In this document: positions 1-63,447 of the stretch, piece after piece
Position numbering within the stretch: position 1 is the first letter of the stretch
Layout: each line of letters opens with the position of its first letter
Virus record (IMG/VR): IMGVR_UViG_3300048583_000179
Span: 1 to 63,447 of that record
Source: a virus
Lineage: Duplodnaviria; Caudoviricetes
DNA: 63,447 nt
Reading direction: 5' to 3' (one strand)
Position numbers and translations under genes: made by a program
Notes under the pieces: model-generated
Seen by the model: only the letters and a program-made list of their open reading frames with translations
Told to the model about the DNA's origin: nothing
Database searches by the model: none

Positions 1-127
1 TGAAGGTGGGATCAGCGGCGTCAACGAGCATGCGGTCGTTGGCATCGTCCACGGCCACCGTCTTGGAACCGAGCGTCTGGGCCGAGTAGCCACCGACAGC
101 GAGCTCATTGGTAAGCTCGCTGTAGAA
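1..127. repeat. Terminal direct repeat, copy 1 (assembly overlap of a circular contig)
   Basis: 1-127 is identical to 63321-63447; an ORF reads through the join; 127 is a common assembler k-mer. Confidence 0.95.
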
Positions 128-247
128 GTCGTGGTCCTTGTTGGCCACGTACCCGGCCTGAAGAAGCGACATCTTGATCGTACCGGAGAGGAAGTCACCG
201 GCACCAGTCAGATCGACCTGCCCGCGTTGATAGCAGAATTGTGCCAT
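1..247 (-). CDS. 5' part of a junction-spanning small virion structural protein (continues at 63320-63151)
   Basis: ATG at 247 gives MAQFCYQRGQVDLTGAGDFLSGTIKMSLLQAGYVANKDHDFYSELTNELAVGGYSAQTLGSKTVAVDDANDR..., in frame with the 63151 ORF; resembles a widespread phage structural protein. Confidence 0.75.
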   Translation of the reverse strand, partial: MAQFCYQRGQVDLTGAGDFLSGTIKMSLLQAGYVANKDHDFYSELTNELAVGGYSAQTLGSKTVAVDDANDRMLVDAADPTF

Positions 248-250
248 GGG

Positions 251-616
251 TTACTTCTCCATCAGCTCGCCGAGGGTGGTCCCGTTTGGACGGCCCATGA
301 TTCGGCCCGGGAGGTAGAGAAACTCGTGGGTCTTTCCAGCGAACTTCTTAGTCAGCTCCTGAGACCGTGCCGCCACCCACTCCACCTTGTAGCCCGCCGC
401 GACCTTGGCAAAGCCTTCGCCCTGAAGCAGCGCAGCGTACAGCTCCCCACCGCTTGCCTTGAGGACGTCGTTACCGCTGAAGTCGATGAACTTGTGCCGT
501 GCGGTGGGATCTACTGCCGGGTCGCGCTTGGCCTGACCCTTGTTTCCTGCTTCGACGTTGTAGACGAGGTATTCATCCCCGTCGCATCGAAGGATATCAC
601 CAACCTTGATTTCCAT
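251..616 (-). CDS. Hypothetical protein, first gene of the fibre/appendage cassette
   Basis: 121-aa ORF with strongly GC3-biased codons, directly behind the 656-684 promoter. Confidence 0.7.
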   Translation of the reverse strand: MEIKVGDILRCDGDEYLVYNVEAGNKGQAKRDPAVDPTARHKFIDFSGNDVLKASGGELYAALLQGEGFAKVAAGYKVEWVAARSQELTKKFAGKTHEFLYLPGRIMGRPNGTTLGELMEK

Positions 617-655
617 GCTCGCCTCTGGCGTCGGGGGTGGCTGAAAACAAAGATC

Positions 656-684
656 AGTATATAACCGCCGCGCCCAAAACGCAA
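656..684 (-). promoter_or_regulatory. sigma70-like promoter TTGCGT-N17-TATACT
   Basis: Near-consensus hexamers with 17-bp spacer in an intergenic gap. Confidence 0.7.
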
Positions 685-688
685 GAGA

Positions 689-1138
689 CTACGACTTCAT
701 TTTATTCTTAAGTTCCACAGGCCACTTCACACTTCGTTGCGGCTCTTCGGTCCAACCGAACTGCCCGTAATGCTCAGGGTCTTTGTAGAGGAGTACGGCT
801 CTGTGGCTGGAGTGGATATAGTCATCCCCCAGCCATTTTGGCAGTTCATGTGTACAAAATGGCAGGATTCCTTCCTCAAGGCGGCTTACGAACCATTCAG
901 CTAGACTGTCCCTGTAGCCTCGCCATGCCCATTCGTAGCACATAGCGAGCGCGTACTTGGCGAGGGCAGCTTCATGGCCCTTCCACATGCGAACTGCCGG
1001 ATGATGCTTCCACCCGGTTGACTCCCAGTTCAATGTCATGAGGATTTGCTTGCACTCAACCCGTTGCTTGCCGAGTCGTAGCCTGTCCAGAACCTTGGCA
1101 CTTTCTGTGAAGTCGGGGTAAGGAAGAAACGTCTGCAT
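689..1138 (-). CDS. Pyrimidine-dimer DNA glycosylase / endonuclease V-like protein (MSMEG_6728 family)
   Basis: MQTFLPYPDF...LDRLRLGKQRVECKQIL...HHPAVRMWKGHE...HSSHRAVLLYKDPEHY family signature. Confidence 0.9.
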   Translation of the reverse strand: MQTFLPYPDFTESAKVLDRLRLGKQRVECKQILMTLNWESTGWKHHPAVRMWKGHEAALAKYALAMCYEWAWRGYRDSLAEWFVSRLEEGILPFCTHELPKWLGDDYIHSSHRAVLLYKDPEHYGQFGWTEEPQRSVKWPVELKNKMKS

Positions 1139-1273
1139 GCCTACTCCTTAAGATAATGATGCCGTAGTACCGCTGTTAGTAAGGTAGCTTCATAGAGGCA
1201 TGCTGGACAGTGTCTTGGATCCTGACTTTCAATACACATGAACAGTTTTCCGTGGAGCTGAATGCTGATAATG

Positions 1274-1813
1274 TCAATCAGGCTCAGCTCGTTTGAACCG
1301 CCATCCGGCCCTTTGGAGCTCGTGTCGTTCATCAACTGCTTTCTCCAGTGCGATGCGGCGACCCGCCGGTACAAGGCGAGGGTAGGTGAATTCTACGTGG
1401 GCAAGGCGCAGTTCAAAAAGAAACTTCAGCACCCGCTTGGCACTCTCTTTTCCTATCTCAAAGCACTCCCTGTTCATTGGGTCTATTGCGTGGCAGTTCA
1501 CACCGTGGATGCACCGTGGGTTTGAATAGGCTAGGACCTTAACTGCTTTAGCCAGTTCATATACACGGCGGCGGCTTTCACCGGCCCAATACGTATCTCC
1601 ATCATAACGCCATTGGAGAGGATCGGGAGCTTCTCCTCGGTGTTCGCCGCCATTTCCATTGCTTTCAATACCGCGAGGGGCGGGAGCGGGAACTCCAGCG
1701 AGTTGCTCAAAGATTCTCTCCAGTTCTGGATCAAGGCGCGGCTTGCCGTCCTGCTTGCGCCGGAAGCGTTCAAGTTCAGCTCGATAAACATCTTCCGGAC
1801 TTTTCTTGCTCAC
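1274..1813 (-). CDS. Hypothetical protein
   Basis: 179-aa ORF, tightly packed in a minus-strand operon. Confidence 0.6.
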   Translation of the reverse strand: MSKKSPEDVYRAELERFRRKQDGKPRLDPELERIFEQLAGVPAPAPRGIESNGNGGEHRGEAPDPLQWRYDGDTYWAGESRRRVYELAKAVKVLAYSNPRCIHGVNCHAIDPMNRECFEIGKESAKRVLKFLFELRLAHVEFTYPRLVPAGRRIALEKAVDERHELQRAGWRFKRAEPD

Positions 1814-1818
1814 GGTTC

Positions 1819-2184
1819 CTAAAGCGCGTCGGCGATTTCTTGTTGCTTGCGGGAAACGGCGCGTTGCTCTACGCTAAAGTTCGTGATGTAGAGCAAGCTG
1901 CAATAGCTGCTCATGGAGTCAGTGAACATGGCCACCCGACCATCCCCAAAGACCGCATAGGCGCAGAACTGAAGCGGCTTGCCCGCTTCAGTCGTTGCTT
2001 TGCTTTCGTACGGCAGCACGGCAAGGCTATCAATCGTCAACGCCTTGCCGCCGCCCCGCGTCAGCTCAAACTCAGGCTCTGTGATCGTATAATCGCTGCA
2101 CCCCACCACCACGAAACTGACTATCAAACTCACGAGGACGACAAGCAAGGTGGTCAGCAGGATTTTACGATCCTCATTTACCAT
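1819..2184 (-). CDS. Putative lipoprotein / membrane-anchored protein
   Basis: Hydrophobic N-terminus ending in lipobox-like VVG-C. Confidence 0.55.
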   Translation of the reverse strand: MVNEDRKILLTTLLVVLVSLIVSFVVVGCSDYTITEPEFELTRGGGKALTIDSLAVLPYESKATTEAGKPLQFCAYAVFGDGRVAMFTDSMSSYCSLLYITNFSVEQRAVSRKQQEIADAL

Positions 2185-3365
2185 CTCTTCCCCCGGATTG
2201 CGCGATAGAAGGTTTCGTCACACCGTGGATAGTTTCCAACACCGTACATTCCCCACGAATGGGCACTGTCCAGTACCGCGACGCAGATCGTGGCACCTGC
2301 TGTGTCGATCGCTTCCATGCAGCTTCGCAGGTCAATGATTTGCGCGACGCCGCTTCCATAGGCAGCCTGACGACAGAGCGTATCTGCACGAGCGCTGATG
2401 CGATTGGGCAGCCATCCCCCTACGATAATGATAGTGCCTCGCCGAGCGATTGCGGAGTCTTTGACTGCCATGAAGATACCGTCCTTCCACGGCTGCCAGT
2501 GCTTATACGAAGCCACCGTTCCAAGGCAATCACCTGTCGGGGCCGTCGGGGTAGTCGCCGCTGGAACGAATGCCCACGACAACTGGAACGTTCCACCGCC
2601 ATCGTTGTTGAACCAGTCAACATGAATGGTGTGGGTGGCGTTCGTCAGCACGATCTGCTTGGTGAACGTTGTCGGAGCCAACGGTCGGTAATACTCTTCA
2701 AGCACTACCCCATCGACTAGCACGCGGAACCCATCGTCGCTGCGAATAGTGAACGTGTAGGTTCCCGCTGCCCAGACACCTGTTCCGTCCCACTGCGAGG
2801 ACTCTTCCTTTGGACTGCTGTAGCTGATGGCTCCGATGCTCGCGGTTGTGCTGTCTGGAGTTCTCGCCCACATGGAATCGCTTGCGGTACCCTTTGTGGG
2901 ATAGATAGAATACCACTTGCGCGTCCACGAGATGGCCGTTGCTGGAACCGTGGGCGTTGACCCGCCCGCGCCAAGCCTCACAGGGACACCGCCCTTGTAG
3001 GGCACCACACAGGCCGACCGGACTTCAGTGTTGCCGTAGTGAGGCGTCCAGTACATCACCTTGCTCCGGGTAGACCCGGCTGCCCTGACCCGCTTGGCCC
3101 CCTGCGCTGACTCCGGGCTACCGTTCTTGTCCACGTTGCGCCCGGTGGCGACCCAGTTCTGGGTGATTACGAAGCTGTCTGCAGTGAAGCCAGACACCGA
3201 CCACTTTAGGGTCTGCTTCACACTATCTCCGGCCGGGGTAAAGGTATTCACCCAGGACGAAGTCATGGACTGTGCCTCAGCGGGACAGCTTGAGAACACT
3301 AGAGCGAGAAACGCTCCGAACAGCAGGGTCAGGAAGATCGTGACGTTTCTAATGTTCTTCTCCAT
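2178..3365 (-). CDS. Secreted protein with PA14-like carbohydrate-binding domain
   Basis: Signal peptide (...CPAEA-Q); GTYTFTIRSDDGFRVLVDG...HTIHVDWFNNDGGGTFQLSW is a PA14 motif. Confidence 0.8.
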   Translation of the reverse strand: MEKNIRNVTIFLTLLFGAFLALVFSSCPAEAQSMTSSWVNTFTPAGDSVKQTLKWSVSGFTADSFVITQNWVATGRNVDKNGSPESAQGAKRVRAAGSTRSKVMYWTPHYGNTEVRSACVVPYKGGVPVRLGAGGSTPTVPATAISWTRKWYSIYPTKGTASDSMWARTPDSTTASIGAISYSSPKEESSQWDGTGVWAAGTYTFTIRSDDGFRVLVDGVVLEEYYRPLAPTTFTKQIVLTNATHTIHVDWFNNDGGGTFQLSWAFVPAATTPTAPTGDCLGTVASYKHWQPWKDGIFMAVKDSAIARRGTIIIVGGWLPNRISARADTLCRQAAYGSGVAQIIDLRSCMEAIDTAGATICVAVLDSAHSWGMYGVGNYPRCDETFYRAIRGKRW

Positions 3366-3428
3366 GTCATCCTCTAAAAGGTTCGGGTGCCGTGCAAGTT
3401 AGCACAGCACCCGAAAGTTTGACTAGAC

Positions 3429-3809
3429 CTAGAACGGGGTAGGTTCGGACAGCCGCTTTTCGCCCCGTAGAATGGAGCGGGCTAGCTCGATGTTCGGCTT
3501 GCGATACCGCTGTCTGTCTATGCGCTCAACTGCACCGGGCCATTGAGCCGCGAATACGTACCATTTCGTATCTCCTCGGGCAAAATTACATCCGGCACAA
3601 GCGCACACCAGATTCTTTGACTTGTGGGTTCCGCCATGTTCCCTCGGGCGCAGATGGTCTAGGGTGATGTCCTTTGGATCAGCGTCCCGTAAGTCAGCGC
3701 TGCAATACTGACAGGTGAATCCGTCACGAATGTACAGGGCAAGACGGCGCGACCTGACGATCCACTTGCTTGTGCGGCCACTTCGCCTCTTCCATTGCTC
3801 CCTATTCAT
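3429..3809 (-). CDS. HNH endonuclease
   Basis: RDGFTCQYC...TLDHLRPREHGGTHKSKNLVCACAGCN; start re-called at ATG 3809, overlapping the upstream stop. Confidence 0.9.
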   Translation of the reverse strand: MNREQWKRRSGRTSKWIVRSRRLALYIRDGFTCQYCSADLRDADPKDITLDHLRPREHGGTHKSKNLVCACAGCNFARGDTKWYVFAAQWPGAVERIDRQRYRKPNIELARSILRGEKRLSEPTPF

Positions 3810-4290
3810 TGGCGGCGTCGCGCAGTCTTTCGGCGAATGTGGGGTTGCTTTGGAACAGTCTATTGAGGACGTCGTGATTAGCGGCGAGTATGCTTCGCCG
3901 AACAGCCCCATATCGAACAAGTACGACCGCACCGTTTCTAAGTAGAGCGTTGATGATGGGTGCGATGGCGGGGGTTTTGATGGCGTCTGGTCGGTTGACA
4001 TCAACTTCGCAGGTAATGATCTTGGGTGCGCCATCGATTTGCCCTTCCCTTTCCCAAAAGATAACCCGACTTCTGTCCGGCCGAGCGTCTTCGTTCCCTA
4101 CTCCGTAGACCCACGCACAATGAAACGTGCGGCAGCTTTCGGGTCGCTCTTCGTAGATCGTGCAACCGACGCCCACGTTGCAGTGATCACACTTTGTTCC
4201 AGCAGGCTTATTCAACTCGTTCACACCCACCACCGTGCAGCAATAGGTGCATCCTCCGCAGTCACGAACTGGCAGCGGTGTGTCGCTCAC
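3802..4290 (-). CDS. YkgJ-like cysteine-cluster (Zn/Fe-chelating) protein
   Basis: CGGCTYCC...KCDHC...CTIYEERPESCRTFHCAW motif. Confidence 0.8.
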   Translation of the reverse strand: MSDTPLPVRDCGGCTYCCTVVGVNELNKPAGTKCDHCNVGVGCTIYEERPESCRTFHCAWVYGVGNEDARPDRSRVIFWEREGQIDGAPKIITCEVDVNRPDAIKTPAIAPIINALLRNGAVVLVRYGAVRRSILAANHDVLNRLFQSNPTFAERLRDAANE

Positions 4291-5110
4291 GATTGTGCTC
4301 CTTCATGGCCTTCAAGTTAGCCTTGAACTCGGTATCCTGCTCCAAGCGCTCGGTCATCATGACCTGTGCCTCTTCGCGGGTGGGAAACTCGCGCAGGTAA
4401 ATCGGCTCCATTTCAAAGGTTCTATCCGGGCCGTAGAAGTACATCCAGTCGTTGACCATCTTGACAAAATTGTCGTCGTGGTGCGGCGGCGTCCAGCACC
4501 CGCTTCGGCAAATGAATACGTGGCGAATGCGGTGCTGTTCGTCAAGCCCCGGCCAGTCGACCATCCTGTGGATTTCTACTGCTTTGCAGTTCGGCTCCGC
4601 GTCGTCGCCGGGGTCTTTCCACTTGGGGTACAACTGAACGATCTTGGTGCCGGGGCACTCTTGTTCGTACAGGCGCAACCAGTTTCCACAGTGAAGCTGT
4701 GTACGACTGCCGAAGCAGTCGTGATGCGCGTCAATGTTGAGTAGGACGTCAGGTGGGCTGCGATAGGCTTGGCTGCGCTTGAAGAACTGGCGGGTTTTGC
4801 TGAGGAAGAAGCTGTAGGCCCATTCATGGCTGTCAGCGTATCCTAGCTGACCCGTTCTATGGTTGTCAAGGTAGAGTCCTTTGCCTTGCAGTGCAGTGAA
4901 CAAGCTTTTGAAATCCGGCGAGAAGTCGGCGTAGATGGCGGGGTCTGTTTCGGTGTAAAGATCCAGGTTGGCGTACCGAATGCCCCAGATCATCATTAGA
5001 AACAGGGCTTTGTTCTCTTCATTGTGACCCCAGTCCCACAACGGATCTTCCCGTGTGAAGAAGTCCATGTCTATGCTGAGGTCTACAGTCTTGGGCTTGG
5101 TTGTCTTCAC
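4262..5110 (-). CDS. Putative metallohydrolase, arginase/UPF0489-like
   Basis: SIDMDFF, DSH, LLNIDAHHD and FICRSGCWTPP motifs. Confidence 0.55.
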   Translation of the reverse strand: MKTTKPKTVDLSIDMDFFTREDPLWDWGHNEENKALFLMMIWGIRYANLDLYTETDPAIYADFSPDFKSLFTALQGKGLYLDNHRTGQLGYADSHEWAYSFFLSKTRQFFKRSQAYRSPPDVLLNIDAHHDCFGSRTQLHCGNWLRLYEQECPGTKIVQLYPKWKDPGDDAEPNCKAVEIHRMVDWPGLDEQHRIRHVFICRSGCWTPPHHDDNFVKMVNDWMYFYGPDRTFEMEPIYLREFPTREEAQVMMTERLEQDTEFKANLKAMKEHNRERHTAASS

Positions 5111-5238
5111 TTGGGCTTCCCAACCTTCGGGCTATCTGGGTTCTTGGCTGCGAAGCGCTGAATGCGGGCCTTGCGATGCTTGCTTCCACCGTTCTGCTGC
5201 GTAGCCTTTCGCTGCGCAGCCCTCGCCTTCTTACCCAT
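5107..5238 (-). CDS. Small basic peptide
   Basis: MGKKARAAQRKATQ...; overlaps both neighbours as in a coupled operon. Confidence 0.45.
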   Translation of the reverse strand: MGKKARAAQRKATQQNGGSKHRKARIQRFAAKNPDSPKVGKPK

Positions 5239-5629
5239 GCTTGATGCCCTCGTACTTGAAGCCGTGGTTGCATCCCTTGAGCCAAGGATGGCAGACGTGA
5301 GTGGTGCCATCGTTGATGTCCACCTTCTGCCAGTCGGTCAGCGGCACCACCGCATCTTCACCACATTGCGTGCAGGTGAACCGCTCGCCCCGGTACAGCT
5401 CCTCCACCTGCTCCACGTACGACTCAAACGCTTCCCGTGCCTTCTTGGCGGGGAAGCGTGCGTCCAGCCCCAACTCCTTCTTGACGAGCATCAGGGCGGA
5501 CACGCCCCGGCTCATCTTGATGCCCTTCGCCTCCAGCCGCATGGCCCCCCGAAGGGCGAGCAAGCGGTAGAGGTTGATGCTGACGGCCCCACGGATTGTG
5601 ACGCTTACGGGCGTTGATTCGATTGTCAT
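5231..5629 (-). CDS. Hypothetical early protein with Cys/His motifs
   Basis: ORF preceded by CTAACAGACCGGGGGGTAC leader; CTQC...CHPWLKGC. Confidence 0.7.
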   Translation of the reverse strand: MTIESTPVSVTIRGAVSINLYRLLALRGAMRLEAKGIKMSRGVSALMLVKKELGLDARFPAKKAREAFESYVEQVEELYRGERFTCTQCGEDAVVPLTDWQKVDINDGTTHVCHPWLKGCNHGFKYEGIKHG

Positions 5630-5653
5630 TGTACCCCCCGGTCTGTTAGTTGA

Positions 5654-5893
5654 CTACCAAACTTCCTGCGGAAACTCACGGCGCAGCTTTCGCATCAGGC
5701 GTGTCACGGCGGGCTGCACCTCCTCGGCGTCATCCAGGTTCATGTCGCGACCAAGGTGCTCGCGAAACCATGCGCGCATTTCACTGCGACCCACGCGCCC
5801 GGCAGCCAGTACCTCATCCACGTTGCGGGCGGGTTGGCGCTCGCGCCACCGCCGCTCCAGCTCTGCTACGTAAGCATCGTGCCATGAAGCCAT
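5654..5893 (-). CDS. Hypothetical early protein
   Basis: Preceded by CTAACAGGGGG leader and promoter. Confidence 0.7.
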   Translation of the reverse strand: MASWHDAYVAELERRWRERQPARNVDEVLAAGRVGRSEMRAWFREHLGRDMNLDDAEEVQPAVTRLMRKLRREFPQEVW

Positions 5894-5934
5894 CGATGGT
5901 CCCCCTGTTAGAGTGGCCCCGTTGCCACTACCCC

Positions 5935-5963
5935 AAGCTACCTCAACCGCACCGTCTGCGCAA
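5935..5963 (-). promoter_or_regulatory. sigma70-like early promoter TTGCGC-N17-TAGCTT
   Basis: Member of a repeated promoter family, followed by GTGGC-AACGGG-GCCAC hairpin and leader motif. Confidence 0.7.
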
Positions 5964-6029
5964 GCCTGTACGCCTCGCCAACTTACGCCGACAGCGGGGT
6001 CGGGGTGCAGGTCGGGCTAGCGGGGGGCA

Positions 6030-6296
6030 CTACGGCAGAGGGTCATCAGGGACGCTCCGCTGACCGACCTGCATCGGAATACCTGCGTCGGCCGTTAGCT
6101 TCCGTGCCCATGCGAAGCACATGCTCGCATGCGTTTGAAGACGCTGCGCCATATCTTTTCGGCGTTGACTGCGGCTTTCTACTTCAAGCTCCCAGCCGAG
6201 CTGACGAAGCGCGACAAACCGTTGGGTATACTTTCCTTCTATCTCCGCAAGGCGGTTGCCGTAGGTGCTAAGAATAAACTCCTCTATTTCAGTCAT
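6030..6296 (-). CDS. Hypothetical protein
   Basis: MTEIEEFILS...; overlaps upstream stop. Confidence 0.45.
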   Translation of the reverse strand: MTEIEEFILSTYGNRLAEIEGKYTQRFVALRQLGWELEVESRSQRRKDMAQRLQTHASMCFAWARKLTADAGIPMQVGQRSVPDDPLP

Positions 6297-6573
6297 ACCC
6301 TGTTCCACGAATTGGGGGGCAGGTGACACGAGGTAGATCCCTGGCGTTGAGCTTGGCGACGATTGCCGCTCGTTCCCCTGGAGTGGGAGGCTTCACCACT
6401 GCTGGATTTCTCGCAGCGTGCAGCCTGTTGATTTCGTGCTGCACCGTCCACCAGAAGTCGCCGTGATGTTTGACGCGAGAATGTGCGACCTTGATAGCTG
6501 CTTCAAAACCGTGTTTCTGGTAGAGGTCCCACGCAGTTCGCTGGAGGCAAACCCTGCCCGCCTGTAGCCCCAT
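6289..6573 (-). CDS. Hypothetical early protein
   Basis: Preceded by CAACAGGGGGC leader. Confidence 0.6.
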   Translation of the reverse strand: MGLQAGRVCLQRTAWDLYQKHGFEAAIKVAHSRVKHHGDFWWTVQHEINRLHAARNPAVVKPPTPGERAAIVAKLNARDLPRVTCPPIRGTGYD

Positions 6574-6692
6574 ACCGCCCCCTGTTGAGGTCGCAGTGAT
6601 GGCCCTGTGACCGTCGGTGGGTACAAGAGCGGCCCGGTAGCCCGTACAACCGGGGTGAGCTACCGAGCCGTTAACGAAGTAGGGGGGTACTC

Positions 6693-6824
6693 CTACCTCG
6701 TCAATCCTTGTACGATAGAGCTGAGCACCACGTACCCTGCAAAGGCCACGACGATGACCATGCCGGTGAGAATGAATAGAAAAGCGTACTGCCCTGTGAG
6801 CTCCTGCTGTTGCGTCTGATCCAT
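6693..6824 (-). CDS. Small single-TM membrane protein (43 aa, not in ORF track)
   Basis: MDQTQQQELTGQYAFLFILTGMVIVVAFAGYVVLSSIVQGLTR*, with AAGGGGGT RBS. Confidence 0.6.
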   Translation of the reverse strand: MDQTQQQELTGQYAFLFILTGMVIVVAFAGYVVLSSIVQGLTR

Positions 6825-6898
6825 CGTACTGACCCCCTTCTAAGTGGCCCCCCGACTACTGTAAGGTACTGCCGTGAAGGTATTCACGAAAGCTTTGA

Positions 6899-6969
6899 CT
6901 GCCCCCCTTGGATTCGAACCAAGATTAACGGATCCAAAGTCCGCTGTCCTGCCATTGGACGAGGGGGCA
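6899..6969 (-). tRNA. tRNA-Gln(UUG)
   Basis: TGCCCCCTCGTCCAATGGCAGGACAGCGGACTTTGGATCCGTTAATCTTGGTTCGAATCCAAGGGGGGCAG folds as a cloverleaf; anticodon TTG; followed by TCA rather than CCA. Confidence 0.92.
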
Positions 6970-6977
6970 CCCTGCTG

Positions 6978-7199
6978 TCAAGTCAACTCCTTGAGCTGCT
7001 CTTCCAGCTCGGTACGAAGGGCGACCAGCCGATGCAGTTCAGCCTCTGCCTGACCCACCCTCGCCGTCATGAGGTTGACTTGTGCCTCAAGTAGCCGACG
7101 CTTGAGGTCCTTCTCCTTTGCCTCCACCTTGAGGCGGGCTGCCAGTCGTCGACCGGCTCGGTTGAGCTTCACCTCGCTACCCTGCTTGAAGAATGTCAT
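6978..7199 (-). CDS. Small coiled-coil early protein
   Basis: Preceded by CTAACAGGGAGGT leader and a TAGCTT -10 box at 7244-7249. Confidence 0.7.
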   Translation of the reverse strand: MTFFKQGSEVKLNRAGRRLAARLKVEAKEKDLKRRLLEAQVNLMTARVGQAEAELHRLVALRTELEEQLKELT

Positions 7200-7435
7200 G
7201 GTACACCTCCCTGTTAGATGACTGTCCTTTGTGGTAGCCTGTAAAGCTACCTCAACTGACTGTCAGGCGACAGGGGGCTGCTTTTCGCACCAGTCACCGC
7301 GGGCTTCGTATCGATCTCGTCGGTTGTGGCCAATGCTCGCACCCGCCGCTTCGCGCCAGTGCTGCGCAGCCTTCTTCCAGTCGTTGAGCTTTTCAGCCGC
7401 AACGGCAAGATCTTCGTAGTACCCCGGAGGATGCC

Positions 7436-7777
7436 TCACGGCAGCTTGTAGCAGCGAACGTGAATGTAGCCGTAGCTGAGCATGGCGTCGATCTGGTAGA
7501 TCCCGTCGCCAAAGGCCCAGAGGTTGCCGTTCTGCAGCTCCCATTCGGCGACTGCCTTGCGCAGCCGGGGAACACCCACCTTGTTGATCCAGGTAAGCAG
7601 CTCGTCGGCATCGGCGGCATTCTTTTCGTCGTAGCCCCACCACGTCTGGCGATTGAATACGATGTCGAGCACGGGCGGAGATACCCGAGTTTCGTGAATG
7701 GCCCGGCAGCTCCATCCCTTGGTGATTTCCTTGGGAAGCTGCATGCCGTAGGCGAATTCAGGAGTGGACGTACCCAT
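7436..7777 (-). CDS. Hypothetical early protein
   Basis: 113-aa ORF in a packed operon. Confidence 0.65.
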   Translation of the reverse strand: MGTSTPEFAYGMQLPKEITKGWSCRAIHETRVSPPVLDIVFNRQTWWGYDEKNAADADELLTWINKVGVPRLRKAVAEWELQNGNLWAFGDGIYQIDAMLSYGYIHVRCYKLP

Positions 7778-7958
7778 TTTCTTCTACCCCCAAGAGGATG
7801 TTAGGCAGGTGAATGAACACGCACTTCATGAGGTGGGAGTACGACAGCTTGATGGTAGGGCCGTATCGCTGGCACTGCTCAATCAACGCGGAGTGCTGCT
7901 CGGGCGTCACTGGAATAGCTTCCCCGCTGCGGAAGTCGCGCCACACGATATCGGTCAT
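7758..7958 (-). CDS. Hypothetical early protein
   Basis: 66-aa ORF ending ...LLGVEENGYVHS. Confidence 0.6.
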   Translation of the reverse strand: MTDIVWRDFRSGEAIPVTPEQHSALIEQCQRYGPTIKLSYSHLMKCVFIHLPNILLGVEENGYVHS

Positions 7959-8109
7959 CTGGGCACCTTCACCGTTACCCGCTCCCGCGCGAGCTCGGGG
8001 TACTTGTCAAACATCTGCGCCTTGGCGTCGTCGCTGTCGCGGGCCACAAACTCCTGTGACTTAAGCAGGAGCCCGTCGCGATCGCGCACGACGATGATAT
8101 ACCGCTTGC

Positions 8110-8280
8110 TCACTTCACCTCCTTGACGAAGCACAGGTATTCGCTTGGTGATCGCAGGTAGGACCAGAAGCTCTTGCCGAACTCGTATAGCGCGACGCGG
8201 TAGGTGGGCGCGTAGATCTGCGCCCGTGCCACCACTCTGTTCATGCGCTTGTTGCGGACCGAGATCTCGTAGGTTTTCAT
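8110..8280 (-). CDS. Hypothetical early protein
   Basis: MKTYEISVRNKR...; starts immediately after the upstream stop. Confidence 0.55.
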   Translation of the reverse strand: MKTYEISVRNKRMNRVVARAQIYAPTYRVALYEFGKSFWSYLRSPSEYLCFVKEVK

Positions 8281-8281
8281 G

Positions 8282-8644
8282 TCAGTCCATCCGGCTGCGG
8301 GCGTGGGCGACGATTCCGTACTTGTTGAGGATACGGGCGAAGGCGTGCGCATACGCTTCCTTCTTTTCCATGCTCTGGTTAAACTCGCCCACCCACACGC
8401 AGAGGCCCGTGGGGTAGTCGGGTCGGGCGCGGCCCGTCTTCTTAGCCCACCTGCCGAACGGAGTGTTGCCCGCGAAGTTCACCCACGCGAACCCGCACAC
8501 ACCGTCGCTGTACGGACCGTAGAGTGTGCCGTTGCTGTCCAGCACTGTCATCGGCCGGGGCGCGTGCGCGCTTCCGGCGGCGAGGCCTTCCAGGTGCGCC
8601 TCGTTGAAAATGGTGGCAAAGCTTGCTGAGGCTACGACGGACAT
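8282..8644 (-). CDS. Conserved phage hypothetical protein (CGFAWV...QS..KEAYA..FA motif)
   Basis: Start re-called at ATG 8644 after CTAATAGGAGG; motif recalled from diverse phages. Confidence 0.75.
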   Translation of the reverse strand: MSVVASASFATIFNEAHLEGLAAGSAHAPRPMTVLDSNGTLYGPYSDGVCGFAWVNFAGNTPFGRWAKKTGRARPDYPTGLCVWVGEFNQSMEKKEAYAHAFARILNKYGIVAHARSRMD

Positions 8645-8685
8645 GGATCCTCCTATTAGATGGTGGCCCCCGTTGGCCACATGGT

Positions 8686-8714
8686 AAGCTAGCTCAATTT
8701 GAATCCCCGCGCAA
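8686..8714 (-). promoter_or_regulatory. sigma70-like early promoter TTGCGC-N17-TAGCTT
   Basis: Repeated promoter family, followed by GTGGCC-AACGG-GGGCCAC hairpin. Confidence 0.7.
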
Positions 8715-8936
8715 GCGCAGGTTATTCGGTTTGACGTGGGCCAAGTTCTCCGCCCCCTCCATCTTCACTGCGATGCGACTCGTCGTGTAGCCCATCACCA
8801 CTCCGGGTCGGTCGGGCCGCTTTCTTCCAGCCTTGCTCTGGCTGAAAATGACTTTAGCCCCGATGCGGAAGTGTCGCTTATCCAGCTCCGTGAGCCGCTG
8901 AATCTTATGCGTGGGCACCTGTCCTCCTGTATTCAA
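8694..8936 (-). CDS. Small SH3/KOW-like hypothetical protein
   Basis: FRIGAKVIF...GVVMGYT..RIAVKMEG...HVKPNNL beta-barrel pattern. Confidence 0.55.
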   Translation of the reverse strand: MNTGGQVPTHKIQRLTELDKRHFRIGAKVIFSQSKAGRKRPDRPGVVMGYTTSRIAVKMEGAENLAHVKPNNLRLRGDSN

Positions 8937-9102
8937 TTTCGTTTTGGATGATCATGAGCTGCTTGTCCAGCCCGTCGCAGATCGGGCAGACTACCCTGTC
9001 GCCCCTCTTGGCGGCACAGTTGTTGATAGTGTTCTCGTACCTCCGCTTCTGCGTGCTGAGGAAGAGCCACGTCCTCTTAGATAGGTTCCAGTGAAGCATT
9101 GT

Positions 9103-9333
9103 CTACTCCAGAAGCCATGTCAGCTTGCGAAGGCTGACGGGGTAGTTGGCGAAGACTGCGTTGCAGAAGAGGGCAGCGTCGGTGATGCGCCACGCTTCGA
9201 ACTCTACCACAACAAGGATCTTGTCAAACGGCTTGGCCACCGTTACCTTCTTGGCGAAGTGCCTCGCCGCTGCTGCCTTGATCGGGGCGTCGTTAACATC
9301 GTCGCCCTGAAGGATCACGTCTACCATAATCAT
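9103..9333 (-). CDS. Hypothetical early protein
   Basis: 76-aa ORF with GAGGGGGG RBS upstream. Confidence 0.55.
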   Translation of the reverse strand: MIMVDVILQGDDVNDAPIKAAAARHFAKKVTVAKPFDKILVVVEFEAWRITDAALFCNAVFANYPVSLRKLTWLLE

Positions 9334-9454
9334 AGCCAGTCGATGCCCCCCTCAACTAAAGATTTGATAAACCGATCGAAGCTCTTCCTATGGATCCACG
9401 GCCAGAGAAGGCCGAGTGGCCCTGCGATGAGCAGGGCCACATACTGCCACTTCT

Positions 9455-9793
9455 TCACCCGGCCATCTCTTGCTTGGCCTTCACCCGCATTTCGTTGAGG
9501 ATGGGCTTGAGCTGCTTGGCGATCCAGCGGCTTTCCAGCTCATCGCTGCTGCCCACGTTGGTCTTCAGCCCAATGCGCCGGGCCACGTCGCCCACGGTGA
9601 TGCCGACGTCGTACCCGTTGAGCTTGTTCCAGAGTGCGTAGCGCACGAACCAGTCCACGTAGTTCTTTTCCGTGATGGTACCGATGCCAGTGGCCATGCA
9701 GCCGAAGATGATGTCCCGCGTCTTGACCCACTCGTCCCCGTCCTTGATCGCATCAACTTCAGCGACCGCTGTTAGATCCCAATTGAGCGCCAT
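9455..9793 (-). CDS. Conserved phage hypothetical protein
   Basis: MALNWDL...GIGTITEKN...RRIGLKTNV; start re-called after CAGGGGGTAC. Confidence 0.75.
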   Translation of the reverse strand: MALNWDLTAVAEVDAIKDGDEWVKTRDIIFGCMATGIGTITEKNYVDWFVRYALWNKLNGYDVGITVGDVARRIGLKTNVGSSDELESRWIAKQLKPILNEMRVKAKQEMAG

Positions 9794-9983
9794 GGATGTA
9801 CCCCCTGATGAATGCGGCAGCTTCCTTCGGCCCACGGGCTGTGTGCAGAACGAAACCTGCCTGTGTGGAAATGATGAACAACGTGCAGCCGTACTCGGGC
9901 TTCCTCGGCCTGACCCACAGGGAGGCGGTCTTTGCGAGCCCCGCCACTTCGGGCCATGGGTTGTGCCTGATCTTAGTTCCCAA
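9759..9983 (-). CDS. Hypothetical early protein (TTG start)
   Basis: Preceded by CTAACAGGGGGTAC. Confidence 0.6.
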   Translation of the reverse strand: MGTKIRHNPWPEVAGLAKTASLWVRPRKPEYGCTLFIISTQAGFVLHTARGPKEAAAFIRGYIHGAQLGSNSGR

Positions 9984-10035
9984 GGTACCCCCTGTTAGTG
10001 AGGACGGCTGCGAGTGCCCCCCGTGGGCACATGGT

Positions 10036-10064
10036 AAGGTAGCTCATCAACCTTCAACCTGCAA
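10036..10064 (-). promoter_or_regulatory. sigma70-like early promoter TTGCAG-N17-TACCTT
   Basis: Repeated promoter family, followed by GTGCCC...GGGCAC hairpin. Confidence 0.65.
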
Positions 10065-10380
10065 GTAGCGTGATAACTGCGTCGAGCTTGTCGAACGTCA
10101 GCTTGATCTCACCCCGTGATGACCAGTGGCGCGTGAGGTCGTAGTGGATCAGGGGCAGGTACGTTCCCCGATCGGTGAGGAAACATGCGGTGAGGCTGAG
10201 GTAGGGGGCATAGTGTTCGGACAGGCGAGGCGACGTCCACCCGTTGGCGTAAATCCCCTCCTTGACGTCGACAACGATGCCGTCCGCGTTGAACACCCAG
10301 ATGACATCGTCCGTCGGCTTGAAGGTGTTGCCGTGCTCGGCGAGCCAGCGAAGCCCGGCGTCAGTGGTGATTGGTTTCAT
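10054..10380 (-). CDS. Hypothetical early protein
   Basis: MKPITTDAG...; start overlaps upstream stop. Confidence 0.6.
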   Translation of the reverse strand: MKPITTDAGLRWLAEHGNTFKPTDDVIWVFNADGIVVDVKEGIYANGWTSPRLSEHYAPYLSLTACFLTDRGTYLPLIHYDLTRHWSSRGEIKLTFDKLDAVITLLAG

Positions 10381-10691
10381 GTCAGGGCCGACAGGGCTGT
10401 GAACCAGCCACAGGTGCAGATTCCACGGGTGGGGATATCGCATGTAGCCGTGTGACCTCCGTAGGTGGCGATGATGGTTTCCATCTTCTTCAGCCTGCCC
10501 TGGAGCTCAAGCGCCGAGTTATACAGGGCAGGGGGCAGGTCGGGGGGCAGTGGTTTGACGTCGCCACGCGTCCGTGCGGACGGGCCAAAACAGGTGTGAT
10601 GGGCCGTGTACAGGCAGCCGCACCCGTCGCACTGACGGGCCTTGAGGTGGCTGTCGCCTTCCAGCCTGAGTAGGAATGCTTTATCGGCCAT
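10377..10691 (-). CDS. Hypothetical Cys/His-rich early protein
   Basis: CDGCGC..HHTC and HTATC..CTC motifs. Confidence 0.55.
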   Translation of the reverse strand: MADKAFLLRLEGDSHLKARQCDGCGCLYTAHHTCFGPSARTRGDVKPLPPDLPPALYNSALELQGRLKKMETIIATYGGHTATCDIPTRGICTCGWFTALSALT

Positions 10692-10974
10692 CTTCGGTTG
10701 TCCTCCGGTCAAGGTTGATCAGCATGGGTGGGCCGGACAGTAGTTCGCGCACGAGCCCAAACAGGTTCGTGTCGACACTCGTTATGAGGTGGATGGTGAA
10801 GTGGTATTTCGCTGGTCCATCGGCATCGGACCAGTGCGGCGGGTAGGTCGTCACCAGTTGCGTAAAGGTGACGTAGGCGTCGGTCATCCGCACGATCTTG
10901 CGCAGGACCACATCGTGTACATCCTCGCACGTCGCGCGGTTCGGGTAGCTGTTTCCCTGGATAGTGATGTTCAT
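10681..10974 (-). CDS. Hypothetical early protein
   Basis: Coupled ORF with GGGAGGA RBS. Confidence 0.6.
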   Translation of the reverse strand: MNITIQGNSYPNRATCEDVHDVVLRKIVRMTDAYVTFTQLVTTYPPHWSDADGPAKYHFTIHLITSVDTNLFGLVRELLSGPPMLINLDRRTTEDGR

Positions 10975-11213
10975 TCGTCGTCCTCCCTTTCGAAGAAGTT
11001 GATTTCCTTAGCCCCCCAGAGGATGGCCACTGCGCCCACGCAGCGAGCCGCCATGTCCTCGGCGAACGTGATACCAATGATCCGCTCGGTAGGGTGTTTC
11101 ATGGTGTGATCGTAAGCGTTCGTTCCACCCTGCCGTTCGGCCGCTTCGAGCACTGCGTCTATGCCCTTCCTCGGCGCCTTCCCGTCGAACACCATGCGTA
11201 GCCGGGTCTTCAT
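10971..11213 (-). CDS. Hypothetical early protein
   Basis: MKTRLRMVFDG...; preceded by CTAACAGTGAGGT. Confidence 0.6.
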   Translation of the reverse strand: MKTRLRMVFDGKAPRKGIDAVLEAAERQGGTNAYDHTMKHPTERIIGITFAEDMAARCVGAVAILWGAKEINFFEREDDE

Positions 11214-11367
11214 TAAAACCTCACTGTTAGAAGTAGGAAGGGGTTGCTGCGCGAGAGCTCCTTGCAGACGGCCCACCGGGCGTTGGACTTCTTCATGTGA
11301 TGGCCCATGTTTTCGAGCAGCGTCTGGTTGAAGCCTTCCATCGCCTCGGGCTTCTTTACGATGTTGA

Positions 11368-11502
11368 TCACAGCTCCTCCAGTACGGCCGACTTGACGGT
11401 CGTCACCTTCAGGAAGAACTGCTGCGCCTTGCGGGCGCGTTCAGCGGTGGGGTAAGTCAGCGGGTACGATGCGCCAGTGTAAAACGTGAGGATTAGCTTC
11501 AT
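11368..11502 (-). CDS. Small early protein (44 aa, not in ORF track)
   Basis: MKLILTFYTGASYPLTYPTAERARKAQQFF...; preceded by CTAATAGGGGGT. Confidence 0.6.
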   Translation of the reverse strand: MKLILTFYTGASYPLTYPTAERARKAQQFFLKVTTVKSAVLEEL

Positions 11503-11556
11503 TTGGCACCCCCTATTAGGACACTACCGTTTGATGGCCCCCGTTGGCCATGGTGT

Positions 11557-11585
11557 AAGGTAGCTCATCGACTAAGTCTGCGCAA
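11557..11585 (-). promoter_or_regulatory. sigma70-like early promoter TTGCGC-N17-TACCTT
   Basis: Repeated family; -35 box lies in one arm of the 11580-11626 inverted repeat. Confidence 0.7.
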
Positions 11586-11626
11586 GGGGTACGGAAAAGG
11601 TACTTCTCTTTCCGTACCCCTTGCGC
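11580..11626. repeat. 18-bp perfect inverted repeat
   Basis: GCGCAAGGGGTACGGAAA-N11-TTTCCGTACCCCTTGCGC. Confidence 0.85.
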
Positions 11627-11730
11627 TCATTAACGCCCTTTCTCGTACCGGGGGTGACTAAGATGTTGGCTCTTCTTAAAGACTTGCTTACGGCTCTTTA
11701 TCAAGTATCGGGTTTTCAGTGTCATCTACC

Positions 11731-11818
11731 TATTGGCTATTGCCCCTATATAGGGTTACTATAACCGATCAAAATGTTTTCTAAAAAATTCGGAATGTGC
11801 CAATAGGGGTAATAGGGT
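11731..11818. repeat. AT-rich duplicated element, copy 1 (candidate replication origin)
   Basis: CCTATATAGGGTTACTATAACCGATCAAAA (11745-11774) is identical to 38675-38704; flanked by TATTGG/CCAATA. Confidence 0.7.
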
Positions 11819-12051
11819 AGAGGGGTAACTGGGAGTACTGTAAAGGGTTACGATGCGTATTGGAGATAGGTACAGTGATAATGCTCTACCGATAATGGGG
11901 TAATAACACTGAAGGACCGCGAGCGGGATCAGGGTTCGTAGTGTTGTTATATCAGTGTCTAGAACGTATATTAGGTCGCAGTTATCGGGACGGCCCGGGC
12001 ATCGCCGCGAGGTGAAGACGACCTTGACCTTGCACACACGTAGAGGTAACA

Positions 12052-12468
12052 ATGCGTGAGCATGCCATTTTGGCACGGTATGCCAAGCAGGCAGCCGACC
12101 TGCCAATCCTGTTGCACCGGATAGAGAACCGAGTTCACAAGGGAACACCCGACTACCTCTGGACTTCTCAGGGGTTCACAGCGTTCCTTGAAATGAAGAG
12201 CTACGATACGGGTCACTGGGTGTCACCCGAGCAGGCGATCTTCATGAGAAAGTGGACTGAAGCAGGAGGGCATGCCGGAGTATTGGCAAGCGGGAGAAGT
12301 CTGGAGTGGGACTACTACCCTGCCTTGGCCGACCACAGTTGGGTAAAGAAGATCCAAGATCGCAAAATCGCTCCAGCCTTCAGCTTTCCGGTCTTCAACT
12401 ACTCGGCTCTTCTCCAGATTATCGCTCTTCACCGTGAGCTCGTTCCTACAATCTCTGGGTCTCCCTAA
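12052..12468 (+). CDS. VRR-NUC / PD-(D/E)XK nuclease (resolvase-like)
   Basis: RIENRVHKGTPD...AFLEMK...SPEQAIF..KW..AGG. Confidence 0.8.
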   Translation: MREHAILARYAKQAADLPILLHRIENRVHKGTPDYLWTSQGFTAFLEMKSYDTGHWVSPEQAIFMRKWTEAGGHAGVLASGRSLEWDYYPALADHSWVKKIQDRKIAPAFSFPVFNYSALLQIIALHRELVPTISGSP

Positions 12469-12580
12469 TCAGGTCTCCCCAATCAACTCCGAGAAGACGA
12501 CTCCAAGACGCGTAACCGCGTTCCAAATCTGGATTTCTCGTAGTACAGGTTGGGGAAGAATTGAACTCGCCTAGGGGAAT

Positions 12581-12604
12581 GAAACAGGGGGCCGAAGCCC
12601 CCTG
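12581..12604 (-). terminator. Intrinsic terminator after the 12625-13023 gene
   Basis: CAGGGGGC-TTCG-GCCCCCTG-TTTC on the minus strand. Confidence 0.75.
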
Positions 12605-12624
12605 CGTCATCCACCCCTTTGTCC

Positions 12625-13023
12625 TCAGGCCGGAGTGGCAGCCTCCACCGCCTTGGCCTTCGCGGCAGCCGCCGCCTCGCGCCGCTCCGCGAGGATGGCC
12701 GCGCAGCCGGGGCACCACGCCTCAGCCGCCTCGTGGCCCGGGATCGCCCCGCCCGGCGCGTAGGCCGCGTCCTTGGCCTCCTTCCGGCTGTTGAAGTGGG
12801 CGACAGTGCCGTGCGCCTCGCAGATGTTGACGAACGTGGTGCCCGGCGCGATGGGGCGGTAGCTGTTGATGCGAACGCCCGTGCTGCGGTTGACGCGCGA
12901 CCGGAACCTGTTGTGCGAGCCGCACGCCTCGGGGTCGGTGAGGACCCGCTCGGCGGGCGCGACGGTGGTCACCGGGGTCTCGGTGGTGGTTTCCGTCGCG
13001 GTGGTCTTCTGCTTCTTCGACAT
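12625..13023 (-). CDS. Zn-finger-like early protein, normally encoded paralog of 16294-16761
   Basis: Thr-rich N-tail, VNICEAHG...YAPGG...AWCPGCA; highly GC3-biased codons; own promoter and terminator. Confidence 0.8.
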   Translation of the reverse strand: MSKKQKTTATETTTETPVTTVAPAERVLTDPEACGSHNRFRSRVNRSTGVRINSYRPIAPGTTFVNICEAHGTVAHFNSRKEAKDAAYAPGGAIPGHEAAEAWCPGCAAILAERREAAAAAKAKAVEAATPA

Positions 13024-13078
13024 AGTGTACCCCCCCTGTTAGTGTGAGCCGCCCAGCGTCGTGCTGTAGCGTACACCA

Positions 13079-13107
13079 ATAATACTTCAACGCCACGTCG
13101 GACGCAA
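13079..13107 (-). promoter_or_regulatory. sigma70-like promoter TTGCGT-N17-TATTAT
   Basis: Near consensus; upstream of CTAACAGGGGGGGTAC leader. Confidence 0.75.
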
Positions 13108-13386
13108 TACCCGTTGAGGTCTTGTTACAGTTTGCCCCGGACTAAGTCTGCCCTCCACTTCTAGCAATCTCCGCGGGTGCGTGTTCTTATAATCGCTGCG
13201 GGCTCGCGCTCATATTGTCGCCTCTTCCTCGTGCTCTAGACTTCTCCTTCTAGATTTCTCACCCGGTGGCTCCGGCCAGCCCGAGTGCGGGGAGAACGAG
13301 ATAACGACAAGGCCCGACCGAGACCGAGAAAGGGCTAACAGGCTACGCCGAAGTGAGAAAGTGCTACGCTGATGAATACTGGGGGC

Positions 13387-13415
13387 TGGCGTGACGAATG
13401 GGTGGGGGCTATATT
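13387..13415 (+). promoter_or_regulatory. sigma70-like promoter TGGCGT-N17-TATATT
   Basis: Shares CTGGCGTGACGA...GCTATATT with the 43313-43341 promoter; followed by GTGCGC hairpin and leader. Confidence 0.7.
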
Positions 13416-13458
13416 GGGGGGTGCGCACCAACGCGCACCACACTAACAGGGGGTAGGT

Positions 13459-13824
13459 ATGTACGTGCCAACCTTGCAAAACAACGCCGTGCCGTGGCAG
13501 GTGCAGGTAGTGGCCATGGTGCCCAACAGCACCCCCGTTGCCCTACTGGGCAACTTGCAGCATGCCATGTATGCTGCCGCTGCCCCGTGGCACGGTAGCA
13601 TGGTGGCCAGTGTGGGCAACGCCACGGGGGAAAATGGGTGGTTGGAAGTTGCGTTTACCGCCCACATGCACCCCGCCTACATGCTGGTGGACAATGCGCA
13701 AGCGGTTACCCCCCGGCTAGTGCAACAGGGCGGGGAAATACTGGCGCAGTGGGTGGGGCACCTACATGCCATGCTGCCGGGGGCCGTGCTGTACCAAGCC
13801 AAGTTGGAAAACCCCAACTACTAG
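13459..13824 (+). CDS. Hypothetical immediate-early protein encoded in TC-free DNA
   Basis: CTAACAGGGGGT leader; zero TC and only 5 GA, all starting Asp/Glu codons. Confidence 0.8.
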   Translation: MYVPTLQNNAVPWQVQVVAMVPNSTPVALLGNLQHAMYAAAAPWHGSMVASVGNATGENGWLEVAFTAHMHPAYMLVDNAQAVTPRLVQQGGEILAQWVGHLHAMLPGAVLYQAKLENPNY

Positions 13825-13871
13825 GGGTAACCGGGTGGGGGGTAACCCCCACCCACCATACAGGGGGTACA

Positions 13872-14171
13872 ATGGAAGAAGCAACAGGGTGGTTGGTCTC
13901 AGTTACCATGCCGTACAGCCTAACTGAAGACAGGCACGTACAGGCTCTTCAAACCCTCACCAATTTCACTTCGCACATGCCAGACTTCTCCGAGGGAGAC
14001 GGGGGCACAAGCAGCGAAGAAGGGCGGGGCATGGTGTACGTGGAAGAAGTGTACAGCACCAGTCTCGGCCACGCCATGCAGTACCTCCAGCTCGCCCTGT
14101 CTCTGGGGGCGTACTGCGGGGATGTGGTGCCAGCCCGTATCGACGAAGAAGGGATACCCGTGGAGATGTAG
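13872..14171 (+). CDS. Small acidic early protein
   Basis: ATG after CATACAGGGGGTAC; MEEATGW...; no Lys, many Asp/Glu. Confidence 0.75.
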   Translation: MEEATGWLVSVTMPYSLTEDRHVQALQTLTNFTSHMPDFSEGDGGTSSEEGRGMVYVEEVYSTSLGHAMQYLQLALSLGAYCGDVVPARIDEEGIPVEM

Positions 14172-14276
14172 CGGGGGCGGGGCGAGAGCTCTCGCCCCGC
14201 CCCTTAGTAGGTGGGTACGAGAAAGGGCGATTGTTCTCTGGAGATGACCACTCCCCATCAAGACTTCTCAAGCCAC

Positions 14277-14305
14277 TTGCGTGGCGACTCAACGGGTGCT
14301 AGCTT
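14277..14305 (+). promoter_or_regulatory. sigma70-like promoter TTGCGT-N17-TAGCTT
   Basis: Repeated family; spacer contains GACTCAA. Confidence 0.7.
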
Positions 14306-14349
14306 ACAGTGTAGGGTAGTACAGCGATTCCAACCTAATAGGGGGTACC

Positions 14350-14628
14350 ATGCGCGAACCGGCCTACCTGTACCTGCAACTCTCGCCCAAGCCGGGCACC
14401 ACCGCAGAAGAAATTATTGCCTACTGGCAGCGGTTGGATTCCCTCGCGGTTACCATGTGCGGCGAAGGTGCGCAGCAGCACATGGCCAATTGGACGAACC
14501 ACGGCTACCTTGATTTTTGGGTGGCCCACCCCAACAGCGATACTTTGGGCCGGTTGAAAGCGGCATGGTTGGCCGTGCCCGCACCCGGCGAAACCGGGGC
14601 AGTAGTAGACGAAGGCGAAGGCGACTAA
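14350..14628 (+). CDS. Small acidic early protein
   Basis: CTAATAGGGGGTAC leader; own promoter. Confidence 0.75.
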   Translation: MREPAYLYLQLSPKPGTTAEEIIAYWQRLDSLAVTMCGEGAQQHMANWTNHGYLDFWVAHPNSDTLGRLKAAWLAVPAPGETGAVVDEGEGD

Positions 14629-14724
14629 TAGCAAACACCGGGGCGGCAGTTCTCGCCCCGGTAGGTGCCCACAGGGCGAGAAGTCTAGACCCCATCAGGC
14701 CCGATCGCGACTTCTCCGAGCCCC

Positions 14725-14753
14725 TTGTGTGCGGACTCAACGCGAGGTATTAT
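14725..14753 (+). promoter_or_regulatory. sigma70-like promoter TTGTGT-N17-TATTAT
   Basis: Repeated family; spacer contains GACTCAA. Confidence 0.7.
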
Positions 14754-14797
14754 ACAGGGTAGGCAATAGGCAACATCCTCACCTAACAGGGGGCACC

Positions 14798-15076
14798 ATG
14801 CCAGTCATCACTTTACCACAGGCCAAGTACACAACGTTCTACTTGGACAACGCAAGAGATTACACGTTGGACGAGTTTGCCCGTGTGGCCGCAGAGCACG
14901 AGATCCTGTGCGGCTACCTGCCGTGGGCCACGCCCGACGAGGACTTGGGCACCGTGGGAGAGTACTGGTTCCTCACGTTTACCAAGGCCCAACAGGCAGT
15001 GGTGGACGGGATGAACGGGTACCCCAGTGTCCTCGACTGGGTGACGGACGAGGGACCGTTTGACCTAAACATGTAG
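14798..15076 (+). CDS. Small acidic, aromatic-rich early protein
   Basis: Start re-called after CTAACAGGGGGC; MPVITLPQAKY... Confidence 0.75.
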   Translation: MPVITLPQAKYTTFYLDNARDYTLDEFARVAAEHEILCGYLPWATPDEDLGTVGEYWFLTFTKAQQAVVDGMNGYPSVLDWVTDEGPFDLNM

Positions 15077-15229
15077 GACTCGTGGGCGGGTGGGGGCTCG
15101 TGCCCTCGCCTCGCCGGTGTGTTCTTCAGAGAAAGGGTGACTGTGAGCTCCTGCCCTGAGCTCCTGTTCAAGACTTCTCGCCCCTGTGCTCCGGCGAAGA
15201 GCGCCGACTCACGCCGGCGCTGCTGACTC

Positions 15230-15394
15230 TTACTGCCGCCTCTTCGCCCGCTCTACCTGCCGACGGAGGTTGCGGAGGGTGGGGCTGACGTGATCCGACG
15301 GAGGCATGCGCAGTGCCCAGAAGACCATGCCGTAGTACAGGATGACTGCGAGCACGATGCCGAGCACCACGCGAATGTTGATGTCGTTGACCAT
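15230..15394 (-). CDS. Small single-TM protein (54 aa, not in ORF track)
   Basis: MVNDINIRVVLGIVLAVILYYGMVFWALR...; CTAACAGGAG leader. Confidence 0.65.
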   Translation of the reverse strand: MVNDINIRVVLGIVLAVILYYGMVFWALRMPPSDHVSPTLRNLRRQVERAKRRQ

Positions 15395-15447
15395 GGGGTG
15401 GATCTCCTGTTAGTGGTGGGGGGCTTGCGCCCCCCGGTTGATGGCGA

Positions 15448-15762
15448 CTACTGCGGGCCGTAGAAGCCGCGCAGCACGAGGTCCTGGTACCGCAGGGTGT
15501 ACGGCAGCTGAACGAGCTGGGTAATGGGACCGGTGATCCCCTTGTACGGGCGCACCCACAGGGTCTCACCGAGCAGTTCGTTGCCCCGGTATTCCTGCAG
15601 CGACACCCACAGCCCGTGACCGGGGTAGGTTTCGTCGCCGCTGAACCCCGCCACGCCCACCCAGTTCGCGCCCGCATGCACGGTGGTAATGCCCGTCATC
15701 TTGAACGCGGTGCGGGCTTCCTCGTCGGCTGCCAACAGCCTTGCCACCTTCACCTGTGCCAT
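15448..15762 (-). CDS. Hypothetical early protein
   Basis: CTAACAGGGGGTAC leader; own promoter. Confidence 0.75.
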   Translation of the reverse strand: MAQVKVARLLAADEEARTAFKMTGITTVHAGANWVGVAGFSGDETYPGHGLWVSLQEYRGNELLGETLWVRPYKGITGPITQLVQLPYTLRYQDLVLRGFYGPQ

Positions 15763-15803
15763 ACCGTACCCCCTGTTAGAGCGGCCCTTATTGGCCGCAC
15801 CTA

Positions 15804-15832
15804 AGTATACCTCGCATTGAGTCGTCGCGCCA
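15804..15832 (-). promoter_or_regulatory. sigma70-like promoter TGGCGC-N17-TATACT
   Basis: Repeated family; spacer contains GACTCAA; GCGGCC hairpin follows. Confidence 0.7.
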
Positions 15833-16098
15833 GTAGGCAGTTATCCTCCTGCAATCGCCCCTCCACGAAGCTCAACATCTCGGGTCAGGCGGTGACGACA
15901 GCCGGATGCGTGTCCTGCAATCTCTGCTCGGCCGAGCTCAAATCTAGATGTCTCGCTCCGGCGACATCGGGATCGGTCTCGGTCACACTATCTCGCCCGG
16001 TGGCGCTACAATCGCTGGACTCCATCGTTCAATTCCTCGTCATCTAACTCTCGCGTTCTCCCCTGTGGCGCGGGCGCAACACCCTGCTGTTGGGCGCA

Positions 16099-16185
16099 CG
16101 CCACATGTGGCGTGCCCGCTACGGTGCCAGGGCCACATGTGGCGCGGGTGCAACAAGCGGGTGTTGGGCGCACGCCACATGTGGC
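16099..16185. repeat. Three copies of the palindrome GCCACATGTGGC
   Basis: 16100-16111, 16132-16143, 16174-16185; copies 1 and 3 lie in a 24-bp direct repeat. Confidence 0.9.
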
Positions 16186-16206
16186 ACGCACGCACACCAC
16201 GGGGCA

Positions 16207-16278
16207 TAGCAAGGCCCGTGCCCCCTTGCGGGCACGGGCCTTGCTACCTGCCGCCCCCCGCCCCTTGCGGCGGGGGGC
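16207..16278 (-). terminator. Two tandem GC-rich hairpins (GCAAGG loops) downstream of 16294-16761
   Basis: 17-bp stem at 16207-16246 and 10-bp stem at 16253-16278; no U-tract. Confidence 0.55.
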
Positions 16279-16293
16279 TTTGCTACCGGGCTG

Positions 16294-16761
16294 CTAGGCC
16301 AGTGGTACGGCCCCGTGGGCTAGGGGGTTGGTGGCCCCTGCCGTGGCGGGGTTGGTGGCCACCACATGCGCTGCGCACCCCGCACACCATGCGGCGGGCG
16401 CGCCCGGTGCCTTGCCACTGGGGCCGCCCGGCACATACACCCCCTGCTTGGCGGTGCCCCGCGTAAGGTACCCCACGGCGTACCCGTGGGTGCCGCACAC
16501 GTTTACCCACAGGGGGCTGCCACCAAACGGGCGCAACATGTAAATGGTGGCGCCCGTTTGCTGGCACTTGCGCACCGGGCGGGCAGTGGCGGGCATGCCC
16601 TTGCCCGTGGCCAGTGCGGCGGCAACCGTGGCCAACTGGGTAGCCGTGGGGGTGCTTGTGGTGGCCGTGGGGGCGGTTGCCGCCACTGGGGCCGGGGTTG
16701 CCACTGGGGTGGCCGTGGGGGCGGCAGGGGCCGCCGTGGGGGTGCTGCGCTGCTTGGCCAT
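16294..16761 (-). CDS. Asp/Glu-free Zn-finger-like immediate-early protein
   Basis: 155 aa with no D or E; VNVCGTHG...YVPGG...AWCAGCA; own promoter and CTAATAGGTAGGT leader. Confidence 0.82.
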   Translation of the reverse strand: MAKQRSTPTAAPAAPTATPVATPAPVAATAPTATTSTPTATQLATVAAALATGKGMPATARPVRKCQQTGATIYMLRPFGGSPLWVNVCGTHGYAVGYLTRGTAKQGVYVPGGPSGKAPGAPAAWCAGCAAHVVATNPATAGATNPLAHGAVPLA

Positions 16762-16803
16762 GTGTACCTACCTATTAGGGCGGGCGGCATTGCCCGCACC
16801 CCC

Positions 16804-16831
16804 AAGTTAACCCATTTGCAACACTACGCAA
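16804..16831 (-). promoter_or_regulatory. sigma70-like promoter TTGCGT-N16-TAACTT
   Basis: Repeated family; lies inside the TC/GA-free island. Confidence 0.6.
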
Positions 16832-17031
16832 GGGGTGCGGCGGCACCCCCCAGTTACCCCACCCCCCACCCCCAAAAACGCGGCCCGCCCGCCCGCTGCC
16901 AGTCAGACCCAGCCCATGCGCCGATTTGAAAAATCCAACCCCAAAGCCCGCATGACGATGTTCATTGGTCTATAAAGATAAACGGGAGCCCCAGAATCAG
17001 GGCTCCCCGATTTTCTACGAGAGTTTAGGTA

Positions 17032-17289
17032 CTACATTCGTGAGGCGAGCCAGACATTGTACAAGGCCCGAGCGATTCCGGTCACCAGTGCGTAGCCGAC
17101 AGTTAGGCCCGCACCGAGCACTACCGATATCGTAAAGAGCGCGAGGTTCGAGGCAACCACGGACGGCTTCCCCGCATCCGACAAAGTGCGAGCCTTCTTG
17201 ATAAGGTCTTGAAACTCCGTGTCGTTCATGTGTCGCTCCACGATGTGAAGGTGCCCCTGCGCATCAATGCGATAGCTATTCAGCTGCAT
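17032..17289 (-). CDS. Small membrane protein
   Basis: MQLNSYRID... with C-terminal hydrophobic helix. Confidence 0.55.
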   Translation of the reverse strand: MQLNSYRIDAQGHLHIVERHMNDTEFQDLIKKARTLSDAGKPSVVASNLALFTISVVLGAGLTVGYALVTGIARALYNVWLASRM

Positions 17290-17491
17290 AGAGGATTTCC
17301 TGGAGGGCGCGGTGCAAGTCCCCCAGAAGCTCATCCCGCTTCACCGGGGCACGGTTCACTAGGACGAAGGCTTGCGTCCGCTGATGCTTGGGCAGTGCAG
17401 CGACGATCAAGGGAAGCATCAATGCAACGGCTTTCCCGAAGTCTTTTCCACCAAGCTTCTCAGCCTCTTTGTACCCCGCCATGAAATCCAA
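17276..17491 (-). CDS. Hypothetical protein
   Basis: 71-aa ORF divergent from terS. Confidence 0.5.
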   Translation of the reverse strand: MDFMAGYKEAEKLGGKDFGKAVALMLPLIVAALPKHQRTQAFVLVNRAPVKRDELLGDLHRALQEILYAAE

Positions 17492-17564
17492 GAGCTTCTC
17501 CGGTAAGGGTTACCCCCAATATAGGCGTCTTGCCTCACGAGCGACAGGGTGTGTAGTTTGTAGC

Positions 17565-18407
17565 ATGCCCGACGAAAGTTCACTTATGCCGTATGGTGGC
17601 GACAACCCCTGTGGGGCGCAGGTTCGTAGCAACGACGCGAAGTACGACGTCTGTATGATGCCCGCCGGATATCGCACGGATCACGTAGGCGAAGGTCGCT
17701 GCTACCTTCACGGGGGTAATGCCCTCGTAAAGAGTGGCAGGTACAGCAAGATCCTCAAGGTGGAACTGCAGGAAGCGATTGAGCGGCATGCGAATGATCC
17801 GGACGTGCTCAACATGGAGCCGGAACTCGCCACGGCGCGAGCGCTGTTCGAAGACTTCATTAATCGGTACGACGAGAACTCGGAAGCGCTCCTCGCATGG
17901 CATCTCAGCTATAAAGACGTCCAGATCACACCCGAGCGGCACAAGCTCATTCAGTTCATCATAAAAGCCGCCGAACAGCACTTCGCGGACCTCGCAGGTC
18001 AAGGCGAGGAGGTCGAGGAGTGGAAAAAGGTGTGGCTGAAGGAAGCCAAGACGCTCGCGTACAAAATCGGCGAAAGTTTGTCGGAGAACCGCAAGCCTCC
18101 ATACATCATGGACATCGCCGACGGGTACAAGTTCTTGGCCGAAATCACCAAGATCGTCGAAAGGATTGAAAAGGTACGGGCGCAGAACGCCATTAGTCGA
18201 CGGAACTTCTTGCGGGTTATGAGCGAAATGGGCCGCGTCACCAACACGGTACTCGACGTCGCGGGCGGCTCCCTGCATGCGTTTGACGCCGACGGAAATC
18301 CTATTACGGTGTACGATTCTGAAGGTCGGCAGGTCAACTTCGTCGAAGTCTTCGAACGAGCGAAGGCTCGTATCCAGGATCAATGGCTGACGATCCGCGT
18401 CGAGTAA
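17565..18407 (+). CDS. Terminase small subunit (HGG Zn-motif type)
   Basis: PCGA...CMMPAGYRTDHVGEGRCYLHGG...SGRYSK; directly upstream of TerL; start re-called at ATG 17565. Confidence 0.7.
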   Translation: MPDESSLMPYGGDNPCGAQVRSNDAKYDVCMMPAGYRTDHVGEGRCYLHGGNALVKSGRYSKILKVELQEAIERHANDPDVLNMEPELATARALFEDFINRYDENSEALLAWHLSYKDVQITPERHKLIQFIIKAAEQHFADLAGQGEEVEEWKKVWLKEAKTLAYKIGESLSENRKPPYIMDIADGYKFLAEITKIVERIEKVRAQNAISRRNFLRVMSEMGRVTNTVLDVAGGSLHAFDADGNPITVYDSEGRQVNFVEVFERAKARIQDQWLTIRVE

Positions 18408-18709
18408 TGGGCCTCCCCGAACGGGTTAGCATCAATAAGAACAGCCCGTTCTATTTGCACGACATCCACATGATGTGGATCTATTTGAACGACGTGTTGG
18501 TGTCGGGGGTAGTCGAAGCCAATCGGCCGATGGGGTGGCTCATCAAGTACGAAACCGACGATCAAAATAGGTTGGTGCGCGACGCGAAGGGCAACCCCTG
18601 CCTCCGTCTCCTGCGGGGGAGGGTAGAGTTCAAGGTCAAGGTCTTCGCGCACGATCATCCAAAGGTATTCTTTAGTGACTACGCTCAAGGATCTACTAGG
18701 CAAGAATAA
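18407..18709 (+). CDS. Hypothetical protein
   Basis: ATG overlaps the terS stop. Confidence 0.6.
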   Translation: MGLPERVSINKNSPFYLHDIHMMWIYLNDVLVSGVVEANRPMGWLIKYETDDQNRLVRDAKGNPCLRLLRGRVEFKVKVFAHDHPKVFFSDYAQGSTRQE

Positions 18710-20234
18710 GCTTGGTAGTGAAAAGACGATGGTCGAGGGCGTGGCCGAGGCAATGCGCCAAGTTCGGTCACCCGGTCGTACGGATGGCGATCCAGGGGCC
18801 GACAGACCGCTCACGTTCATTGAGTTCGTCAATAAAGTGAATCCTCGGTTCGTGTGGCACAAGCACAACATCAAACTCGCCAACGTATTGCAGAAGGCAA
18901 TTGATGGGGGGTTCGGTCCACGGGCGCGCATTATGATCTGCATGCCGCCCCGTCATGGTAAGACGGAGGAAGTCAGTAAGCTTTTCGCCGGGTATTGGCT
19001 CTATCGGTACCCCGACGAGTGGGTGGGCCTCAGCACCTATGTCGCTGAGCTCAGCGCGGCGATCTCCAGCACGGCACAGGAATACTACGTCAAGGCGGAC
19101 GGCAAGCTGGACGAAAGTCATACCGCCTCTCGGCACTGGCAGACCTCATCTGGTGGCGGCATGTGGGCGGCGGGCGTCGGCGGTCCAATCACTGGTAAGG
19201 GCTTCAATCTTGGCATTATCGACGACCCGATCAAAAACGCCGAGGAAAGCAACTCGGAAACGATCGGTCAGCGCAATCAGGAATGGTATCAGTCAACGTT
19301 CTACACGCGCGAAGCGTTTAGCCATACCTGTATCATCGTGATGAATACCCGGTGGCCGGGGCCGGGCGACATCATTGGCTGGCTGTTCGAAAACGAGGAG
19401 CAAGCCATTATCGACGAAATGGTGGACGATGCCGAAAAGTGGCATTGTGTCATTCTACCTGCCATTTACGATCCGGACCAGTTCCCGACCCTACCAAGCA
19501 CCTGTACGCTAGAGCCCGACTGGCGTAAGCCGGGCGAGGCGCTCTTTCCCGAGCGGTACGGCACCGATCGGTTGCGCAAGATCAAACGGACACAGGGTAC
19601 GTATTACTGGGCCTCACTGTATCAGCAGAACCCGACGGACCGCGAAGGTCACCGCTTCAAGCGCATCTGGTTTCAAAACAAGTTTGTGGATCGGGCACCC
19701 GAAAGCTTCAGTAAGGATATCGCGTACTTTGACCACGGGGGCGGCGAAAACCGCGACAACGATCCCACGGTTGGCGTGCGCATGCGGCGGGTGAGTAGCA
19801 CCGAGTATTATATTGTAGACGTCGTTCGCAGAAAGCTGTCGCCAGAAAAGCGGGATCAGTTCATTCGGCAGACGGCCGAGCGGTGGGGCAAGAAGGTCAC
19901 CTACTGGGGGATGCAGGAAGGTGGCAGTGCGGGTAAGGATCAGGCGAGAACCTTCCGTGCGCTGCTTGAAGGGTTTGAGGTTTATACGGAACGGGTCACT
20001 GGGGAAAAGGATATCCGTGGCGATCCGTTCCAAGCGGCGTGCGAGGCAGGGTTTATTCATCTTGTGCGCGGGCCGTGGAATACTGAGTTCCTTGATGAGC
20101 TGGTAACCTTGTGGACAGGAAAACACGACGATCAGGGGGAGTGCGCGGCTGGAGCATACAACAAGCTGTCATTCCTATATCGCCGTAAGCGGAAGCCGCC
20201 CGGTAGTCGTAGCTACTCAACACTTGGGCACTGA
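18675..20234 (+). CDS. terL: Terminase large subunit
   Basis: Walker A MPPRHGKT, GIIDDPIKN, MNTRW, YQQNP, C-terminal GKHDDQ nuclease motif. Confidence 0.95.
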   Translation: MTTLKDLLGKNKLGSEKTMVEGVAEAMRQVRSPGRTDGDPGADRPLTFIEFVNKVNPRFVWHKHNIKLANVLQKAIDGGFGPRARIMICMPPRHGKTEEVSKLFAGYWLYRYPDEWVGLSTYVAELSAAISSTAQEYYVKADGKLDESHTASRHWQTSSGGGMWAAGVGGPITGKGFNLGIIDDPIKNAEESNSETIGQRNQEWYQSTFYTREAFSHTCIIVMNTRWPGPGDIIGWLFENEEQAIIDEMVDDAEKWHCVILPAIYDPDQFPTLPSTCTLEPDWRKPGEALFPERYGTDRLRKIKRTQGTYYWASLYQQNPTDREGHRFKRIWFQNKFVDRAPESFSKDIAYFDHGGGENRDNDPTVGVRMRRVSSTEYYIVDVVRRKLSPEKRDQFIRQTAERWGKKVTYWGMQEGGSAGKDQARTFRALLEGFEVYTERVTGEKDIRGDPFQAACEAGFIHLVRGPWNTEFLDELVTLWTGKHDDQGECAAGAYNKLSFLYRRKRKPPGSRSYSTLGH

Positions 20235-20245
20235 GGTTTTCGCCG

Positions 20246-20917
20246 ATGCGACATGGGAGCCGTATCCCGCACTGGGACACGCGAAATAGCGAGTATGATC
20301 TAGTAAGGCATGCGCCGGATCTAGCGCATCGCCCCCTAAGCGAACTCAAAGGGGTTCGCAAATATCAACAGCGGTGGTGGGGCCATCAAGTGAACGACAG
20401 TATGTCTATGGCATACGCGCTGCTTCACTTGATGAGCATGGACAACCCGCATCACCCTCCGTTTGGCCCGGCCCTGAACGTCAGCATTCTACACAGCAAG
20501 CTCATGTACGAGGATCGGATGCAGGGGCGCATCCACCTCAACGGGGCCACGCTGCTCTCGGCGTGCCGGGTAGCGCAGCGGTTGGACTGGGTGGGCGATT
20601 ACTACTGGGCGACCGACACACAGGCCGCTTTGAACTACCTGCACGACGTCGGCCCCTTGCTGTGCAGCACGAAGTGGTACGACTCACTGTTTGATCGGGA
20701 TCAGCATAGCTACTGCGAAATCCAGCCCGGCGCAACCGAAGTCGCGGGCCTCGTGTACTGCGTTAGCGGTATCTACCCCCGAACGGGGCTAGTCCGTCTT
20801 GCGCAGACGTGGGGCGATGGTTACTATTTCATGTCTTTTAATACGTTTGATCAGCTCGTAAGAGACGGTGGGGAAATCGCACTTCTGCGTGGCCTACCCA
20901 CAAGAGGTCAAGAATGA
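20246..20917 (+). CDS. Papain-like (C1) peptidase-fold protein, apparently inactive
   Basis: GAT..SAC, YYWA, GPLL...KWYDSLF, QTWG pattern with catalytic C/H/N replaced. Confidence 0.55.
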   Translation: MRHGSRIPHWDTRNSEYDLVRHAPDLAHRPLSELKGVRKYQQRWWGHQVNDSMSMAYALLHLMSMDNPHHPPFGPALNVSILHSKLMYEDRMQGRIHLNGATLLSACRVAQRLDWVGDYYWATDTQAALNYLHDVGPLLCSTKWYDSLFDRDQHSYCEIQPGATEVAGLVYCVSGIYPRTGLVRLAQTWGDGYYFMSFNTFDQLVRDGGEIALLRGLPTRGQE

Positions 20918-22737
20918 CTGCACCGTTTTTCAATTACAAGCAGCCGGGCGAAGTCAGCATCGCCATGGCGCAAACGCTGATCGGCGAGCATCTCTGGGAC
21001 GGGGCCAAGGTCAACGCGAAGTTCATGGAAGGCGACCATTGGCAAGAAGGGGTAGGCTGGATTGGCCCCATGCCAAACGCGACAGAGGAAGGGTACGCGG
21101 CCACCAAGGCGTTGATTGAAAAAGGGTTCATTAGCAAGAATGCCATCAAGGAAGTAGTTGATCGACACGTCAACGGCCTTCTAGGGTTGCCCCCCGAGTG
21201 GGGGTTTACTCCCATCAAGGCGTTGAAGGAAAACGAAGAGATCAGCCCCGCAGACCAAGCCCTCATTGACGAGGCCGAAGCGGCAGTCACTCAGTGGTGG
21301 GACAAGCGAGACGCCCACAATCTAATCAAGGACGTTGCGACCAAAGCCCTTTGGGCAGGTCGTGGACTGAGCCGCGTCTATGTTCCGAGTGGCCTGTTGG
21401 TTGACGTTGTGGTGGCTGCGCCGGACGGGCAAGCGACTACGATTCGGGGTGTGGCCGTCCCAAATGGGGATGTGAATAAGGCACTGGAGCTCATTTGGAT
21501 TGAGTCGCCTAAGCCCGATGTGAGCACCGTGTACGAGGTCTTCGAAACAAAAGAAGAAATCGGCATGGTGATTACCGCCCCAAGCGCGACCAGCACGGTC
21601 AACACGACGCTGTCCACGCAACAGCTAGAGCTCACCTACCTTGAAAAGCAAGCCATCGCTGACAAGGTTATGACGGTGCTCGCGCTGAAGCGGCTGGAGC
21701 AACAGGCCGAGAGCATCGTAAAGATGGACTTGGGCGGGCGCATCACGATGTTTGAAATGAAGCGCGAGCCGCTCATTACCGAGCAGGTTCAGTCCATGCA
21801 GCGGGCCATCAACCTCGCCATCAGCGTGGTGCCCCGCACGATCGTCACTGGAGGCTTCTTGGAGCGCATCATTCTCAACGGGCAAATGCCCGGCGAGTGG
21901 GTTGAGGATGCCAAGACCAAGGAGAAGCGGTTTGTGCCCGGAAAGCTCAGCATGGGCGCGGGCACGACGAATTTTATTTCGGGCGTTGAGCACGAGGACC
22001 AGAGCACTGGCACCACGAAGCTTGCCGACCCCGAAGTGGTTATTCGTGAGCCGACCGACCCGTCGTTCGCCGTCAAGGGTGAGCGGGCACTGTACCGCGA
22101 TCTGCTTGAGGAAGTGGACCAAGTTCACATCCTGATGAGTGCGGATGCGGTGGCAAGCGGTGTAGCCCGCGAACAAGCTCGCGTTGACTTTATGCTGAGC
22201 CTGAACAAGACTCGGCCGCAAGTTGAGGTCATGGGCCGCTGGATGCTTGAAACCGTGTTGGCCATGGCCGAGGTCTTCGCTGGCACGCCGGGCAAATACA
22301 CGAGCAAGCTCAAGGCATACTTCCGCTGCAAGCCGGACTTCGGGCCGATTAGTAGCGACGAGCGCAACCAGACGGTGCAGGAAGTTGAAAAAGGAATGAA
22401 GAGCCGTGAGCGCGGTATGAACGAGCTCGGGGTTGACGACGTTGACGCTGAGCTTGCAAAGATCAACAGCCAACCGGATGCCCAAGTTGACTTGGTCAAG
22501 CGACAGGGAGAAGCACTCAAGGCGCTCGTTGACGCTACCGTGCCCTTGGAAATCGCAATGGAGCTCGTTGGGTTTGATCCGGAAGTGGTTCAGAAGGCTG
22601 CCGCTAAGGCAGAAGAAGCCAAGCAAAAGGAGCTAGATGCTCAGGTTGAGATGGCCGAAGCGCAAGGGGCCATTGATACTGATAAGGCAGTGGCAACGGC
22701 CAAGGCGAAGCCCGCCGTTCCGCCTCCTGCTATGTAG
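20914..22737 (+). CDS. Portal protein
   Basis: 607 aa, between terminase and scaffold; GDHWQ..GWIGP, SKNAIKEVVDRH, SGVAREQAR motifs. Confidence 0.8.
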   Translation: MTAPFFNYKQPGEVSIAMAQTLIGEHLWDGAKVNAKFMEGDHWQEGVGWIGPMPNATEEGYAATKALIEKGFISKNAIKEVVDRHVNGLLGLPPEWGFTPIKALKENEEISPADQALIDEAEAAVTQWWDKRDAHNLIKDVATKALWAGRGLSRVYVPSGLLVDVVVAAPDGQATTIRGVAVPNGDVNKALELIWIESPKPDVSTVYEVFETKEEIGMVITAPSATSTVNTTLSTQQLELTYLEKQAIADKVMTVLALKRLEQQAESIVKMDLGGRITMFEMKREPLITEQVQSMQRAINLAISVVPRTIVTGGFLERIILNGQMPGEWVEDAKTKEKRFVPGKLSMGAGTTNFISGVEHEDQSTGTTKLADPEVVIREPTDPSFAVKGERALYRDLLEEVDQVHILMSADAVASGVAREQARVDFMLSLNKTRPQVEVMGRWMLETVLAMAEVFAGTPGKYTSKLKAYFRCKPDFGPISSDERNQTVQEVEKGMKSRERGMNELGVDDVDAELAKINSQPDAQVDLVKRQGEALKALVDATVPLEIAMELVGFDPEVVQKAAAKAEEAKQKELDAQVEMAEAQGAIDTDKAVATAKAKPAVPPPAM

Positions 22738-22740
22738 GTC

Positions 22741-22769
22741 TTGCGCATTATCCGCAGTCCTGTTATAGT
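22741..22769 (+). promoter_or_regulatory. sigma70-like promoter TTGCGC-N17-TATAGT for the head genes
   Basis: Near consensus in the intergenic gap. Confidence 0.65.
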
Positions 22770-22795
22770 TTCGTCTACTTCTTGGGAGAACGTGT

Positions 22796-23560
22796 ATGCG
22801 ACTCTGGGTCAGCCGGTTTCTTGACAAGGACGCTACGGGTGGCGGCGGCAACGCCCCGTCGCTCAGCGATGAGGATCTTCAAAAGAAGATAGAAGCGATC
22901 ATCAATCGTCAAGGTGGTGGCGATCCAATGGCGGCTATCGGCATCCTGCTGAAGGACAATGCCGATGTGCGTGCCAAGAACCGTAAGCTGGCTGAAGAGC
23001 TGACTCAGGCCAAGCCCTTCATTGTCAACGCTGAGGACAGTAAGATTCTTACCGAGTTCAAGAAGCTTGGCAAGACGCTTGAGGAACTTCAGCGGGAGTC
23101 CACCGAGCTCACCACCTTGCGCGAAACTCAACAGCGTAGTACGTTTAAGGAGCTGGTGAGTACCGCTGCCAAGGCGCACGGCTGGAACTCTGAAGTGCTG
23201 GAAGACCAGATCACACTCCGTGGCATGCACGTGGAAATGAAGGATGTACATGTCAAGAACGGTGACAAGACTGAAGTGCGCCGTGTGCCCTATGTACGGC
23301 CGAAGAGCGATGCCTCTGCTCCGCTGCAAAGCGCAGAAGAGTGGGTGGCTACGCTTCCAAAGCCGTACCTTGACGCCCTCAAGGTAGGGACGCAGGACAC
23401 CGGTGAATCCGCGCAAGGCACGACCGTAGTAACGCAGTTCCCGTCCCAATCTTCGGCGGATCGGCAAGGCCAACCCCGACTGGTGGACAATCTACTCAAG
23501 ACGCAGTATGTCCCGCCCAAGGTGGGCATTACTGCGCCGACTGCCACTCAAGGAGCCTGA
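22796..23560 (+). CDS. Capsid scaffolding protein
   Basis: Coiled-coil protein between portal and capsid genes. Confidence 0.7.
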   Translation: MRLWVSRFLDKDATGGGGNAPSLSDEDLQKKIEAIINRQGGGDPMAAIGILLKDNADVRAKNRKLAEELTQAKPFIVNAEDSKILTEFKKLGKTLEELQRESTELTTLRETQQRSTFKELVSTAAKAHGWNSEVLEDQITLRGMHVEMKDVHVKNGDKTEVRRVPYVRPKSDASAPLQSAEEWVATLPKPYLDALKVGTQDTGESAQGTTVVTQFPSQSSADRQGQPRLVDNLLKTQYVPPKVGITAPTATQGA

Positions 23561-23563
23561 TCC

Positions 23564-24187
23564 ATGGCACGTGACATGCAGATCCGCGGCCCGTACCTCA
23601 CTGCTCCGCAGTGGGCGGGTAGCGACCTTGGAGATCACGATCTCCTGCCGGGCGGAGCGAAGGTTCTCGCTTCCGCGTTCAACGCGCCCGATGCCGTCGT
23701 CGTGACGGTGGGTGCTGCGGGTGCCCTCGCCGCTGCGACTTCCGTTCCGGTGGACGCGCTGTCCGGCGCGATTCCGTCGGGCACGGTGCTGCACTTCGGC
23801 ACCAACAAGTTCGCCGTTCTCACGGCTGCTGCCGCTGCGGGTGCAACCTCCCTCGCGGTGACCGCCATTCCCACCGCACTGGTGGACAACGACACCGCGA
23901 CGTATGCGGGCGTTCAGCGCAAGAGCCTTCCCTCGGGCACCATCGTGGGCCGCACCATCGCCGAGCGCGATGCGGGCACTGCGTTTGGCCCGGCGGCGTC
24001 CACTGACGACGAGGTCTATATCGTCGCCTTCGAGGTGCCGGACATCACTCAGGTGAACGACGTGGACCTCGTGCTGCACAAGCGCGTCGTCTTCGAGAAC
24101 TTCCTGCCCGGCTGGACTGGGCTCGCCTCGCTGCTCAAGGACAAGGTCCGGGAGCTCTACCACTGCACTGTCGGCTTCGACTACTAA
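23564..24187 (+). CDS. Head decoration / cement protein
   Basis: Ala-rich, highly biased codons, immediately before MCP; PSGTIVGRT motif. Confidence 0.7.
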   Translation: MARDMQIRGPYLTAPQWAGSDLGDHDLLPGGAKVLASAFNAPDAVVVTVGAAGALAAATSVPVDALSGAIPSGTVLHFGTNKFAVLTAAAAAGATSLAVTAIPTALVDNDTATYAGVQRKSLPSGTIVGRTIAERDAGTAFGPAASTDDEVYIVAFEVPDITQVNDVDLVLHKRVVFENFLPGWTGLASLLKDKVRELYHCTVGFDY

Positions 24188-24210
24188 GTCGGCCGGGGAG
24201 ACACTGAGCA

Positions 24211-25305
24211 ATGGATCTCGGAACTCTGGTCACTCGGCTGCGGGATGAAGGTCAACTCCGCGACCTGACCAACGATCGCCGGGTGCAGTTCGGCACCCAG
24301 ACCCGTCGCTACCTCGGAGCTACCCTGCTCCCGGAGCGCATGGTCGAAGAGAACATGTACGAGGAGACGCAGGTGCGGTACCGCACCCTCGTCGCCAACA
24401 GCGGCTCGCGGTACAGCCCTGTGCAGAAGAAGCGTGGTTCGCTCATCGGTAACTTCGATGTCAAGCTGGCCGATAGCGATATCGGTGACGAGCTGACGTC
24501 GCGGGATCACGATGCGCTGATCAAGCTGCTTCAGTCAAACCGTAGCATGGACGCGATGGCTTCTATGCTCAACTGGGTGGACGCGGCGCTCAACCGCCCG
24601 CTGCTCGAGTGGAACGAGAAGGCTCGCTGGGACGCCATCGTCAACGCTGCCGTGGAACTTCGCGGCAACAACAAGTACGAGGAGACCGTCAACTACAGCA
24701 ACCCGGCAGGTCACCGGGCCAATGCTGCGGGCACGTGGAGCACCGACGCCTACGACCCGTTTGACGACATCTTCGCGATGGCGACGCTGATGCAGGACAA
24801 GGGCTACACCCTTGGCCGTATCATCACGAGCCGCACCGTGCTGAACATCATGGCGGGCAACGACAAGGTTCGTACCCGCACGGGCGTCGTCAAGGTCAAC
24901 GCTGCGTCTGGCAACTTCGTTGTCAGCGGCAGCCGGGCCTCGTGGATGCAGATCAACGGTGCGCTCGCCGAAAACGGACTGCCGCCGATCGAGATCTACG
25001 ACGAGCTGTACCGTACGAACACGGGCACCGGGCGCTTCCTGCCGAACAACGTGATGGTGCTGATCGCGGCCACGGGCCGTGACGAGCTCATCGACCTCGG
25101 CGACGCCTCGCAGAACATCCTGCTCCCCAACGTGCTCGGCTACACCGCGATCGGTCGCGCGGCGGGCCAGTCGTCGGCGGGCCGGGTGATCCGCACCGAG
25201 CGGTACGAGAGCAAGCCGCCCCGTATCGAGGGCGAGGGTTGGCAGACCAGCCTCCCGGTCATTCTTGACCCCGAGGCGATCTGCGTCATCAAGGCGATCG
25301 CGTAA
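24211..25305 (+). CDS. Major capsid protein (lambda gpE-like)
   Basis: 364 aa, strongest codon bias; WS....DPFDDI and C-terminal QTSLPVILDPEAI. Confidence 0.88.
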   Translation: MDLGTLVTRLRDEGQLRDLTNDRRVQFGTQTRRYLGATLLPERMVEENMYEETQVRYRTLVANSGSRYSPVQKKRGSLIGNFDVKLADSDIGDELTSRDHDALIKLLQSNRSMDAMASMLNWVDAALNRPLLEWNEKARWDAIVNAAVELRGNNKYEETVNYSNPAGHRANAAGTWSTDAYDPFDDIFAMATLMQDKGYTLGRIITSRTVLNIMAGNDKVRTRTGVVKVNAASGNFVVSGSRASWMQINGALAENGLPPIEIYDELYRTNTGTGRFLPNNVMVLIAATGRDELIDLGDASQNILLPNVLGYTAIGRAAGQSSAGRVIRTERYESKPPRIEGEGWQTSLPVILDPEAICVIKAIA

Positions 25306-25320
25306 CACAACGGAGCGGCT

Positions 25321-25352
25321 GTTGGGCGAGGTAACACATCACCTCGCCCAAC
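25321..25352 (+). terminator. Hairpin after MCP
   Basis: GTTGGGCGAGGT-N8-ACCTCGCCCAAC. Confidence 0.55.
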
Positions 25353-25381
25353 GGGCCTCCACACTCTTTTCGGAGCTACCC

Positions 25382-25612
25382 ATGGCCAAAAAGGTCACCC
25401 TCACCGAAACGCACATTTTCGCAGGCATCGTCTACCTGCCCGGTGAGTATGTAGTGCCTGACGACTTTCGCATTGCGAAGGGTGCGGGCAAGGTGGTAAA
25501 CGACAAGGTTGACAACAAGCTCATTGCCGCGCCCTCTCAAGAGGTCTTTAAGCCGAAGCTGGACGAGACCGAAGAGGCTGAGGAAACCGAGGACGACGAA
25601 GAAGAGGAGTAG
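25382..25612 (+). CDS. Small head-associated protein with acidic tail
   Basis: Start re-called at MAKKVTL after GGAG. Confidence 0.65.
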   Translation: MAKKVTLTETHIFAGIVYLPGEYVVPDDFRIAKGAGKVVNDKVDNKLIAAPSQEVFKPKLDETEEAEETEDDEEEE

Positions 25613-25615
25613 CGC

Positions 25616-26023
25616 ATGGCTAGCGATTGGACCGCTGAGGACTTCCTAGCCCCAAAGGGGAACATTGTGCCCGCAATGTTCCCCTCAGATTCGTCTATCG
25701 TAATGGAAGAGCGGGTGGATGAGTACATCTCCGCCGCAGAAGTAGAAGCGTCTGCCCTGACCGGGGCTGACCTCAACCGTGCCGTGTATCACTACGTCTA
25801 CTGGAAGGCGTATAGTGCCGCCTTCGTTCGCATGTCGGCCACCCCGACCACGAACATTCTAGCTGACCAAGGCACGATCGGCTTTACGCAGGGTCAAATC
25901 AATTCCTTTAGGGACTTGGCCAAGGAACACGAGCAGCTCTTCAACAACGCAGTGGCAGAAGTCAATAGCTCTATCGCCGTTGCGCCCGTGACGCGGTCTA
26001 TCTCCAACACGTTCACGTACTGA
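25616..26023 (+). CDS. Head-tail adaptor protein
   Basis: Size and synteny. Confidence 0.65.
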   Translation: MASDWTAEDFLAPKGNIVPAMFPSDSSIVMEERVDEYISAAEVEASALTGADLNRAVYHYVYWKAYSAAFVRMSATPTTNILADQGTIGFTQGQINSFRDLAKEHEQLFNNAVAEVNSSIAVAPVTRSISNTFTY

Positions 26024-26427
26024 TGCTGCCCGTTCATTACCCCGACATCCTTGCCACCCTCAAGTCTCTGAACGCTTACAACTTGCCTCACGACTGCGCA
26101 ATTCAGTCACCCGTCCGTGTGGAAAACTCCGGCGGGAACTACACCGAGTCATGGACTACCCAGTCCACAAAGAAGTGTCGCCTTGCTCCAAGTGATGTTG
26201 GCGCGAGCCCAAATGAAGCGGGCCAAGGTGCCAAGGTTGTCAGTCAAGTGCGGTGGTTTGTCTTCTTTGAAGAGTCGGTGCCTGTTACCGTCAATCAACG
26301 CTTGGTGGTCACTGGGCTGGACGGCACGGGTACGTGGACAAAGACGCTTGACATCCTGGCCGTCATGGAACCCCGAACGAACCGGGCCATGACCAAAGTG
26401 CTCTGCCTGGAAACCGTCAGTGGCTAA
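26023..26427 (+). CDS. Head closure / stopper protein
   Basis: SGGNYTESW...CRL...LDILAV pattern and synteny. Confidence 0.7.
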   Translation: MLPVHYPDILATLKSLNAYNLPHDCAIQSPVRVENSGGNYTESWTTQSTKKCRLAPSDVGASPNEAGQGAKVVSQVRWFVFFEESVPVTVNQRLVVTGLDGTGTWTKTLDILAVMEPRTNRAMTKVLCLETVSG

Positions 26428-26860
26428 CGTTCGCAATGTCCGTGGCGTCAAGACGACGGTGGGCAACATTGACGCCATCGTTGCGAACTTTTACGCTACG
26501 GACAAGAAGGTGCAAGCAGCGGTTCGCCGCGTGGTCAAGCGCAATGGTAAGGATGTTCAGCGCTTGACGAAGAGCTTGGCCCCGGTAGACACGGGTAAGA
26601 TGAAGCGCAACGTTCGCCTTGAGTTTAGCGAAAGCGGGCTGCGCTTCGAAGTGGGCTGGTGGAACGAAGACTTTATTGAGGACGAGCACTTCTACCCATT
26701 CTACCAAGAGTTCGGTTCAGCGCGTAATGCTGCGCAGCCGAGCCTTGGCCCGGCCTACGACATGAACCGACCCATTTATCAGGCGGAGCTTCGGGCAGAG
26801 ATCAAGAAGGCTGTGGCGTCCGTGCGCAAGAAGGTTAACGACCCCAAGCGGAAACAATAA
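26420..26860 (+). CDS. HK97 gp10-like neck/tail completion protein
   Basis: APVDTGKMKRN...YQEFGS...AQPSLGPAY. Confidence 0.85.
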   Translation: MANVRNVRGVKTTVGNIDAIVANFYATDKKVQAAVRRVVKRNGKDVQRLTKSLAPVDTGKMKRNVRLEFSESGLRFEVGWWNEDFIEDEHFYPFYQEFGSARNAAQPSLGPAYDMNRPIYQAELRAEIKKAVASVRKKVNDPKRKQ

Positions 26861-26861
26861 C

Positions 26862-27290
26862 ATGGCACGGTCGGCTGTAAACGCGCTAGAGAGCGCCGTG
26901 GTCTCCGCTCTAAAGCTTAATGCCACCTTGGTCGGGCTAGTAGGTGCATCGGGTTTTTATAACGGGAGCGCGCCGACTACGGCTGCCTACCCCCACATCG
27001 TTTTGGGCGATGCGAGCGAAGTAGACCTCAAGTGGTTTCAAACCAAGATTGGAAAGCGGGTTGTGCTCACGGGGCACATCTGGACGCTGACTTACGGGGG
27101 CGTCGTTGGCAAGTCGCAAGCGATGTCTATCTACGAGCAGTTGGAAACGACCTTAAACGGTACGACTCTTGTGGTTACGAGCCAAACCATGTTGCGCGGA
27201 TCGTGTAATCTTGTTAGTGTAGTGCCTGACCCCAATGGTAAGCTGATGCACGGCGTGTTCCGGTACGAAGCAGAGGTTCTAAATGCTTGA
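26862..27290 (+). CDS. Tail terminator (DUF3168-like)
   Basis: AYPHIVLGD...HIWT...HGVFRY. Confidence 0.75.
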   Translation: MARSAVNALESAVVSALKLNATLVGLVGASGFYNGSAPTTAAYPHIVLGDASEVDLKWFQTKIGKRVVLTGHIWTLTYGGVVGKSQAMSIYEQLETTLNGTTLVVTSQTMLRGSCNLVSVVPDPNGKLMHGVFRYEAEVLNA

Positions 27291-27456
27291 GGTACTGGAA
27301 GCACAGCTTATCGCGTTGAAGCAGCAAGTTGACTCAGCCCTGCAAATCCTGCAATTGCTCAAGGAGCAAGCCCCGGCTGAGCCAGCACCGCCCGAAGAGG
27401 TTGCGGAGCAGCTACGTCAACGCATACGAACGTTTGGGGACACCGTAACCCCCTAA
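27283..27456 (+). CDS. Small hypothetical protein (57 aa, not in ORF track)
   Basis: MLEVLEAQLIALKQQVDSALQIL...; GAGG RBS; fills the gap between genes. Confidence 0.5.
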   Translation: MLEVLEAQLIALKQQVDSALQILQLLKEQAPAEPAPPEEVAEQLRQRIRTFGDTVTP

Positions 27457-27498
27457 GCCAAGGGCTTGGACTTCTAACAACAAGCAGCAGGAGCAGCC

Positions 27499-27912
27499 AT
27501 GCCCCCGATTCAAGGCGACGCATTTCGGATGAAGGCCAACACGACGGGCGTTACGTTCGTTGTTGTGGCTAGCTTCAACCAGTTCGGCAAGGACGTCGAT
27601 CGTCCGAGCACGGACTACCCGGTGTTCGATCAGGCGACCCCGTACAGCATCGCGGGTGCGCGTGGTCAGACGATCAGCTTCGGCGGTCTGTACGATCCGA
27701 CCGATGCCGGTCAGGAAGCCCTTCTCGACGCTGAGGCGGCGAACACCCCGATCAAGATTCAGGTGCTGTTCGACGGCACCAACGGGTTTGAGCAGACCAT
27801 CAGCATCACCAAGGTCGGCTTCAGCACCACCCCGGAAGGGTACCAGGAAATCACCTTCGAGGCCAAGGGCACCACGGATCCGGTCATCACCGGCACCGGC
27901 CCAATTCTCTAG
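27499..27912 (+). CDS. Major tail tube protein
   Basis: Biased codons; ISFGGLYDPTDAGQEALL motif; synteny. Confidence 0.8.
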   Translation: MPPIQGDAFRMKANTTGVTFVVVASFNQFGKDVDRPSTDYPVFDQATPYSIAGARGQTISFGGLYDPTDAGQEALLDAEAANTPIKIQVLFDGTNGFEQTISITKVGFSTTPEGYQEITFEAKGTTDPVITGTGPIL

Positions 27913-27975
27913 GGTGGGCATTGGCCGGGGCACTTCCGCCCCGGCCATCTCCCCATGTAGCTTGAGGCGAATACC

Positions 27976-28398
27976 ATGTCAGAAGTTGAGCTGAAGGTAG
28001 AAAACGGTGGGCTTCTGGACAAGGAGTCCATTCTCAAGAACACCCGGCTTCGCGTGGAGAAGGTGGATGTGCCGGAGTGGGGCGGCTCGGTGCTCGTCAA
28101 GGAAATGACGGCTTCAGAGCGCGACCGCTTTGAGGCCAGCCTCCTGAAGAACACTTGGGACGGCAAGGGCAAGGAAATGTCCACTGAGGATATTCGTGCC
28201 AAACTGTGCGCCCTCGTGATTGTCAACGCCAAGCACGAACCGATCTTCCGTGAGGCAGACATTCCGGCACTGGGCTCCATGAGCGCGGGTGCGCTTGACC
28301 GGGTGTATGCCGTGGCCATGCGCCTCAGCGGGCTGAGCAAGGGTGACGTGGAGGAGCTGGCAAAAAACTCTCAGAGCGACCGTGGCGACGGGCAATAA
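27976..28398 (+). CDS. Tail assembly chaperone (gpG-like)
   Basis: VDVPEWGGSVLVKEMTASERDRFE...LSGL...VEELAKN. Confidence 0.85.
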   Translation: MSEVELKVENGGLLDKESILKNTRLRVEKVDVPEWGGSVLVKEMTASERDRFEASLLKNTWDGKGKEMSTEDIRAKLCALVIVNAKHEPIFREADIPALGSMSAGALDRVYAVAMRLSGLSKGDVEELAKNSQSDRGDGQ

Positions 28399-28580
28399 TC
28401 CAGCTCGCGGTCGAAAAGTTCCATGTTCCACCAAGGGTCATGCTGGAGGAGTGGGACCTCACTACCACCGAAGTGCTAGAAATCTTGGCGGAGTACAACC
28501 TTCAGGCGAAAGAGCAGTACGAGCGTCAAAAGCGCACTGACGATCTAAACAAAGGCATCGGTCGCCGACGAAGGAAGTAA
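28362..28580 (+). CDS. -1 frameshift extension of the chaperone (gpGT), slippery site A AAA AAC
   Basis: The -1 frame reads KLSERPWRRAIIQLAVEKF...GRRRRK* and stops at 28580, immediately before the TMP ATG. Confidence 0.8.
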   Translation, partial: KKLSERPWRRAIIQLAVEKFHVPPRVMLEEWDLTTTEVLEILAEYNLQAKEQYERQKRTDDLNKGIGRRRRK

Positions 28581-31500
28581 ATGGCCACGATCGCACAGCT
28601 AATTGTTGAAGTCGGTGCAGACACGGCAAGCCTCCGCCAAGGGCTTGATAGAAGCGTCGGCTACCTGAAAGAGTTCGCTCGTAAGAGCGGCAGGGTGGCC
28701 GTCGCTTCAGAGATTTTTGGTGGCTTCAGCCGCAAAGACCCCTTCGGCCCTGAACGTAAAGGCGCGGCAGTTGCCCTAGAGGAGCTTCGTAAAGACTTCG
28801 CGAAAACGCAAACGCGCATTCGCGAGGACTTCGCTAGAAACCTGATCAACAAAGAGCAATTTCTAGCCAAGGGTAAGGAAGCGGCCCAGAAGTTTAATCA
28901 GGGCATCCTTACCGAACTGGACACGCTCAAGGGAAAGAGTGGCCCTGCCTTTGACCGCCTTCGGGCGGGGTGGGTAAGCCAGTTCAAGGACATCGGCGAT
29001 CGTGCCGGTGCTGCCATGAAGGCTAACCTGCTGAAGCAAGCCACGTCGCAGGTAGAGCTCGGCCAGAATCTGACGCGCAATGTGAGCTTGCCCATTGCTG
29101 CCGCACTCACTGGCGCTGGAATCGTGGCAAGCGACTTTGAGTTTAAAATGCTCAAGGTCGGTGCGACTCTTGACGCCACGCAAAAAGATTTTGAAAAGCT
29201 AGAGGACGCTGCCCGAGACCAGACCAACGTCATTGAGTTTGGTAACAATGCTGTTCAGTCCGCCGAAGCCCTACAGATCTTGGCACAGGCGGGCTATGAC
29301 GTTGAACAGGCCATCGGCATTCTTCCAACAGCCCTGAAGCTGGCCACCGTTGAACAGGTGGACCTCACTACCGCCACAAACATCGCCACGGGTGCCATCG
29401 CGGCGTTTAAGTTTGAGGCACAGGACGCGGGCTTCGTAGCCGACGTTCTGGCAAAGGCGAGCATTGACAGCAAGGCCACACTGACCGACCTTGGTACGTC
29501 CATGACGTATGTCGGCGGCGTTGCAAACAACCTCGGCCTTAACTTTATTGAAACAACGGCAGCCCTAGAAGCACTGGCTGAACAAAACTTCCGGGGTACC
29601 CTTGCAGGTACCGCGCTTCGCGGCATTCTAACGAAGCTTGCCTCGCCAACAAAGAAGCAAGCTTCGGTACTGAAAGAGCTAGGCATTCAAACCAAGGATG
29701 CCGAAGGCCGACTGCTCTCGTTCAGTAAGATCGTTAAGCAGTTTGAGGATGCAAGCGTCAAGTTCGGTAAATACCGCACCGCTGCGAAAGAGCTCGAGCT
29801 GTTCGCGCAGCGAGCAGGTCCAGGTTTCGCCGCCATCATTGCCGTCGGCAGCGAGAACCTTAAGAAGTGGGAAAACGATCTGGCGAGTAGCGCCGGAACC
29901 CTAGAAAGCATCAACAAGAAGCAGATTTCAGGGGCCACAGGCGCGTTCCTGAAGCTGAAGGCGTCCATCATTGAGCTTGCCATTTCCATTGGCGAGTCTG
30001 GGCTGCTGGACGCTATTCGTGCTGTGGCAAACGCCTTTTCTACCTTCGTAAAGTTTGTATCAAAGCTTCCGGAGCCGCTCAAGCAGATCCTACTTGCCCT
30101 GACCGTTATCGCAGCCGCCGCTGGACCTGTCATCACAGCATTTGGTCTACTCGGCCTTGCTTCATTGACGCTTGGGGCGGGCATGGTTGCACTGGGCATC
30201 AGCCTAGGAACCGTGGCTAGCTTCTTCTTGGGTGGGGCGGCGCTGTTCGCTGGAATTGTCGCGCTGATTGCCCTGTTCAAGGACCAAAAGAAGGAAACCG
30301 AAAGCCTTGACGAAGCTACCAAGCGTTACCAGAACACCCTGAAGGGGTTGGATGGGGAGCAGCTTCGGTACGAGGCCACGCTTCAGCAGACCTACCTCAA
30401 CAACGTAACTCGTGACCGTGAGCGGCTTACCGCTAGCCTAAAGAGCCTTGAAACTGAGCGAGATCGCCTCAAGGTAATTGAACGAGCCAACCGCACGCTT
30501 GCCATTGGCAGTGAGAAAGACCTCGTTGGCCAGAAGGCTGCTGCCGACCTTCGCAAGAACGCTGAGGCCATTAAGGCGACCAAGGCGGCGATTGATGCGG
30601 CGTCCAAGGCTCAGGACACGTTCCGTGCCCGAACCTTTGCGGCTACTACTCAATGGGCACAGTATAACAGAATTCGGGCTTTGTTCAACCCGAATCTGCC
30701 TGATGGAAATGAACCTGATCTTGCCCCGTCCAATAAGAAGCTGGACAGGCTGAAGCAAGAGCAGACAGCCCTAGAGGCAATTCTCGCGTTTACGAAGGAA
30801 GCAATTGAGAAGTTCAACACCCTGCAAAGCACCGGGGTGATCGATATCGGCCTACGGCTTCAGGGCCAAGTTGCCATTGAAGAGCAGCTTAAGACACTTA
30901 AGGGGCTGCTTGAGGGTCAGCTTACGCTTGCCCTTACTCTTGAGCTGACCGGAACCGGGCCAGGCAGTGCCTTGGGCACGGCGAATGAAATCCAACGGGT
31001 TATCGCCGAGGTTCAAAAGGCTCTTGACGAAGCCGCTAAGAAAAAGATCAACCTGAACTTTGACAAGAGCTTTGCCGTCATTGATGTGCCGACGGTTAAT
31101 CTTCAGGTTGAGCAAATTCGAAAGATTGGTGACGAGTACAAGGCGGTCTACGACAAGCTCAAGTTCGCCACGGCAGCGGGCGACAAGGTAGGCATTGAGC
31201 TTGCCAATGCTCAGCTAAAGGCGGTTGAGGAGCAGGTCAAAGCCCTCGTCGGCGTAATCAATGCGCGGCTGCTGCTAAATAAGACGCTTACCGAGGCTGA
31301 GAAGCTTGCGCTTCAGCGCGAAATCATTCAGGTGCTGGAGGACGCGGGCATCAAGACCGACGAGGTTAAGGAAAAGGCAGCGGGATGGCTTGGCGTGCTC
31401 GCCAGTGTGCGTGTTGCCCTGCGCGGCATTCGCAATGCCGGGCGCGGGCTGGAAGTCATCAGTGAAACGGTAGATAACGCGATCAGCTCAATTGAAACGA

Positions 31501-32903
31501 TGCTGCTTGCTGTGAAGCAGCTCAACAAGGCGTTTGACACCGCGAACAACGGGCTGGGTAAGATTGACTACGCTGCCGCTGCCAGTAGCCTTATCGGTGC
31601 GATTGGTGCGGCGGTAGGCTTCTTCTCCAGTATTCTAAACGGCGGCGAGTCTGAAACCGACAAGCTCATTCGCGAGAACAACGAGCGGCTTGCCGAACTG
31701 CGCGATGGTCTTGACAGGTTCCAAGTCAACCTCGGTAGCACCGCTGACGCTGTCAAGGCAATTGCTAACCTTGAGCAGAACGGCTTTGATACCGCCATCG
31801 GTAACAGGCTGTTCAAACTTGACGTAGAAAAGAACAGGGCATCGCTAGACGCAGTGCTTGCGCCCTTCGATCTAACGATTTCCAAGCTGAACAAGATTGC
31901 CGAAGAGTACGGCATTACCCTGATTAAGGATGGCAAGATTCAGGGTAAAGCGTTTGAGCAGCTTAAGGAAGCGGCGGAGCTCGCAGCCCTTGAGCTGTCC
32001 AAGTTCAGCAGTGATCTACAGGGCATTGTCACCCTGCAGGAAGTCCGTAACAAGCTTCAGGGCATTCCGGACACCGCTGAGCAGCAGGTAAAGGATCAGC
32101 TTGCTATTCTTGCGCAGGTTGCCCCTGACCTGTACGCTGCCCTGAACATTCCGGCGTTTGAAACCATTACGCCGGAAGCTGCCGCCGCCATCAAGGCGTC
32201 CCTGCTCAACCTTGTCAACCTAATTGACGCCGGGCTCATTGACTACTCGGACTTTGGCGACTTCGCCAGTGCCGATGAGTTCCTACAGTACGTCGGCAAG
32301 ATGGCCGACAGCCTCGGTACCCTGACTGATGCGACTGACGCAGCGGTGGCTAGCCTGTTGAACGTGCCGACCGGGTACAAGATTGAGCGGGCGCGCTTCG
32401 CTGCGCAAATTGCCAAGGATATCGAAACCATTGGCGACGGCATTATCGTGCGCCCGCCCGTGACTACGGTTGATGACACGGCGGGTGGCCGGGGTGTCTT
32501 TGACGGCTTGGACAAGCTGGAAGACATCTTTCGCAAGATCTACGAGCAGAATGTGGCGGGTGCCCCGGCTCAACAGGCGGCACTACTGGACACCATCGCC
32601 ACGAGCACCCCGACCGACCTGCTTGACCAACTGACGCGGGTGCAGTCGGCCTTCACACTGGGTCTGCAGGATAGTACGTCGGCCATTGTGTCGGCCCTGC
32701 AAGGGCTGATTAGCGGTGGAACCGATAGCAGCGGCTTGACCGGAGCTGGGGGTGGCGGTAACCTAGTTCTCAATGTTACCGTAAATGGCGACAGCGCCAA
32801 TGCCAAGCAGACAGGCACTCAAATCGCTGACGTCGTGCTCAGCACCCTGCGTAGAAAGAGCGTCACCCGCTTTGGTACCTCCAGCAAGTGGGGAACCCTG
32901 TAA
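28581..32903 (+). CDS. Tape measure protein (TP901-like core)
   Basis: 1440 aa, helical; AEALQILAQAG, AGTALRGILTKLASP; TM segments. Confidence 0.95.
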   Translation: MATIAQLIVEVGADTASLRQGLDRSVGYLKEFARKSGRVAVASEIFGGFSRKDPFGPERKGAAVALEELRKDFAKTQTRIREDFARNLINKEQFLAKGKEAAQKFNQGILTELDTLKGKSGPAFDRLRAGWVSQFKDIGDRAGAAMKANLLKQATSQVELGQNLTRNVSLPIAAALTGAGIVASDFEFKMLKVGATLDATQKDFEKLEDAARDQTNVIEFGNNAVQSAEALQILAQAGYDVEQAIGILPTALKLATVEQVDLTTATNIATGAIAAFKFEAQDAGFVADVLAKASIDSKATLTDLGTSMTYVGGVANNLGLNFIETTAALEALAEQNFRGTLAGTALRGILTKLASPTKKQASVLKELGIQTKDAEGRLLSFSKIVKQFEDASVKFGKYRTAAKELELFAQRAGPGFAAIIAVGSENLKKWENDLASSAGTLESINKKQISGATGAFLKLKASIIELAISIGESGLLDAIRAVANAFSTFVKFVSKLPEPLKQILLALTVIAAAAGPVITAFGLLGLASLTLGAGMVALGISLGTVASFFLGGAALFAGIVALIALFKDQKKETESLDEATKRYQNTLKGLDGEQLRYEATLQQTYLNNVTRDRERLTASLKSLETERDRLKVIERANRTLAIGSEKDLVGQKAAADLRKNAEAIKATKAAIDAASKAQDTFRARTFAATTQWAQYNRIRALFNPNLPDGNEPDLAPSNKKLDRLKQEQTALEAILAFTKEAIEKFNTLQSTGVIDIGLRLQGQVAIEEQLKTLKGLLEGQLTLALTLELTGTGPGSALGTANEIQRVIAEVQKALDEAAKKKINLNFDKSFAVIDVPTVNLQVEQIRKIGDEYKAVYDKLKFATAAGDKVGIELANAQLKAVEEQVKALVGVINARLLLNKTLTEAEKLALQREIIQVLEDAGIKTDEVKEKAAGWLGVLASVRVALRGIRNAGRGLEVISETVDNAISSIETMLLAVKQLNKAFDTANNGLGKIDYAAAASSLIGAIGAAVGFFSSILNGGESETDKLIRENNERLAELRDGLDRFQVNLGSTADAVKAIANLEQNGFDTAIGNRLFKLDVEKNRASLDAVLAPFDLTISKLNKIAEEYGITLIKDGKIQGKAFEQLKEAAELAALELSKFSSDLQGIVTLQEVRNKLQGIPDTAEQQVKDQLAILAQVAPDLYAALNIPAFETITPEAAAAIKASLLNLVNLIDAGLIDYSDFGDFASADEFLQYVGKMADSLGTLTDATDAAVASLLNVPTGYKIERARFAAQIAKDIETIGDGIIVRPPVTTVDDTAGGRGVFDGLDKLEDIFRKIYEQNVAGAPAQQAALLDTIATSTPTDLLDQLTRVQSAFTLGLQDSTSAIVSALQGLISGGTDSSGLTGAGGGGNLVLNVTVNGDSANAKQTGTQIADVVLSTLRRKSVTRFGTSSKWGTL

Positions 32904-33248
32904 ATGGCTTTTCTCGTCGTAGGTGCCGTAACGGTTCCTGTTCAGCAAGAGGGCGCTACTCAGCGCCCCGATGCGGTGGTAGGTTCGGTACGACGCACCT
33001 TTGGCAACCGCCTCGTGTCAAGTCTGCGAACCCCCAAGCGCGAGTGGGAGTTTGACACGAGGCCGCTGACAGCCGCTGAAGAAACTACGCTCAAGGCAGC
33101 CATCGGCCTCGGTACAACGGTAACCGTTACGGGCGACGGTGTGGGCGGAGGCAGCGTCAGCGCCAAGGTCTTCATTGATGCCGTTGAATACGTGCCTAAG
33201 GGCACCGGGTTTGAGCGGGTGCTGACGCTTGTCGTGCAGGAAGTCTAA
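32904..33248 (+). CDS. Distal tail protein
   Basis: Position after TMP; beta-rich. Confidence 0.6.
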   Translation: MAFLVVGAVTVPVQQEGATQRPDAVVGSVRRTFGNRLVSSLRTPKREWEFDTRPLTAAEETTLKAAIGLGTTVTVTGDGVGGGSVSAKVFIDAVEYVPKGTGFERVLTLVVQEV

Positions 33249-34639
33249 TGCCGATGTACCACGGGTTCACCGACAACGATAAAGCCCTCATTCTAACAGG
33301 GAACTTTGACACTCACCTGTGGCTTAGAATCCACAGGTTCAACGGGGCAACGTGGTCGTTCATTGACGTTGAAAGCTCGGCCATCGGGTACGACCCTACG
33401 ATTTCTGCGCAACTCAGTTACGACATTGACTCTCCAGCCGGTTCGGCAACGATCATTCTCCAGTTGTTTGAGAACGGGGAGTCAATCAGCCCGCTGAACT
33501 TTGATTCACCTGTAAACACCGGGTCCGATGAGCTCTTTCGCCCCGGCAAGCGAATTGAGCTTTACGCCTGTGTGGTACCAAAGGGCAATGCGATTCCAGC
33601 AAAGACGCTCAGCCCCGTAGGCTACCCCACGATTCCGGACTATACGTGGCACCGCATGTTCGGCGGGCGCATTGACAATGTGTCAATGAGCGGTGACGAC
33701 CTTACCTTGTCGTGCCGAAGCTACGAATGGTTGCTGCTGGACAGGTTCATTGAGGACGTCACCAAGTACGGGGGTGGCGACCCTGTTGAAACGGTGATGC
33801 AAAACATCGTTACCCAGTGGCTCACTGCTGACCCGATGCCCGGTGGCACCCCCGCATTCTACAGCACTGTCGTCACCCCGACAAGCCCGCTGTGGAACAT
33901 CAACGACTACGCGCAGCAAGCACAGCCGATTATGGAAGCCTTGCGCGTACTCGCGCAGCAGATCGGTTGGGATATTCGCTACTTTGAAACGGACGGCTTG
34001 GCAGACCCAGAGCTTACGTTCTACGACCCTGACCGGGTGTCCTACACTCCCGGAGCGCTCTACGGGTACGACATTGCCATGGACTTCTACTACGAGTTCG
34101 CACCCATTGAAATCAATGGTGACGACATTCGTAACGTAATTGAAGGCCGTCTCGCTTCTGACAAGACAATCTACACGGTGAGCGATGCGGCAAGCATCGC
34201 CAAGTACGGTCGGCGGTTCATGCGGATTGTTGAAGACGCCAACAGCAACATCGACACCGCCGGTGAAATGAACGACATGTTGGACATTATCTTGTCCGAC
34301 CTTCGTGAGCCCAGAGCTACGGCTACGGTTCGCTGCCCGTTTTACCCGGTTCGGCTCAACAGCATTCTACGTGTGAATGGCGACGGGCTGGGGTACGCCG
34401 AGCTCTCTATTCAGGGCTTTGAATTCAGCATCACAGGCTATCAGCACAACTTTTCAAACGGTGAGTGCGAAACCACGATCCAGCTGCGTGCGGACGCCCC
34501 GGTGTCCGGTAGTCGCTGGTGGACGCAGCAAGAAGGCGAAGCAACCCAGTTCGTTGAAACAGTCGCGCCAACCATCGGTATCACGGCCCCGGAAGGTACC
34601 CTCTGGATCCAGTGCTCTGACTTGAGCTTCCCGCCATGA
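33248..34639 (+). CDS. Baseplate hub / tail tip protein
   Basis: MFGGRIDNV...DAASIAKYGRRFM hub motif. Confidence 0.7.
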   Translation: MPMYHGFTDNDKALILTGNFDTHLWLRIHRFNGATWSFIDVESSAIGYDPTISAQLSYDIDSPAGSATIILQLFENGESISPLNFDSPVNTGSDELFRPGKRIELYACVVPKGNAIPAKTLSPVGYPTIPDYTWHRMFGGRIDNVSMSGDDLTLSCRSYEWLLLDRFIEDVTKYGGGDPVETVMQNIVTQWLTADPMPGGTPAFYSTVVTPTSPLWNINDYAQQAQPIMEALRVLAQQIGWDIRYFETDGLADPELTFYDPDRVSYTPGALYGYDIAMDFYYEFAPIEINGDDIRNVIEGRLASDKTIYTVSDAASIAKYGRRFMRIVEDANSNIDTAGEMNDMLDIILSDLREPRATATVRCPFYPVRLNSILRVNGDGLGYAELSIQGFEFSITGYQHNFSNGECETTIQLRADAPVSGSRWWTQQEGEATQFVETVAPTIGITAPEGTLWIQCSDLSFPP

Positions 34640-36414
34640 GTGGTGTTCTTTTCTTTGACGGTCTAACGGGCACCGTGGGCACTCGTCAAGGAGTGCCCGA
34701 GCTTTTGGAGAACTTCTCTGGTGTTTACCAGAACATCGTGTGGGGTGTTGACAACGATGGTCTTGGAGAAGGACTGGACCACATCACGTGGTATGCCCCG
34801 GACTACAACGGGGCGGGGTACATCAATCAAAACGCGGTCGCGTGGGCACCAACGGAGGTTGTGAGTCACAGGTGGTTTAGCTACAGCATGGATCTTGTAG
34901 ACCAGAGTGCCCCGGTTACGATCCGGATGCACTTCAGGTGCCACAGCCAAGGCGCGGGCAGCTTCAGCAACGGGCTTGTCGGTATTCGCGTAGGCACCAC
35001 ACTTGATGGAACTGACAACAGCCTTGGCGAAGCATTTCTAACCGCCTCTGAAGTTGAAAACGGGGTTGGCAGAACCCTGACGGTTTCGTTTACCGCCCCG
35101 GCTGATGCCGAAGCGTATGTTAGCGAAGCCTACATCATGATCGGTATCTTTGAGGTCACGGCAGGTCTAGCGCCGTTTACGATTGAAGTAGATAACGCGA
35201 TGTATGAGGCCGGACCGGGCCTTGCCGCGAACCCCTACGGCACAGGAGCCCCCGGTCCCCTTCCAACCTTTACCGACCGTCCCTACAATTACGGTAGAGT
35301 TGAATACGGTGCGTTTGGCCCCGGTGGATCCCAAGCGATTAAGATGTGGGGCTACACGCCGAATGCTGAGCACCGGCTCGACCCCGGCATTGACGCGGGC
35401 GCTGTCGGCGTTCGCTTCATTCTAGACGCGCTGCCCAATAGCGGTGATGAACGCTGTATCCTTTGGTGCGGTGATGGCCTTCAGTACACCGAGCTTCGCA
35501 TTACAAGTGCCGGTGACTACAAGCTCTACAAGTCGGGCGCGTACACAGCGCTCTTTAGCAACTACGTCGCAGGGACGACCCGCTACGTAGAGCTTTGGAG
35601 CCGCGAGTTTCTGGGCAACAGCGAATGTCTTCTTTACATTGAAGGTAGCTACGCTGGAACGCTATCACGACCCGGAACAACTGGGTCGTTCCGGGGCGGC
35701 GGCTTTGGCGACCGGTATGTGAATGATATCTACGACAACGTCGGGTGTACGTTCCAAGACTTCTATGTCAAAGACATGGTCAGTGACACGACCCTGTTGG
35801 GGCCGAATGTCAAGATGGCTCACTTTGACTTCTGTGCGGGTGCCCCCGGTGTTGATGGCTATGCGCTACCCACCTTCACTTTGACAGGTGGCAGCATTCT
35901 CGCGGTTGCTCCAGACATTACCCATTCAATGAACGGCGTAGAGGTTAGCCACGAATGGGATTCAGCTGAGACAGGTGCGTTGATTAACCTGTCCATGAAG
36001 TACTCGGGCACGCAGTCCACTGTCAAAACAAACCACTCATCCAGCGCCCCTCGGTGCTCGTACGAATACGACCCGACCATCTTTGACTGGAAGAGTAACT
36101 TTTATCCACACGAGGTTGCGCCGGGCAGCGTCGCGTGGACTGACGCTGTTCTTTCTGCCAGTACCGTTATCGTCACCGCAGGTGGAACAGGTACCCTAGT
36201 TCTACACAAGACGGGTATCCGAGTTCTATACACTGGAACGTTGACTGCCGACTACTCAAGCTGTGGCGGAGCGGTTGGGTGCGGTGATCTTCTTGTGAGG
36301 CGTAACGGCGACTGGCGGTTGCCGTCCAATGTCTACGTTAAGAAGAACCTGGACTGGCGTAACGCTGAGCACCTTTTTGTACGGGATAAGGGACAATGGT
36401 GGCAGATTTTCTAG
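34636..36414 (+). CDS. Tail tip / receptor-binding protein
   Basis: Beta-sandwich-like domains; C-terminal repeated (V)xxNGxW motifs. Confidence 0.6.
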   Translation: MSGVLFFDGLTGTVGTRQGVPELLENFSGVYQNIVWGVDNDGLGEGLDHITWYAPDYNGAGYINQNAVAWAPTEVVSHRWFSYSMDLVDQSAPVTIRMHFRCHSQGAGSFSNGLVGIRVGTTLDGTDNSLGEAFLTASEVENGVGRTLTVSFTAPADAEAYVSEAYIMIGIFEVTAGLAPFTIEVDNAMYEAGPGLAANPYGTGAPGPLPTFTDRPYNYGRVEYGAFGPGGSQAIKMWGYTPNAEHRLDPGIDAGAVGVRFILDALPNSGDERCILWCGDGLQYTELRITSAGDYKLYKSGAYTALFSNYVAGTTRYVELWSREFLGNSECLLYIEGSYAGTLSRPGTTGSFRGGGFGDRYVNDIYDNVGCTFQDFYVKDMVSDTTLLGPNVKMAHFDFCAGAPGVDGYALPTFTLTGGSILAVAPDITHSMNGVEVSHEWDSAETGALINLSMKYSGTQSTVKTNHSSSAPRCSYEYDPTIFDWKSNFYPHEVAPGSVAWTDAVLSASTVIVTAGGTGTLVLHKTGIRVLYTGTLTADYSSCGGAVGCGDLLVRRNGDWRLPSNVYVKKNLDWRNAEHLFVRDKGQWWQIF

Positions 36415-36423
36415 TCTTGCCCT

Positions 36424-36951
36424 GTGTCGCCCTTTCGTGTACATTACGGGTACTTGCCGGGAGTCTTCGTGTTTGATATCATCAGCGGTATCTCACACTG
36501 GTTTCAAAAGGCTTACGGCATGGCGATCGCAACCATTGTCGGTGGAGAAGTAGCGGTGTTGACCGGAATTATTTCACTTCGGCAACTACCAGATGCGGCC
36601 CACCGCATTGCCTCTATTGACGTGCTTGTTGGCCTCTTGCTCAGCACAGTGATTATCGGTGTTGGCGCATGGGGCATCAACCAGTTCACTAAGTTCAAAG
36701 ACGAAGCCACCCATCAAGCCGCCACGGATCGTGAGGCCGCGACTAAGGCTCTTACGGAAGCCAAGGCACAGTTCATGGAAGCGGTTCATGAGCTGAAGAG
36801 CAAGGTGGAGCGGGTGGATGCCGCCCTGACTGGCTTTGACGGTGACGGTGGTGTTCTTGGAGAAGTTCGGAAGCTCGGGACTCAGATAGAGATGCAGAAC
36901 AAAGAGCGGGCACAGCTTCTGGATTACATTCTTCGAGAGCGAGGCCACTGA
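36424..36951 (+). CDS. Membrane protein (holin/antiholin-like; start uncertain)
   Basis: Two hydrophobic helices plus coiled coil, first gene of the lysis cassette. Confidence 0.55.
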   Translation: MSPFRVHYGYLPGVFVFDIISGISHWFQKAYGMAIATIVGGEVAVLTGIISLRQLPDAAHRIASIDVLVGLLLSTVIIGVGAWGINQFTKFKDEATHQAATDREAATKALTEAKAQFMEAVHELKSKVERVDAALTGFDGDGGVLGEVRKLGTQIEMQNKERAQLLDYILRERGH

Positions 36952-37193
36952 TGGCAAACGAATGGCACGAAAAGATGGGCGGGCGCAAGTTCCTCATTGC
37001 GATTCTTGGCATGGGCATGGGGTTCGCCCTTGCTCTTCTGGCGAAGCTGAGCGCTGAGTTTAGCAATGTGATCATGGTGAGCACCGCAAGCTTCATGGCG
37101 GGCAACACCATCACTACTCGTGAGGCCATTCGCCACCCGGCCACCCCGCCCGCCCCCACTGAGCCGCCCGTGGATCCAACCCATGAAGGCTAG
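36951..37193 (+). CDS. Putative holin
   Basis: GGRKFLIA...two TM helices...FMAGN. Confidence 0.65.
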   Translation: MANEWHEKMGGRKFLIAILGMGMGFALALLAKLSAEFSNVIMVSTASFMAGNTITTREAIRHPATPPAPTEPPVDPTHEG

Positions 37194-37746
37194 TTACCTT
37201 TTCGGAGACCTTGCGCTCATTACCCCGTGCCCGTGGCTTGAGGGCACGGGCATCAGCACTAGGGTAGAAATGATCGTACGGGCAGCCCACGCCTGTATCG
37301 GCGTTCGTGAGAACCCACTGGGTAGCAACCGTGGCCCACAGGTTGATCGATGGCTGCGCGAGTCTGGTCTTGACGCCAGTGTCATCACCGCTGGAAACGG
37401 CTACTGGTGTGCGGCATGGGCCGGGGCGATGTGGAAGTTTGCCGGTATTCAAATGCCGGTGGGCTACTACGACTGTGATGTGCTGTGGCGATGGGCGCGT
37501 GAGACCAAGCGATTTGTAAAGAAACCCGGCCTCGGCTATATGGTTCTGTACGGAAATGCAAAGAAGCCGGACGCGAACCATGTGGGCATTGTTGTTGAAA
37601 ATGTGCAAAACCCTGTCATCACCGTGGAAGCCAATACCACGATTGAAGGCAGTGCGTTTGAACGCAACGGTACCGCTGTCGCTGTCAAGCTAATTCAACC
37701 CTCTGACCCGGTACTGGGGTACATCAGTGTTGAATCTGTGGCGTAA
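37183..37746 (+). CDS. Endolysin, CHAP-like amidase/peptidase
   Basis: IGVRENPLGSNRG...YWCAAW...HVGIV...TVEANT; start re-called at ATG 37183. Confidence 0.85.
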   Translation: MKASYLFGDLALITPCPWLEGTGISTRVEMIVRAAHACIGVRENPLGSNRGPQVDRWLRESGLDASVITAGNGYWCAAWAGAMWKFAGIQMPVGYYDCDVLWRWARETKRFVKKPGLGYMVLYGNAKKPDANHVGIVVENVQNPVITVEANTTIEGSAFERNGTAVAVKLIQPSDPVLGYISVESVA

Positions 37747-38371
37747 GTATCGCATGTGGGTGCTGCTCGGCTTTCTAATCATTGTGCTGCTCGTGCTTGT
37801 TGAATGGGGAGTGTACCTGTTCGGCGAGTACAAGAACGTCAAGAAAATCCGGCAACAGTTTGAGGAACAGAACGAAAAGCTTGAGCAGCAGACAGATGAG
37901 ATCAACCAATTGCTCAAGCACAATCAACGCGTCACAATTTACCTTGACAGCCTGAAGGGTGCGGTGCGCGTGCGCGACACTGCAATCGCGGGCCTGAAGG
38001 CTGATAAACGAGCCCTTCAAAAGCGTCTTGCCGACGCGCCCTCCGCTTTCGACAGCGTTCCCATTCTTGTGTCCATTGTTTCAAACCTTGAGAACACGGT
38101 TGTGAAACAGGACTCAACGATTCGTGACGAGCGTGCCCGCGCCGACTCGGCTGAGAGTTCCAGATACCAAGCCCTTGCCCGGCTGACTGAAGTTCGGGAC
38201 ACGCTCAACAGTGTTCGCAAAGCGAACGACGCCCTCCAGAAGCTCTGTACAAAGAAGCAACCCTTTATTCGTATTGACGGAGGGGTGGGGTTGGCCACGC
38301 TGCCCTTCAACAACTGGGAAACTGGACCCGCCATTACGCTCACAGCGCGGGTCTTTAGCTTGCGGCTGTGA
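37727..38371 (+). CDS. Spanin-like protein
   Basis: N-terminal TM, long coiled coil, C-terminal beta strands; follows the endolysin. Confidence 0.6.
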   Translation: MLNLWRKYRMWVLLGFLIIVLLVLVEWGVYLFGEYKNVKKIRQQFEEQNEKLEQQTDEINQLLKHNQRVTIYLDSLKGAVRVRDTAIAGLKADKRALQKRLADAPSAFDSVPILVSIVSNLENTVVKQDSTIRDERARADSAESSRYQALARLTEVRDTLNSVRKANDALQKLCTKKQPFIRIDGGVGLATLPFNNWETGPAITLTARVFSLRL

Positions 38372-38376
38372 ACTAG

Positions 38377-38565
38377 ATGTGGTATATTGCACAGTGGGCC
38401 GGGCAGCGTCCCTGTCGCCCCGAAGACATCTTTTGGTTTGATATCAAGCGGTACTGGGTTCATGCCGTGGGGCACTACTTCATTCCATGTGTAATAGCCG
38501 GGACAACCTTCTTCGCGTTGCACTGTACGCGCCAGTGGTGGCGCAACAGGCCCGGCCAGACGTAA
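38377..38565 (+). CDS. Small hypothetical membrane protein
   Basis: 62-aa ORF, Trp-rich. Confidence 0.35.
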   Translation: MWYIAQWAGQRPCRPEDIFWFDIKRYWVHAVGHYFIPCVIAGTTFFALHCTRQWWRNRPGQT

Positions 38566-38661
38566 ATCCAGCGTCGCTACCGACCCTCAGGGACACAAAC
38601 CCCATGGGGGTCGGGTTGTTTGGTGGGGGGCAAACGGCACGCGCCAGAGGGGCATTCGGCG

Positions 38662-38746
38662 TATTGGCCTATTGCCTATATAGGGTTACTATAACCGATC
38701 AAAAAGTTTTTTCCAAAAATGGTTCGGTAATAGGCCAATAGGGTAA
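38662..38746. repeat. AT-rich duplicated element, copy 2 (candidate replication origin)
   Basis: 30-bp identity to 11745-11774 plus similar flanks. Confidence 0.7.
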
Positions 38747-38817
38747 CTCCTAAGCTTAAGGGCTGCCAACACATACGAGCAGTTATTACCCCGAAAGGGT
38801 AGCTAATAGTTCCAATA

Positions 38818-40524
38818 ATGCACATACTACCAGAAGGCTCTAATCAGGCGCGTATAAAAACCTCCCTCGGGGGTGGTGTACTGGACACCCTACGTTCAGT
38901 ACCGGGGGGCGTTACGTGGGCTGATCGGGATGCCATTGTAGACCTCATCCCAGACAACGTTGAGTACCTGCAAACCAAGTTCCCTGATGCTGAATGGGAT
39001 CCAAGCTTTGCGGAGATCTTTGCTGTCTGGGCACGCGACGCTGAAGAGGCTAAGGACGCTGAAGCCAAGCGCGTCGCCGCACTAGACCTTGATGGGGATG
39101 ACTTTGAATACGGCACGGCACCGGACACCCATCAGCGTATTGGGTTTCTACTAGGTCGCGACCTGCCCGGCTTCATGTACTTCATGGAACCCGGCACGGG
39201 CAAGAGCAAGATCCTCGTAGACACTGCTGCCCATTTGTACAAGACGGGCAAGATCAAGGGCATACTCATTGCGGCTGAGAACGGCTTGCACCTTGAGTGG
39301 CCCGCCGAGTTCGCCAAGCATGCGCCGAAGTGGCTTCGCTACCGGGCGGAGATTTACCGGAGCGGCATGGGCAAGAAGCGCAAGGAGGCGATGGCCGACC
39401 TTGTAAAGACGGACTGCCTTCGCCTTGTAATGCTCAACCTTGAAGCACTCAGCCACAAGAGCGGCAGGGACTTTGCGGAGTGGTTCCTTAAGAGCCAACC
39501 CACCCTGTTCTGCGTTGACGAAAGCCAGCTTATCGGCGTGCCCAGTTCTACACGCACCCGTAATGCTGTGACGTTGGCAAAGCTCGCACCCTACCGCCGC
39601 ATCCTCAGCGGCACCCCCGTAGCCGAAGGCATTGAACGCTTGTATAGTCAGTGCCGCTTTACCGACGACAACATTCTACGCCTGACCCGTTACAGCACGT
39701 TCAAGCACTACTTCACCAAGCAGGTTGGGCGGTGGAATAAGATTGTTGGCTACAAGAACGTGGACGAGCTCATGCGTCGCATTGGCCCGTACAGCTACTT
39801 CAAGGAAAAGAAGGACTGTATGGATCTACCGGAACGGACCTTCGAGCGTCTGACGGTGGAAATGTCGGACGAGCAAGCCCGCATGTACGGGGAGCTCAAG
39901 TCCCAGTACACGGTAGAAGTTCTCGAGGGTAAATGGGTGGAAGCTGAGCTTGCAGTAGCTAGGCTCGTCAAGCTTCAGCAGATTGCCAGTGGGTTCGTGC
40001 GGGTTGAGGGCGAAAACGTTATCTTCAGCAACACCCCCCGGCTCAAAGTCATGGTCAGCATGGCCGAACAGGCCCGCCGGAAGATAGTCATCTGGTGTGC
40101 CTTCAAAGCCAACGTGGAAATGATCCATGAAGCCCTCGACGAAGGGGGTATTGGCTCAGCCCTGTATTACGGCGAACAAGACGCCATTGAAAATAGCGAA
40201 GCCCTACGCGAGTGGCGAAAGCCAACTGGCCCGAAGGCATTGGTGCTTACGCTGAAGAAGGGCATTCGCGGCCTTACTATGAACGAGGCCGATACCATGT
40301 TCTACTACAGCCACACATGGAGCAACGAAGCCCGCACCCAGTCGCTAGAGCGAAACTACAGGCGCGGGCAAGACTTGCCCACCACAGTCTTTGACTTCGT
40401 GGCACCCGGAACCGTAGATGTCAAAATTCTACGGGCGCTGGAAAAGAAGCAGTCAATCAAAGAGCTTCTAAAGTCACCCCAGACGGTGAAGGAATGGCTC
40501 GATATCCCTCTGGAAGTTCGCTAA
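38818..40524 (+). CDS. SNF2-family helicase
   Basis: FMEPGTGKS, VDES, ILSGTP, KLQQIASGF, QSLERNYRRGQ. Confidence 0.9.
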   Translation: MHILPEGSNQARIKTSLGGGVLDTLRSVPGGVTWADRDAIVDLIPDNVEYLQTKFPDAEWDPSFAEIFAVWARDAEEAKDAEAKRVAALDLDGDDFEYGTAPDTHQRIGFLLGRDLPGFMYFMEPGTGKSKILVDTAAHLYKTGKIKGILIAAENGLHLEWPAEFAKHAPKWLRYRAEIYRSGMGKKRKEAMADLVKTDCLRLVMLNLEALSHKSGRDFAEWFLKSQPTLFCVDESQLIGVPSSTRTRNAVTLAKLAPYRRILSGTPVAEGIERLYSQCRFTDDNILRLTRYSTFKHYFTKQVGRWNKIVGYKNVDELMRRIGPYSYFKEKKDCMDLPERTFERLTVEMSDEQARMYGELKSQYTVEVLEGKWVEAELAVARLVKLQQIASGFVRVEGENVIFSNTPRLKVMVSMAEQARRKIVIWCAFKANVEMIHEALDEGGIGSALYYGEQDAIENSEALREWRKPTGPKALVLTLKKGIRGLTMNEADTMFYYSHTWSNEARTQSLERNYRRGQDLPTTVFDFVAPGTVDVKILRALEKKQSIKELLKSPQTVKEWLDIPLEVR

Positions 40525-40729
40525 GGTTGCAGATAAAGAAGTCATCCTTAGTGTACACCCCAAGCTTCTCAGCTTCTTGAAATTTCCAGCTCAGCGGGTT
40601 GTCGACTTTGACGGTGCCACCTACATGTTTCATTAGGCGACCGCTCGGGTCGTAGTACCGCTTGCCCTTCATACGAATAGTGCCGTCCGGCCACACCTGT
40701 CTCTTGCCCTGAAATCTAACGCTTCCCAT
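40457..40729 (-). CDS. Small protein resembling a Mu-transposase C-terminal beta-barrel
   Basis: RQVWPDGTIRMKGKRYY...LMKHVGGTVKV...GVYTKDDFFICN. Confidence 0.45.
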   Translation of the reverse strand: MGSVRFQGKRQVWPDGTIRMKGKRYYDPSGRLMKHVGGTVKVDNPLSWKFQEAEKLGVYTKDDFFICNLSELPEGYRAIPSPSGVTLEAL

Positions 40730-40941
40730 TATTTCTCCTCGCCGCGCAGGGCGGCACGGGCTACTTCATGCGGGTCTGTGCCCGCGTAAGGTTCGCCGCA
40801 GTCGCATACGATGACTTCGCAATCGTCGCAAACCGTTTGCAACGCCTTGCGCAGTCGCTCGACCTCGGCGCGGAGGGCGGCAACTTCGTCTAGTAACGAA
40901 TCCTGCCCGGCGTTGAAACCTTCATCGTATTCGCTGGTCAT
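40729..40941 (-). CDS. Hypothetical protein
   Basis: 70-aa ORF; LRAEVERLRKAL...ARAAL phage-type motif. Confidence 0.6.
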   Translation of the reverse strand: MTSEYDEGFNAGQDSLLDEVAALRAEVERLRKALQTVCDDCEVIVCDCGEPYAGTDPHEVARAALRGEEK

Positions 40942-41059
40942 TTTTCTTTTCCAAACGCTCGCGTCATAAGGTTATTCCAACGATGCTTGCGGTCATGAGC
41001 ATTCATTGCTACGCCAATTCCTAGCAGCACAAGAAGTACGATAAGTCTCCAGTGCTTAA

Positions 41060-42928
41060 TCACACGCACTCACCCCAACTGTTGCCGATGGCGAGGTCAA
41101 CCAGCATTGGAACACGAAGCTGTACCACGTCCCGCATGATTTGAACTGCTCGCTGGACACTACCGTCTTGCGGGTCGTTCAGGCCCAGTTCGTCGTGTAC
41201 AGGCACGAGCGGTGGCACCTTAAATTCTTTCCAGTACTCAATCATGGCGAGCTTGGTTTGGTCGGCGGCACTGCCTTGGATTAGGGCGTTGAGTGCCTTG
41301 TAGGTAAAGCCATACCCCTCAGTTTCGGGCACGCCTTCCTGGTAGAAGCGACACTTGCGCCCGCCCAGTGTGAGAATATAGCCACGCTTCTTTGCTCGCC
41401 GCTTGCACTCGTCTGACAAGTCCTTAACGAAGGCCATCTTGTCAAAGTACGTGTCAATCAACGCTTGGCCTTCCGGCCCGGCCACTTCAAGCGGCCGACC
41501 CCGAACAGTCTTCCACTCGGTGGGCAGCCCAAGCTGATGACAGGTACTCGCACCCCCGCGCCCGTACATCAGGGCAAGGTTCATAATCTTTGCGGGCTTG
41601 CGCCCGATGCCCATGATCTGTGCCGTCAGGGTGTGCATGTCCGTAGTTACATCTTCGTTGTATGCCTTGACAAAGGCTTCAACGCTACGGAACCCGGCGA
41701 CTGATGCGTAGTGAACAGCCAATCGCGGTTCCTGTTGGCTGTAGTCGCAGCTCGCCCACTTACAGCCCTCTTCCGGTAGAAATATTTCCCGGATTAGCTT
41801 GCCGCTGAACGGGTCTTTTTCTAGGTTGGGCGGGTTCATTACATTGGGGTTCCGGGCCGACATGCGCCCGCTGACGGCCCCACCGTCTTCGCCACGCGCC
41901 AATGGAATAATTTCTGGGTGGATACGCCCGCTGACTTGCTTCTGGATAAAGAAGCCTTCAACGAAAGTGCTCACCGTCTTCATCGGCTTGCGGGCAGCAA
42001 CGATCAGCTTGGCCACCGGATCTTCATGGGCTAAGAGCCAGTCCTGCGTAAAGCTAGGCTTCTTTGTCTTTGGTGTTAGCGGGTAGGTCACACCGTGCTT
42101 GTCAAACAGCTTGGCAATATCTTCGCCACTGTTGACGTTAACGTGGAACCCGGCAGCCCGGTTAATCTCAGTCTGGGCCTCTTCGGCCATGCGGTGCAGC
42201 GTCTTGCGAGCAGGTTCCAGCTTGTCGGCATCAATGCGTATGCCGCGACGGCGCATGTCCAGTAGCACGTCCTGAAGCTCAATCTCCATGTTGTACACGC
42301 GCCACAGATCTTCAGCCGTCAAGTGCTCTTCCAGCACAAGCCACAGCGCACGGGTACGGGCGGCATCGTCTTCACCGTACTCGCCCACCTGTTCGGGGCG
42401 CAGCCGCCAGATCAAGCCCTTGTCAGGCTTCTTGTCCTTGCGCCCAAGCTTTTGACTGAGCTCAAGCAGTGCCCGGTTCATACCCTCTTGTGACTTACCC
42501 TTGCCCGTATAGTGGATGGCGAGGTTGTCAAGGCTGTAGCTGTCCCGGTACTCGTTCAGCAGGGGGGCAGCCGTCTGGGTGTCATGAACACGATGGAAGT
42601 GGATGCCTTCGGTGCTAAACCATCCACGGTCGTACATTGCGTTGTGAAAGACCCACTGTACATCGTCACCATGGGCATAGTGCCGAATCCACCTGAAGAC
42701 AAGGTCGGGATCAAAGTTGCCGCCCGGTTCGTGGCGAACCGGCCAATAGCCCTTGCCGCCTTCCCATGCGACACCTACGCCCACGATGTACCCGCGCTCG
42801 TCCATGGGCAAGCTACTGAAGCACCATCCCGGCCCGCGACCCGGCTCAATGTGGGGGTCACGGGTTTCGGTGTCAATGGCTACGAGGCCACTAAGGCGCG
42901 GAAACTCTGCGGGGGGTGTCCAGCTCAT
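41060..42928 (-). CDS. DNA polymerase, family A, with 3'-5' exonuclease
   Basis: AIDTET, FHNAMYD, SGRMSARNPN, CDYSQQEPR, KIMNLALMYG, NALIQGSAAD, VHDEL. Confidence 0.96.
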   Translation of the reverse strand: MSWTPPAEFPRLSGLVAIDTETRDPHIEPGRGPGWCFSSLPMDERGYIVGVGVAWEGGKGYWPVRHEPGGNFDPDLVFRWIRHYAHGDDVQWVFHNAMYDRGWFSTEGIHFHRVHDTQTAAPLLNEYRDSYSLDNLAIHYTGKGKSQEGMNRALLELSQKLGRKDKKPDKGLIWRLRPEQVGEYGEDDAARTRALWLVLEEHLTAEDLWRVYNMEIELQDVLLDMRRRGIRIDADKLEPARKTLHRMAEEAQTEINRAAGFHVNVNSGEDIAKLFDKHGVTYPLTPKTKKPSFTQDWLLAHEDPVAKLIVAARKPMKTVSTFVEGFFIQKQVSGRIHPEIIPLARGEDGGAVSGRMSARNPNVMNPPNLEKDPFSGKLIREIFLPEEGCKWASCDYSQQEPRLAVHYASVAGFRSVEAFVKAYNEDVTTDMHTLTAQIMGIGRKPAKIMNLALMYGRGGASTCHQLGLPTEWKTVRGRPLEVAGPEGQALIDTYFDKMAFVKDLSDECKRRAKKRGYILTLGGRKCRFYQEGVPETEGYGFTYKALNALIQGSAADQTKLAMIEYWKEFKVPPLVPVHDELGLNDPQDGSVQRAVQIMRDVVQLRVPMLVDLAIGNSWGECV

Positions 42929-43031
42929 GATAGCACAAGCAGCACGGCAAATGCGATGAGGCCAATGCCGATGGACAGCATCATAAGCCCGGTGACCGTG
43001 TAATACACGAAGCCAATGAGGCGGTAAATCA

Positions 43032-43274
43032 TTACTCGTCCACTACGAACAGGGCGACGAGCACAGCGGCTTCAGCGTGCTTGCCGTCGGCGATGAGTGC
43101 GGTGTGGATGCGCTTCAGCTTTTTGTCCAAGTCAAACAGGTATTGCAGGGTTTCTACTTTGCTGACGTTCAACATAGCGGTGGTTTCATCCTGTTCCTGT
43201 TTGTCCTCGGCCTCCATTACGGTGGCGTCAAACAAGTCCTGCAGATCGTCCATTTGCGTGGAATTAAGAAACAT
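43032..43274 (-). CDS. Small acidic protein
   Basis: CATAGGGGGTAC leader and own promoter. Confidence 0.65.
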   Translation of the reverse strand: MFLNSTQMDDLQDLFDATVMEAEDKQEQDETTAMLNVSKVETLQYLFDLDKKLKRIHTALIADGKHAEAAVLVALFVVDE

Positions 43275-43312
43275 GGGTACCCCCTATGAAAGTGGCGTGT
43301 GGCCTACCCTGC

Positions 43313-43341
43313 AATATAGCAGGGTGAGGCTCGTCACGCCA
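43313..43341 (-). promoter_or_regulatory. sigma70-like promoter TGGCGT-N17-TATATT
   Basis: Matches 13387-13415; upstream of the polymerase operon. Confidence 0.65.
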
Positions 43342-43502
43342 GTGTTAGGCGGTCGTAGAGGCTAGGGTAGCGATCTACGATTTCCATCAACCGTTGGTGC
43401 AAATTCCGGTTGATCCTACCTGTGATCTGCTGTCCACCCGGCGTGCTGCTCCACTCAAACAAGTCTTCTGCACTATGCGCGATGAGGCTACCGATTGCGA
43501 CG

Positions 43503-43901
43503 CTATTGGGTTTTATGAGCCCCAGTGGGGTCGTCATGCGGATCTCCCTCGTAGAGTGGGCTGACTTCTTCAAGAGGGAACGGATCTTGGATCGCGAGGA
43601 TGCCTTGCGCATATGCTTCTGCCTCAATCAAGATAAGGTAGCGTCGCAGGTCGCGAATGCTTTCAATGGCTGACTCCCCACCTTCGTCAACCCGTGCAAT
43701 AGCCTTGAACACGTCGTACCCGCATGCCTTGGCCTGTTCCTCAAGCCTGTCGGCCTTACGAATACTGACCATGAAGGCACCCGGCCCACCCCGCTTTTTC
43801 CAACTTGCACCATAGGCGATATCTTTGGCAAGGACGGCTTCCGCATCAGCCTCTGCCACCATGCGGATGAAGTCGCGGTAGCTTGTGTCGTTGTTGTCCA
43901 C
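43503..43901 (-). CDS. Nucleotide-modification-associated MazG-like protein (Nmad1/DUF1599-like)
   Basis: KDIAYGASWKKRG...RKADRL...ESIRDLRRYLILIE; adjacent to the synthase. Confidence 0.7.
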   Translation of the reverse strand: MDNNDTSYRDFIRMVAEADAEAVLAKDIAYGASWKKRGGPGAFMVSIRKADRLEEQAKACGYDVFKAIARVDEGGESAIESIRDLRRYLILIEAEAYAQGILAIQDPFPLEEVSPLYEGDPHDDPTGAHKTQ

Positions 43902-44905
43902 TAGACCTCCTTCCAGGTACGCCGCTCAAGCCATTCCACGCACGCCTTGCGCCAGTCCTCGGCGCGGCACTCCTCAGCGGCAATGATGGCAAGTCCCTTG
44001 TTGCCTTGCTTGTAGAACTCCCAACTGTCAAACAGCGGGGTCACCACATACTGAAAGTACGGGGTTTGATAGTCCTCAGTGGGGTTGATGCCCTGTGCCT
44101 CGTTGGTAAATTCGCGCAGGTCGCGATCCCACTGGGCCTGAGTAACGTCGCCTGTGAATAGGGGGTAGGGGCGCACCAAGCCATTCTCATACGGGTCAAC
44201 ACGGAAAGACCCATGCTGAACAACGTTGTCCAGCTCATGCTTTTCCCAGACGTCCGTGTAGGCGTGGAAGTTGCCGCTCACCTGCTCGTACCACCCCACC
44301 TCGGCCTGAACGCACCCCGCCACATACTCTTGGATAACGCTGAAGTGAACTGCATTGGCCCCGAACGTGCCCCAAATCATATCGTTGCTGCGGTTGAACA
44401 CCAACATGTTCAGGCGGTTGGCGGGGTCAACCTCTAGCTTGATGCCCACATTGCAGGGGATGTCATTGCTGTTGGCCCCTACATCCTTTGGAAAGTAGAT
44501 GGGCACGTACACCCGCCGACTGTACCTGTCCTTCTGTAGCATGGTGACGGCTTCAGCCAACATGTCGCCGCCAGTGTCACGACGCATGCGGAACCCGTAG
44601 GCACCGTAGAAGTACTCACCGTCGTCACTGTACTTGGCGATCTGGCTATTGAACTGGGCAAGCCAACGAACGTCCTTGCGCCCGGCCAAGATCCACAGGC
44701 TTTCAAACAGGTGGAAGTACGGGTTGGCATCACGGTCCTCACCGAACAGCACCCGCTCCATGGGCCGACGGTAGGTTGTCACCACGGGCTCGTTCGCCAC
44801 ATAGGCCGACCCGTTACGGGTCTTTTGAATGTAGCCGTAGTAGTGAAGCAACCGTGCTCCGAGCACGTATGCCTCGTTTACATTCCGTGCATTAATGGTG
44901 TGCAT
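43901..44905 (-). CDS. Thymidylate-synthase-fold enzyme, probable dUMP hydroxymethylase
   Basis: RDANPYFHLFE, DIPCN, NRSNDMIWG..GANAVHFS, NFHAY, as in YuA/M6-type enzymes. Confidence 0.85.
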   Translation of the reverse strand: MHTINARNVNEAYVLGARLLHYYGYIQKTRNGSAYVANEPVVTTYRRPMERVLFGEDRDANPYFHLFESLWILAGRKDVRWLAQFNSQIAKYSDDGEYFYGAYGFRMRRDTGGDMLAEAVTMLQKDRYSRRVYVPIYFPKDVGANSNDIPCNVGIKLEVDPANRLNMLVFNRSNDMIWGTFGANAVHFSVIQEYVAGCVQAEVGWYEQVSGNFHAYTDVWEKHELDNVVQHGSFRVDPYENGLVRPYPLFTGDVTQAQWDRDLREFTNEAQGINPTEDYQTPYFQYVVTPLFDSWEFYKQGNKGLAIIAAEECRAEDWRKACVEWLERRTWKEV

Positions 44906-45025
44906 TCAGTCTCCTTAGGTAAAGAGGGCCACTAGGTAACCGCCCCTAGTATAAGCAGTAGAACACCCCAAAGACAAGCCCCAAGAAATGCCCAAAGCAT
45001 TGCGCACCTCGGGGTTACGTTGCAA

Positions 45026-45970
45026 CTAGGACGCGGCTTTCCGCCAGTCATACGTCACCTTGGGTCGCCCCTCGCCGGTTTTGGCTCGCAGGTACTTGTC
45101 AGTTTCGCACAAGCTGTGTTCAATGTCCCGCATTTCTAGAGAACCCGGAATGTGATTACCCAACGGGCTACCGACATCATTGGCCACGGCAAGCAGCCCC
45201 CGCATAAGGGCTAGGGCCGTTTGCTGTCGCAGAGGGGCATCAGCGATGCGCCCTGCCAGTCTATTTAGCCCCCGCAGTGCCCCCGGCCCGGCATTAGCCC
45301 ATGTCATGATGTCTGGAGCATTGCGAAGGTACCGTGTCCACCGAAGGTCGGTGACCACTTCGTAGGCAATGAACGGCCCGAAGCCATTGTAGTTGCGAAA
45401 CCACTTCCAGACCTGCTCCAATGAATATTGGGTGCCGCCATTCACAGCAGGGTCAAACAGTTCATCAAAGTCACGGCTTTCGCCCGCACGAGTGGCGTCC
45501 CAGATTGGCTTCAGCACATGGGTAAAGACGAAGTCTTCCTTTGGCATGCTCTTACCCCCGTTCGTAATGAGGTAGGCATTACCAAAGGTCTTCAGCCCGT
45601 TGGCCTGACGGCCCGTATAGATTGACTTCCATTGGTCGTAGTCAAACTCATCTGGCAGGGCGGTTTCGCGTAGTAGCTGACGCAGCGTACCGGGCCAATT
45701 CGTATTCCGCGCCATGGCGAGTAGAAACCACAGGTTGTGGTGCTTCGCGTAGGGCTTACGAATATTTTCTTCAATCCAGATGGTGACGGTGTCCAGCTCG
45801 CGAAACACGTTGCAGAATCTATAATCGCGGAGAATAGGGTCATCCGTCCACGGACCCGAATTCCCACTCTTCCTCCGTAGGTAGATCTTGTGCCGCTCGT
45901 TGATCCAGTAGAAGAAGGGCTCGGCGTCCAGCTCCCATTCTTCATCGTCTACTGGGATGGTTACTTTCAT
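45026..45970 (-). CDS. 5-hmdU DNA kinase helical-domain protein (aGPT-PPlase1 family)
   Basis: FFYWINERH..Y...GPWTDDPIL..YRFCNVFRELD, GFGPFIAYEVVTDL, GPGALRGL, DIEHSLCETDKY. Confidence 0.88.
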   Translation of the reverse strand: MKVTIPVDDEEWELDAEPFFYWINERHKIYLRRKSGNSGPWTDDPILRDYRFCNVFRELDTVTIWIEENIRKPYAKHHNLWFLLAMARNTNWPGTLRQLLRETALPDEFDYDQWKSIYTGRQANGLKTFGNAYLITNGGKSMPKEDFVFTHVLKPIWDATRAGESRDFDELFDPAVNGGTQYSLEQVWKWFRNYNGFGPFIAYEVVTDLRWTRYLRNAPDIMTWANAGPGALRGLNRLAGRIADAPLRQQTALALMRGLLAVANDVGSPLGNHIPGSLEMRDIEHSLCETDKYLRAKTGEGRPKVTYDWRKAAS

Positions 45971-46242
45971 ATACGAGGCTTTCTTTTAGGGGGCGTTCCA
46001 AGCTGTGTCAGCACTTCGGTCAGTACGGTCAACGCGTCTTTGTGCCGTACTCCATCAGCTACGAGGGCTTCAGTTTCCAGCCACTTTTGTTGAAACATGG
46101 CTGTCGGTATCTTAAAGAGTAGAGGCCGTACCGCATCCAAGCGAGCTTGATTGCACCGTAGACAGTTGTCCACGAGGCAATAGTCATCGCACAAGGCGTT
46201 ACGAAACGCCTCAAGGATTTGGGCCTCCAGGTCCTCTTTCAC
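45967..46242 (-). CDS. Hypothetical protein
   Basis: Coupled ORF inside the modification cluster. Confidence 0.55.
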   Translation of the reverse strand: MKEDLEAQILEAFRNALCDDYCLVDNCLRCNQARLDAVRPLLFKIPTAMFQQKWLETEALVADGVRHKDALTVLTEVLTQLGTPPKRKPRI

Positions 46243-46829
46243 AAACCGAGAAGCTCAATGGTGTGTTCCACTGCCATCTCGTGATTGATCCACACCCACG
46301 GCACCCCGTCGGCCTTGGCTTTCTGTTCGCACCGCAGGACGTCATTGTACATCTTTTCCGTGTTGTGCGTGTTGAACTGGCGGGACTTGCCCTTGTTCTC
46401 ACGGCGGTCGCCTACCCGCTGAATAGCCTTGTCAAGCGGCGTGTCCAGTGCCGCGAGTACCATGCGGCCCGGATACTCGTTCAGGGCCATATCAGCGTAC
46501 CGCTGATAAATGTGGCTAATGAGCAAGCCTTCGAACAGTACCTTGTGCCCCATGGCCCGCAGAGTGCGAACCCTGTCCTGAATGATGTCTTGTGCCCGGC
46601 CCTTCTCAGTAATGCCGTCACAGCCCCCGCAGTCGTTTTGGTAGTCGCCGACGATGGCGAGCTTGGGGGTGGCGGTCATGTACCAGTCGTACTTGATCTT
46701 CTTTTTACCTGCGCTGTTGCCGATGGCCGGAAACTCGGGCTTCATGTCAAACGCTTTGATAAGCTCCGTCATCAGCGTTGACTTGCCGCTGCCACTTGTA
46801 CCACGGATGTTGATGATGTCGTACGGCAC
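46239..46829 (-). CDS. P-loop kinase of thymidine-hypermodification clusters
   Basis: IINIRGTSGSGKST, GDY...CGGCDGI, VLFEGLLIS, LDTP...RV..RR. Confidence 0.85.
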   Translation of the reverse strand: MPYDIINIRGTSGSGKSTLMTELIKAFDMKPEFPAIGNSAGKKKIKYDWYMTATPKLAIVGDYQNDCGGCDGITEKGRAQDIIQDRVRTLRAMGHKVLFEGLLISHIYQRYADMALNEYPGRMVLAALDTPLDKAIQRVGDRRENKGKSRQFNTHNTEKMYNDVLRCEQKAKADGVPWVWINHEMAVEHTIELLGL

Positions 46830-46915
46830 GACCCCCTCCTCGTTGAATGAAGTACAGGGTGCCCCACTAGTAGAGCACCCTGCACCCGCTTCGCTCCGCC
46901 CTGATGAGGCGTGGC

Positions 46916-47704
46916 TTACTCGGCCGTGGCTTCGCCGGAGTCATCAGCACCGACAGCCGCCTTGGCCTTCTTAGCCTTCTTTGGCTTGGCAGCCTTCGGT
47001 TCCGCGCCCTCCTCGGCCTCAGCAGCCTTCGCCTTCGGCGGCTTCGGCGGCTCGGGGATCACGTGCTCCAGCGGGGCACGGAGGCCCGTGGGCAGCACGA
47101 GCTGATAGTACACCCGGCCATCCACGATGCTGGACTTGATGCCGTAGCCGTGCACCTTGTAGACGCGGCCCGACAGAGCGCGGCCCTTGCGCTCCAGCGC
47201 CGACTTCAGGTCATCCGCGAAGACACCCGCGTACAGCAGGTCGATCATGTGAGCGATCTTGCTGCCCTGCCGCGCCGCCTTGATCTGGTCCAGCGCCTTC
47301 GGCTCGATCTGCGTCAGGTGCGGGCCACGGGGCGTCGCCTCCGCGCCCTCCGCCTTCGGCTTACGGTTGCGCTTCTTCTTGCCGCCCTCTTCCACGGCCT
47401 CGGTCGCCTCGTTGCTCTCGCTTGCACTCATGTTGTACACCGCTCCGTATCCCGCCATAATGGCGTTTTCGTGTGAAGTGAACCGCTTGATCTTGATCGT
47501 GTGCGTGTGGTTGAACGCACCCAGCAGAATTGACATGGGCACTTCTTCCAAGTGCTCACGGTTACGCTGCCAGAGAATCCACCGACCCTCCTTGGGATTA
47601 TGGGTTGTGACGCGAGCGTCTGGCGGCACTCGCGTCACCCGGAACTTGCCTTCCGGGATGCGCTCAATGAGCAATGACGTGTGAGTTGCTGGATACTGAA
47701 CCAT
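46916..47704 (-). CDS. Putative DNA-binding protein with Lys/Ala-rich tail
   Basis: wHTH-like core (RQGSKIAHMIDLL...HGYGIKS); PKKAKKAK tail; CTAACAGAGGGGT leader. Confidence 0.6.
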   Translation of the reverse strand: MVQYPATHTSLLIERIPEGKFRVTRVPPDARVTTHNPKEGRWILWQRNREHLEEVPMSILLGAFNHTHTIKIKRFTSHENAIMAGYGAVYNMSASESNEATEAVEEGGKKKRNRKPKAEGAEATPRGPHLTQIEPKALDQIKAARQGSKIAHMIDLLYAGVFADDLKSALERKGRALSGRVYKVHGYGIKSSIVDGRVYYQLVLPTGLRAPLEHVIPEPPKPPKAKAAEAEEGAEPKAAKPKKAKKAKAAVGADDSGEATAE

Positions 47705-47776
47705 CGTTACGTGTACCCCTCTGTTAGAAAGCCCTTGGCTTCTAGCTACTGAAACGTCGGCACCACCTACCCCACT

Positions 47777-47805
47777 AATATAGCTCCGGGTGACAATACA
47801 GGCAA
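47777..47805 (-). promoter_or_regulatory. sigma70-like promoter TTGCCT-N17-TATATT driving the modification cluster
   Basis: Near consensus; -35 box inside the 47797-47828 inverted repeat. Confidence 0.7.
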
Positions 47806-47831
47806 GGGGGAGTTTTCCCTTGCCTGTACAG

Positions 47832-48275
47832 TTAGGCCGGACTAATGAAGCAAGTCAGGGTGATTTGCTTGGCTGAGCCAGTGTAGCTTTCCAGCACGCC
47901 CATGATCAAATCGCCTTCGGCAACTGCCGTGGTGATATCGGTCATTACCGATGAATCGTAGGCCACATCGGCGGTGAGGTTGGGCTTGGTTGAGCCAACC
48001 CCAAAGATGCTGACGCCATTCTTTAGAATGTCAAACTGGGCGTCACAGGCTACGTCAGCATCAACCATAAAGCGGGAGAAGCTGCCCGCCCCATTGGCAC
48101 GAACGCGACTTGCTTGACCGGGAACGAGCACCCCGGCATAGTAGGCATCACCCCATTCAAAGACAGCGGCGAACTTGCGCGTGCCTACCCCGGTCGCGCC
48201 TTGCGGGCCAACGGCAGCGACGGTGATAGCAACCGCTGCCGGAACCTGAGTTACAATCGTAATGGGATCGCTCAT
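47832..48275 (-). CDS. Putative virion fibre-associated protein
   Basis: VGPQGATG collagen-like start; FDILKNGVSIF...KP...AVAEGD domain typical of phage fibres. Confidence 0.55.
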   Translation of the reverse strand: MSDPITIVTQVPAAVAITVAAVGPQGATGVGTRKFAAVFEWGDAYYAGVLVPGQASRVRANGAGSFSRFMVDADVACDAQFDILKNGVSIFGVGSTKPNLTADVAYDSSVMTDITTAVAEGDLIMGVLESYTGSAKQITLTCFISPA

Positions 48276-48628
48276 GGCCGGGTCACGTCCTTGGTGAGCT
48301 TGATCTTGCCCGCCATGAGAGTGCGCTTTTCTGAGCCGTTGAGGTACTGGACGTCCCAGTACATAGGCTTCTTTGGAAGACCCTGCGTTTGCGTGGCGGT
48401 CAGGCCCAGAGTGAACTTGCCCGCCGGACCATCGGTGATAGTGGTAGTGAAGGTTTCCAGCGCCGGGTCATCCGCATCCTGCTTCAAGCGAACCTGAGCA
48501 GTGATGTTGTAGCCTGTGATGTTGACCGGGGTTGCCGCAGGTTGTTCCCAAATGAATTCCTGCAGGAACGTATCGCCCCTATAGATGGCCAAGTCAACTG
48601 AGGCGGGCAACAGCTCAATCAGCGTCAT
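48272..48628 (-). CDS. BppU-N-like fibre anchor protein
   Basis: DLAIYRGDTF...NITGY...AQVR...GKFTLGLTATQT...YWDVQ...GKIKLTKDVTR. Confidence 0.65.
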   Translation of the reverse strand: MTLIELLPASVDLAIYRGDTFLQEFIWEQPAATPVNITGYNITAQVRLKQDADDPALETFTTTITDGPAGKFTLGLTATQTQGLPKKPMYWDVQYLNGSEKRTLMAGKIKLTKDVTRP

Positions 48629-48779
48629 TGGGCTCTTTCTCCTTTGTGATGTAGCTGTCGTCGTCCAGTATGTCAGCCAACATACAGCCTGTGCTGCAAT
48701 GCTGAAAGCCTAGATAGGCTTCGATGACCTTGCCACAGGTGAGACAAATGTAGTCACCATCCTCATCGCGTTGCAACAT
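48615..48779 (-). CDS. Small Cys-rich protein
   Basis: CLTCGK...HCSTGC; GGGGT RBS. Confidence 0.45.
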   Translation of the reverse strand: MLQRDEDGDYICLTCGKVIEAYLGFQHCSTGCMLADILDDDSYITKEKEPNDAD

Positions 48780-48789
48780 CTGACCCCCA

Positions 48790-50268
48790 TTAGTTGAAGC
48801 TCCAGAAGTAGCGGGTTTGGGGATCCACGATAAAGAGCTCTTCGCGGGCACGGGTTGCTGCGACATACTGCACTCTTAGTTCAGCGTCGGGGTCGGTTAT
48901 GGCCCCTTGTGCCACCCGAGCCCCAATGTCGGTAATGATGGCCACCTTGTCGGCCTGAGCCCCCTTTACGCTGTGAGCCGTGCCAATGCGCACCCGGCCC
49001 GGTTCGCTTAGACTTTCGCCAGACTTACGCAGAAGCCGAATATATTCACGGTCGCTGCTGCTCATGGCGGTGAGCCCTTCCATCCAGTTGGGGCGGGCGT
49101 CGCCACTAAACAAGTTGGTCCAGACGACAACATCTGGCAAGGTGTCGGCATGAACAGGGTGGCGGGTTACGAAGCTGAGGATGTTGCGCGCCTCAACCTT
49201 AGACACTTGCTTGCCGTTTCGAAGGCGTTCATATGCGAGGGCTGCCTTGACCGCAGGGCTGCTCCAAGACCAACGTCCGTCGGACAGCGAATAAACAACC
49301 CCCTGTGATCTGGCCACTTCTCTAAGCGCGTCAAGCTGATAGTTATTTCGGGCGATAAGGAGCCATGTTGATCTTCCTCGTAGGTCAAGGTAATCAACAT
49401 TGGGAATATAAGATACGCTTCCTTCTTCAGCACGAGCGGCGTATTGTTTTGGTACTCGTGATTGAATTCCACTAGAGATTCGATCGGCAAGTTCCTTAAC
49501 ACGCGCTGGAAGACGGTGAGACACCGGGAGCACAGTCCGTGTTCCTTTGATCCGCCACAGCATTTCAGTATCCGCTCCACTCCATCCGTAAACCGCTTGA
49601 TCGTCGTCTCCTGCGAGGTGAACGTACTCGGCATCTTTACTTACTCCACGCAACAGGTTCCACTGGGCACTATTCGTATCCTGTGCCTCGTCAACAATGA
49701 GCACTTTAACCCCACTCAAGGTGCGCGTTCTAGCCTCGTCAATCATGTCGCAGAAGTCTACCAGCCCGTTGACTTCTTTGAACCGGGCGTACTTGATAGC
49801 CACATGGTTGAGTACTTCCCAAGATAGGTTATCAAGGTTGGCCCGCTGCCACTCTTCGCGCAGGGGCGTTGCCCGGTTCTTGGCATTGTTAATCAGCGTC
49901 AGGCACTTGTCGCCAACGGTGCCCTCCCACGGTTGGCCCTCTTGGTTTGGCCCCATCTTAAAGTCAAGGCCCGCCTGTTCACCAAAGATGGCAAGGTGCT
50001 TCTGGCCAAATACATCTTCTCGGCTTAGGCCAAGCAGGTGATAGGCAGTGGCGTGGATCGTACGGAAGTGAACAAAAGAATCAGCCGAGTAGCTTGGAAA
50101 CGCCTCGCGGGCGCGCGTCACCGCTTCTAGTACCGCCCGTCGGCTGAAGCTTACGAAGGCGATTTGCTCCGGGGCGTACCCTTTGGACAGGTAGCCCTCA
50201 AGTGTACGTAGCAGGTACTCGGTCTTACCTGTACCCGGTGGGCCGTAGATAATTTCAGTTTGCCGCAT
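48790..50268 (-). CDS. UvrD/Rep-family helicase
   Basis: YGPPGTGKT, RTIH, VDEAQD, AGDDDQAVY, HSVKG, YVAATRA. Confidence 0.92.
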   Translation of the reverse strand: MRQTEIIYGPPGTGKTEYLLRTLEGYLSKGYAPEQIAFVSFSRRAVLEAVTRAREAFPSYSADSFVHFRTIHATAYHLLGLSREDVFGQKHLAIFGEQAGLDFKMGPNQEGQPWEGTVGDKCLTLINNAKNRATPLREEWQRANLDNLSWEVLNHVAIKYARFKEVNGLVDFCDMIDEARTRTLSGVKVLIVDEAQDTNSAQWNLLRGVSKDAEYVHLAGDDDQAVYGWSGADTEMLWRIKGTRTVLPVSHRLPARVKELADRISSGIQSRVPKQYAARAEEGSVSYIPNVDYLDLRGRSTWLLIARNNYQLDALREVARSQGVVYSLSDGRWSWSSPAVKAALAYERLRNGKQVSKVEARNILSFVTRHPVHADTLPDVVVWTNLFSGDARPNWMEGLTAMSSSDREYIRLLRKSGESLSEPGRVRIGTAHSVKGAQADKVAIITDIGARVAQGAITDPDAELRVQYVAATRAREELFIVDPQTRYFWSFN

Positions 50269-50726
50269 CACTTAAACCTCTTCTGCCGTGCGGCATTGAC
50301 AGCGGTCGTGTAGACCGGGTCGTTTTCTAGGTACCTACGCACCTGATCCATTTTGCCCGTGACGGGGTACTTGGTGAGCACGGCTCCATAATCGCCATAC
50401 CACCCTTTCCCAGTCATAACCGAATAGGCGGTGAAGTCTGGAAGCCCTATCAGGGCAACCACAGGCGCACCTGTCTTTTCCGACAGGCGTCGCGCTTTTT
50501 CGTATGCGTCACCGCCCATGTGTTCCGGGGTTGGCTTCACTTCCGCATAGCAGCGAAAGTCCTCAAGCCAGAAGTCAGGTATGTAAGTGAGGTCGCCTAG
50601 GTCAAAGGGTTCCGGCTCGTAGGTGTACCGCAGCTTCATAGCGGTAAAGAATATCGCCCATCGGGCCTCTAGCCGACTACGAAACTTGGTGCCCCGATAC
50701 ACAGTCGGGATAGCTTCCAGTGCCAT
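50268..50726 (-). CDS. PD-(D/E)XK nuclease
   Basis: YRGTKFRSRLEARWA...YEPE...YIPDF...EVKP. Confidence 0.8.
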   Translation of the reverse strand: MALEAIPTVYRGTKFRSRLEARWAIFFTAMKLRYTYEPEPFDLGDLTYIPDFWLEDFRCYAEVKPTPEHMGGDAYEKARRLSEKTGAPVVALIGLPDFTAYSVMTGKGWYGDYGAVLTKYPVTGKMDQVRRYLENDPVYTTAVNAARQKRFK

Positions 50727-50729
50727 TGC

Positions 50730-52286
50730 CTAGAACTCCTCGGTTGGCTTGGCTGCCGCCACCTTGGGCTTAGACTCAAGCACTACTGGGTCTTCTACTT
50801 TAACCCCCCAGACGTTGACACCCTTGCCCGCCACATTCCAAAACTTCTTTTCCGAGCCGCGCTGATGCAGCAACAGCGACACGGCTTGTTGATTCTTATA
50901 GCTGATGCGGTGGTTGTCAAGGAAGGTGTACAAGTCAGTGATACGAAACCAGACAACATTGCCGTCACGGTACGGCTTGCCGCCAACGAAAATCTCTTCA
51001 CGGCTTGCGGCGTACACCTTCTGTGTACAGAACTTAATGATCCATTCCCAAAGCTGCCCGGTGGGACTAGCCTCTTCCGGCATCTGCACGATGTCGGCGG
51101 TTGGCACGATACGGTTCAAGTACGACAACCACTTCTTGGGCGTCATAGCTGGAAACGGCACGATGCCAATCTGTGACATGCATTGCTTGTTGAACTCGTC
51201 CTTGCCGTAAAACTGCGCCGTGTTCATCTGCACCCGCTTGCCGTCAATTTCCATGGTCCAGATTGGCTCTTCACCGGGGCCATGGTCGTAGCGGGTCAAC
51301 GCCTGTATCTCGTACTCGCGATAGGCGTCCTCGTCGTTGCCAATGTCACCGATCCCAAACTGGCGAGCGAGACATGCGCTTCTTTGGCAGTACGAATTGA
51401 TGGGGGGCAGCTTGCAGCGATAGGTGTAACTCTTACGGCTGACCGACTTCTTCAAGTGCTCAATTTCTTCTGAGCCCAGCTTGGCCATCGCCGTATTGTA
51501 CTGATCGACTTGGTCTTTCCAGCTGTCCGGGTACCGCTTCTTCAGGTACACTACAACGTTGAACATGCCGTCATTGCGCGTGCCTTCAACGAAACCGCCT
51601 TGTGCTTCAAGCTGCTGAAGGCAGGGTGGCCCTTCGTAGAACAGGTCACTTGTCTGCACAATCCACGACTTCATTAGCTTGGCGGGCGGCACCCGTGCCG
51701 CTTGGGCGGCAGTAAGGAACTGCGCCAGCGACGCCGGGCGACCGTCTATTACGGCATAGCGCTCCGTAGCATACGCCTTATGGTACGGCAGGTTGATATA
51801 GTTTCCAATGTCGTCTTCGTTGAAGCGACTGGTCTGCTTTGGAAACTTTTCCGTCTTGCTGGACATGCCCAACATGGCCGACCACTCAGTCAGCCTGTCC
51901 TGCATTACACGGGCGGGAACAGGGTCGGTGCAAAAGCAGTAGAAGTGACCGCCGCCGCTCTTACTGCGACACAGCACAAGCGGCAGACCCTTTTCTTTAA
52001 TGGTCTGTTCTGCCTTCACGTGATCCATGCGTGGGTTATCGTAGTCAATTGCGCCGAACATGACCGTGTCATCTTCGCGCAACATGATAATCCCAATGGT
52101 CGGACCCGTGCCGTCAAGATGTGCTACAAAGTGATCGTGTTGTACTTGACCACGAACGACACGGTTTTTGGTTTCTACTTTCCCGGCTTTGGTGAGCTGC
52201 CCGGTCAGCTTTGTTTCGCCGTATGCCTTAGTGTATCCGTCGAACAGGGCCGCGAAGCGGCGAACATCCAGTTCGTCCAATTGCAT
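50730..52286 (-). CDS. Archaeo-eukaryotic-type primase / replication protein
   Basis: FGAIDYD, RSKSGGGH, GNYINLPY, GPPCL...GTRND (PriCT-like). Confidence 0.85.
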   Translation of the reverse strand: MQLDELDVRRFAALFDGYTKAYGETKLTGQLTKAGKVETKNRVVRGQVQHDHFVAHLDGTGPTIGIIMLREDDTVMFGAIDYDNPRMDHVKAEQTIKEKGLPLVLCRSKSGGGHFYCFCTDPVPARVMQDRLTEWSAMLGMSSKTEKFPKQTSRFNEDDIGNYINLPYHKAYATERYAVIDGRPASLAQFLTAAQAARVPPAKLMKSWIVQTSDLFYEGPPCLQQLEAQGGFVEGTRNDGMFNVVVYLKKRYPDSWKDQVDQYNTAMAKLGSEEIEHLKKSVSRKSYTYRCKLPPINSYCQRSACLARQFGIGDIGNDEDAYREYEIQALTRYDHGPGEEPIWTMEIDGKRVQMNTAQFYGKDEFNKQCMSQIGIVPFPAMTPKKWLSYLNRIVPTADIVQMPEEASPTGQLWEWIIKFCTQKVYAASREEIFVGGKPYRDGNVVWFRITDLYTFLDNHRISYKNQQAVSLLLHQRGSEKKFWNVAGKGVNVWGVKVEDPVVLESKPKVAAAKPTEEF

Positions 52287-52370
52287 GGTGAAGCCGCATA
52301 GAATTTTATGGGGGTGCAGACCCCCCGGCCCTTGCGAACCGGGGGGCTGTACGAAGCTGAACTGAAGGTG

Positions 52371-53219
52371 TTAGAATGCCTTGTCGGACACAACTTCGGC
52401 CTTGGCCTCGGCCTCGAACTCTTCCAGCTTAACCTTGGCCCGGCCCGCCGTGACCAGATCCCGGAACTCGCGGGCGGCGAGGTAGGTGTTGCCTCCGTTG
52501 GGAAGCGTGACCAGATCCGGGCCGTACTCGATCTTGACACCCATCCAGCTGCCCTGATCGTTGCTCTCGGGCACCGTGGTGAAGCGGTACGCCTTGTAGA
52601 ACGGTGCCGGGCGGAAGGGCACCCCGGTCGTGGGGTGCCCGATTTGCAAGGTGCTGATCAGGCTGTTGAAACGGCGGGACTTCTTGAGCTGCGACCCGTA
52701 CAGGTTGACCACGACTTGGCTGAACCCACCATTGTCGTTGACAATGAAGCCGTAGTACATACCGGACTGCACGAGGTGATTGCCGTTGGGCAACACGAGC
52801 TTGCCCTTGTCGTCGCGGGTGGCCGACTTCATAACGCTGTCGTCCATGCCGTGGTCCTTCACCAGACCGCCGCCCGTATCGCGCGGACGCCACTCGGTGT
52901 AGGACGGGCGGAACGCGCACGGCACGAAGAGGAAGCCCGTCTCCCCCTTCCAGTGCTCCATGGTCACGTTGTTGAAGAAGTCACCCTCTTCCAGCCCCTG
53001 AATGTACTCCGCTGCCCGCTTGTCAATCTGCGGGGACATCTTCTGGGCCACCTTCACAAACGGGATGGCCACATCCTCGGCCCTAAACCCAAGATCCTGC
53101 TGCGCATCCTCCATCAGCAGCGAGGGGTCCAGCGCCGCCGCGAGGGCGGTTGTCTGCGAGGCTCCCGGTGCCGCCACAGCCGTTCCGGGTGTCTTGGCGG
53201 AATCAGCCTTGCTTGCCAT
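52371..53219 (-). CDS. Putative ssDNA-binding protein
   Basis: DVAIPFVKVAQKMSPQ, EWRPR..GGG, SQLKKSRRFN, ESNDQGSW; acidic C-terminus ending in F. Confidence 0.7.
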   Translation of the reverse strand: MASKADSAKTPGTAVAAPGASQTTALAAALDPSLLMEDAQQDLGFRAEDVAIPFVKVAQKMSPQIDKRAAEYIQGLEEGDFFNNVTMEHWKGETGFLFVPCAFRPSYTEWRPRDTGGGLVKDHGMDDSVMKSATRDDKGKLVLPNGNHLVQSGMYYGFIVNDNGGFSQVVVNLYGSQLKKSRRFNSLISTLQIGHPTTGVPFRPAPFYKAYRFTTVPESNDQGSWMGVKIEYGPDLVTLPNGGNTYLAAREFRDLVTAGRAKVKLEEFEAEAKAEVVSDKAF

Positions 53220-53245
53220 GATTTGCTCCTTGAGCGTTTGGTTGG

Positions 53246-53809
53246 CTACTCTTCATCATCAGTGGTTGTTTGGCCCGCGACTACGGCCCGCTGCCCCACA
53301 AAGATGTGAAGCAGGTCGTGGGGCAGGTCAGCCCCGGTGGGAACGACCTTCTTAACCCATGCCTTCAGGGTAGAAGGATGAACACCTTCCTTGACGGTGG
53401 TGCGGCCTCCGCGATTTTCTGCGATGGCGGCGAGGCCCATGGCCTCCGACCGCATTTCACGGTCAAACGCTGCTTCCACCGTGTACTTGATGAGGTTACC
53501 GTGGCCGTTGTCCAACAGCCACTTCATTGCATCGGCATGGCCCGCCTTGGGAATGCGGGCGCTGACAATGTTTTCCAGGTTGACGGTGCTGCCGCCGATG
53601 GTTACCGTGTGAATGTTATCGGCAAGCATGGCCCCCGGCAGCGTCACTTCCTGTAGCTCGCGCAGCTTTGCCTTGGCTTCCTTCAGCTTGGCTTCCTGCT
53701 CGGCCACATACTGCACTCCCTTGATTACGCGCACCGCGAGATCCAGCGTCGCCTTACTGGCGTGGCCCTTGCTGTCTGCTGCGAAGTCAATCGTAGCACT
53801 GTTAGTCAT
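53246..53809 (-). CDS. Conserved replication-module protein
   Basis: WLLDNGHGNLIK...VHPSTLKAWVK motif. Confidence 0.7.
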   Translation of the reverse strand: MTNSATIDFAADSKGHASKATLDLAVRVIKGVQYVAEQEAKLKEAKAKLRELQEVTLPGAMLADNIHTVTIGGSTVNLENIVSARIPKAGHADAMKWLLDNGHGNLIKYTVEAAFDREMRSEAMGLAAIAENRGGRTTVKEGVHPSTLKAWVKKVVPTGADLPHDLLHIFVGQRAVVAGQTTTDDEE

Positions 53810-54198
53810 GATGCCGCCTGTTGAATTCCTGAGTAAATGGTCATCCAGACTGGGTTGTACTTCGCCCCGATGTCGGTACGCTGCCCGTTCGGTAGCTTAG
53901 GTCGATCGTACTTCAGCCACCGCACCCGCTGTACGCCTCGGCGTTCCAGCACGATACCTGCCATGAGGGCGGCAAGGCTGTCACCACCTGCCCACACGAG
54001 GTAGTCCACCTCGGGGTCAAACGCTTCCAACCGATCAATGACAATCTGCAAACACTTGTCCGGTCGCTGGCTTGGCGTATCGCCTGAGCGGATAACGGTT
54101 ACTACTTCACCGTATTCATCCAGCTTGTCCAGCTTGGGCGTCCGACCATTACGATCCACGGTCGGTTGTGCAATGAGGTACACCTTCGGCTTGCGCAT
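53806..54198 (-). CDS. Conserved hypothetical protein
   Basis: PKVY...EYGEV...FDPEVDYLVWAGGD...WLKYDR; start re-called. Confidence 0.65.
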   Translation of the reverse strand: MRKPKVYLIAQPTVDRNGRTPKLDKLDEYGEVVTVIRSGDTPSQRPDKCLQIVIDRLEAFDPEVDYLVWAGGDSLAALMAGIVLERRGVQRVRWLKYDRPKLPNGQRTDIGAKYNPVWMTIYSGIQQAAS

Positions 54199-54265
54199 AA
54201 CTTGTGACCCTGTTCCGGTTACTGCCGCATACAAGGTAGCACTCACCCCCCTTTCGCGTAAGGTG

Positions 54266-54472
54266 TTAGACATCACCGGGCCTCTTCTTGGCCAGTAGGT
54301 TGTCCTTGTACCACTCCAGCTTCCTTGACAACGGGTTCCATACTTGAACAGCGTCGGCAGTAAACCCGTTGATGTCTACCTGAATCCAGCCGTCCAGCCA
54401 CAACCTGTCGCCTAGCTTCATGCCGTTGCGGGCTACGAGCTCCGTCCTACCGCACTTCGGGCAATTGTTCAT
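54266..54472 (-). CDS. Hypothetical protein
   Basis: CPKC N-terminus; coupled start. Confidence 0.5.
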   Translation of the reverse strand: MNNCPKCGRTELVARNGMKLGDRLWLDGWIQVDINGFTADAVQVWNPLSRKLEWYKDNLLAKKRPGDV

Positions 54473-54705
54473 GGCCGTAGCCCCTGAACGATAACCAGCT
54501 CGTCTAGCCTGAACTGGTTTTCGCCGTAGTTGTCCTGCTCTTCCTGCGTCAGTGCTTTTTCAATGGCTGCCACTGCTTCGTGGAGTGAGGCGTAGCCACT
54601 TGCGAATGGGTAGTTCGGGTGTCCGACATCCCAAGGATACTGACGCTTGGGCTCCACCAAACGACCACGAGGGGTGCGCCGATAGACTTCGTAAAGAACC
54701 CTCAT
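54469..54705 (-). CDS. Hypothetical protein
   Basis: MRVLYEVYRR...; ATG overlaps helicase stop. Confidence 0.55.
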   Translation of the reverse strand: MRVLYEVYRRTPRGRLVEPKRQYPWDVGHPNYPFASGYASLHEAVAAIEKALTQEEQDNYGENQFRLDELVIVQGLRP

Positions 54706-56210
54706 AGCCCCACCACTTCCACGAGCTCGGACTTGGCGCGAGTTGCCGCCACGTACATGAGGTTGATTTCCTGGCCCATTTGCCAGTCCTGCCGGGCGTA
54801 CTTGGACGGCTGATACAGATTGCGTCCGAACCAATACACCCGCTCCCACTCGCGGCCCTTGGCCTTGTGGATAGTGCTAAGGGTGAGCCGCTTGGGCTGC
54901 CCGTAGGTGTCGTCAAACATGGTGTTGAGTCGCTCGCGCAGGTCGCCCACGGTTTCCACCGTGTCCATCATTACGAACAGGGTTTCCACCCGGTCGCTGA
55001 GCGCGTCGGCCCGCTGTTCCTGCCCCTTGGCGAGCAACCGCTGCCGCTCGCGGTCCAGGTACTCTTCCAGCTTGGCCCGCAGCACGGTGAGGTCTGTAGT
55101 CTTGTACTTGTTCACCAGTACGAGCAGCCCCTTGCCGATTTCCTTGCCCTCAACGTGGCACGGAATGCCCCGCCGAATGAAGTGGAATGCGAGGCTGACA
55201 AGCGGCTTCGTGTTGCGGCACAGCACGGCAGATTCTGGCCCCAAGCTATCGCGGTCCAGCTTGCGGAACTCGGGCTCCATCATTTCCCGAACTGCTCCTT
55301 CAGGCGCGGTAGGTGCCGCCTCAATGTGGTTGACCCACTGCTTCGCGTGCCGAACGACCGCCTTGGGGCAGCGATAGGTGATGGTCAGCGGCAGGTACGA
55401 GCAGTTAAACTCGCGGCCAATGATGTCAAGGCTGTCGTGGTTGGCCCCGGTAAAGCCGTAGATTGCTTGGTGCCTGTCGCCCACCGCAATCAAGCGCCCG
55501 CCCGCACGTAGCATCTTCTTGGCGAGGGCGCGGCGACTATTGTTGGTGTCCTGAGCCTCGTCAATCAAGACCCAGTCGTTTTCCCACATTTTGAGGTCGT
55601 GGATCAGCGGGCCGTAAATCATGTCGTCAAAGTCAATGAGCTTGCTGTTGGCGTCCACCCCGGCCCGCAGCAGCCGAATGCTCCAGTCAATGCCGTCGCT
55701 GATCATTTGGTCAACGTCCAGCGGCCCCGCACCCTCAGTGGCGAGGGTTTCGTCCAGCTCGAAGTGGTCTACGAAGTAGTTCCACTGGCTAAGGTCGTCA
55801 AACGGGGTAAGGAACCCCACCCCCGCCTGTTTGGCGAGGCTGACACCCTTGACAGCGAAGTTGCGCAGGGGCAGCGGCATGTTGATCTGCTCCGCCAACT
55901 GCATGGACTTCTTTTCGTCCAGCGGCACCTTGCCGAACGCCTTCAGCATCGCCTTGTAGCCGAAGCTGTGGAACGTGCCCGCGCTCACGTTGCGACCGAT
56001 GCCCATGGTAGCCATGCGGTCTTTGATTTCGTCGGCGATTTTCTTGTTGTACGCGCAGAACGCGACGCTGCCTTGCAGCAGCTCCAACATGTGAAGCAGG
56101 GTAGTCGTCTTGCCGCTACCCGCCACCGCTTCGACAATGCCTGAGCCTTTGCCATTCGTGGCAAAGTCAAAGACTGCCTGTTGCTGTGGACTGGGGACAA
56201 ACTGGGCCAT
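54702..56210 (-). CDS. Second UvrD-like SF1 helicase
   Basis: EAVAGSGKTTT, IDEAQD, VGDRHQAIYGF, STIHKAKGRE, YVAATRA. Confidence 0.92.
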   Translation of the reverse strand: MAQFVPSPQQQAVFDFATNGKGSGIVEAVAGSGKTTTLLHMLELLQGSVAFCAYNKKIADEIKDRMATMGIGRNVSAGTFHSFGYKAMLKAFGKVPLDEKKSMQLAEQINMPLPLRNFAVKGVSLAKQAGVGFLTPFDDLSQWNYFVDHFELDETLATEGAGPLDVDQMISDGIDWSIRLLRAGVDANSKLIDFDDMIYGPLIHDLKMWENDWVLIDEAQDTNNSRRALAKKMLRAGGRLIAVGDRHQAIYGFTGANHDSLDIIGREFNCSYLPLTITYRCPKAVVRHAKQWVNHIEAAPTAPEGAVREMMEPEFRKLDRDSLGPESAVLCRNTKPLVSLAFHFIRRGIPCHVEGKEIGKGLLVLVNKYKTTDLTVLRAKLEEYLDRERQRLLAKGQEQRADALSDRVETLFVMMDTVETVGDLRERLNTMFDDTYGQPKRLTLSTIHKAKGREWERVYWFGRNLYQPSKYARQDWQMGQEINLMYVAATRAKSELVEVVGL

Positions 56211-56302
56211 GCAACCTCCTTCGTGTTAATGCCTACCTACTGAAACGGCACTACCTACACGCTACAATGTACTTCATTGCACCAGTCGGCGCAAGGTGGG
56301 CG

Positions 56303-59300
56303 TTAGTTCACCCACCTTGCCTTGACCCGACGCTTGCCAAGCAGGGGATCCGGCCCCGTGCTTGTGATACCCGCTGCGAAGGCATTGGCGTTTGTCACCG
56401 CGAGCAGGATGGTACGAATGCTAACCCCGGCAATACGAGTGACGGGAAGAGCTTCGGCGGTCGCAGTCGCAATACCTAGACTTCTCGCCGTGCCGCCCGG
56501 CGTGGACGTGACAGTGAACGCAACGACGTTGACCTGAGCAAGCCCAATCGGTCGCGACGTTGTGCCGAGAGTGCGAGTAACTGGGAACGCCTGTGCCGAA
56601 CCGACTGCAAGCGCGAGGCTGCGATTAACTGCGCCCGCCGTGCGCGTCACAGGCTGGGCTACCGCAGAAGTAGAGGCAAGGCCAAGCGTCTTTGTCACAG
56701 CACCCACCGTGCGCGTTACCGCTTGAGCGACAGCCGTTGCCACGGCAAGCGCGATCGTACGCGATTGACCGCCAAGCGTCACTCCAGTAGCAAACGCACT
56801 CGCCGTTGCGACGGCGAGGCTGATGCTGCGCGACACCGCACCAGAGGTACGGGTTACTGCGAATGGAACCGCACTGACAACCGCGAGACCAATCGTCTTT
56901 GCCGCTTCCCCAACGGTGCGCGTCACAGCGAACGCAGTGGCGGTTGCCGTTGCGATAGAAATAGAGCGGCTGATGCCGGTGGTCAGTGTCGCAGCGAACC
57001 CGGTCGCCGTTGCTTCGGCGAGGCCAACCGTGCGACTGACAACCGCAGTTACCGAGACGGCGAACCCTGTCGCCGTTGCTTCAGCAAGTCCAAGGGTGCG
57101 CGTCGTAGCTCCCACCGTGCGCGTCACAGCGAATGCGACAGCATTGGCAGCAGCGAGGCTGACTGCACGAGACGTGGCCCCCACGGTGCGAGTCACAGCA
57201 AACGCGCTCGCGGTAGCCGTCGCCAGCGACGTAGCCCGTGAAACGACCGCTGTACGAGCCACAGCCTGTGCGACGGCTGTGGCTGACGCCAATCCGATAG
57301 CCCGCTGCGTGGCACTCAGGCTGCGTGCCACCGCAAAAGCCGATGCCGTAGCCGACCCCAAACCGATAGCGCGGCTAGAGGTGCCGGGCGTTAGCGAGAG
57401 GGGCAACCCTTGGGCAGTAGCCGACGCCAACCCTAGCGCCCGGCTAACCGCCCCCACCGTGCGCGTCACAGCGAGCGCCTGTGCCGTCGCTGACGCCATC
57501 GAAGCTGCTACCGTTACTGTAGCGGTGCGGGCAACCGCTTGAGCAACTGCCGTGGCGACGGCGAGACCTGTTGCGAGGTTTGTCCCTCCAGCGGGTGCCG
57601 TAATTCCGGCAGCGAAGCCGACTGCCTGTGGCGTGCTGTCAACCACCACGTTGTCAACGTAAGCGTCGCCAACAGAAGTCGTATGGTAGACGCCGAACCC
57701 GGCGTATCCACTAGTCAACCTAGAAGCGTCCGTGTCGCTGAACGTTCCCCACGCCCCGCCATCAATACGATAGCGTAGAATAACTGAGGTTGGGGTATTC
57801 AGGGCCATGAACTCTACGTCTGAGTCAGCACCAGATGTGTAGCTGAGGACGTTGCTGTTCAGTACCGTAAACGACCCGGCGACGTTGCGAGCAAGTGCGA
57901 CCGCACTTCCAGTACCGTCTGAGTAGAGGTAGTAGGCAGTGTTCGTTCCGGGTGCGGCTCCAGCCCTGAGCGCCAGTGCCCAGTATTGACCAGTAGCCCC
58001 GCTGCGAACTCTTGCGCGAACCGCCTGTGGTCCAGTCGGTGCCCCCGGCCCTTCCCACCTGTAGTAGATATCCTGATTGGCGGTATCACCACGAACGCGA
58101 TTGTTCTCAATTACGAGGTTGCCACTTCCAACGAACCGAACCCAGTCAGCGTCGTACGCTTGCAGGTTTTGGTTAGAGGCTGAGAAGGTATCAACACCCG
58201 CAGCGACACTGACAACCGCCGTGCGGGTGACAGCTTGAGCGGCTGCCGTCGCCACAGCGAGGCCCGCAGTCCGGCTGACAACTGCCGTGCGAGTTGTCTT
58301 GAACGCTTGGGCAACGACGGCGTTCTCTGGAAACAATTCAAACTCATCAATCCAAACAGCGGTGCTCCCGGTGTCTTGGAACATGTGGAATGGAAATGCA
58401 AACCCGTCCGTAGGATCAAGGGGCGAGCCGCCCCACCCCGACACGTCCTGCGACCAGACAAGTGCGCCGTTGATCCAAAATCGTACGAGCAGGTCTTGGT
58501 ACGCAACTTCGACCGTGATCTCCTCACCCTCGGTGTAGGCATACGCGGTCGTATTTCCGTTTGAATCAAAGTACGTGCTGAACAGCGCCGAGCCAACCCT
58601 CAGGTAGCCCGTGTTCAGTGCGGTAACGCTGAAATCGAAGTAGTCGCCGTTCGTGTATTCAACTCGAAAGTAAGTGTCTGCAGATTCTCTACAGCTCATT
58701 TTCCAACGAGCGCGGAACTTCTTGCCACCCGTCAAGCTGTTCATCCGAGCACCGAAGTACGAGCCGCCGATGCTTCCAATCTCAAGCCGGTTGTTACGAA
58801 TGACCGCTGTTTGGTAGCCGTTCTGGTGCGCGACCCACGTTCCACCGATGTCCGCCGCCGTGCCGACCAAGTTCGTGCCGGTCGTGTCGGTGAACATGTC
58901 ACGAATGGCCGGACCACCGCCAGCGAGTCCAACAGTACGGCTGATCTCCGCCGTGCGGTTCACTGGAATAGCCACGGCACCGGACAGCTCGTTCGGGCCG
59001 TCAACGGGAGTCAGGCTACCCGTCAACGTTAGATTGGCTGTACCGCTTCTATCCAGTGTGTCGTTGTCACCGTGCCAGTTGAGGATCAGGTTGGTAGCGC
59101 TGATCGGGTCGCGCGACCACATTTGGCGCGTGGCCTCTTCCTCAGTAAGTAGGCGATCCCAGTAGTACACAGCGGCAATCGGCTCAACCCAGTTGGTTCC
59201 ACCGACCCGAAGTTCAGTTGGAGTCCAGCCGGTATCACCGCCGAAGCCACCCGTTGCCTTTTCAATTGCCGCAGCGTCAAGCTTTCTAATCCAAAGCTTG

Positions 59301-60622
59301 CACTCGGACGCAACCGTTGAGTAGAAAGCTAGAACGGCGTACCAGCCCTCAGAGTGGGCGATTTGGCACACGCTACCCCACGGGCTCAAGTTCAAGCGAA
59401 CATTGCCAAACGGGTCAATGCTCCACTCCCTGAAGTGGCCGCTTCCTCCATCATTCAAGCTTACGCCGACATCGTAGCCCGTAGCTGGAGGCGGCAGGTA
59501 CGCGATCGTAAAGCAGGTATGCCCGTTGATAGCGGGATAGTTAGTGCTGCGACTGAGGTAGTTGCCAGCACTCCATCCATCGCGGGCCATGAGATCTTGG
59601 CCCACAACCGATAGCCCCACCGCACGGCTGACAGCCCCCGACGTACGAGTGACAGGCTGAGCAACCGCCGTCGCACTGGCAAGGACAAGCGGGCGGTTCG
59701 AGGTTCCGGGAGTGATGCCCGCAGCCTGAGCAACCGCTGTCGCTGTGGCGAGTCCAATACCGGCATTCTGTGCCGCGCCCCCAACGGTGACGCCAAGGGC
59801 GAACGCTTCGACAAACGGGCGATCTACCTCTTCAAGACCGACTTCAGTATCGGTACCGACCGGGGTGTAGAGAACCGAAGCCCGCAGCGCAGTGACGCGA
59901 ACGTCATTGGCATAGGCCGGAGTTGACGTTGCCCACTTGTCCTTGATGAGGTACTTTAGCATCTGATGCTGTTCAACGTCAGACAGGATGCGGTCAAACG
60001 CTATGATTTCTGCGATCCAGCCGTCGAAGAATGCCGTACCACCGTAGCTTCGGCCGAGGTCAAAGTTCGTGGCCCACACCGGAACTTCTGTCGCGCCAAA
60101 GTAGCCGTAACTCTGGTAGATGCGCTGATGGTTGACGCCCGCCATGTGGTAGTCACGGGCACGGGCTTGCCAGTGAACATGCCATTGACTGAACGTGCTT
60201 CCACTATACCCGATGTTGTCCATGGCCGGGCGGTCGCTACGACCAAACGAATCGTAGATTGTACCGTCAGTCCATGGATAGTGCGAAACACTCGTGCTCG
60301 TGCCGACCGTCCATATACCGCTGTCCGACAGTCCGGCCGGAGTATTGTTGCGCTTCTTACAGAGCATCAGCAGCGTAACCGCCTTCAGGGCGCTGAAGGG
60401 GTTGGCGCAGCTCAGGTATTCGGAACTGGATGCGGTGAATTCTACGGTAGCGAGGCCGTTCTGTGTCGCACCGACTGACGGCTTACCGGATCCGGCTTGA
60501 ACGAAGTCGTTACCGTTACCGCTCTGGTCTGCCCATTCAGAGATGTCACCACCAGATTCAGTGATGCCAGCATCGCCCTTGAGCCAGAGTGTTAGGCCAT
60601 CAAGATCGGTAGGGACAGTCAT
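56303..60622 (-). CDS. Long fibre/appendage protein: several LamG/lectin-like domains on an Ala/Thr/Val repeat stalk
   Basis: N-terminal LWLKGDAG..WADQSGNGN...FDGWIAEII LamG-like domain; many ~23-25-aa GLATATAVAQAVTRT repeats. Confidence 0.8.
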   Translation of the reverse strand: MTVPTDLDGLTLWLKGDAGITESGGDISEWADQSGNGNDFVQAGSGKPSVGATQNGLATVEFTASSSEYLSCANPFSALKAVTLLMLCKKRNNTPAGLSDSGIWTVGTSTSVSHYPWTDGTIYDSFGRSDRPAMDNIGYSGSTFSQWHVHWQARARDYHMAGVNHQRIYQSYGYFGATEVPVWATNFDLGRSYGGTAFFDGWIAEIIAFDRILSDVEQHQMLKYLIKDKWATSTPAYANDVRVTALRASVLYTPVGTDTEVGLEEVDRPFVEAFALGVTVGGAAQNAGIGLATATAVAQAAGITPGTSNRPLVLASATAVAQPVTRTSGAVSRAVGLSVVGQDLMARDGWSAGNYLSRSTNYPAINGHTCFTIAYLPPPATGYDVGVSLNDGGSGHFREWSIDPFGNVRLNLSPWGSVCQIAHSEGWYAVLAFYSTVASECKLWIRKLDAAAIEKATGGFGGDTGWTPTELRVGGTNWVEPIAAVYYWDRLLTEEEATRQMWSRDPISATNLILNWHGDNDTLDRSGTANLTLTGSLTPVDGPNELSGAVAIPVNRTAEISRTVGLAGGGPAIRDMFTDTTGTNLVGTAADIGGTWVAHQNGYQTAVIRNNRLEIGSIGGSYFGARMNSLTGGKKFRARWKMSCRESADTYFRVEYTNGDYFDFSVTALNTGYLRVGSALFSTYFDSNGNTTAYAYTEGEEITVEVAYQDLLVRFWINGALVWSQDVSGWGGSPLDPTDGFAFPFHMFQDTGSTAVWIDEFELFPENAVVAQAFKTTRTAVVSRTAGLAVATAAAQAVTRTAVVSVAAGVDTFSASNQNLQAYDADWVRFVGSGNLVIENNRVRGDTANQDIYYRWEGPGAPTGPQAVRARVRSGATGQYWALALRAGAAPGTNTAYYLYSDGTGSAVALARNVAGSFTVLNSNVLSYTSGADSDVEFMALNTPTSVILRYRIDGGAWGTFSDTDASRLTSGYAGFGVYHTTSVGDAYVDNVVVDSTPQAVGFAAGITAPAGGTNLATGLAVATAVAQAVARTATVTVAASMASATAQALAVTRTVGAVSRALGLASATAQGLPLSLTPGTSSRAIGLGSATASAFAVARSLSATQRAIGLASATAVAQAVARTAVVSRATSLATATASAFAVTRTVGATSRAVSLAAANAVAFAVTRTVGATTRTLGLAEATATGFAVSVTAVVSRTVGLAEATATGFAATLTTGISRSISIATATATAFAVTRTVGEAAKTIGLAVVSAVPFAVTRTSGAVSRSISLAVATASAFATGVTLGGQSRTIALAVATAVAQAVTRTVGAVTKTLGLASTSAVAQPVTRTAGAVNRSLALAVGSAQAFPVTRTLGTTSRPIGLAQVNVVAFTVTSTPGGTARSLGIATATAEALPVTRIAGVSIRTILLAVTNANAFAAGITSTGPDPLLGKRRVKARWVN

Positions 60623-60625
60623 CGA

Positions 60626-61915
60626 TTATCCGTTTGTGACACGGAAGCCAAACTCAGCGGTATTGAAATTGTCCTCGTTCCACTTGCCGCCCTGAGGGGT
60701 TGCGATGACGATGTTACTGCCCTCGCCTAGAAAGGCGTAGAACCCGTTGTTGCCGGATGTCGGGTGCTGTGGGAGGCTGTACCTGTCGCTGTACACCGTC
60801 GTGCCGCCAGACTTCACAGCCGTATACATGGCCCACGGGTAGCCCGATCCGAGGTTCGTGCGGCAGAAGGGCATCACCTGTACGGCGACAATGTTGTCGC
60901 CAGAGGACAGGTCGGCCCCTGTGTACAGGTCAGTCAACGGCTGATCAAGACCACCGCTTTGAATGCGCGTGGTGTCATCATCCATTGTGGTGGCTTCGTC
61001 AAGTCGCAGGTAGTTGTCCGTTTCGTCCTGCCACTCAATCAACGAACCGTCGCCCGTCGGCGTCACAAAGGCGAACGACCAGTTCTCCAGAAATCCTTTA
61101 CCGGAGTTCGCCCAGTAAAAGTCCCTCAGCTCAAGGTTAAGTGTCGTCGTGCCGACGTAGGTGCCGCCGCCAATCGCAAACCCATTGATACGGTTATCGT
61201 CGGTGTGGCGTGTGTTGACACCAGTCAATGTCAGGACGTTACTTCCATCAACCTGAACCTTGACGCTGCCGTTACTGGGGTGGATTACAGCCTCCACCTC
61301 AATGCGACGCTCCGTGGTAAGGGCGGAGATCGCACTGGCTGTCGTACCCAAAAGAGTTCCTCCGGACTGTGCCGGGCCACGGTAGACGCTAACTTTGTCA
61401 TCAGCATCGTACGTTAGCTCAACCTGATACTCCCCACCGTCCAGAAACGCACCGATGCTGCGCTTCACCCCGTCGGAGGGCATGTACGCCTTGAAGCCCA
61501 TGACGTACCCGTTGCGCGAGGGTACGAACAGCTTGCAGTGGTGCTCGCCGTTCTGCGTGTTCAGCTTCGCCACACTGTTCAAGATCATGGTCGTGGCGGA
61601 CGTCTTGTGACGGAAATACACACGAGGGTCACCCGTGCTGTCACGGATGGGAAAGCTGATCATGCCACGGAGCGGAAACTTCTTCTTACCAACGAGGCCG
61701 ATGGGCTTGTTTTGCGACGCGAGTGAGATACCCATGGCAAAAGCACTCGCCGTGGCAGCGGCAAGGGAAATGCCCGCGCTCGTTGCCCCAACTGTTCTAC
61801 TGAGTGCGAACGGGGTAGCGGTCGCCGTGGCAAGCGAAATGGCCACGTTCTGAGCCGGAGGCCCAGACTGTTGCTGCGCCCCACCGGGTAGAAGTGGACC
61901 GTAGGCCCAAGCCAT
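60626..61915 (-). CDS. Virion fibre-associated protein
   Basis: Starts with the same repeat unit, then a lectin-like domain ending W...FNTAEFGF. Confidence 0.7.
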   Translation of the reverse strand: MAWAYGPLLPGGAQQQSGPPAQNVAISLATATATPFALSRTVGATSAGISLAAATASAFAMGISLASQNKPIGLVGKKKFPLRGMISFPIRDSTGDPRVYFRHKTSATTMILNSVAKLNTQNGEHHCKLFVPSRNGYVMGFKAYMPSDGVKRSIGAFLDGGEYQVELTYDADDKVSVYRGPAQSGGTLLGTTASAISALTTERRIEVEAVIHPSNGSVKVQVDGSNVLTLTGVNTRHTDDNRINGFAIGGGTYVGTTTLNLELRDFYWANSGKGFLENWSFAFVTPTGDGSLIEWQDETDNYLRLDEATTMDDDTTRIQSGGLDQPLTDLYTGADLSSGDNIVAVQVMPFCRTNLGSGYPWAMYTAVKSGGTTVYSDRYSLPQHPTSGNNGFYAFLGEGSNIVIATPQGGKWNEDNFNTAEFGFRVTNG

Positions 61916-61918
61916 TGA

Positions 61919-62266
61919 CTAGGCGACCTGTCGAATAGACCAGCCGATCGTGCGGTCCGTGCCGCTGATCTTGTCCAGCGTCATGTCCCAACCGTGCATC
62001 AGGATAAAGGTCGGACTGACCCAGTGCGGCGTCCCCTGCGCCCCATCGAACGTCCAGCGTTCCACGACCCGCTGCGTTCCAGCGCTCTGTACTTTTTCGT
62101 ACAGCTTGAGCTCGTACTGATCGCCCGCCGCCATGGCGTTGAGGTCTAGAAACAACTGGTAGATACCATCTGCCGTGATGGGAGTGAGGGTTGTACTCGC
62201 GTTAGGCAGCGAGTATTCCGTGGTGCCGATGCTCGCCGAGCTTTCATATGCGGCAGTGATCGCCAT
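61919..62266 (-). CDS. Small virion-associated protein
   Basis: Start re-called MAITAAYE... after GGAGG. Confidence 0.65.
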   Translation of the reverse strand: MAITAAYESSASIGTTEYSLPNASTTLTPITADGIYQLFLDLNAMAAGDQYELKLYEKVQSAGTQRVVERWTFDGAQGTPHWVSPTFILMHGWDMTLDKISGTDRTIGWSIRQVA

Positions 62267-62267
62267 G

Positions 62268-63110
62268 CTAGCCTCCGATGCCCACGGCGACGGCGTTGAA
62301 GCCCGTGGCTGCCGTGCCGGAACAGGTGCCCCGGACGTAGATGGTAGAACCCGCCGGAACAAAGCACGCGCCTTCGAATGGCAGAGGCGACGCAGTCGCC
62401 TCTGCGGTACCGGCGAGGCCAAGCCACAGGTTCTCAATGATCATGTGCTTGTTGCTGCCGTCACCGTAGGCGAGGTCAATGTGATATCCGAGTGACGTCG
62501 TAGTGCCGTTGTCGATCTGCACGCAGAGCTGCCACCACCACAGATCTTTCGCCGTGGTGCCCAGCGACACCCATGTGCCCTCGGCGTTGCTGTTGCCGGG
62601 GGTGAAGCTGACACCGTTGCTGTTGGTGATCGACCCAACGGTTTCGGCGTATTGCCCCGACCGCACCAGCTCGGGCTTGGACGGCTTGCCAAAGAAGGTT
62701 GCCACGACGCGGACGGTGCCCGCTGTGCCGTTGCTGCCCTGAATACGCGCAGCGACAGACGAGCCCGCCTTGATGGCAAGTGGAAAGTAGAAGTATCGGC
62801 CACCTGCGACTGCCGCTGCGCTCTGTCCACAGACGATGTTGGCAATGCGCTCCGTATAGCTCGTGCCGCCCGCTGGATCCACACCGATATCGAGCAGGTG
62901 GTTCTTCGCGTTGGCAGTCGTCGCACCACCACAGACCCAGAGCAGAATACCGTAAACGTCATTCGCGATGTTGGCGGACGAAGCGATGGCCGTCCACGAG
63001 CCCTCGGCGTTCGTCGCACCCGGTGTGACTGCCGTACCCGGTGAGGTGCCGGGGTTATTGTTGTTCGTGTACTTCCAACCAAATCGGTTGGGAATTGGCC
63101 CGGCGATCAT
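62268..63110 (-). CDS. Virion-associated protein with internal duplication
   Basis: TPGATNAEGSW...LDIGV...PLAIKAGS and TPGNSNAEGTW...IDLAYG...FVPAGS halves. Confidence 0.7.
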   Translation of the reverse strand: MIAGPIPNRFGWKYTNNNNPGTSPGTAVTPGATNAEGSWTAIASSANIANDVYGILLWVCGGATTANAKNHLLDIGVDPAGGTSYTERIANIVCGQSAAAVAGGRYFYFPLAIKAGSSVAARIQGSNGTAGTVRVVATFFGKPSKPELVRSGQYAETVGSITNSNGVSFTPGNSNAEGTWVSLGTTAKDLWWWQLCVQIDNGTTTSLGYHIDLAYGDGSNKHMIIENLWLGLAGTAEATASPLPFEGACFVPAGSTIYVRGTCSGTAATGFNAVAVGIGG

Positions 63111-63150
63111 GAATGCCCCTAGATGGGGGGCTTTCGCCCCCCGATTAGGT

Positions 63151-63447
63151 TTAGCAGTTCACGGCGTAGAGGCCGTTGGCATCGACGTTGATTGTGACGT
63201 TACCACCGTTGGTCGGCGTAGAGGTGACGTCGAACTGCGCGATCAGCGGGGAGGTAGTAGTGACTGTGGTGTCGCGCCAGACCACCGCCTGAGTGATCGT
63301 AGCACCAGACGCCAGCGAGCTGAAGGTGGGATCAGCGGCGTCAACGAGCATGCGGTCGTTGGCATCGTCCACGGCCACCGTCTTGGAACCGAGCGTCTGG
63401 GCCGAGTAGCCACCGACAGCGAGCTCATTGGTAAGCTCGCTGTAGAA
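63151..63447 (-). CDS. 3' part of the junction-spanning structural gene (starts at 247)
   Basis: ...DAADPTFSSL...SPLIAQFD...PTNGGNVTINVDANGLY. Confidence 0.75.
   Translation of the reverse strand, partial: FYSELTNELAVGGYSAQTLGSKTVAVDDANDRMLVDAADPTFSSLASGATITQAVVWRDTTVTTTSPLIAQFDVTSTPTNGGNVTINVDANGLYAVNC
63321..63447. repeat. Terminal direct repeat, copy 2
   Basis: Identical to 1-127. Confidence 0.95.

Follow-up and report, generated by a model that had tools for sequence, protein, structure and literature searches.

An acid-free paralog of a small, probably zinc-binding phage protein in a transcription-unit-sized tract without GA and TC

The stretch of phage DNA analyzed here (63,447 nucleotides, hereinafter the window) raises the question of why one small protein should be encoded twice, once in an ordinary form and once without a single acidic residue, and whether the underlying constraint operates on DNA, RNA, or protein. 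The original prediction placed the two reading frames at 12625-13023 and 16294-16761, and both were found there, on the minus strand; they are referred to below as copy A (132 aa) and copy B (155 aa). Their relatedness was borne out by composition-adjusted BLASTP (33 identities over 92 positions, 36%, E 2e-13), and in an all-against-all comparison of 15 small ORFs they formed the only pair with E < 0.01 (E 1.6e-12); judged by their sequences, A and B are true paralogs. The replacements expected between the copies (CEAH to CGTH, KEAKD to GTAKQ, and EAW to AAW, in the direction from A to B) were verified, as were the CxxH...CxxC ligand set in either copy and the complete lack of Asp and Glu in B (0 of 155 residues vs. 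13 of 132 in A). Structure prediction with AF2 also returned the same order of elements for both: four strands, a helix, and another helix. The features of the locus are collected in Table 1.

Table 1. Positions of the features discussed, in coordinates of the window
Feature	Position	Strand	Remarks
Terminator-like hairpin 3' of A	12586..12602	-	Intrinsic type; GGGGGC-UUCG-GCCCCC, then U-rich tail
Copy A	12625..13023	-	132 aa; pI 9.0; 13 D+E; canonical family member
A promoter-like element	13079..13107	-	TTGCGT, 17-nt spacer, TATTAT; read by eye; spacer with TC and GA
Island 2	13272..13896	+	625 bp; plus-strand TC 0 vs. 26 expected
ORF in island 2	13459..13824	+	121 aa; 5 D+E; GA/TC 5 observed vs. 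27.5 simulated
Island 1	16060..16903		844 bp; plus-strand GA 0 and TC 0, hence none on either strand
12-bp palindrome GCCACATGTGGC, three exact copies	16100..16185		At 16100, 16132, and 16174; candidate protein-binding array
Two G+C-rich hairpins 3' of B	16207..16287	-	Without U-run; one with perfect 17-nt arms, 16207-16223 / 16230-16246
Copy B	16294..16761	-	155 aa; 0 Asp/Glu; pI 10.1; long Thr/Ala/Pro N-terminal tail; CxxH...CxxC
B promoter-like element	16804..16831	-	TTGCGT, 16-nt spacer, TAACTT; then leader CTAATAGGTAGGTACAC-ATG
Thymidylate-synthase homologue	43901..44905	-	Candidate dUMP hydroxymethylase; Pfam Thymidylat_synt, E 4e-17
HMUDK_hel-domain protein	45026..45970	-	Pfam PF18723, 165.7 bits; 45-48% identity to M6 ORF055 / YuA gp14
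P-loop kinase	46239..46829	-	Weak Pfam HMUDK_HMUD1 match, 24.0 bits, under the 27-bit cut-off; AAA_18 and AAA_33 also

Both copies belong to a small unnamed family of about 34 proteins, which come solely from phage and metagenome sequences; the family was defined in the present analysis and is denoted by its pattern, NRQTG...CxxH...WCxGC. In hhalign comparisons, A was matched to five family members of outside origin (99.8%, E 2.2e-29), and B to a family profile from which both A and B had been excluded (98.3%, E 1.2e-14). An exhaustive profile search gave 11 matches at E <= 1e-3, comprising A, seven small family proteins, and three repeat proteins; the latter (P0008, P0009, and P0011) were judged spurious and dropped. 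A regular expression for the CxxH...CxxC set matched all 28 family sequences searched, A and B included, and the set was recognized by eye in P0032-P0035 as well as in the L005 and L006 proteins. Neither Pfam nor PHROGs yielded a named-family match for A or B, no homologue of A was detected by tblastn among 50,697 phage records, and no zinc-finger structure stood out in the structure search (best Z 4.5; a small zinc-finger protein scored Z 2.9).

The protein is small and basic, with a core of a four-stranded sheet and a helix, flanked by disordered Ala/Thr/Pro-rich tails. The AF2 model of A has a mean pLDDT of 79.7 (about 90 over residues 40-90), and that of B 72.1, with about 87 in the core. 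The predicted ligands of A are C68 and H71, situated between strands 64-68 and 74-77, and C104 and C107 at the start of helix 105-129; the invariant Cys-x2-His...Cys-x2-Cys site is probably one for zinc. Near the N-terminus, the family displays a basic strand motif, R-x-[RK]-N-R-Q-T-G, which reads RVNRSTG in A and RKCQQTG in B; B thus has other residues in place of the N-R pair, which hardly varies elsewhere in the family, though neither residue requires a GA or TC codon.

As an alternative, B could be a decaying or non-coding relic, the frame of which stays open since TGA is impossible in GA-free DNA. The tract holds several long overlapping ORFs, the exact B protein is absent from a collection of 15 billion proteins where the exact A protein is present, and the branch leading to B is long (2.4-2.6 vs. 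0.9-1.1 for A, i.e., approximately 2.5-fold faster evolution). However, B retains all 8 invariant positions of the family (12 aligned sequences including B) together with the family N-terminus, MAKQ; its match to the independent profile is significant, its core is predicted with confidence, and its leader motif stands at the same distance from the gene as in the neighboring genes. Taken together, this makes the relic scarcely credible.

The tract around B, termed island 1, contains the B promoter, B itself, the downstream hairpins, and the palindrome array. Its base composition predicts 38.9 GA and 45.8 TC, and there are none. Across the genome, one of these dinucleotides occurs every 8.5 bases, corresponding to ~99 per 844 bp; the next-longest gap, 234 bp, lies in a second such tract (island 2), the longest gap outside both islands is 50 bp, and the DNA immediately flanking island 1 carries 12-16 TC per 100 bp. 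The genome as a whole exhibits no general depletion (GA 3667 vs. 3794 expected, TC 3789 vs. 3943 expected, or 96-97%), and only 2 of 65 predicted genes, B and ORF 13459-13824, are purged. The assertion of the original prediction that a DNA-level constraint has rewritten the protein withstood simulation: the residues of B drawn with the codon usage of the phage give 27.0±4.2 GA/TC (minimum 11 in 20,000 draws) against the observed 0, whereas A, with 43 observed vs. 41.4 simulated, shows no avoidance. Within island 1, the removal of both dinucleotides extends to codons, to the junctions between them, and to the non-coding promoter, leader, and downstream part. The ban acts on nucleotides, in a tract of the size of a transcription unit, and B lacks acidic residues because all Asp and Glu codons start with the banned GA.

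The reverse order of causes has also to be considered, namely selection on the protein for zero acidic residues (e.g., to make it more strongly polycationic or to evade an enzyme targeting Asp/Glu), with the nucleotide pattern being secondary. While 31 of the 34 family members contain 6-27 acidic residues, three contain none: B and two proteins from other metagenomes, P0012 and P0034, which are acid-free at the protein level and were not foreseen in the original prediction. The proteins nearest to P0012 and P0034 (P0007, P0032, P0033, and P0035; core identity 65-73%) have 9-12 acidic residues. As far as the translated sequences can tell, the acid-free state recurs within the family alongside normal relatives, and all three acid-free members are basic, each retaining 9-11 Lys+Arg, as selection on the protein would predict. 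Still, the loss of Asp and Glu calls for no loss of TC, of GA at codon junctions, or of either dinucleotide in non-coding DNA, all of which are at zero, and the unrelated ORF 13459-13824 was purged in the same way; protein-level selection as the primary cause is very unlikely.

Island 2 coincides with one promoter and one gene and extends up to the next start codon. It has no GA within 13397-13629 and only seven within 13397-13896, five of these inside ORF 13459-13824, which matches no known family and lacks a second copy in the genome. The two islands share a G-rich motif of 26 nt that resembles a promoter (13399-13424 and 16843-16868, 73% complementary). Since both tracts coincide with transcription units and the avoidance in island 2 is strand-specific, with no UC in the sense strand, the transcripts themselves might be under constraint, e.g., by avoiding an endoribonuclease cutting at GA or UC. 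The purge of island 1 includes the antisense strand and the DNA upstream of the predicted start site, however, and the TC-free stretch of island 2 begins 127 bp upstream of its -10-like element, which renders an RNA-level cause highly improbable.

Some DNA deaminases prefer TC, and a tract might be shaped to avoid an enzyme attacking this dinucleotide, such as a 5'-TC-specific cytosine deaminase or nuclease, either of the host or turned by the phage against the DNA of its host; units under heavy transcription, exposing single strands, would be purged for this reason. The purge of island 1 on both strands agrees with this possibility, and so does island 2, where the non-template strand is fully TC-free and the template strand keeps the few sites represented by the seven plus-strand GA. 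On the other hand, the near-expected genome-wide frequencies indicate no general pressure, no gene for a deaminase or TC-specific nuclease was found among the searched part of the ORFs of the window, and a greater difficulty of giving up Asp/Glu than codons with TC accounts for the asymmetry of island 2 just as well. Avoidance of such an enzyme is quite improbable.

The promoter-leader cassette is of a type common to A, B, and the neighboring genes, which lends no support to the earlier idea of a relay from a starter copy to a full-strength one. Aligned with six neighboring upstream regions, the B version turned out to be a GA/TC-free form of this local cassette, the spacers of the neighbors containing GACTCAA. 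The signals ascribed earlier to the full-strength copy were found in part: the terminator of A (12602-12586) does carry a UUCG loop, its promoter is not near-consensus (3/6 and 5/6 matches, unlisted by a consensus scan), and the sole basis for its “optimised codons” is a GC3 of 0.94, the highest among 85 crude ORFs. For the hairpins downstream of B, Rfam returned chance-level miRNA matches only.

The non-coding part of island 1 permits another reading, in which B is a passenger. The tract would be a cis-acting region (an array of operators, a site of packaging or replication, or a cluster of promoters) kept unmodified for recognition by proteins, B would be there by chance, and A and B would have no division of labor. 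Consistent with this, the three exact palindromes are confined to the tract, with no exact copy elsewhere in the genome; matches with up to two mismatches number four, not above chance (shuffle mean 4.89), so the notable point is the clustering of the exact copies. Moreover, the tract lies ~500 bp upstream of the gene preceding the large terminase, and the purge reaches ~70 bp upstream of the -35 element of B and 230 bp past its stop codon. Against the passenger reading, recognition sites need tens of bases and not 844 bp, island 2 likewise coincides with one promoter and one gene, and the acid-free relatives in other metagenomes suggest that selection acts on the gene itself. We regard it as quite unlikely.

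A cause of the ban may be sought in the DNA of the phage, which is predicted to carry an M6-like thymidine hypermodification module (Table 1), the match of the kinase being weak. The HMUDK_hel protein of this module has tblastn matches in 94 phage records. Proteins of the M6 ORF055 / YuA gp14 type are labeled in some records as alpha-glutamyl/putrescinyl thymine pyrophosphorylase. According to published work, 5-hmU conversion is sequence-specific, with ~30% of T replaced in M6 (PMC5889632), and the sites that resist restriction in M6, ViI, and phiW-14 show an excess of TG/TC, which was ascribed to kinase specificity (PMC6449724). In the present phage, T in the TC context makes up 27.8% of all T; in M6, TC accounts for 39% and TG for 33% of T, and with ~30% of T modified, nothing sets TC apart in that phage. 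PMC6457204 reports that 5-hmU templates raise the output of E. coli RNA polymerase to 250-350%, that phosphorylation by 5-HMUDK lowers it to 37% of that from unmodified DNA and 10% of that from 5-hmU DNA, and that bulky major-groove groups inhibit transcription.

It is plausible, in our judgment, that the tract is kept free of the phage's own thymidine hypermodification. The phage would swap thymine for 5-hmU, and its M6-like module would then hypermodify a sequence-defined subset, presumably T in the TC context; a tract without TC on both strands would escape the bulky or charged adduct, and the host RNA polymerase along with sequence-specific binders could read it regardless of the modification elsewhere in the genome. 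B and ORF 13459-13824 would represent modification-blind expression cassettes because TC-free tracts would be readable whatever the rest of the genome carries, and A, with TC/GA in its promoter spacer and body, would be the ordinary copy. An acid-free paralog encoded in a GA/TC-purged, hypermodification-free transcription unit is the best explanation overall, to which we assign somewhat less than an even chance. Against it, further genes that seem to be early and share this promoter type, A among them, are full of GA/TC; modification-free DNA is, therefore, no general requirement for expression. Likewise, since the gene of island 2 has no second copy, “two copies” is no general design.

Most likely, the protein binds nucleic acid, as its basicity, its probable zinc site, and ends resembling histone tails would imply, and this is the weakest step of the argument. 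The licensing and anti-defense roles put forward in the original prediction found no support in these results. As for co-occurrence with 5-hmdU kinase genes, a HMUDK_hel match was found in none of three viral records carrying short-form family members (two of them fragments, searched without a positive control), which counts against a function tied to this kinase. An unlikely further reading concerns a clade of phages with hypermodified thymine, in which a bootstrap cassette blind to the modification would be maintained. Purged of the target dinucleotide of the kinase, the cassette would be all that the host RNA polymerase can read at once when the genome enters in its fully hypermodified state. 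Its product, an acid-free zinc-binding DNA protein, would then open up, mark, or shield the modified genome before A and other early genes take over. If so, the repeated occurrence of acid-free copies beside normal ones across other metagenomes would represent an evolutionary trace of this design.

Among known systems, the closest analogy to the purge is the avoidance of restriction sites and other short motifs in phage genomes, where selection acts against a short word of DNA at synonymous and non-coding sites, overriding codon preference. To our knowledge, the documented cases span whole genomes and involve words of 4-6 bp; here, a step of 2 bp is fully absent, only in two transcription-unit-sized tracts with normal GA/TC elsewhere, and the ban also strips two amino acids from a protein. 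As for the protein, the small zinc-binding phage regulators Mu Com and P2 Ogr resemble A and B in size, four Cys/His ligands, phage origin, and location in an early region, but differ in ligand spacing and fold, and A and B match no named family in sequence or structure.

The predicted modification module resembles the 5-hmdU kinase pathway of M6/YuA-type phages in its thymidylate-synthase homologue, HMUDK_hel protein, and weakly matching P-loop kinase. For phages of this type, modification of T that is incomplete and biased by sequence has been documented (PMC5889632, PMC6449724); M6 differs from the present phage in having neither a dinucleotide-free tract nor a homologue of A or B. Finally, the ON/OFF switching of RNA polymerase in vitro by 5-hmU and its phosphorylation by 5-HMUDK, described in PMC6457204 for E. 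coli RNA polymerase, the Pveg promoter, and an artificial template in which all T had been replaced, offers a physical reason why a unit out of reach of phosphorylation or hypermodification would yield more transcript than its neighbors.

The two open reading frames A and B (see the table for the positions of all features) are both present as described in the original prediction, and their paralogy is borne out by a composition-adjusted BLASTP-type alignment (36% identity over 92 residues, E 2e-13) as well as by AF2 models with the same order of structural elements. B lacks Asp and Glu altogether (0/155 residues, vs 13/132 in A), and the A-to-B substitutions quoted earlier are correct. In an all-against-all comparison of 15 small ORFs of the region, from which the comparisons of ORF 13872-14171 are to be excluded as void (wrong frame), A and B form the sole pair with E < 0.01.

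B resides in island 1, where the plus strand harbors no GA (38.9 expected from base composition) and no TC (45.8 expected); the GA/TC base-pair step is thus missing from both strands, while the genome-wide rate (one per 8.5 bases) would yield about 99. The borders of the island are sharp, and its flanks are TC-rich (12–16 TC per 100 bp). Enclosed are the promoter-like element, leader, and coding sequence of B, two hairpins downstream, and a 12-bp palindrome, GCCACATGTGGC, present in three exact copies. Upon re-encoding of B's acid-free protein with the phage codon usage, 27.0±4.2 GA/TC were obtained (minimum 11 in 20,000 draws) vs the observed 0; the same procedure revealed no avoidance in A (43 observed vs 41.4 simulated). 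Hence, the ban works at synonymous sites, at codon junctions, and in non-coding DNA, and at the protein level it inevitably deprives B of Asp and Glu. The DNA-level cause of the acid-free B, as claimed originally, is demonstrated, and overall the earlier observation is confirmed and strengthened. The same results bear on two rival explanations, i.e., selection on the protein to be acid-free and a constraint at the RNA level: the former is to be weighed against the purged synonymous and non-coding positions, the latter against a ban that spans both strands and reaches into DNA upstream of the likely transcription start.

A further rival explanation regards the island as a cis-acting DNA region with B as a mere passenger. 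Relevant here is the GCCACATGTGGC array, a candidate operator, origin, or packaging array, whose copies are 32 and 42 bp apart and have no further exact counterpart genome-wide. The copies sit inside 48–56-nt direct and inverted repeats. Rfam returned only chance-level hairpin matches over 12000-17600.

The rival view of B as a decaying relic has to be set beside the conservation of the protein. B retains 8/8 positions invariant across 12 aligned family members, together with the family N-terminus MAKQ; its branch in the tree is ~2.5 times as long as that of A, as forced change at many positions would give. Judged from its sequence, B looks functional. A and ORF 13459-13824 are present in a collection of 15 billion proteins and the exact B sequence is absent, so gene callers evidently overlooked B; routine gene calling probably misses GA/TC-free genes of this kind.

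Features of the phage record discussed in the text
Feature	Position	Strand	Remark
tRNA-Gln (anticodon TTG)	6899-6969	-	single tRNA
A	12625-13023	-	132 aa
Region of homologous promoter-leader cassettes	13020-15860		cassettes precede at least six small genes
GA-rich or TC-rich run	13200-13396		immediately beside a purged tract
GAGAAGTCT(A/T)GA motif	13228-13246, 14251-14269, 14674-14689, 15161-15183		recurs between early-cluster genes
Island 2	13272-13896		625 bp
ORF 13459-13824	13459-13824		121 aa
Acidic ORFs	13872-14171, 14350-14628, 14798-15076	+	13–16% D+E
GA-rich or TC-rich run	15900-16059		immediately beside a purged tract
Island 1	16060-16903		844 bp
GCCACATGTGGC array	16100-16185		three exact copies
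B	16294-16761	-	155 aa
Large terminase	18675-20234
HMUDK_hel protein	45026-45970	-	hypermodification module of M6 type
AA-poor stretch	46850-47459		609 bp
ORF 46916-47704	46916-47704		262 aa
Two Pam3-like genes	53246-54276		neighbouring
ORF 56303-60622	56303-60622	-	1,439 aa, replication arm

The family of A and B was delineated by an exhaustive search of 1.84 billion representatives with a profile of the A and B cores (E <= 1e-3). The 11 hits comprised A, seven small proteins (116–142 aa), and three repeat-rich proteins, which were judged low-complexity artefacts and dropped. A word-based search with A as the query recovered A alone, and tblastn against phage records gave no homologues of A. 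Further searches enlarged the family to 34 distinct sequences, every one annotated as "hypothetical" and none with a Pfam domain; Pfam and PHROGs were also blank for A and B. A profile built without either paralog recognises A (99.8%, E 2.2e-29) and B (98.3%, E 1.2e-14). The family is hallmarked by R-x-[RK]-N-R-Q-T-G ... C-x2-H ... W-C-x-G-C, with the C-x2-H...C-x2-C set found in 28/28 sequences examined. The models of A and B alike (core pLDDT about 90 and about 87, respectively) feature four strands, a short helix, and then a helix beginning at CxxC. Foldseek found no match at E <= 1e-3 among solved (PDB) or predicted viral (BFVD) structures, and the top rows of VIA-align wide (an AcrIF protein, an AP2 DNA-binding domain, and an MMO inhibitory subunit; Z 4.1–4.5, the best being 4.5) are at noise level; neither these tools nor Pfam, PHROGs, or the ESM Atlas provided a function lead. 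With a pI of 8.8–10.1 in the long forms, a putative zinc site, and tails rich in Ala, Pro, and Lys, the family proteins may bind nucleic acids. If the models hold, a folded domain with a putative zinc site can tolerate the loss of every acidic residue, which would be of interest for protein engineers. The originally proposed relay from a starter copy to a full-strength copy, and a role of the protein in licensing or anti-defence, are neither contradicted nor supported by the present results. Short-form members occur in three viral records, as a single copy each and without a GA/TC-free tract; HMUDK_hel was found in 0/3 of these records (two fragments and one with terminal repeats; no positive control).

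The acid-free state recurs in the family (3/34 members): Asp/Glu are likewise missing from P0012 (144 aa) and P0034 (160 aa), which stem from two other metagenome sources. Their nearest relatives, P0007, P0032, P0033, and P0035, share 65–73% core identity with them and possess 9–12 such residues. In the trees, neither a sister relationship of A and B (p-AU 0.148) nor a single clade of B, P0012, and P0034 (p-AU 0.161) was rejected. Sharing of the insert PGG...PG before WC favours grouping A with B, and that of NGPxGGGT favours placing P0012/P0034 with the P0007 group; these shared inserts suggest duplication or gene conversion inside each lineage. P0012 had no match in viral contigs, nor did the alignment A7 in genome or viral contigs; the one metagenome scanned yielded only a normal member, on a contig of 1 kb.

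Purging extends to a second gene, B and ORF 13459-13824 being the two such genes among 65 predicted. In island 2, which spans one promoter and this ORF, the plus strand displays 0 TC vs 26 expected, and GA is scarce (0 in 13397-13629). The ORF itself contains 5 GA/TC vs 27.5 simulated and five Asp/Glu, belongs to no known family, and has no paralog at E <= 10, against the idea of a normal twin for every island gene. An identical 74-aa C-terminal fragment of its product (P0038) was encountered on another contig of 1,924 bp. The region upstream of B is a GA/TC-free form of a promoter-leader cassette common to the adjacent genes (TTGCGT-like, 16–17 nt, TAnnnT, CTAAYAGGGGGTAC immediately before ATG), whose spacers often contain GACTCAA. 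The three very acidic plus-strand ORFs of this cluster are spaced by ~450–480 bp, with repeated DNA upstream.

The complete 63,447-bp record carries a 127-bp terminal repeat, most simply read as an assembly overlap. The phage is a tailed phage encoding capsid protein E, a tape measure, a family-A DNA polymerase, an AEP primase, and two UvrD-like helicases. No close relatives emerged when 11500-19000 was compared by blastn with 50,697 phage records, nor from a TerL-based scan of viral contigs. Two neighbouring genes match Pam3 gp33-like (DUF7307) and Pam3 gp32-like families, named after a Pseudanabaena cyanophage, and one Pseudanabaena phage is among the HMUDK_hel matches, possibly a hint to the host or lineage. 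ORF 56303-60622 is low in D+E (6.9%), has TC in excess (z = 4.2), and gave no sequence matches in Pfam, PHROG, or PDB. Adjoining the modification genes, ORF 46916-47704 (no family; Lys/Ala/Pro-rich C-terminus) encompasses the AA-poor stretch, where AA appears just once on the plus strand (gaps 370 and 239 bp), so its coding strand is almost devoid of TT.

Literature searches found no description of a dinucleotide-free tract in a hypermodified phage or of a local, complete dinucleotide ban recoding a protein, and we know of no described case of the latter. It would be a clean natural case of DNA chemistry setting protein composition, since a two-base ban removes two amino acids, and searching for a locally forbidden dinucleotide would allow a computational readout of the specificity of phage DNA-modifying enzymes. 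It also bears on how the incoming, heavily modified genome of hypermodified phages is first expressed.

The modification genes encode a thymidylate-synthase homologue, the HMUDK_hel protein (45–48% identity to M6 ORF055/YuA gp14; 94 phage records matched), and a P-loop kinase. A link between the ban and hypermodification is plausible, and escape from thymine hypermodification is the explanation we prefer, albeit tentatively and at slightly less than even chances. Against it stand the weak 5-hmdU-kinase match of the P-loop kinase (below threshold), the abundance of GA/TC in A and other neighbours with the same promoter type, and M6, which is without any such tract and where TC is not singled out (39% of T). 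Islands as a general trait of HMUDK phages are not borne out, M6 being the single phage tested. A rival explanation is that the islands evade a nuclease or deaminase directed at TC. In this phage, 27.8% of all T is in the TC context. Under the preferred escape from hypermodification, a transcription unit without TC on either strand would be spared and stay fully readable. Published work describes the conversion of 5-hmU as sequence-specific, with about 30% of T replaced in M6 (PMC5889632). According to one report, transcription by E. coli RNA polymerase reaches 250–350% of normal on 5-hmU templates, and phosphorylation by 5-HMUDK lowers the output to 37% of that of unmodified DNA and 10% of that of 5-hmU DNA (PMC6457204). 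In M6, ViI, and phiW-14, restriction-resistant sites are enriched in TG/TC, which the authors credit to kinase specificity (PMC6449724).

What the first reader, a model, noticed from the sequence alone, without database searches (positions are those of the whole stretch)
13110..13397. Strand-polarised TC/GA switch between two divergent promoters
Seen: 13201-13272 has about 13 TC on +; 13281-13397 has about 18 GA and no TC. Polarity flips near 13275, between the leftward (13079-13107) and rightward (13387-13415) promoters. Each promoter therefore has a TC-dense template strand upstream of it, the same geometry as 15833-16060. Inference: oriented arrays of modified T act as directional insulators or protein-loading sites.
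Basis: partly seen in the sequence, partly recalled or inferred. Interest (0 to 1): 0.7.

Follow-up and report, generated by a model that had tools for sequence, protein, structure and literature searches.

The report
Strand-switched TC arrays beside TC-free islands
Between two back-to-back early promoters of an uncultured phage, the dinucleotide TC is packed onto one DNA strand and then onto the other, next to long stretches with no TC at all. This may mark which thymines the phage chemically modifies.

Summary
In detail: every count is exact. The TC-to-GA flip at 13272-13278 is the strongest such switch in the whole 63,447-bp phage genome at all four window sizes tested.

General purine skew does not explain it, and neither does a hairpin. 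Coding sense strands and 36 other spacers show no comparable bias.

The spacer is a head-to-head pair of promoter-upstream modules. Both are related to a third module at 15836-16065, so the "same geometry" there is probably shared ancestry.

The main new result is that TC really is special in this genome. Of the 16 dinucleotides, only TC and GA have giant free runs. One is 843 nt with neither (16060-16902). Another is 626 nt without TC (13272-13896), with a 234-nt core lacking both. Each TC array abuts one of these islands. One island gene has lost every Asp and Glu codon, although eight relatives keep 9-14.

The phage carries thymidine-hypermodification genes, and published work places hypermodified T in TG/TC contexts. 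The best reading is therefore that the arrays are one-strand-dense modification patches bordering modification-free early units. This is inferred from sequence, not measured. No relatives could be fetched for comparison.

The parts
13079..13107 (-). Leftward early promoter-like site (TTGCGT, 17 nt, TATTAT) driving gene 12625-13023
   Evidence: Sequence. Hexamer positions. PWM family hit 13067-13110, 21-23 bits. Not found by the sigma-70 consensus scan.
13108..13275 (+). TC-dense half. The + strand has 21 TC among 54 T; the - strand has 4 TC among 21 T. This is the upstream module of the leftward promoter
   Evidence: Related to 15836-16065 (local alignment score 25, P 0.007; alignment A2).
13159..13202 (+). 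Two copies, 25 nt apart, of the element TTCTWRYAATCKCYGCGGG. The second holds a perfect TATAAT at 13188-13193
   Evidence: Six + strand copies of the core lie at 12447, 13163, 13188, 15850, 15916 and 16007.
13228..13260 (+). Two overlapping copies of CTAGAYTTCTC (core AGAYTTCTC at 13238 and 13252)
   Evidence: (family D2): 7 of the 8 exact genome matches lie in 12294-15179.
13257..13283 (.). Junction where the polarity flips. The last + strand TC is at 13271. The block TCTCACCCGGTGGC is shared with 15993-16006
13276..13396 (+). GA-dense half. The + strand has 0 TC among 13 T; the - strand has 17 TC among 35 T. This is the upstream module of the rightward promoter. It holds GGGGAGAACG (13289), GACCGAGACCGA (13316) and GAGAAAGKGCTA (13326, 13355)
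   Evidence: (D5, D7). The first two words recur inverted at 16054 and 15973. Alignment A3.
13387..13415 (+). Rightward early promoter-like site (TGGCGT, 17 nt, TATATT) driving gene 13459-13824
   Evidence: PWM hit 13384-13427, 39-41 bits. Closest to the sites at 15792-15835 and 43301-43344.
13032..13046 (-). Leader and ribosome-binding-site (RBS) word CACACTAACAGGGGG of the leftward gene, identical to the one at 13439-13453 (+)
   Evidence: I1: 15 nt, 100% complementary; 8 matches against 1.6 expected.
13272..13896 (.). TC-free run on the + strand (625 nt, 26 expected). Its core 13397-13629 lacks GA as well (16 expected). It covers the rightward promoter, the leader and gene 13459-13824
15804..15832 (-). 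Third promoter of the family (TGGCGC, 17 nt, TATACT), for gene 15448-15762
   Evidence: PWM hit 15792-15835, 40-45 bits.
15836..16059 (+). Paralogous TC-dense module (36 TC on +, 9 on -) abutting the second island
16060..16902 (.). Island with neither TC nor GA (843 nt; 45 and 39 expected). It covers the palindromic repeats, hairpins, gene 16294-16761 and that gene's promoter region
43901..46829 (-). Thymidine-hypermodification gene set: ThyA-like gene (43901-44905), aGPT-Pplase/amino-acid:DNA-transferase-like gene (45026-45970), P-loop 5-hmdU DNA kinase-like gene (46239-46829)
   Evidence: Pfam PF00303 62.7 bits. PF18723 165.7 bits. PF18748 24 bits, below its 27-bit cut-off. tblastn 46-48% identity to YuA-like phages and Sonora.

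Best explanation
SHOWN. The spacer 13108-13396 is a head-to-head pair of promoter-upstream modules of one early-promoter family. The left module belongs to the leftward promoter and the right module to the rightward promoter. Each resembles a different part of the module upstream of a third family promoter (15836-16065). In all three, nearly all TC dinucleotides lie on the strand that continues as that promoter's template strand. Placing two such modules back to back produces the sharpest pyrimidine-to-purine switch in the genome. This is part of a TC-specific patterning of the early region. The right module opens a 626-nt stretch with no TC on the + strand, whose 234-nt core lacks TC on both strands. 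The 15.9-kb module abuts an 843-nt stretch with no TC on either strand. INFERRED (about 0.35). TC is the sequence context in which this phage's 5-hmdU kinase / transferase pathway hypermodifies thymidine. The arrays would then be patches modified densely on one strand only. The islands, each holding a promoter and the first gene of an early unit, would stay unmodified. The likely effect is to control which proteins (host RNA polymerase, a regulator, or modification-dependent nucleases) can act on this DNA, and from which side. The descriptive part I hold at about 0.85.
For: The switch is the genome-wide maximum at all four window sizes. It is not a general property: coding sense strands have GA 6.6 and TC 5.25 per 100 nt, and 36 tandem spacers have sense GA 5.5 and TC 5.1 per 100 nt, against 12.5-15.7 in the three modules. 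Module kinship: local alignment scores against shuffles give P 0.007 (left module vs 15.9-kb module) and 0.02 (right module vs the same). Words shared by the modules occur nowhere else in the genome: GGGGAGAACG, GACCGAGACCGA and GTGGAGGG, 2 of 2 occurrences each. A 43-nt shared block lies 66 and 68 nt from the two -35 hexamers. TC is special: of 16 dinucleotides only TC and GA show giant free runs (844 and 888 nt, rough P about 1e-19; the next dinucleotide is 4e-5). Three of the five most TC-skewed 100-nt windows in the genome abut these islands. The constraint acts on DNA, not protein: it spans noncoding and coding sequence on both strands. Gene 16294-16761 has 0 TC+GA per 100 nt and no Asp or Glu. 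Its in-genome paralog and 7 database relatives have 9-14 Asp+Glu each, 8 of 8. Hypermodification genes are present. Published work: resistant restriction sites in M6, ViI and phiW-14 share TG or TC, which the authors attribute to the 5-hmdU DNA kinase (PMC6449724, passages). 5-hmdU is converted 'in a sequence-specific fashion' (PMC5889632, one passage). 27.9% of all T are followed by C; the abstract of PMC8989533 says up to half of thymidines are hypermodified in M6, ViI and others.
Against: There are no modification data for this uncultured phage. The kinase hit is below Pfam's cut-off (24 against 27 bits). The published context is TG or TC, yet TG is enriched in the islands (79 against 46 expected), so a TC-only specificity has to be assumed. 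YuA (whole genome), M6 (50 of 59.4 kb) and Sonora (50 of 63.8 kb) carry the same pathway and have no TC, GA, TG or CA deserts. Inside the spacer the TC/GA excess over base composition is marginal (P 0.03-0.04). Only 3 of the 7 good family promoters have such arrays, and at 14277 and 14725 the TC motif is on the non-template strand. Module alignments are only 52% and 62% identical over aligned pairs, so kinship rests on a few blocks. No relative could be fetched to test conservation.
Confidence: 0.4

Rival explanations
1. The arrays are ordinary cis-regulatory DNA: oriented binding sites for a phage or host regulator of the early promoters. The strand bias is a by-product of purine-rich motifs. 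Modification plays no part.
For: Short words are confined to the early region. AGAYTTCTC: 7 of 8 exact matches lie in 12294-15179. GAGAAAGKG: 6 of 6 lie in 11636-15137 against 1.0 expected. WRCAATCKCYG: 25 against 12.7 expected, with 6 + strand copies at 12447-16017. TCTAGA: 5 of 8 lie in 11958-15943. GAGAA/TTCTC: 19 of 103 lie in 12001-15000. AGACTTCTC sits at a fixed 7-8 nt before the -35 of two promoters. Cores are exact while flanks vary.
Against: AGAYTTCTC with one mismatch allowed is not enriched (22 against 16.4; 12 of 100 shuffles reach it). The 15.9-kb module has no GAGAA and only one TTCTC yet is the most TC-rich, so one motif cannot explain the bias. Copy spacings of 14, 25, 29, 66 and 91 nt show no helical phasing. 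No DNA-binding family was found in the ten flanking small proteins, and no HU-like gene. This reading does not explain the TC/GA-free islands.
Confidence: 0.22
2. The switch is an evolutionary relic. One strand-asymmetric promoter module was duplicated in inverted orientation, or its distal part inverted, and the polarity itself has no function.
For: The right half carries, in inverted orientation, two words of the distal 15.9-kb module in the same order (13289 and 13316 against 16054 and 15973). The rightward promoter is closest to the 15.8-kb one (A3; PWM). The adjacent genes 12625-13023 and 16294-16761 are paralogs (36% over 92 aa, E 2e-13), so this region has duplicated before.
Against: All three modules keep GA at 12.5-15.7 per 100 nt on the sense strand despite only 52-62% identity. 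Only 12 of 24 and 12 of 18 GA positions are shared with the 15.9-kb module, so part of the density was gained or kept independently. The two halves are not copies of each other (same-sense score 16, P 0.71). This reading does not explain why the arrays abut the TC/GA-free islands.
Confidence: 0.2
3. The spacer is a bidirectional replication origin. TC-containing priming sites sit on the template strand of each outward leading strand.
For: Gene orientation diverges here and converges at about 40.6 kb. The cumulative skews turn in this part of the genome. The phage has an archaeo-eukaryotic-type (AEP) primase and a family A polymerase. The strand geometry fits outward synthesis.
Against: Tandem Repeats Finder finds no iterons in the spacer. 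The spacer is not AT-rich (57.6% G+C). The one-sided array at 15.9 kb is not explained. A more origin-like AT-rich repeat region lies at 11503-12051. The primase's template preference is unknown.
Confidence: 0.07
4. The TC-rich strands are Rho-loading (rut) sites. They stop transcripts that cross from one promoter toward the other, and so insulate the divergent units.
For: Both halves are C>G and YC-rich on the strand an incoming transcript would copy. C-G is 14-15 and YC 19-21 per 78 nt, at the 97.5th-98th percentile.
Against: These are not extreme values; eight windows per strand score higher. The host, and so whether it has Rho, is unknown. Avoidance of TC on both strands in the islands points to a DNA-level cause, not an RNA-level one.
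Confidence: 0.05
5. The pattern is general purine loading of sense strands, or a hairpin, cruciform or triplex-forming tract.
For: Sense strands are slightly purine-rich (0.527). The TC and GA arms can pair in a predicted fold.
Against: Other spacers show no bias. Folds are no more stable than shuffles (z +1.30 and +2.05). The halves are not complementary beyond chance (best P 0.05). The longest homopyrimidine run is 11 nt, and the genome has 20 runs of 11 nt or more.
Confidence: 0.03

Closest known systems
Context-specific thymidine hypermodification in phages M6, ViI and phiW-14 (5-hmdU DNA kinase plus aGPT-Pplase/amino-acid:DNA-transferase pathway)
   Same: A ThyA-like gene, a transferase-like gene (46-48% identity to YuA-like phages and Sonora) and a kinase-like gene are present. 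Published restriction data place the modified T before G or C (PMC6449724).
   Different: Nothing is measured here. Only TC, not TG, is patterned. YuA, M6 (50 of 59.4 kb) and Sonora (50 of 63.8 kb) show no deserts. YuA's listed genes are all on one strand, so it has no divergent spacer to compare.
Word or restriction-site avoidance in phage genomes, including early-entering DNA of T7-like phages (recalled, from no call)
   Same: A short word is absent from a block that holds an early promoter and its first gene.
   Different: Here a whole dinucleotide is absent on both strands over 843 nt, at the cost of all Asp and Glu codons, and it is flanked by arrays enriched in the same word.
SPO1 TF1, a protein that prefers hydroxymethyluracil DNA and binds near early promoters (recalled, from no call)
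   Different: No HU/TF1-like gene is found in this genome (PF00216, 0 matches).
Operator or iteron arrays in divergent promoter regions and origins (lambda-type, recalled)
   Same: Short repeated words lie between divergent early promoters.
   Different: The repeats are weak (Tandem Repeats Finder finds none), unphased, and of several unrelated families.
Repeated promoter-like sites in YuA
   Same: YuA's record annotates 28-bp repeats as 'putative sigma70 promoter requiring phage-encoded cofactor'. This genome also has a promoter-like family with a conserved spacer.
   Different: There is no sequence similarity, and YuA has no arrays upstream of them.

Membership tests
Sigma-70-type divergent promoter pair | Two hexamers close to TTGACA and TATAAT, 16-18 nt apart | tested here: inconclusive
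   The consensus scan finds 0 sites in 12500-14000. Both sites do belong to a family of 7 good PWM hits of at least 21 bits, against 1 hit in a shuffled genome. Each stands upstream of a gene that carries the shared leader.
Thymidine hypermodification pathway (5-hmdU based) | dUMP hydroxymethylase (thymidylate synthase homolog) | tested here: inconclusive
   PF00303 at 62.7 bits. The hit cannot tell a hydroxymethylase from an ordinary thymidylate synthase.
Thymidine hypermodification pathway (5-hmdU based) | aGPT-Pplase / amino-acid:DNA transferase | tested here: met
   PF18723 at 165.7 bits. 46.5% identity to the Sonora gene annotated alpha-glutamyl/putrescinyl thymine pyrophosphorylase.
Thymidine hypermodification pathway (5-hmdU based) | 5-hmdU DNA kinase | tested here: inconclusive
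   PF18748 at 24 bits, below the 27-bit cut-off. P-loop kinase families match.
Thymidine hypermodification pathway (5-hmdU based) | Hypermodified T present in virion DNA, in a TC context | not testable with these tools
   This is an uncultured virus record, and no sequencing run was listed.
Inverted repeat / cruciform | Two arms complementary well beyond chance, giving a fold more stable than shuffles | tested here: not met
   Arms: best P 0.05. Fold z +1.30 and +2.05.
Iteron-type origin | Regular direct repeats beside an AT-rich unwinding element | tested here: not met
   No tandem array in 13000-13500 at score 30. The spacer is 57.6% G+C.
Rho-dependent terminator (rut) | A C-rich, G-poor, YC-rich stretch of about 80 nt on the transcript; a host with Rho | tested here: inconclusive
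   97.5th-98th percentile for C-G and YC. The host is unknown.
H-DNA-forming polypurine.polypyrimidine tract | A long uninterrupted mirror-repeat homopurine run | tested here: not met
   The longest run in the spacer is 11 nt, and the genome has 20 runs of 11 nt or more.

The most novel reading that the evidence does not exclude
The phage writes its own hypermodification map into its sequence. By choosing where T is followed by C, it keeps two immediate-early units (promoter plus first gene) completely unmodified. One of them was recoded so far that it has no Asp or Glu. It borders them with patches modified heavily on one strand only. Modified and unmodified DNA could then be told apart by polymerases, regulators or modification-dependent nucleases, and the arrays would act as strand-specific boundaries. 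This would be a sequence-encoded, epigenetic-like layout in a virus.
Probability: 0.3. Interest if true: 0.85.

Novelty: new variant of a known kind. Interest (0 to 1): 0.68.

Why it matters
Partial thymidine hypermodification is known in several phages. What decides which T is modified is barely known, and whether the pattern is used for anything beyond blocking nucleases is not known. This genome offers a sharp prediction that follows from sequence alone: T before C is modified, and two defined islands are bare. It also offers a natural experiment in a gene that gave up all acidic residues to stay free of the word. If the prediction holds, the kinase's specificity can be read from genomes, and unmodified windows and hemi-modified patches become testable regulatory elements. 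If it fails, an 843-nt dinucleotide desert still needs another explanation, such as a nuclease, a deaminase or a primase target.

Tried and rejected
**Readings tested and dropped**
- General skew: rejected.
- Hairpin or cruciform: rejected.
- Triplex tract: rejected.
- Tandem repeat array: Tandem Repeats Finder finds none in the spacer.
- Known RNA family: 2 chance-level microRNA hits only, both at 16196-16257.
- Coding remnant: the 46-codon ORF 15885-16025 (-) scores -0.036 per codon, below all but one of the 40 small accepted genes. GA shows no clear codon phase (9, 5, 5). The spacer has no ORF of 40 codons or more except an implausible antisense one at 13210-13479.
- Graveyard of decayed family promoters: no PWM hit of 0 bits or more inside either module.
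- Cyanobacterial HIP1 palindrome as a host clue: 3 against 1.75 expected.
- HU/TF1-like gene: none.

**Function of the flanking genes**
- No Pfam or PHROG family.
- The atlas gave no usable lead.

**Search for relatives**
- No DNA match among phage records.
- No close relative in IMG/VR by TerL, the flank gene, a promoter pattern or the small-protein family.
- TerL relatives in IMG/VR reach at most 45% and in metagenomes at most 48%. None of the 80 metagenome loci held carries the leader word, and 3 carry the -35 word once each.
- None of all 164 loci held encodes the small-protein family or the 13459-13824 protein.
- Both flank genes are orphans by word search.

**Other**
- Sequencing runs: none was listed.
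- Earlier findings were not open.
- Literature searches, with those terms and in that library, found no paper describing TC-free islands or strand-polarised TC arrays in phages.
- Supplementary tables of PMC6449724, which list the individual restriction sites, were not seen. They may bear on TC versus TG.

Full report
**What the window is.** The window is a whole virus record of 63,447 bases, classed as complete with direct terminal repeats. It encodes a large terminase, a major head protein, a tape measure protein, a family A DNA polymerase, helicases and an archaeo-eukaryotic-type (AEP) primase. My own codon-usage gene map is not a standard gene finder. It gives leftward genes from 13023 down through coordinate 1 and on to 40729, and rightward genes from 13459 to 40524, with a small leftward island at 15230-15762. 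The spacer 13024-13458 is therefore the main point of divergent transcription.

**Checking the observation.** All counts are exact. A statistic comparing TC minus GA to the left and right of each position peaks genome-wide at 13272-13278 for half-windows of 80, 100, 120 and 150 nt. The values are 25-35 against sd 4.5-6.2. The plain pyrimidine-to-purine switch also peaks genome-wide at 13274-13289.
- Coding sense strands carry GA 6.6 and TC 5.25 per 100 nt.
- Thirty-six tandem spacers, oriented by their genes, carry GA 5.5 and TC 5.1 per 100 nt.
- No fully noncoding window elsewhere reaches the observed values: 0 of 4388 windows and 0 of 3074 windows.

General skew is therefore excluded. Against a TC-specific reading of the spacer itself, the excess over local base composition is marginal there (P 0.03-0.04) and CT equals TC in the left half. 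Only in 15833-16060 is TC strongly enriched, at 36 against 18.8, with TT and CC depleted.

**The promoters.** The sigma-70 consensus scan finds nothing here. A weight matrix seeded from five look-alike sites gives nine hits in the genome, seven of them good, against one in a shuffled genome. The hits include 13067-13110 (-), 13384-13427 (+), 14274, 14722, 15792 (-), 8674 (-) and 43301 (-). Both divergent genes carry the same 15-nt leader, a word with 8 matches against 1.6 expected. That these sites are promoters remains an inference from position and recurrence.

**Anatomy of the spacer.** It is a mosaic of short words shared with the other early intergenic cassettes.
- AGAYTTCTC: 7 of 8 exact matches lie in 12294-15179. 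With one mismatch allowed the word is not enriched, at 22 against 16.4.
- GAGAAAGKG: 6 of 6 lie in 11636-15137, against 1.0 expected.
- WRCAATCKCYG: 25 against 12.7 expected, with six + strand copies between 12447 and 16017.
- TCTAGA: 5 of 8 sites lie in 11958-15943.

The left half aligns with the region upstream of the promoter at 15804-15832 (score 25, P 0.007). A 43-nt block lies 66 and 68 nt from the respective -35 hexamers. The right half shares with the distal part of that same region the words GGGGAGAACG and GACCGAGACCGA. They occur in the same order relative to the promoter, but inverted on the DNA. The two halves are not copies of each other (P 0.71 same-sense, 0.05 as inverted repeat).

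The alignments are weak overall, at 52% and 62% identity over aligned pairs. Only 12 of 24 and 12 of 18 GA positions coincide with those of the 15.9-kb module. I read this as two members of one module family placed head to head, with the "same geometry" at 15833-16060 being kinship.

The geometry is not universal. Only three of the family promoters have such upstream arrays. At 14277 and 14725 the TC motif lies on the non-template strand, 7-8 nt before the -35.

**What changed my reading: TC/GA-free islands.** I asked how long the TC-free stretch to the right really is, and this showed that TC is a special word in this genome.
- The longest TC-free runs are 844 nt (16059-16903), 626 nt (13271-13897) and 207 nt (14444-14651). 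The next is 150 nt.
- The longest GA-free runs are 888 nt (16018-16906) and 234 nt (13396-13630).
- In 16060-16902, 45 TC and 39 GA are expected and none occurs, while TG and CA are enriched.
- Among all 16 dinucleotides only TC and GA behave this way. The rough P is about 1e-19, from a homogeneous Poisson formula; the next dinucleotide reaches 4e-5.
- Thirty-nine unrelated loci of at least 15 kb, YuA, 50 kb of M6 and 50 kb of Sonora show nothing comparable, and never for TC or GA.

The islands span noncoding DNA and genes on both strands. Gene 16294-16761 has 0 TC+GA per 100 nt and gene 13459-13824 has 1.4, against a median of 12.3 and a next-lowest value of 6.8.

The product of 16294-16761 has no Asp or Glu. 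Its paralog at 12625-13023 (36% over 92 residues, E 2e-13) and seven database relatives have 9-14 each. The constraint is therefore on the DNA and is strong enough to reshape a protein.

Both TC arrays abut an island. The right half of the spacer is the first 125 nt of the + strand TC-free run, and the 15.9-kb array ends at 16059.

**Mechanism.** A word avoided on both strands points to something that reads double-stranded DNA. The phage carries a ThyA-like gene, an aGPT-Pplase/transferase-like gene (165.7 bits; 46-48% identity to YuA-like phages and Sonora) and a kinase-like gene whose kinase-family hit is below cut-off.

In passages I read, Flodman et al. report that restriction sites resistant in M6, ViI and phiW-14 DNA share TG or TC. 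They attribute this to the 5-hmdU DNA kinase (PMC6449724). Lee et al. state that 5-hmdU is converted in a sequence-specific fashion (PMC5889632).

My best reading is that T before C is the modified context here. On that reading the arrays are patches modified on one strand, the islands are unmodified early units, and the layout controls protein access. Everything after "T before C is the modified context" is inference.

Several results count against it. TG is not avoided. Three relatives with the same pathway lack deserts. No modification data exist for this phage.

**Rivals.** These are given in the Rival explanations section with odds:
- plain regulator-binding arrays;
- a functionless inverted duplication;
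- an origin with oriented priming sites;
- Rho-loading sites, which score only at the 97.5th-98th percentile;
- structure-forming DNA, which is rejected.

**Limits.** No relative close enough to compare intergenic DNA could be fetched, and no sequencing run was listed. The contigs that would settle it are named under next steps.

Noticed in passing
16060-16902 and 13272-13896 (core 13397-13629); also 14444-14651: Stretches with no TC, and in the first and the core no GA either: 843, 625, 233 and 207 nt. Only TC and GA among the 16 dinucleotides show such runs. None is seen in YuA, M6 (50 kb), Sonora (50 kb) or 39 unrelated loci.
   Followed up: yes
16294-16761 (-) and 12625-13023 (-): Paralogous small basic proteins with a conserved Cys/His pattern (C..H, C..C) and the motif R-x-R-K-N-R-Q-T-G in relatives. 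Seven relatives are in the 1.8-billion-protein library. The copy inside the island has no Asp or Glu, while the others have 9-14. No known family. P0126 sits on 59 metagenome contigs, the longest 64,307 nt.
   Followed up: partly
16064-16193: Two 56-nt repeats (86% alike) holding three copies of the palindrome GCCACATGTGGC, followed by two strong hairpins at 16207-16246 and about 16250-16285. This looks like an operator or terminator cluster inside the TC/GA-free island.
   Followed up: no
8674-8717, 13067-13110, 13384-13427, 14274-14317, 14722-14765, 15792-15835, 43301-43344: A promoter-like family with a conserved spacer (GACGA / GACTCAA) and conserved start region (ACAGGGTAGG). Downstream genes share the ribosome-site word CTAACAGGGGG.
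   Followed up: partly
11503-12051: A 549-nt noncoding, AT-rich region with AATAGGGGT repeats (11802-11828) and a perfect 18-bp hairpin (11580-11626). It is a more origin-like place than the spacer under study.
   Followed up: no
12052-12468 (+): A lone rightward ORF inside the leftward block with a nuclease-like PD...EMK pattern (seen by eye; no Pfam hit). It holds the genome's strongest opposite (GA-to-TC) switch near 12350, and a 14-nt tandem repeat follows at 12458-12485.
   Followed up: partly
46850-47220: A 370-nt run without AA (rough P 4e-5) in the unnamed gene next to the kinase-like gene.
   Followed up: no
56303-60622 (-): A 1439-residue ORF with no Pfam or PHROG family, in the replication and modification block.
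   Followed up: no
52371-54276 (-): Three consecutive genes match families named after cyanophage Pam3 gp34, gp33 and gp32. The large terminase is nearest to cyanophage and metagenome sequences (about 35% to named phages), while the polymerase and modification genes are nearest to YuA-like phages. The genome is a mosaic and the host is unknown.
   Followed up: no

What the first reader, a model, noticed from the sequence alone, without database searches (positions are those of the whole stretch)
13398..13874. Second near-TC-free unit that hints at the avoided motif (only GGA/TCC tolerated)
Seen: no TC on + from 13273 to 13896, and none on either strand in 13398-13629. In 13398-13874 there are just five GA (13630, 13645, 13690, 13735, 13806). 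Each starts one of the protein's five acidic codons, and each is preceded by G. Inference: where an acidic residue is indispensable, the preceding codon ends in G to give GGA (TCC on the other strand), so TCC may be a poor substrate and the target may be TC followed by A/G/T. The five retained acidic residues are good candidates for functional residues.
Basis: partly seen in the sequence, partly recalled or inferred. Interest (0 to 1): 0.8.

Follow-up and report, generated by a model that had tools for sequence, protein, structure and literature searches.

The report
Motif-free gene islands in phage
A phage that carries genes for decorating its thymines spaces the DNA word TC(A/G/T) unusually evenly along its genome, yet has erased it from two small gene units, one of them examined here, probably to keep those units free of the decoration.

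Summary
Window 13396-13878 (481 bp: promoter-like site, a 121-aa gene, a hairpin) has no TCA/TCG/TCT on either strand. It has only five TC/GA, where about 56 are expected. All five are GGA at in-frame Glu/Asp codons. A second unit, 16058-16904, has none at all. No other dinucleotide shows such runs, and none of 5 related phage genomes or 161 other loci has such an island.

TCC sites are not. However, TCC is also absent from the second island, so it is tolerated rather than neutral.

The island-B gene is a duplicate of an ordinary neighbouring gene, recoded to lose every TC/GA and every acidic residue. The substitution pattern and the raised GC exclude deaminase hypermutation.

Best reading (about 0.6): TCD is the context of this phage's own 5-hmdU-derived thymidine hypermodification, and the two units are kept modification-free. 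Why they must be is inferred, not shown. The modification itself was not observed.

The parts
13396..13878 (.). Island A: 481-bp run with no TCA/TCG/TCT or TGA/CGA/AGA on either strand; only five TC/GA, all GGA
13272..13896 (+). Sense-strand TC-free stretch (625 bp), which extends beyond the two-strand island
13387..13415 (+). Promoter-like site of unit A: TGGCGT (13387-13392), 17 nt, TATATT (13410-13415). Same class as the other early promoter-like sites. Inferred, not shown.
   Evidence: sequence read
13459..13824 (+). Gene A, 121 aa, no detectable homologue. Modest-confidence ferredoxin-like predicted fold. Acidic residues only at E58, E63, D78, E93, E117.
13833..13854 (+). Hairpin GGGTGGGGG-GTAA-CCCCCACCC that closes unit A, just before the next gene (ATG 13872)
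   Evidence: sequence read
13273..13396 (+). Flank: GA-rich (17 against 7.2 expected) and TC-free (0 against 7.4) on the + strand
13120..13271 (+). Flank: TC-rich on the + strand (20 against 9.1 expected), GA-poor (3 against 8.8)
12625..13023 (-). Ordinary-composition paralogue of gene B (132 aa, CxxH...CxxC), transcribed divergently from unit A
16058..16904 (.). Island B: 845 bp with no TCD/HGA; 16060-16902 has no TC or GA at all on either strand
16294..16761 (-). Gene B, 155 aa, no Asp/Glu. Recoded duplicate of 12625-13023 that keeps all 11 family-invariant residues.
16804..16831 (-). Promoter-like site of unit B: TTGCGT (16831-16826), 16 nt, TAACTT (16809-16804). A second G-flanked copy lies at 16861-16843.
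16060..16293 (-). Downstream of gene B: two strong hairpins and three GCCACATGTGGC palindromes (fold z -6.8)
15820..16059 (+). Flank of island B: TC-dense on the + strand (37 against 14.3 expected)
46239..46829 (-). P-loop kinase, homologue of YuA gp13 / M6 gp54 (5-hmdU DNA kinase)
45026..45970 (-). PF18723 (HMUDK_hel) protein, homologue of YuA gp14 / M6 gp55.
43901..44905 (-). Thymidylate-synthase homologue (candidate dUMP hydroxymethylase)

Best explanation
The phage makes DNA with 5-hydroxymethyl-dU and then hypermodifies a subset of these bases. The proposed context is T followed by C, chiefly TCA/TCG/TCT. Selection keeps such sites densely and evenly spread over almost the whole genome, presumably so that no stretch is left unprotected. 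Two small, self-contained transcription units have instead been purged of the word on both strands, so their DNA stays canonical whatever the modification state of the rest. These are 13396-13878 (gene A) and 16058-16904 (gene B). The purge used synonymous codon choice, choice of bases at codon junctions, and replacement of amino acids whose codons need TC or GA. Where gene A keeps an acidic residue, the preceding codon ends in G, so the template strand reads TCC, the least avoided form.

Shown here: the sequence patterns, the recoding, the gene content, and the even spacing. Inferred: that TCD is the modification context. More weakly inferred: that the units must be unmodified so they can be read or bound independently of modification, for example transcribed by unadapted host RNA polymerase from the injected, fully modified chromosome.
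For: 1. Scale and specificity. Only GA/TC, of 10 dinucleotide classes, gives long free runs. TCD/HGA-free runs are 845 and 481 bp, and the next longest is 57 bp. P values are about 1e-42 and 3e-17.

2. The effect is at DNA level and follows unit boundaries. Both strands are free. Non-coding DNA is included: about 140 bp upstream of gene B and about 230 bp of hairpins downstream. The edges are sharp.

3. Selection acts on codons. Given the amino-acid sequences, gene A should have 10.7 non-acidic TC/GA codons and 13.2 TC/GA codon junctions, and has 0 and 0. Gene B should have 10.5 and 17.0, and has 0 and 0. The paralogue 12625-13023 is ordinary (31 against 25.1; 12 against 14.4).

4. Recoding after duplication. 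B and the paralogue share an insertion absent from the 7 other family members, and B keeps all 11 invariant residues. In the paralogue, 2 of 48 identical-residue columns carry a TC/GA codon, and both are synonymously changed in B. Of the 82 differing columns, 28 carry one (Fisher P 6e-5).

5. Genome-wide counterpart. Outside the islands, gaps of at least four mean spacings between TCD/HGA sites number 18 against 90.4 expected. In five chunks of about 7-13 kb the ratios are 0.10-0.29 and variance/mean-squared is 0.61-0.73. In 89 control loci the minimum ratio is 0.52 and the minimum variance/mean-squared is 0.85, and 0 of 89 are as low as any chunk. In 23 long genes the observed variance/mean-squared is 0.639 against 0.969 +/- 0.030 in 200 synonymous shuffles. 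Gaps of 40 bp or more number 11 against 51.3 +/- 6.0, and 0 of 200 shuffles reach either observed value. TCC shows no such effect (1.000 against 0.989).

6. Gene content: TS-like enzyme, family-A polymerase, P-loop kinase homologous to M6 gp54, and a PF18723 protein.

7. Precedent. Passages of PMC6449724 report that restriction-resistant sites in M6, ViI and phiW-14 DNA carry TG or TC, and propose that the 5-hmdU DNA kinase prefers T followed by G or C. PMC8989533 and PMC5889632 state that 5-hmdU is converted in sequence-specific contexts.

8. Plausibility of an effect on transcription. The abstract of PMC4838386 reports that bulky major-groove groups block E. coli and B. subtilis RNA polymerase, probably at initiation.
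Against: - No modification was observed. No sequencing run holding this DNA could be listed.
- No aGPT-Pplase2-type transferase was found among the 33 ORFs I scanned. The final base, if any, is therefore unknown.
- The five other phages with the homologous kinase cluster (YuA, M6, Sonora, Ab20, Simon) have no island, and their TCD spacing is normal. The link between this cluster and the pattern therefore rests on one genome.
- Published specificity is TG or TC, whereas here CA/TG is enriched 1.6-1.7-fold inside the islands.
- If only initiation were sensitive (PMC4838386 abstract), a TC-free promoter would suffice. Yet whole units are purged, while unit A's -35 region and upstream spacer still hold GA (13393, 13396).
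- For T7 RNA polymerase, phage-type uracil modifications had mixed, partly positive effects (abstract of PMC11550810).
- The synonymous-shuffle test has a background of z about -2 to -4 for other dinucleotides.
- The sense-strand TC-free zone is longer than the two-strand island in both units. The model does not predict this.
Confidence: 0.6

Rival explanations
1. TC(D) is the target of a DNA-acting enzyme unrelated to the phage's own hypermodification. Candidates are a host defence or phage-encoded nuclease, nickase, deaminase or thymine ADP-ribosyltransferase with very short specificity. The two units encode functions that must stay intact or expressed under attack, so they are immune by lacking the site.
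For: Both strands and non-coding DNA are purged. The non-template strand is the more strictly purged in both units, as might be expected for enzymes acting on single-stranded DNA exposed during transcription. Enzymes with TC-type contexts exist: TC-preferring deaminases, DarT with TNTC, and a CCD-specific nickase. These are recalled, with no call behind them.
Against: A harmful target should be depleted genome-wide. Instead TC and GA are at 0.96-0.97 of expectation. TCD count in long genes is slightly above the synonymous-shuffle mean (3276 against 3178). The sites are actively spread out, and 0 of 200 shuffles are as even. Protecting two small genes while the rest of the chromosome stays fully exposed gives little obvious benefit.
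Confidence: 0.15
2. The constraint is on RNA. The two mRNAs must lack UC (and mostly GA) to escape an endoribonuclease of host or phage with dinucleotide-level specificity, as ACA-less mRNAs escape MazF (recalled).
For: The strictly TC-free zone follows the sense strand and is longer than the two-strand island: 13272-13896 on + for gene A, and 16905-16019 on - for gene B. In gene A the only tolerated sites are GA in the mRNA, never UC.
Against: The antisense strand is purged too (0 in B, 5 in A). About 65-140 bp upstream of the promoter-like sites of unit B is also free on both strands. The genome-wide even spacing counts both strands regardless of gene orientation. No RNase was identified among the ORFs scanned.
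Confidence: 0.1
3. The islands are the footprint of a mutational process, such as saturating TC-to-TT deamination (APOBEC- or DddA-like), rather than of selection.
For: TC/GA is the context preferred by such deaminases (recalled). AA/TT is mildly raised in island B (observed/expected 1.45).
Against: GC is higher in the islands (61.9% and 72.2%) than in the genome (57.8%). Acidic residues of the paralogue are replaced in B by A, P, T, G, H, V and Q, never by K or N. Lys is not enriched. Both ORFs are intact, and B keeps all invariant family residues. The edges coincide with unit boundaries.
Confidence: 0.02

Closest known systems
Sequence-specific 5-hmdU-derived thymidine hypermodification (phages M6, YuA, PaMx11, ViI, phiW-14, SP10)
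   Same: A TS-like hydroxymethylase, a family-A polymerase, a P-loop kinase homologous to M6 gp54, and a PF18723 protein homologous to YuA gp14 (46% identity) sit together. Partial modification in dinucleotide contexts, TG or TC, has been proposed for M6, ViI and phiW-14 (PMC6449724).
   Different: No clade-2 aGPT-Pplase transferase was detected among the ORFs scanned. The implied context here is TC, chiefly TCD, and not TG. None of five genomes with the homologous cluster shows a motif-free island or the TCD spacing. No paper found in searches describes modification-free islands.
Restriction-site avoidance in phage genomes, including early-entering regions (e.g. T7 early region; recalled)
   Same: Local or global loss of short words under selection from DNA-acting enzymes; small early genes are affected.
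   Different: Here a non-palindromic dinucleotide is removed completely from both strands of whole units, at the cost of every acidic residue in one protein. The same word is kept evenly spaced everywhere else. The avoided word is probably the phage's own mark rather than a host restriction site.
ACA-less, MazF-resistant mRNAs (recalled)
   Same: Whole genes recoded to lack a short word, so that expression continues when other messages are attacked.
   Different: That avoidance concerns the RNA strand only. Here both DNA strands and untranscribed DNA are purged.
T4 Alc / hmC-dependent transcription (recalled)
   Same: An example in which a phage base modification decides which DNA is transcribed.
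   Different: There is no evidence here for such a factor. In T4 the modification is uniform, not motif-specific, and no unmodified islands are known.

Membership tests
5-hmdU-derived thymidine hypermodification system | Thymidylate-synthase homologue acting as dUMP hydroxymethylase | tested here: met
   43901-44905(-): Pfam PF00303 E 4e-17; PHROG 5131 E 7.5e-96. Homology only; the activity is not shown.
5-hmdU-derived thymidine hypermodification system | P-loop 5-hmdU DNA kinase (M6 gp54 type) | tested here: met
   46239-46829(-): tblastn to the YuA gp13 and M6 gp54 regions, 30.5% over 177 aa, E 1e-8; 33-35% to the kinase-region homologues in Simon, Ab20 and Sonora (annotated nucleotide kinase in Sonora; the other two records are unannotated). 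Pfam PF18748 E 3e-5, below its cut-off. The M6 gp54 function is taken from PMC8989533 Table 1.
5-hmdU-derived thymidine hypermodification system | Clade-2 aGPT-Pplase (amino acid or amine : DNA transferase) | tested here: not met
   No Pfam, PHROG or tblastn hit among the 33 ORFs scanned. ORF 46916-47704, which sits in the syntenic position, has no match. Not every ORF of the genome was scanned.
5-hmdU-derived thymidine hypermodification system | Hypermodified thymidine present in virion DNA in a defined sequence context | not testable with these tools
   No sequencing run could be listed. Only indirect sequence statistics are available.
Deaminase (TC-context) hypermutation footprint | TC-to-TT / GA-to-AA excess, falling GC, Glu-to-Lys and Asp-to-Asn changes | tested here: not met
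   GC is 61.9% and 72.2% against 57.8%. No Glu-to-Lys or Asp-to-Asn change among 12 acidic positions of the paralogue. Lys is not enriched.
mRNA-interferase-resistant (word-less) genes | Avoidance confined to the sense strand of the transcribed region | tested here: not met
   The antisense strand and promoter-upstream DNA are purged as well. The sense-strand zone is, however, somewhat longer.
Restriction-site avoidance in early-entering DNA | Avoided words are host restriction sites (mostly palindromes of 4-6 bp), at the genome end that enters first | tested here: inconclusive
   The avoided word is a 2-3 nt non-palindrome. Palindromes such as ACATGT, CCATGG and GTTAAC remain inside the islands. 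The physical genome ends and the direction of entry are unknown.

The most novel reading that the evidence does not exclude
TCD-directed hypermodification acts as a genome-wide transcriptional lock as well as a shield. The injected chromosome is unreadable, or only poorly readable, by naive host RNA polymerase. The exception is the two TCD-purged cassettes, which serve as bootstrap immediate-early units. Their products are a ferredoxin-like protein without known homologues and an acid-free zinc-binding duplicate of a later-expressed protein. These would adapt the cell to read modified DNA. Motif presence or absence would then be a new kind of cis-regulatory code in a virus, written into codon choice across the whole genome.
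Probability: 0.2. Interest if true: 0.92.

Novelty: new variant of a known kind. Interest (0 to 1): 0.85.

Why it matters
The sequence context of thymidine hypermodification is still poorly defined. The 2018 and 2019 papers I read call it unknown or only inferred from restriction patterns. If the reading here is right, this genome reveals its own context, TCD, from sequence alone, through two opposite signatures: even spacing almost everywhere and total absence in two units. It would also show that a phage can exempt chosen genes from its own DNA modification, at the price of rebuilding a protein without acidic residues. That implies the modification has a cost for some DNA transaction, most likely expression. 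It also gives a direct handle on which genes act before or independently of modification. In addition, the spacing test offers a general way to guess modification motifs in other phage genomes. YuA shows a weaker TC signal in the same test.

Tried and rejected
- blastn of 13000-16000 against the phage collection: no match.
- Gene A: 1 hit among 4 candidates, a 74-aa fragment identical to itself. No relative in viral contigs, no Pfam or PHROG family, no paralogue in the genome.
- Gene B and its paralogue as single queries: no relative in viral contigs.
- TerL as a single query: none in viral contigs.
- Family alignment A4 was too variable for a pattern scan. A narrower alignment, A5, gave one viral locus, L083, with an ordinary-composition homologue and no island. 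It gave none in genome contigs.
- No sequencing run was listed for 12500-17500, and no RNA holder was listed.
- The AlphaFold2 model of gene B (pLDDT 67, pTM 0.53) found no PDB fold at E <= 0.001.
- Alignment of gene A with four neighbouring small proteins showed no relationship.
- The region 13100-13460 is not unusually structured (z +0.87).
- I first took the G-flanked elements as a separate promoter class. Alignment showed they fit the same TTGCGT-N16/17-TAnnnT pattern as the neighbouring promoter-like sites, so I dropped that idea.
- The 1439-aa ORF 56303-60622 was checked as a possible RNA polymerase. It is a repeat-rich protein with one weak sugar-binding match.
- Two cyanophage genome papers held none of the terms sought on modification.
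- Supplementary tables of PMC6449724, which give per-enzyme digestion results, could not be seen. They might refine the TG/TC claim.
Full report
**What the window is.** The 63,447-bp window is the whole held genome. It is a 57.8% GC tailed-phage genome.
- Structural genes lie on the + strand from about 17.4 to 40.5 kb.
- Replication and nucleotide genes lie on the - strand from about 40.7 to 63.4 kb.
- Small genes with their own promoter-like sites and hairpins fill the first 17 kb.
- The phage encodes a thymidylate-synthase homologue (43901-44905), a family-A DNA polymerase, an AEP primase, two UvrD-type helicases and a PF18723 protein (45026-45970, E 2e-48).
- It also encodes a P-loop kinase (46239-46829). 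By local tblastn this is the homologue of YuA gp13 / M6 gp54 (30.5% over 177 aa, E 1e-8).
- In passages of PMC8989533, M6 gp54 is the demonstrated 5-hmdU DNA kinase. M6 gp55, the counterpart of 45026-45970, was dispensable in the reconstitution.
- TerL is at most about 35% identical to cyanosiphovirus terminases in the phage collection.
- The PF18723 protein is 45-48% identical to those of YuA/M6-like Pseudomonas phages.

**The observation.** It holds, with one off-by-one.
- There is no TC on the + strand from 13272 to 13896, and no GA from 13397 to 13629.
- There are five GA, at 13630, 13645, 13690, 13735 and 13807.
- All five are in-frame Glu/Asp codons of ORF 13459-13824. They are its only acidic residues, and each is preceded by a G-ending codon.
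- Against a genome mean of 35 TC+GA per 300 bp, five in 478 bp has Poisson P 2e-18.
- The cleanest description is a 481-bp run (13396-13878) with no TCA/TCG/TCT or their complements.
- A second run of 845 bp (16058-16904) has none either, and 16060-16902 has no TC or GA at all. The third-longest such run in the genome is 57 bp.
- Control: among all ten strand-symmetric dinucleotides, only GA/TC has free runs above about 1.3 times the expected maximum.
- TC and GA are not depleted genome-wide (observed/expected 0.96-0.97).

**Anatomy.** Each island is a complete small transcription unit.
- Unit A has a promoter-like TGGCGT-N17-TATATT (13387-13415), the ribosome-binding region ACAGGGGGTAGGT, gene A (121 aa), and a hairpin at 13833-13854 just before the next gene (ATG 13872).
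- Unit B is on the - strand. It has TTGCGT-N16-TAACTT (16831-16804), a second G-flanked copy upstream, and gene B (155 aa). Downstream lie two strong hairpins and three GCCACATGTGGC palindromes (fold z -6.8).
- The promoter-like sites belong to the same class as those of neighbouring ordinary genes (14277-14305, 14719-14763, and 15834-15808 on the - strand). Those sites carry GACTCAAYG in the spacer.
- Island edges are sharp and are flanked by strand-asymmetric blocks. The + strand is TC-dense at 15820-16059 (37 against 14.3 expected) and at 13120-13271 (20 against 9.1). It is GA-dense and TC-free at 13273-13396 (17 against 7.2; 0 against 7.4).
- I have no tested explanation for these blocks.

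**Selection, not composition or mutation.** The pattern reflects selection on codons.
- Given their amino-acid sequences and the codon usage of 23 long genes, gene A should hold 10.7 non-acidic TC/GA codons and 13.2 TC/GA junctions. Gene B should hold 10.5 and 17.0. Both have none.
- Acidic residues number 5 in A (14 expected) and 0 in B (18 expected).
- Gene B is a paralogue of the ordinary gene 12625-13023 (BLASTP 40% over 70 aa, E 4e-12).
- A profile search of 1.8 billion representatives found 9 proteins at E <= 0.001. Eight are 116-142 aa. One of these is the paralogue itself, and the other seven all have Asp, Glu and Lys.
- B keeps all 11 invariant residues, including C-x2-H and C-x2-C. 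It shares an insertion only with its genomic paralogue. It is therefore a within-lineage duplicate that was later recoded.
- In the codon alignment, 2 of 48 identical-residue columns carry a TC/GA codon in the paralogue, and both were changed synonymously in B (ATC to ATT, GTC to GTA). Of the 82 differing columns, 28 carry one (Fisher P 6e-5).
- Acidic residues became A, P, T, G, H, V or Q, never K or N. The islands are more GC-rich than the genome (61.9% and 72.2%). This excludes a TC-to-TT deaminase footprint.

**Is it found elsewhere?** I found it nowhere else.
- Gene A has no detectable homologue. The Atlas's own model of it suggests a ferredoxin-like fold at modest confidence (pTM 0.63).
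- One viral contig with a gene-B homologue has ordinary composition.
- None of five whole genomes with the homologous kinase/PF18723 cluster has any dinucleotide-free island (YuA, M6, Sonora, Ab20, Simon).
- In 80 metagenome loci of TerL relatives (at most 48% identity) scanned together with YuA (0.9 Mb in all), the most extreme free run of any dinucleotide was an AA/TT-free 232 bp at log10 P -14.7. None of the 15 most extreme rows was GA/TC.
- In 80 loci from bacterial and archaeal genome contigs (1.23 Mb), the longest GA/TC-free run was 111 bp.
- The closest TerL relatives (70% and 67%) could not be fetched.

**The genome-wide counterpart (new here).** Outside the islands the same word is spread unusually evenly.
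- For GA/TC, gaps of at least four mean spacings number 21 against 110 expected, and the longest gap is 49 bp. This is the most under-dispersed of all ten dinucleotides.
- I split TC by the following base. The set TCA+TCG+TCT keeps the whole effect (18 against 90.4). Sets that swap in TCC for TCG or for TCA lose it (47 against 76.1; 55 against 79.9).
- In five chunks of about 7-13 kb, the TCD ratios are 0.10-0.29 and variance/mean-squared is 0.61-0.73. In 89 control loci of at least 12 kb the minima are 0.52 and 0.85. None of the 89 is as low as any chunk.
- TCC alone is ordinary in the window. The five other cluster-bearing phages are ordinary for TCD.
- I shuffled synonymous codons within each of 23 long genes, keeping proteins and codon usage. 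This gives variance/mean-squared 0.969 +/- 0.030 against 0.639 observed, and 51.3 +/- 6.0 gaps of 40 bp or more against 11 observed. Zero of 200 shuffles reach either value.
- In the same test TCC shows nothing (1.000 against 0.989) and is rarer than in shuffles (828 against 1073). AG/CT shows nothing. CA/TG and AC/GT show z about -3.
- The same test on 16 YuA genes gives a background of z -1.5 to -3.8 and a stronger TC signal (z -6.9). The test is therefore not perfectly neutral, but the window's TCD value of about -11 stands far outside that background.
- These analyses were exploratory, and several subsets were compared.

**Interpretation.** A word that is kept at normal frequency, spread evenly by synonymous codon choice over 60 kb, and yet erased from two units is most simply a functional DNA mark that the phage wants nearly everywhere.
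- The gene content points to 5-hmdU-derived thymidine hypermodification.
- The literature I read says such modification is sequence-specific. For M6, ViI and phiW-14 it is associated with T followed by G or C (PMC6449724 passages).
- I therefore take TCD as the likely context here. All TC is 28% of thymines on either strand (one search counts).
- On this reading the islands are deliberately unmodified units.
But TCC is not neutral: it is absent from island B (0 against 20.9, P 8e-10) and reduced in island A (5 against 11.9, P 0.02).
- The five tolerated sites all lie on the template strand, so a strand effect cannot be separated from a TCC effect.
- Four of the five are GGAA, and Glu is GAA 4 of 4 against 320:342 GAA:GAG in long genes. 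That is too few to interpret.

**Why exempt two units?** This step is inference.
- Bulky major-groove groups can block bacterial RNA polymerases (abstract of PMC4838386). Effects of phage-type uracil modifications on T7 RNA polymerase were mixed (abstract of PMC11550810).
- A duplicate pair, in which one copy is ordinary and the other is TC-free, fits a function needed both independently of and together with modification. An example would be immediate expression from the injected, fully modified chromosome. I hold this at about 0.2-0.3.
- Points against: whole units rather than only promoters are purged; unit A's -35 region still holds GA; and late genes with normal TC content must also be transcribed somehow.

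**Rivals.** I considered three.
- A TC-directed DNA enzyme unrelated to the phage's own modification (0.15). It fits the both-strand purge but predicts depletion, not even spacing.
- An RNA-level nuclease (0.1). It fits the longer sense-strand zone but not the antisense strand or the DNA upstream of the promoter-like sites.
- Deaminase hypermutation (0.02). The substitution spectrum contradicts it.

**Novelty.**
- Searches of the held library found no description of motif-free or modification-free islands in a modified phage genome. That library lacks most subscription journals.
- The modification pathway is a known kind.
- The paired signature appears to be new. It consists of an evenly spaced motif together with purged transcription units, one of them a protein rebuilt without acidic residues.

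**Limits.**
- No chemical or read-level evidence of modification was available.
- The function of both island proteins is unknown.
- The host is unknown.
- Everything rests on a single genome.

Noticed in passing
window 6899-6969 (-): A single tRNA-Gln (anticodon TTG) gene (ARAGORN; Rfam 60.5 bits). Gln is over-represented in gene A (9 against 4.3 expected), but its CAA:CAG use there is 4:5.
   Followed up: partly
window 14277-14305 (+), 14719-14763 (+), 15834-15808 (-): Three promoter-like sites, TTGYGT-N17-TAnnnT, share an exact GACTCAAYG core in the spacer. This core holds a TC on both strands. Each site lies about 35-45 bp before a small gene with the ribosome-binding region ACAGGGGGTAnnATG. 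A pattern search gives 3 matches, no more than shuffles give at 2 mismatches, but all 3 are exact.
   Followed up: partly
window 16099-16184: Three copies of the palindrome GCCACATGTGGC sit inside a 48-nt inverted repeat downstream of gene B. This may be a protein-binding site, but its function is unknown.
   Followed up: no
window 13120-13396 and 15820-16059: Strand-asymmetric TC-dense and GA-dense blocks abut both islands (P 4e-7 to 1e-3). No explanation was tested.
   Followed up: partly
window 52371-54276 (-): Three consecutive ORFs match Pfam families named after cyanophage Pam3 gp34, gp33 and gp32 (E 5.5e-54, 5e-23, 6.5e-12). This hints at kinship with freshwater cyanophages.
   Followed up: no
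window 56303-60622 (-): A 1439-aa ORF with many repeats of about 20 aa (AVARTxxVSRxxGLA...) and no Pfam or PHROG family. It has one weak match to a sugar-binding protein, and it lies among replication genes.
   Followed up: partly
window 14445-14650 (+): A third, much weaker sense-strand TC-free stretch (206 bp against about 138 expected longest) inside gene 14350-14628. GA is present there.
   Followed up: no
L001+L002 (Pseudomonas phage YuA): In the synonymous-shuffle test, TC/GA in 16 YuA genes is also spaced more evenly than expected (z -6.9 against a background of -1.5 to -3.8). TCC is enriched rather than depleted there. This might reflect a TC-type modification context in YuA/M6.
   Followed up: partly
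L059 8622-8853; L092 3221-3540: Other loci hold shorter runs free of other dinucleotides: AA/TT-free for 232 bp, and CA/TG- and AA/TT-free for about 315 bp. They were not inspected and may be simple or repetitive sequence.
   Followed up: no
window 3429-4034 (-), 2178-3365 (-): An HNH endonuclease (E 1.7e-8) and a PA14-domain protein (E 1.3e-7) lie among the early small genes.
   Followed up: no
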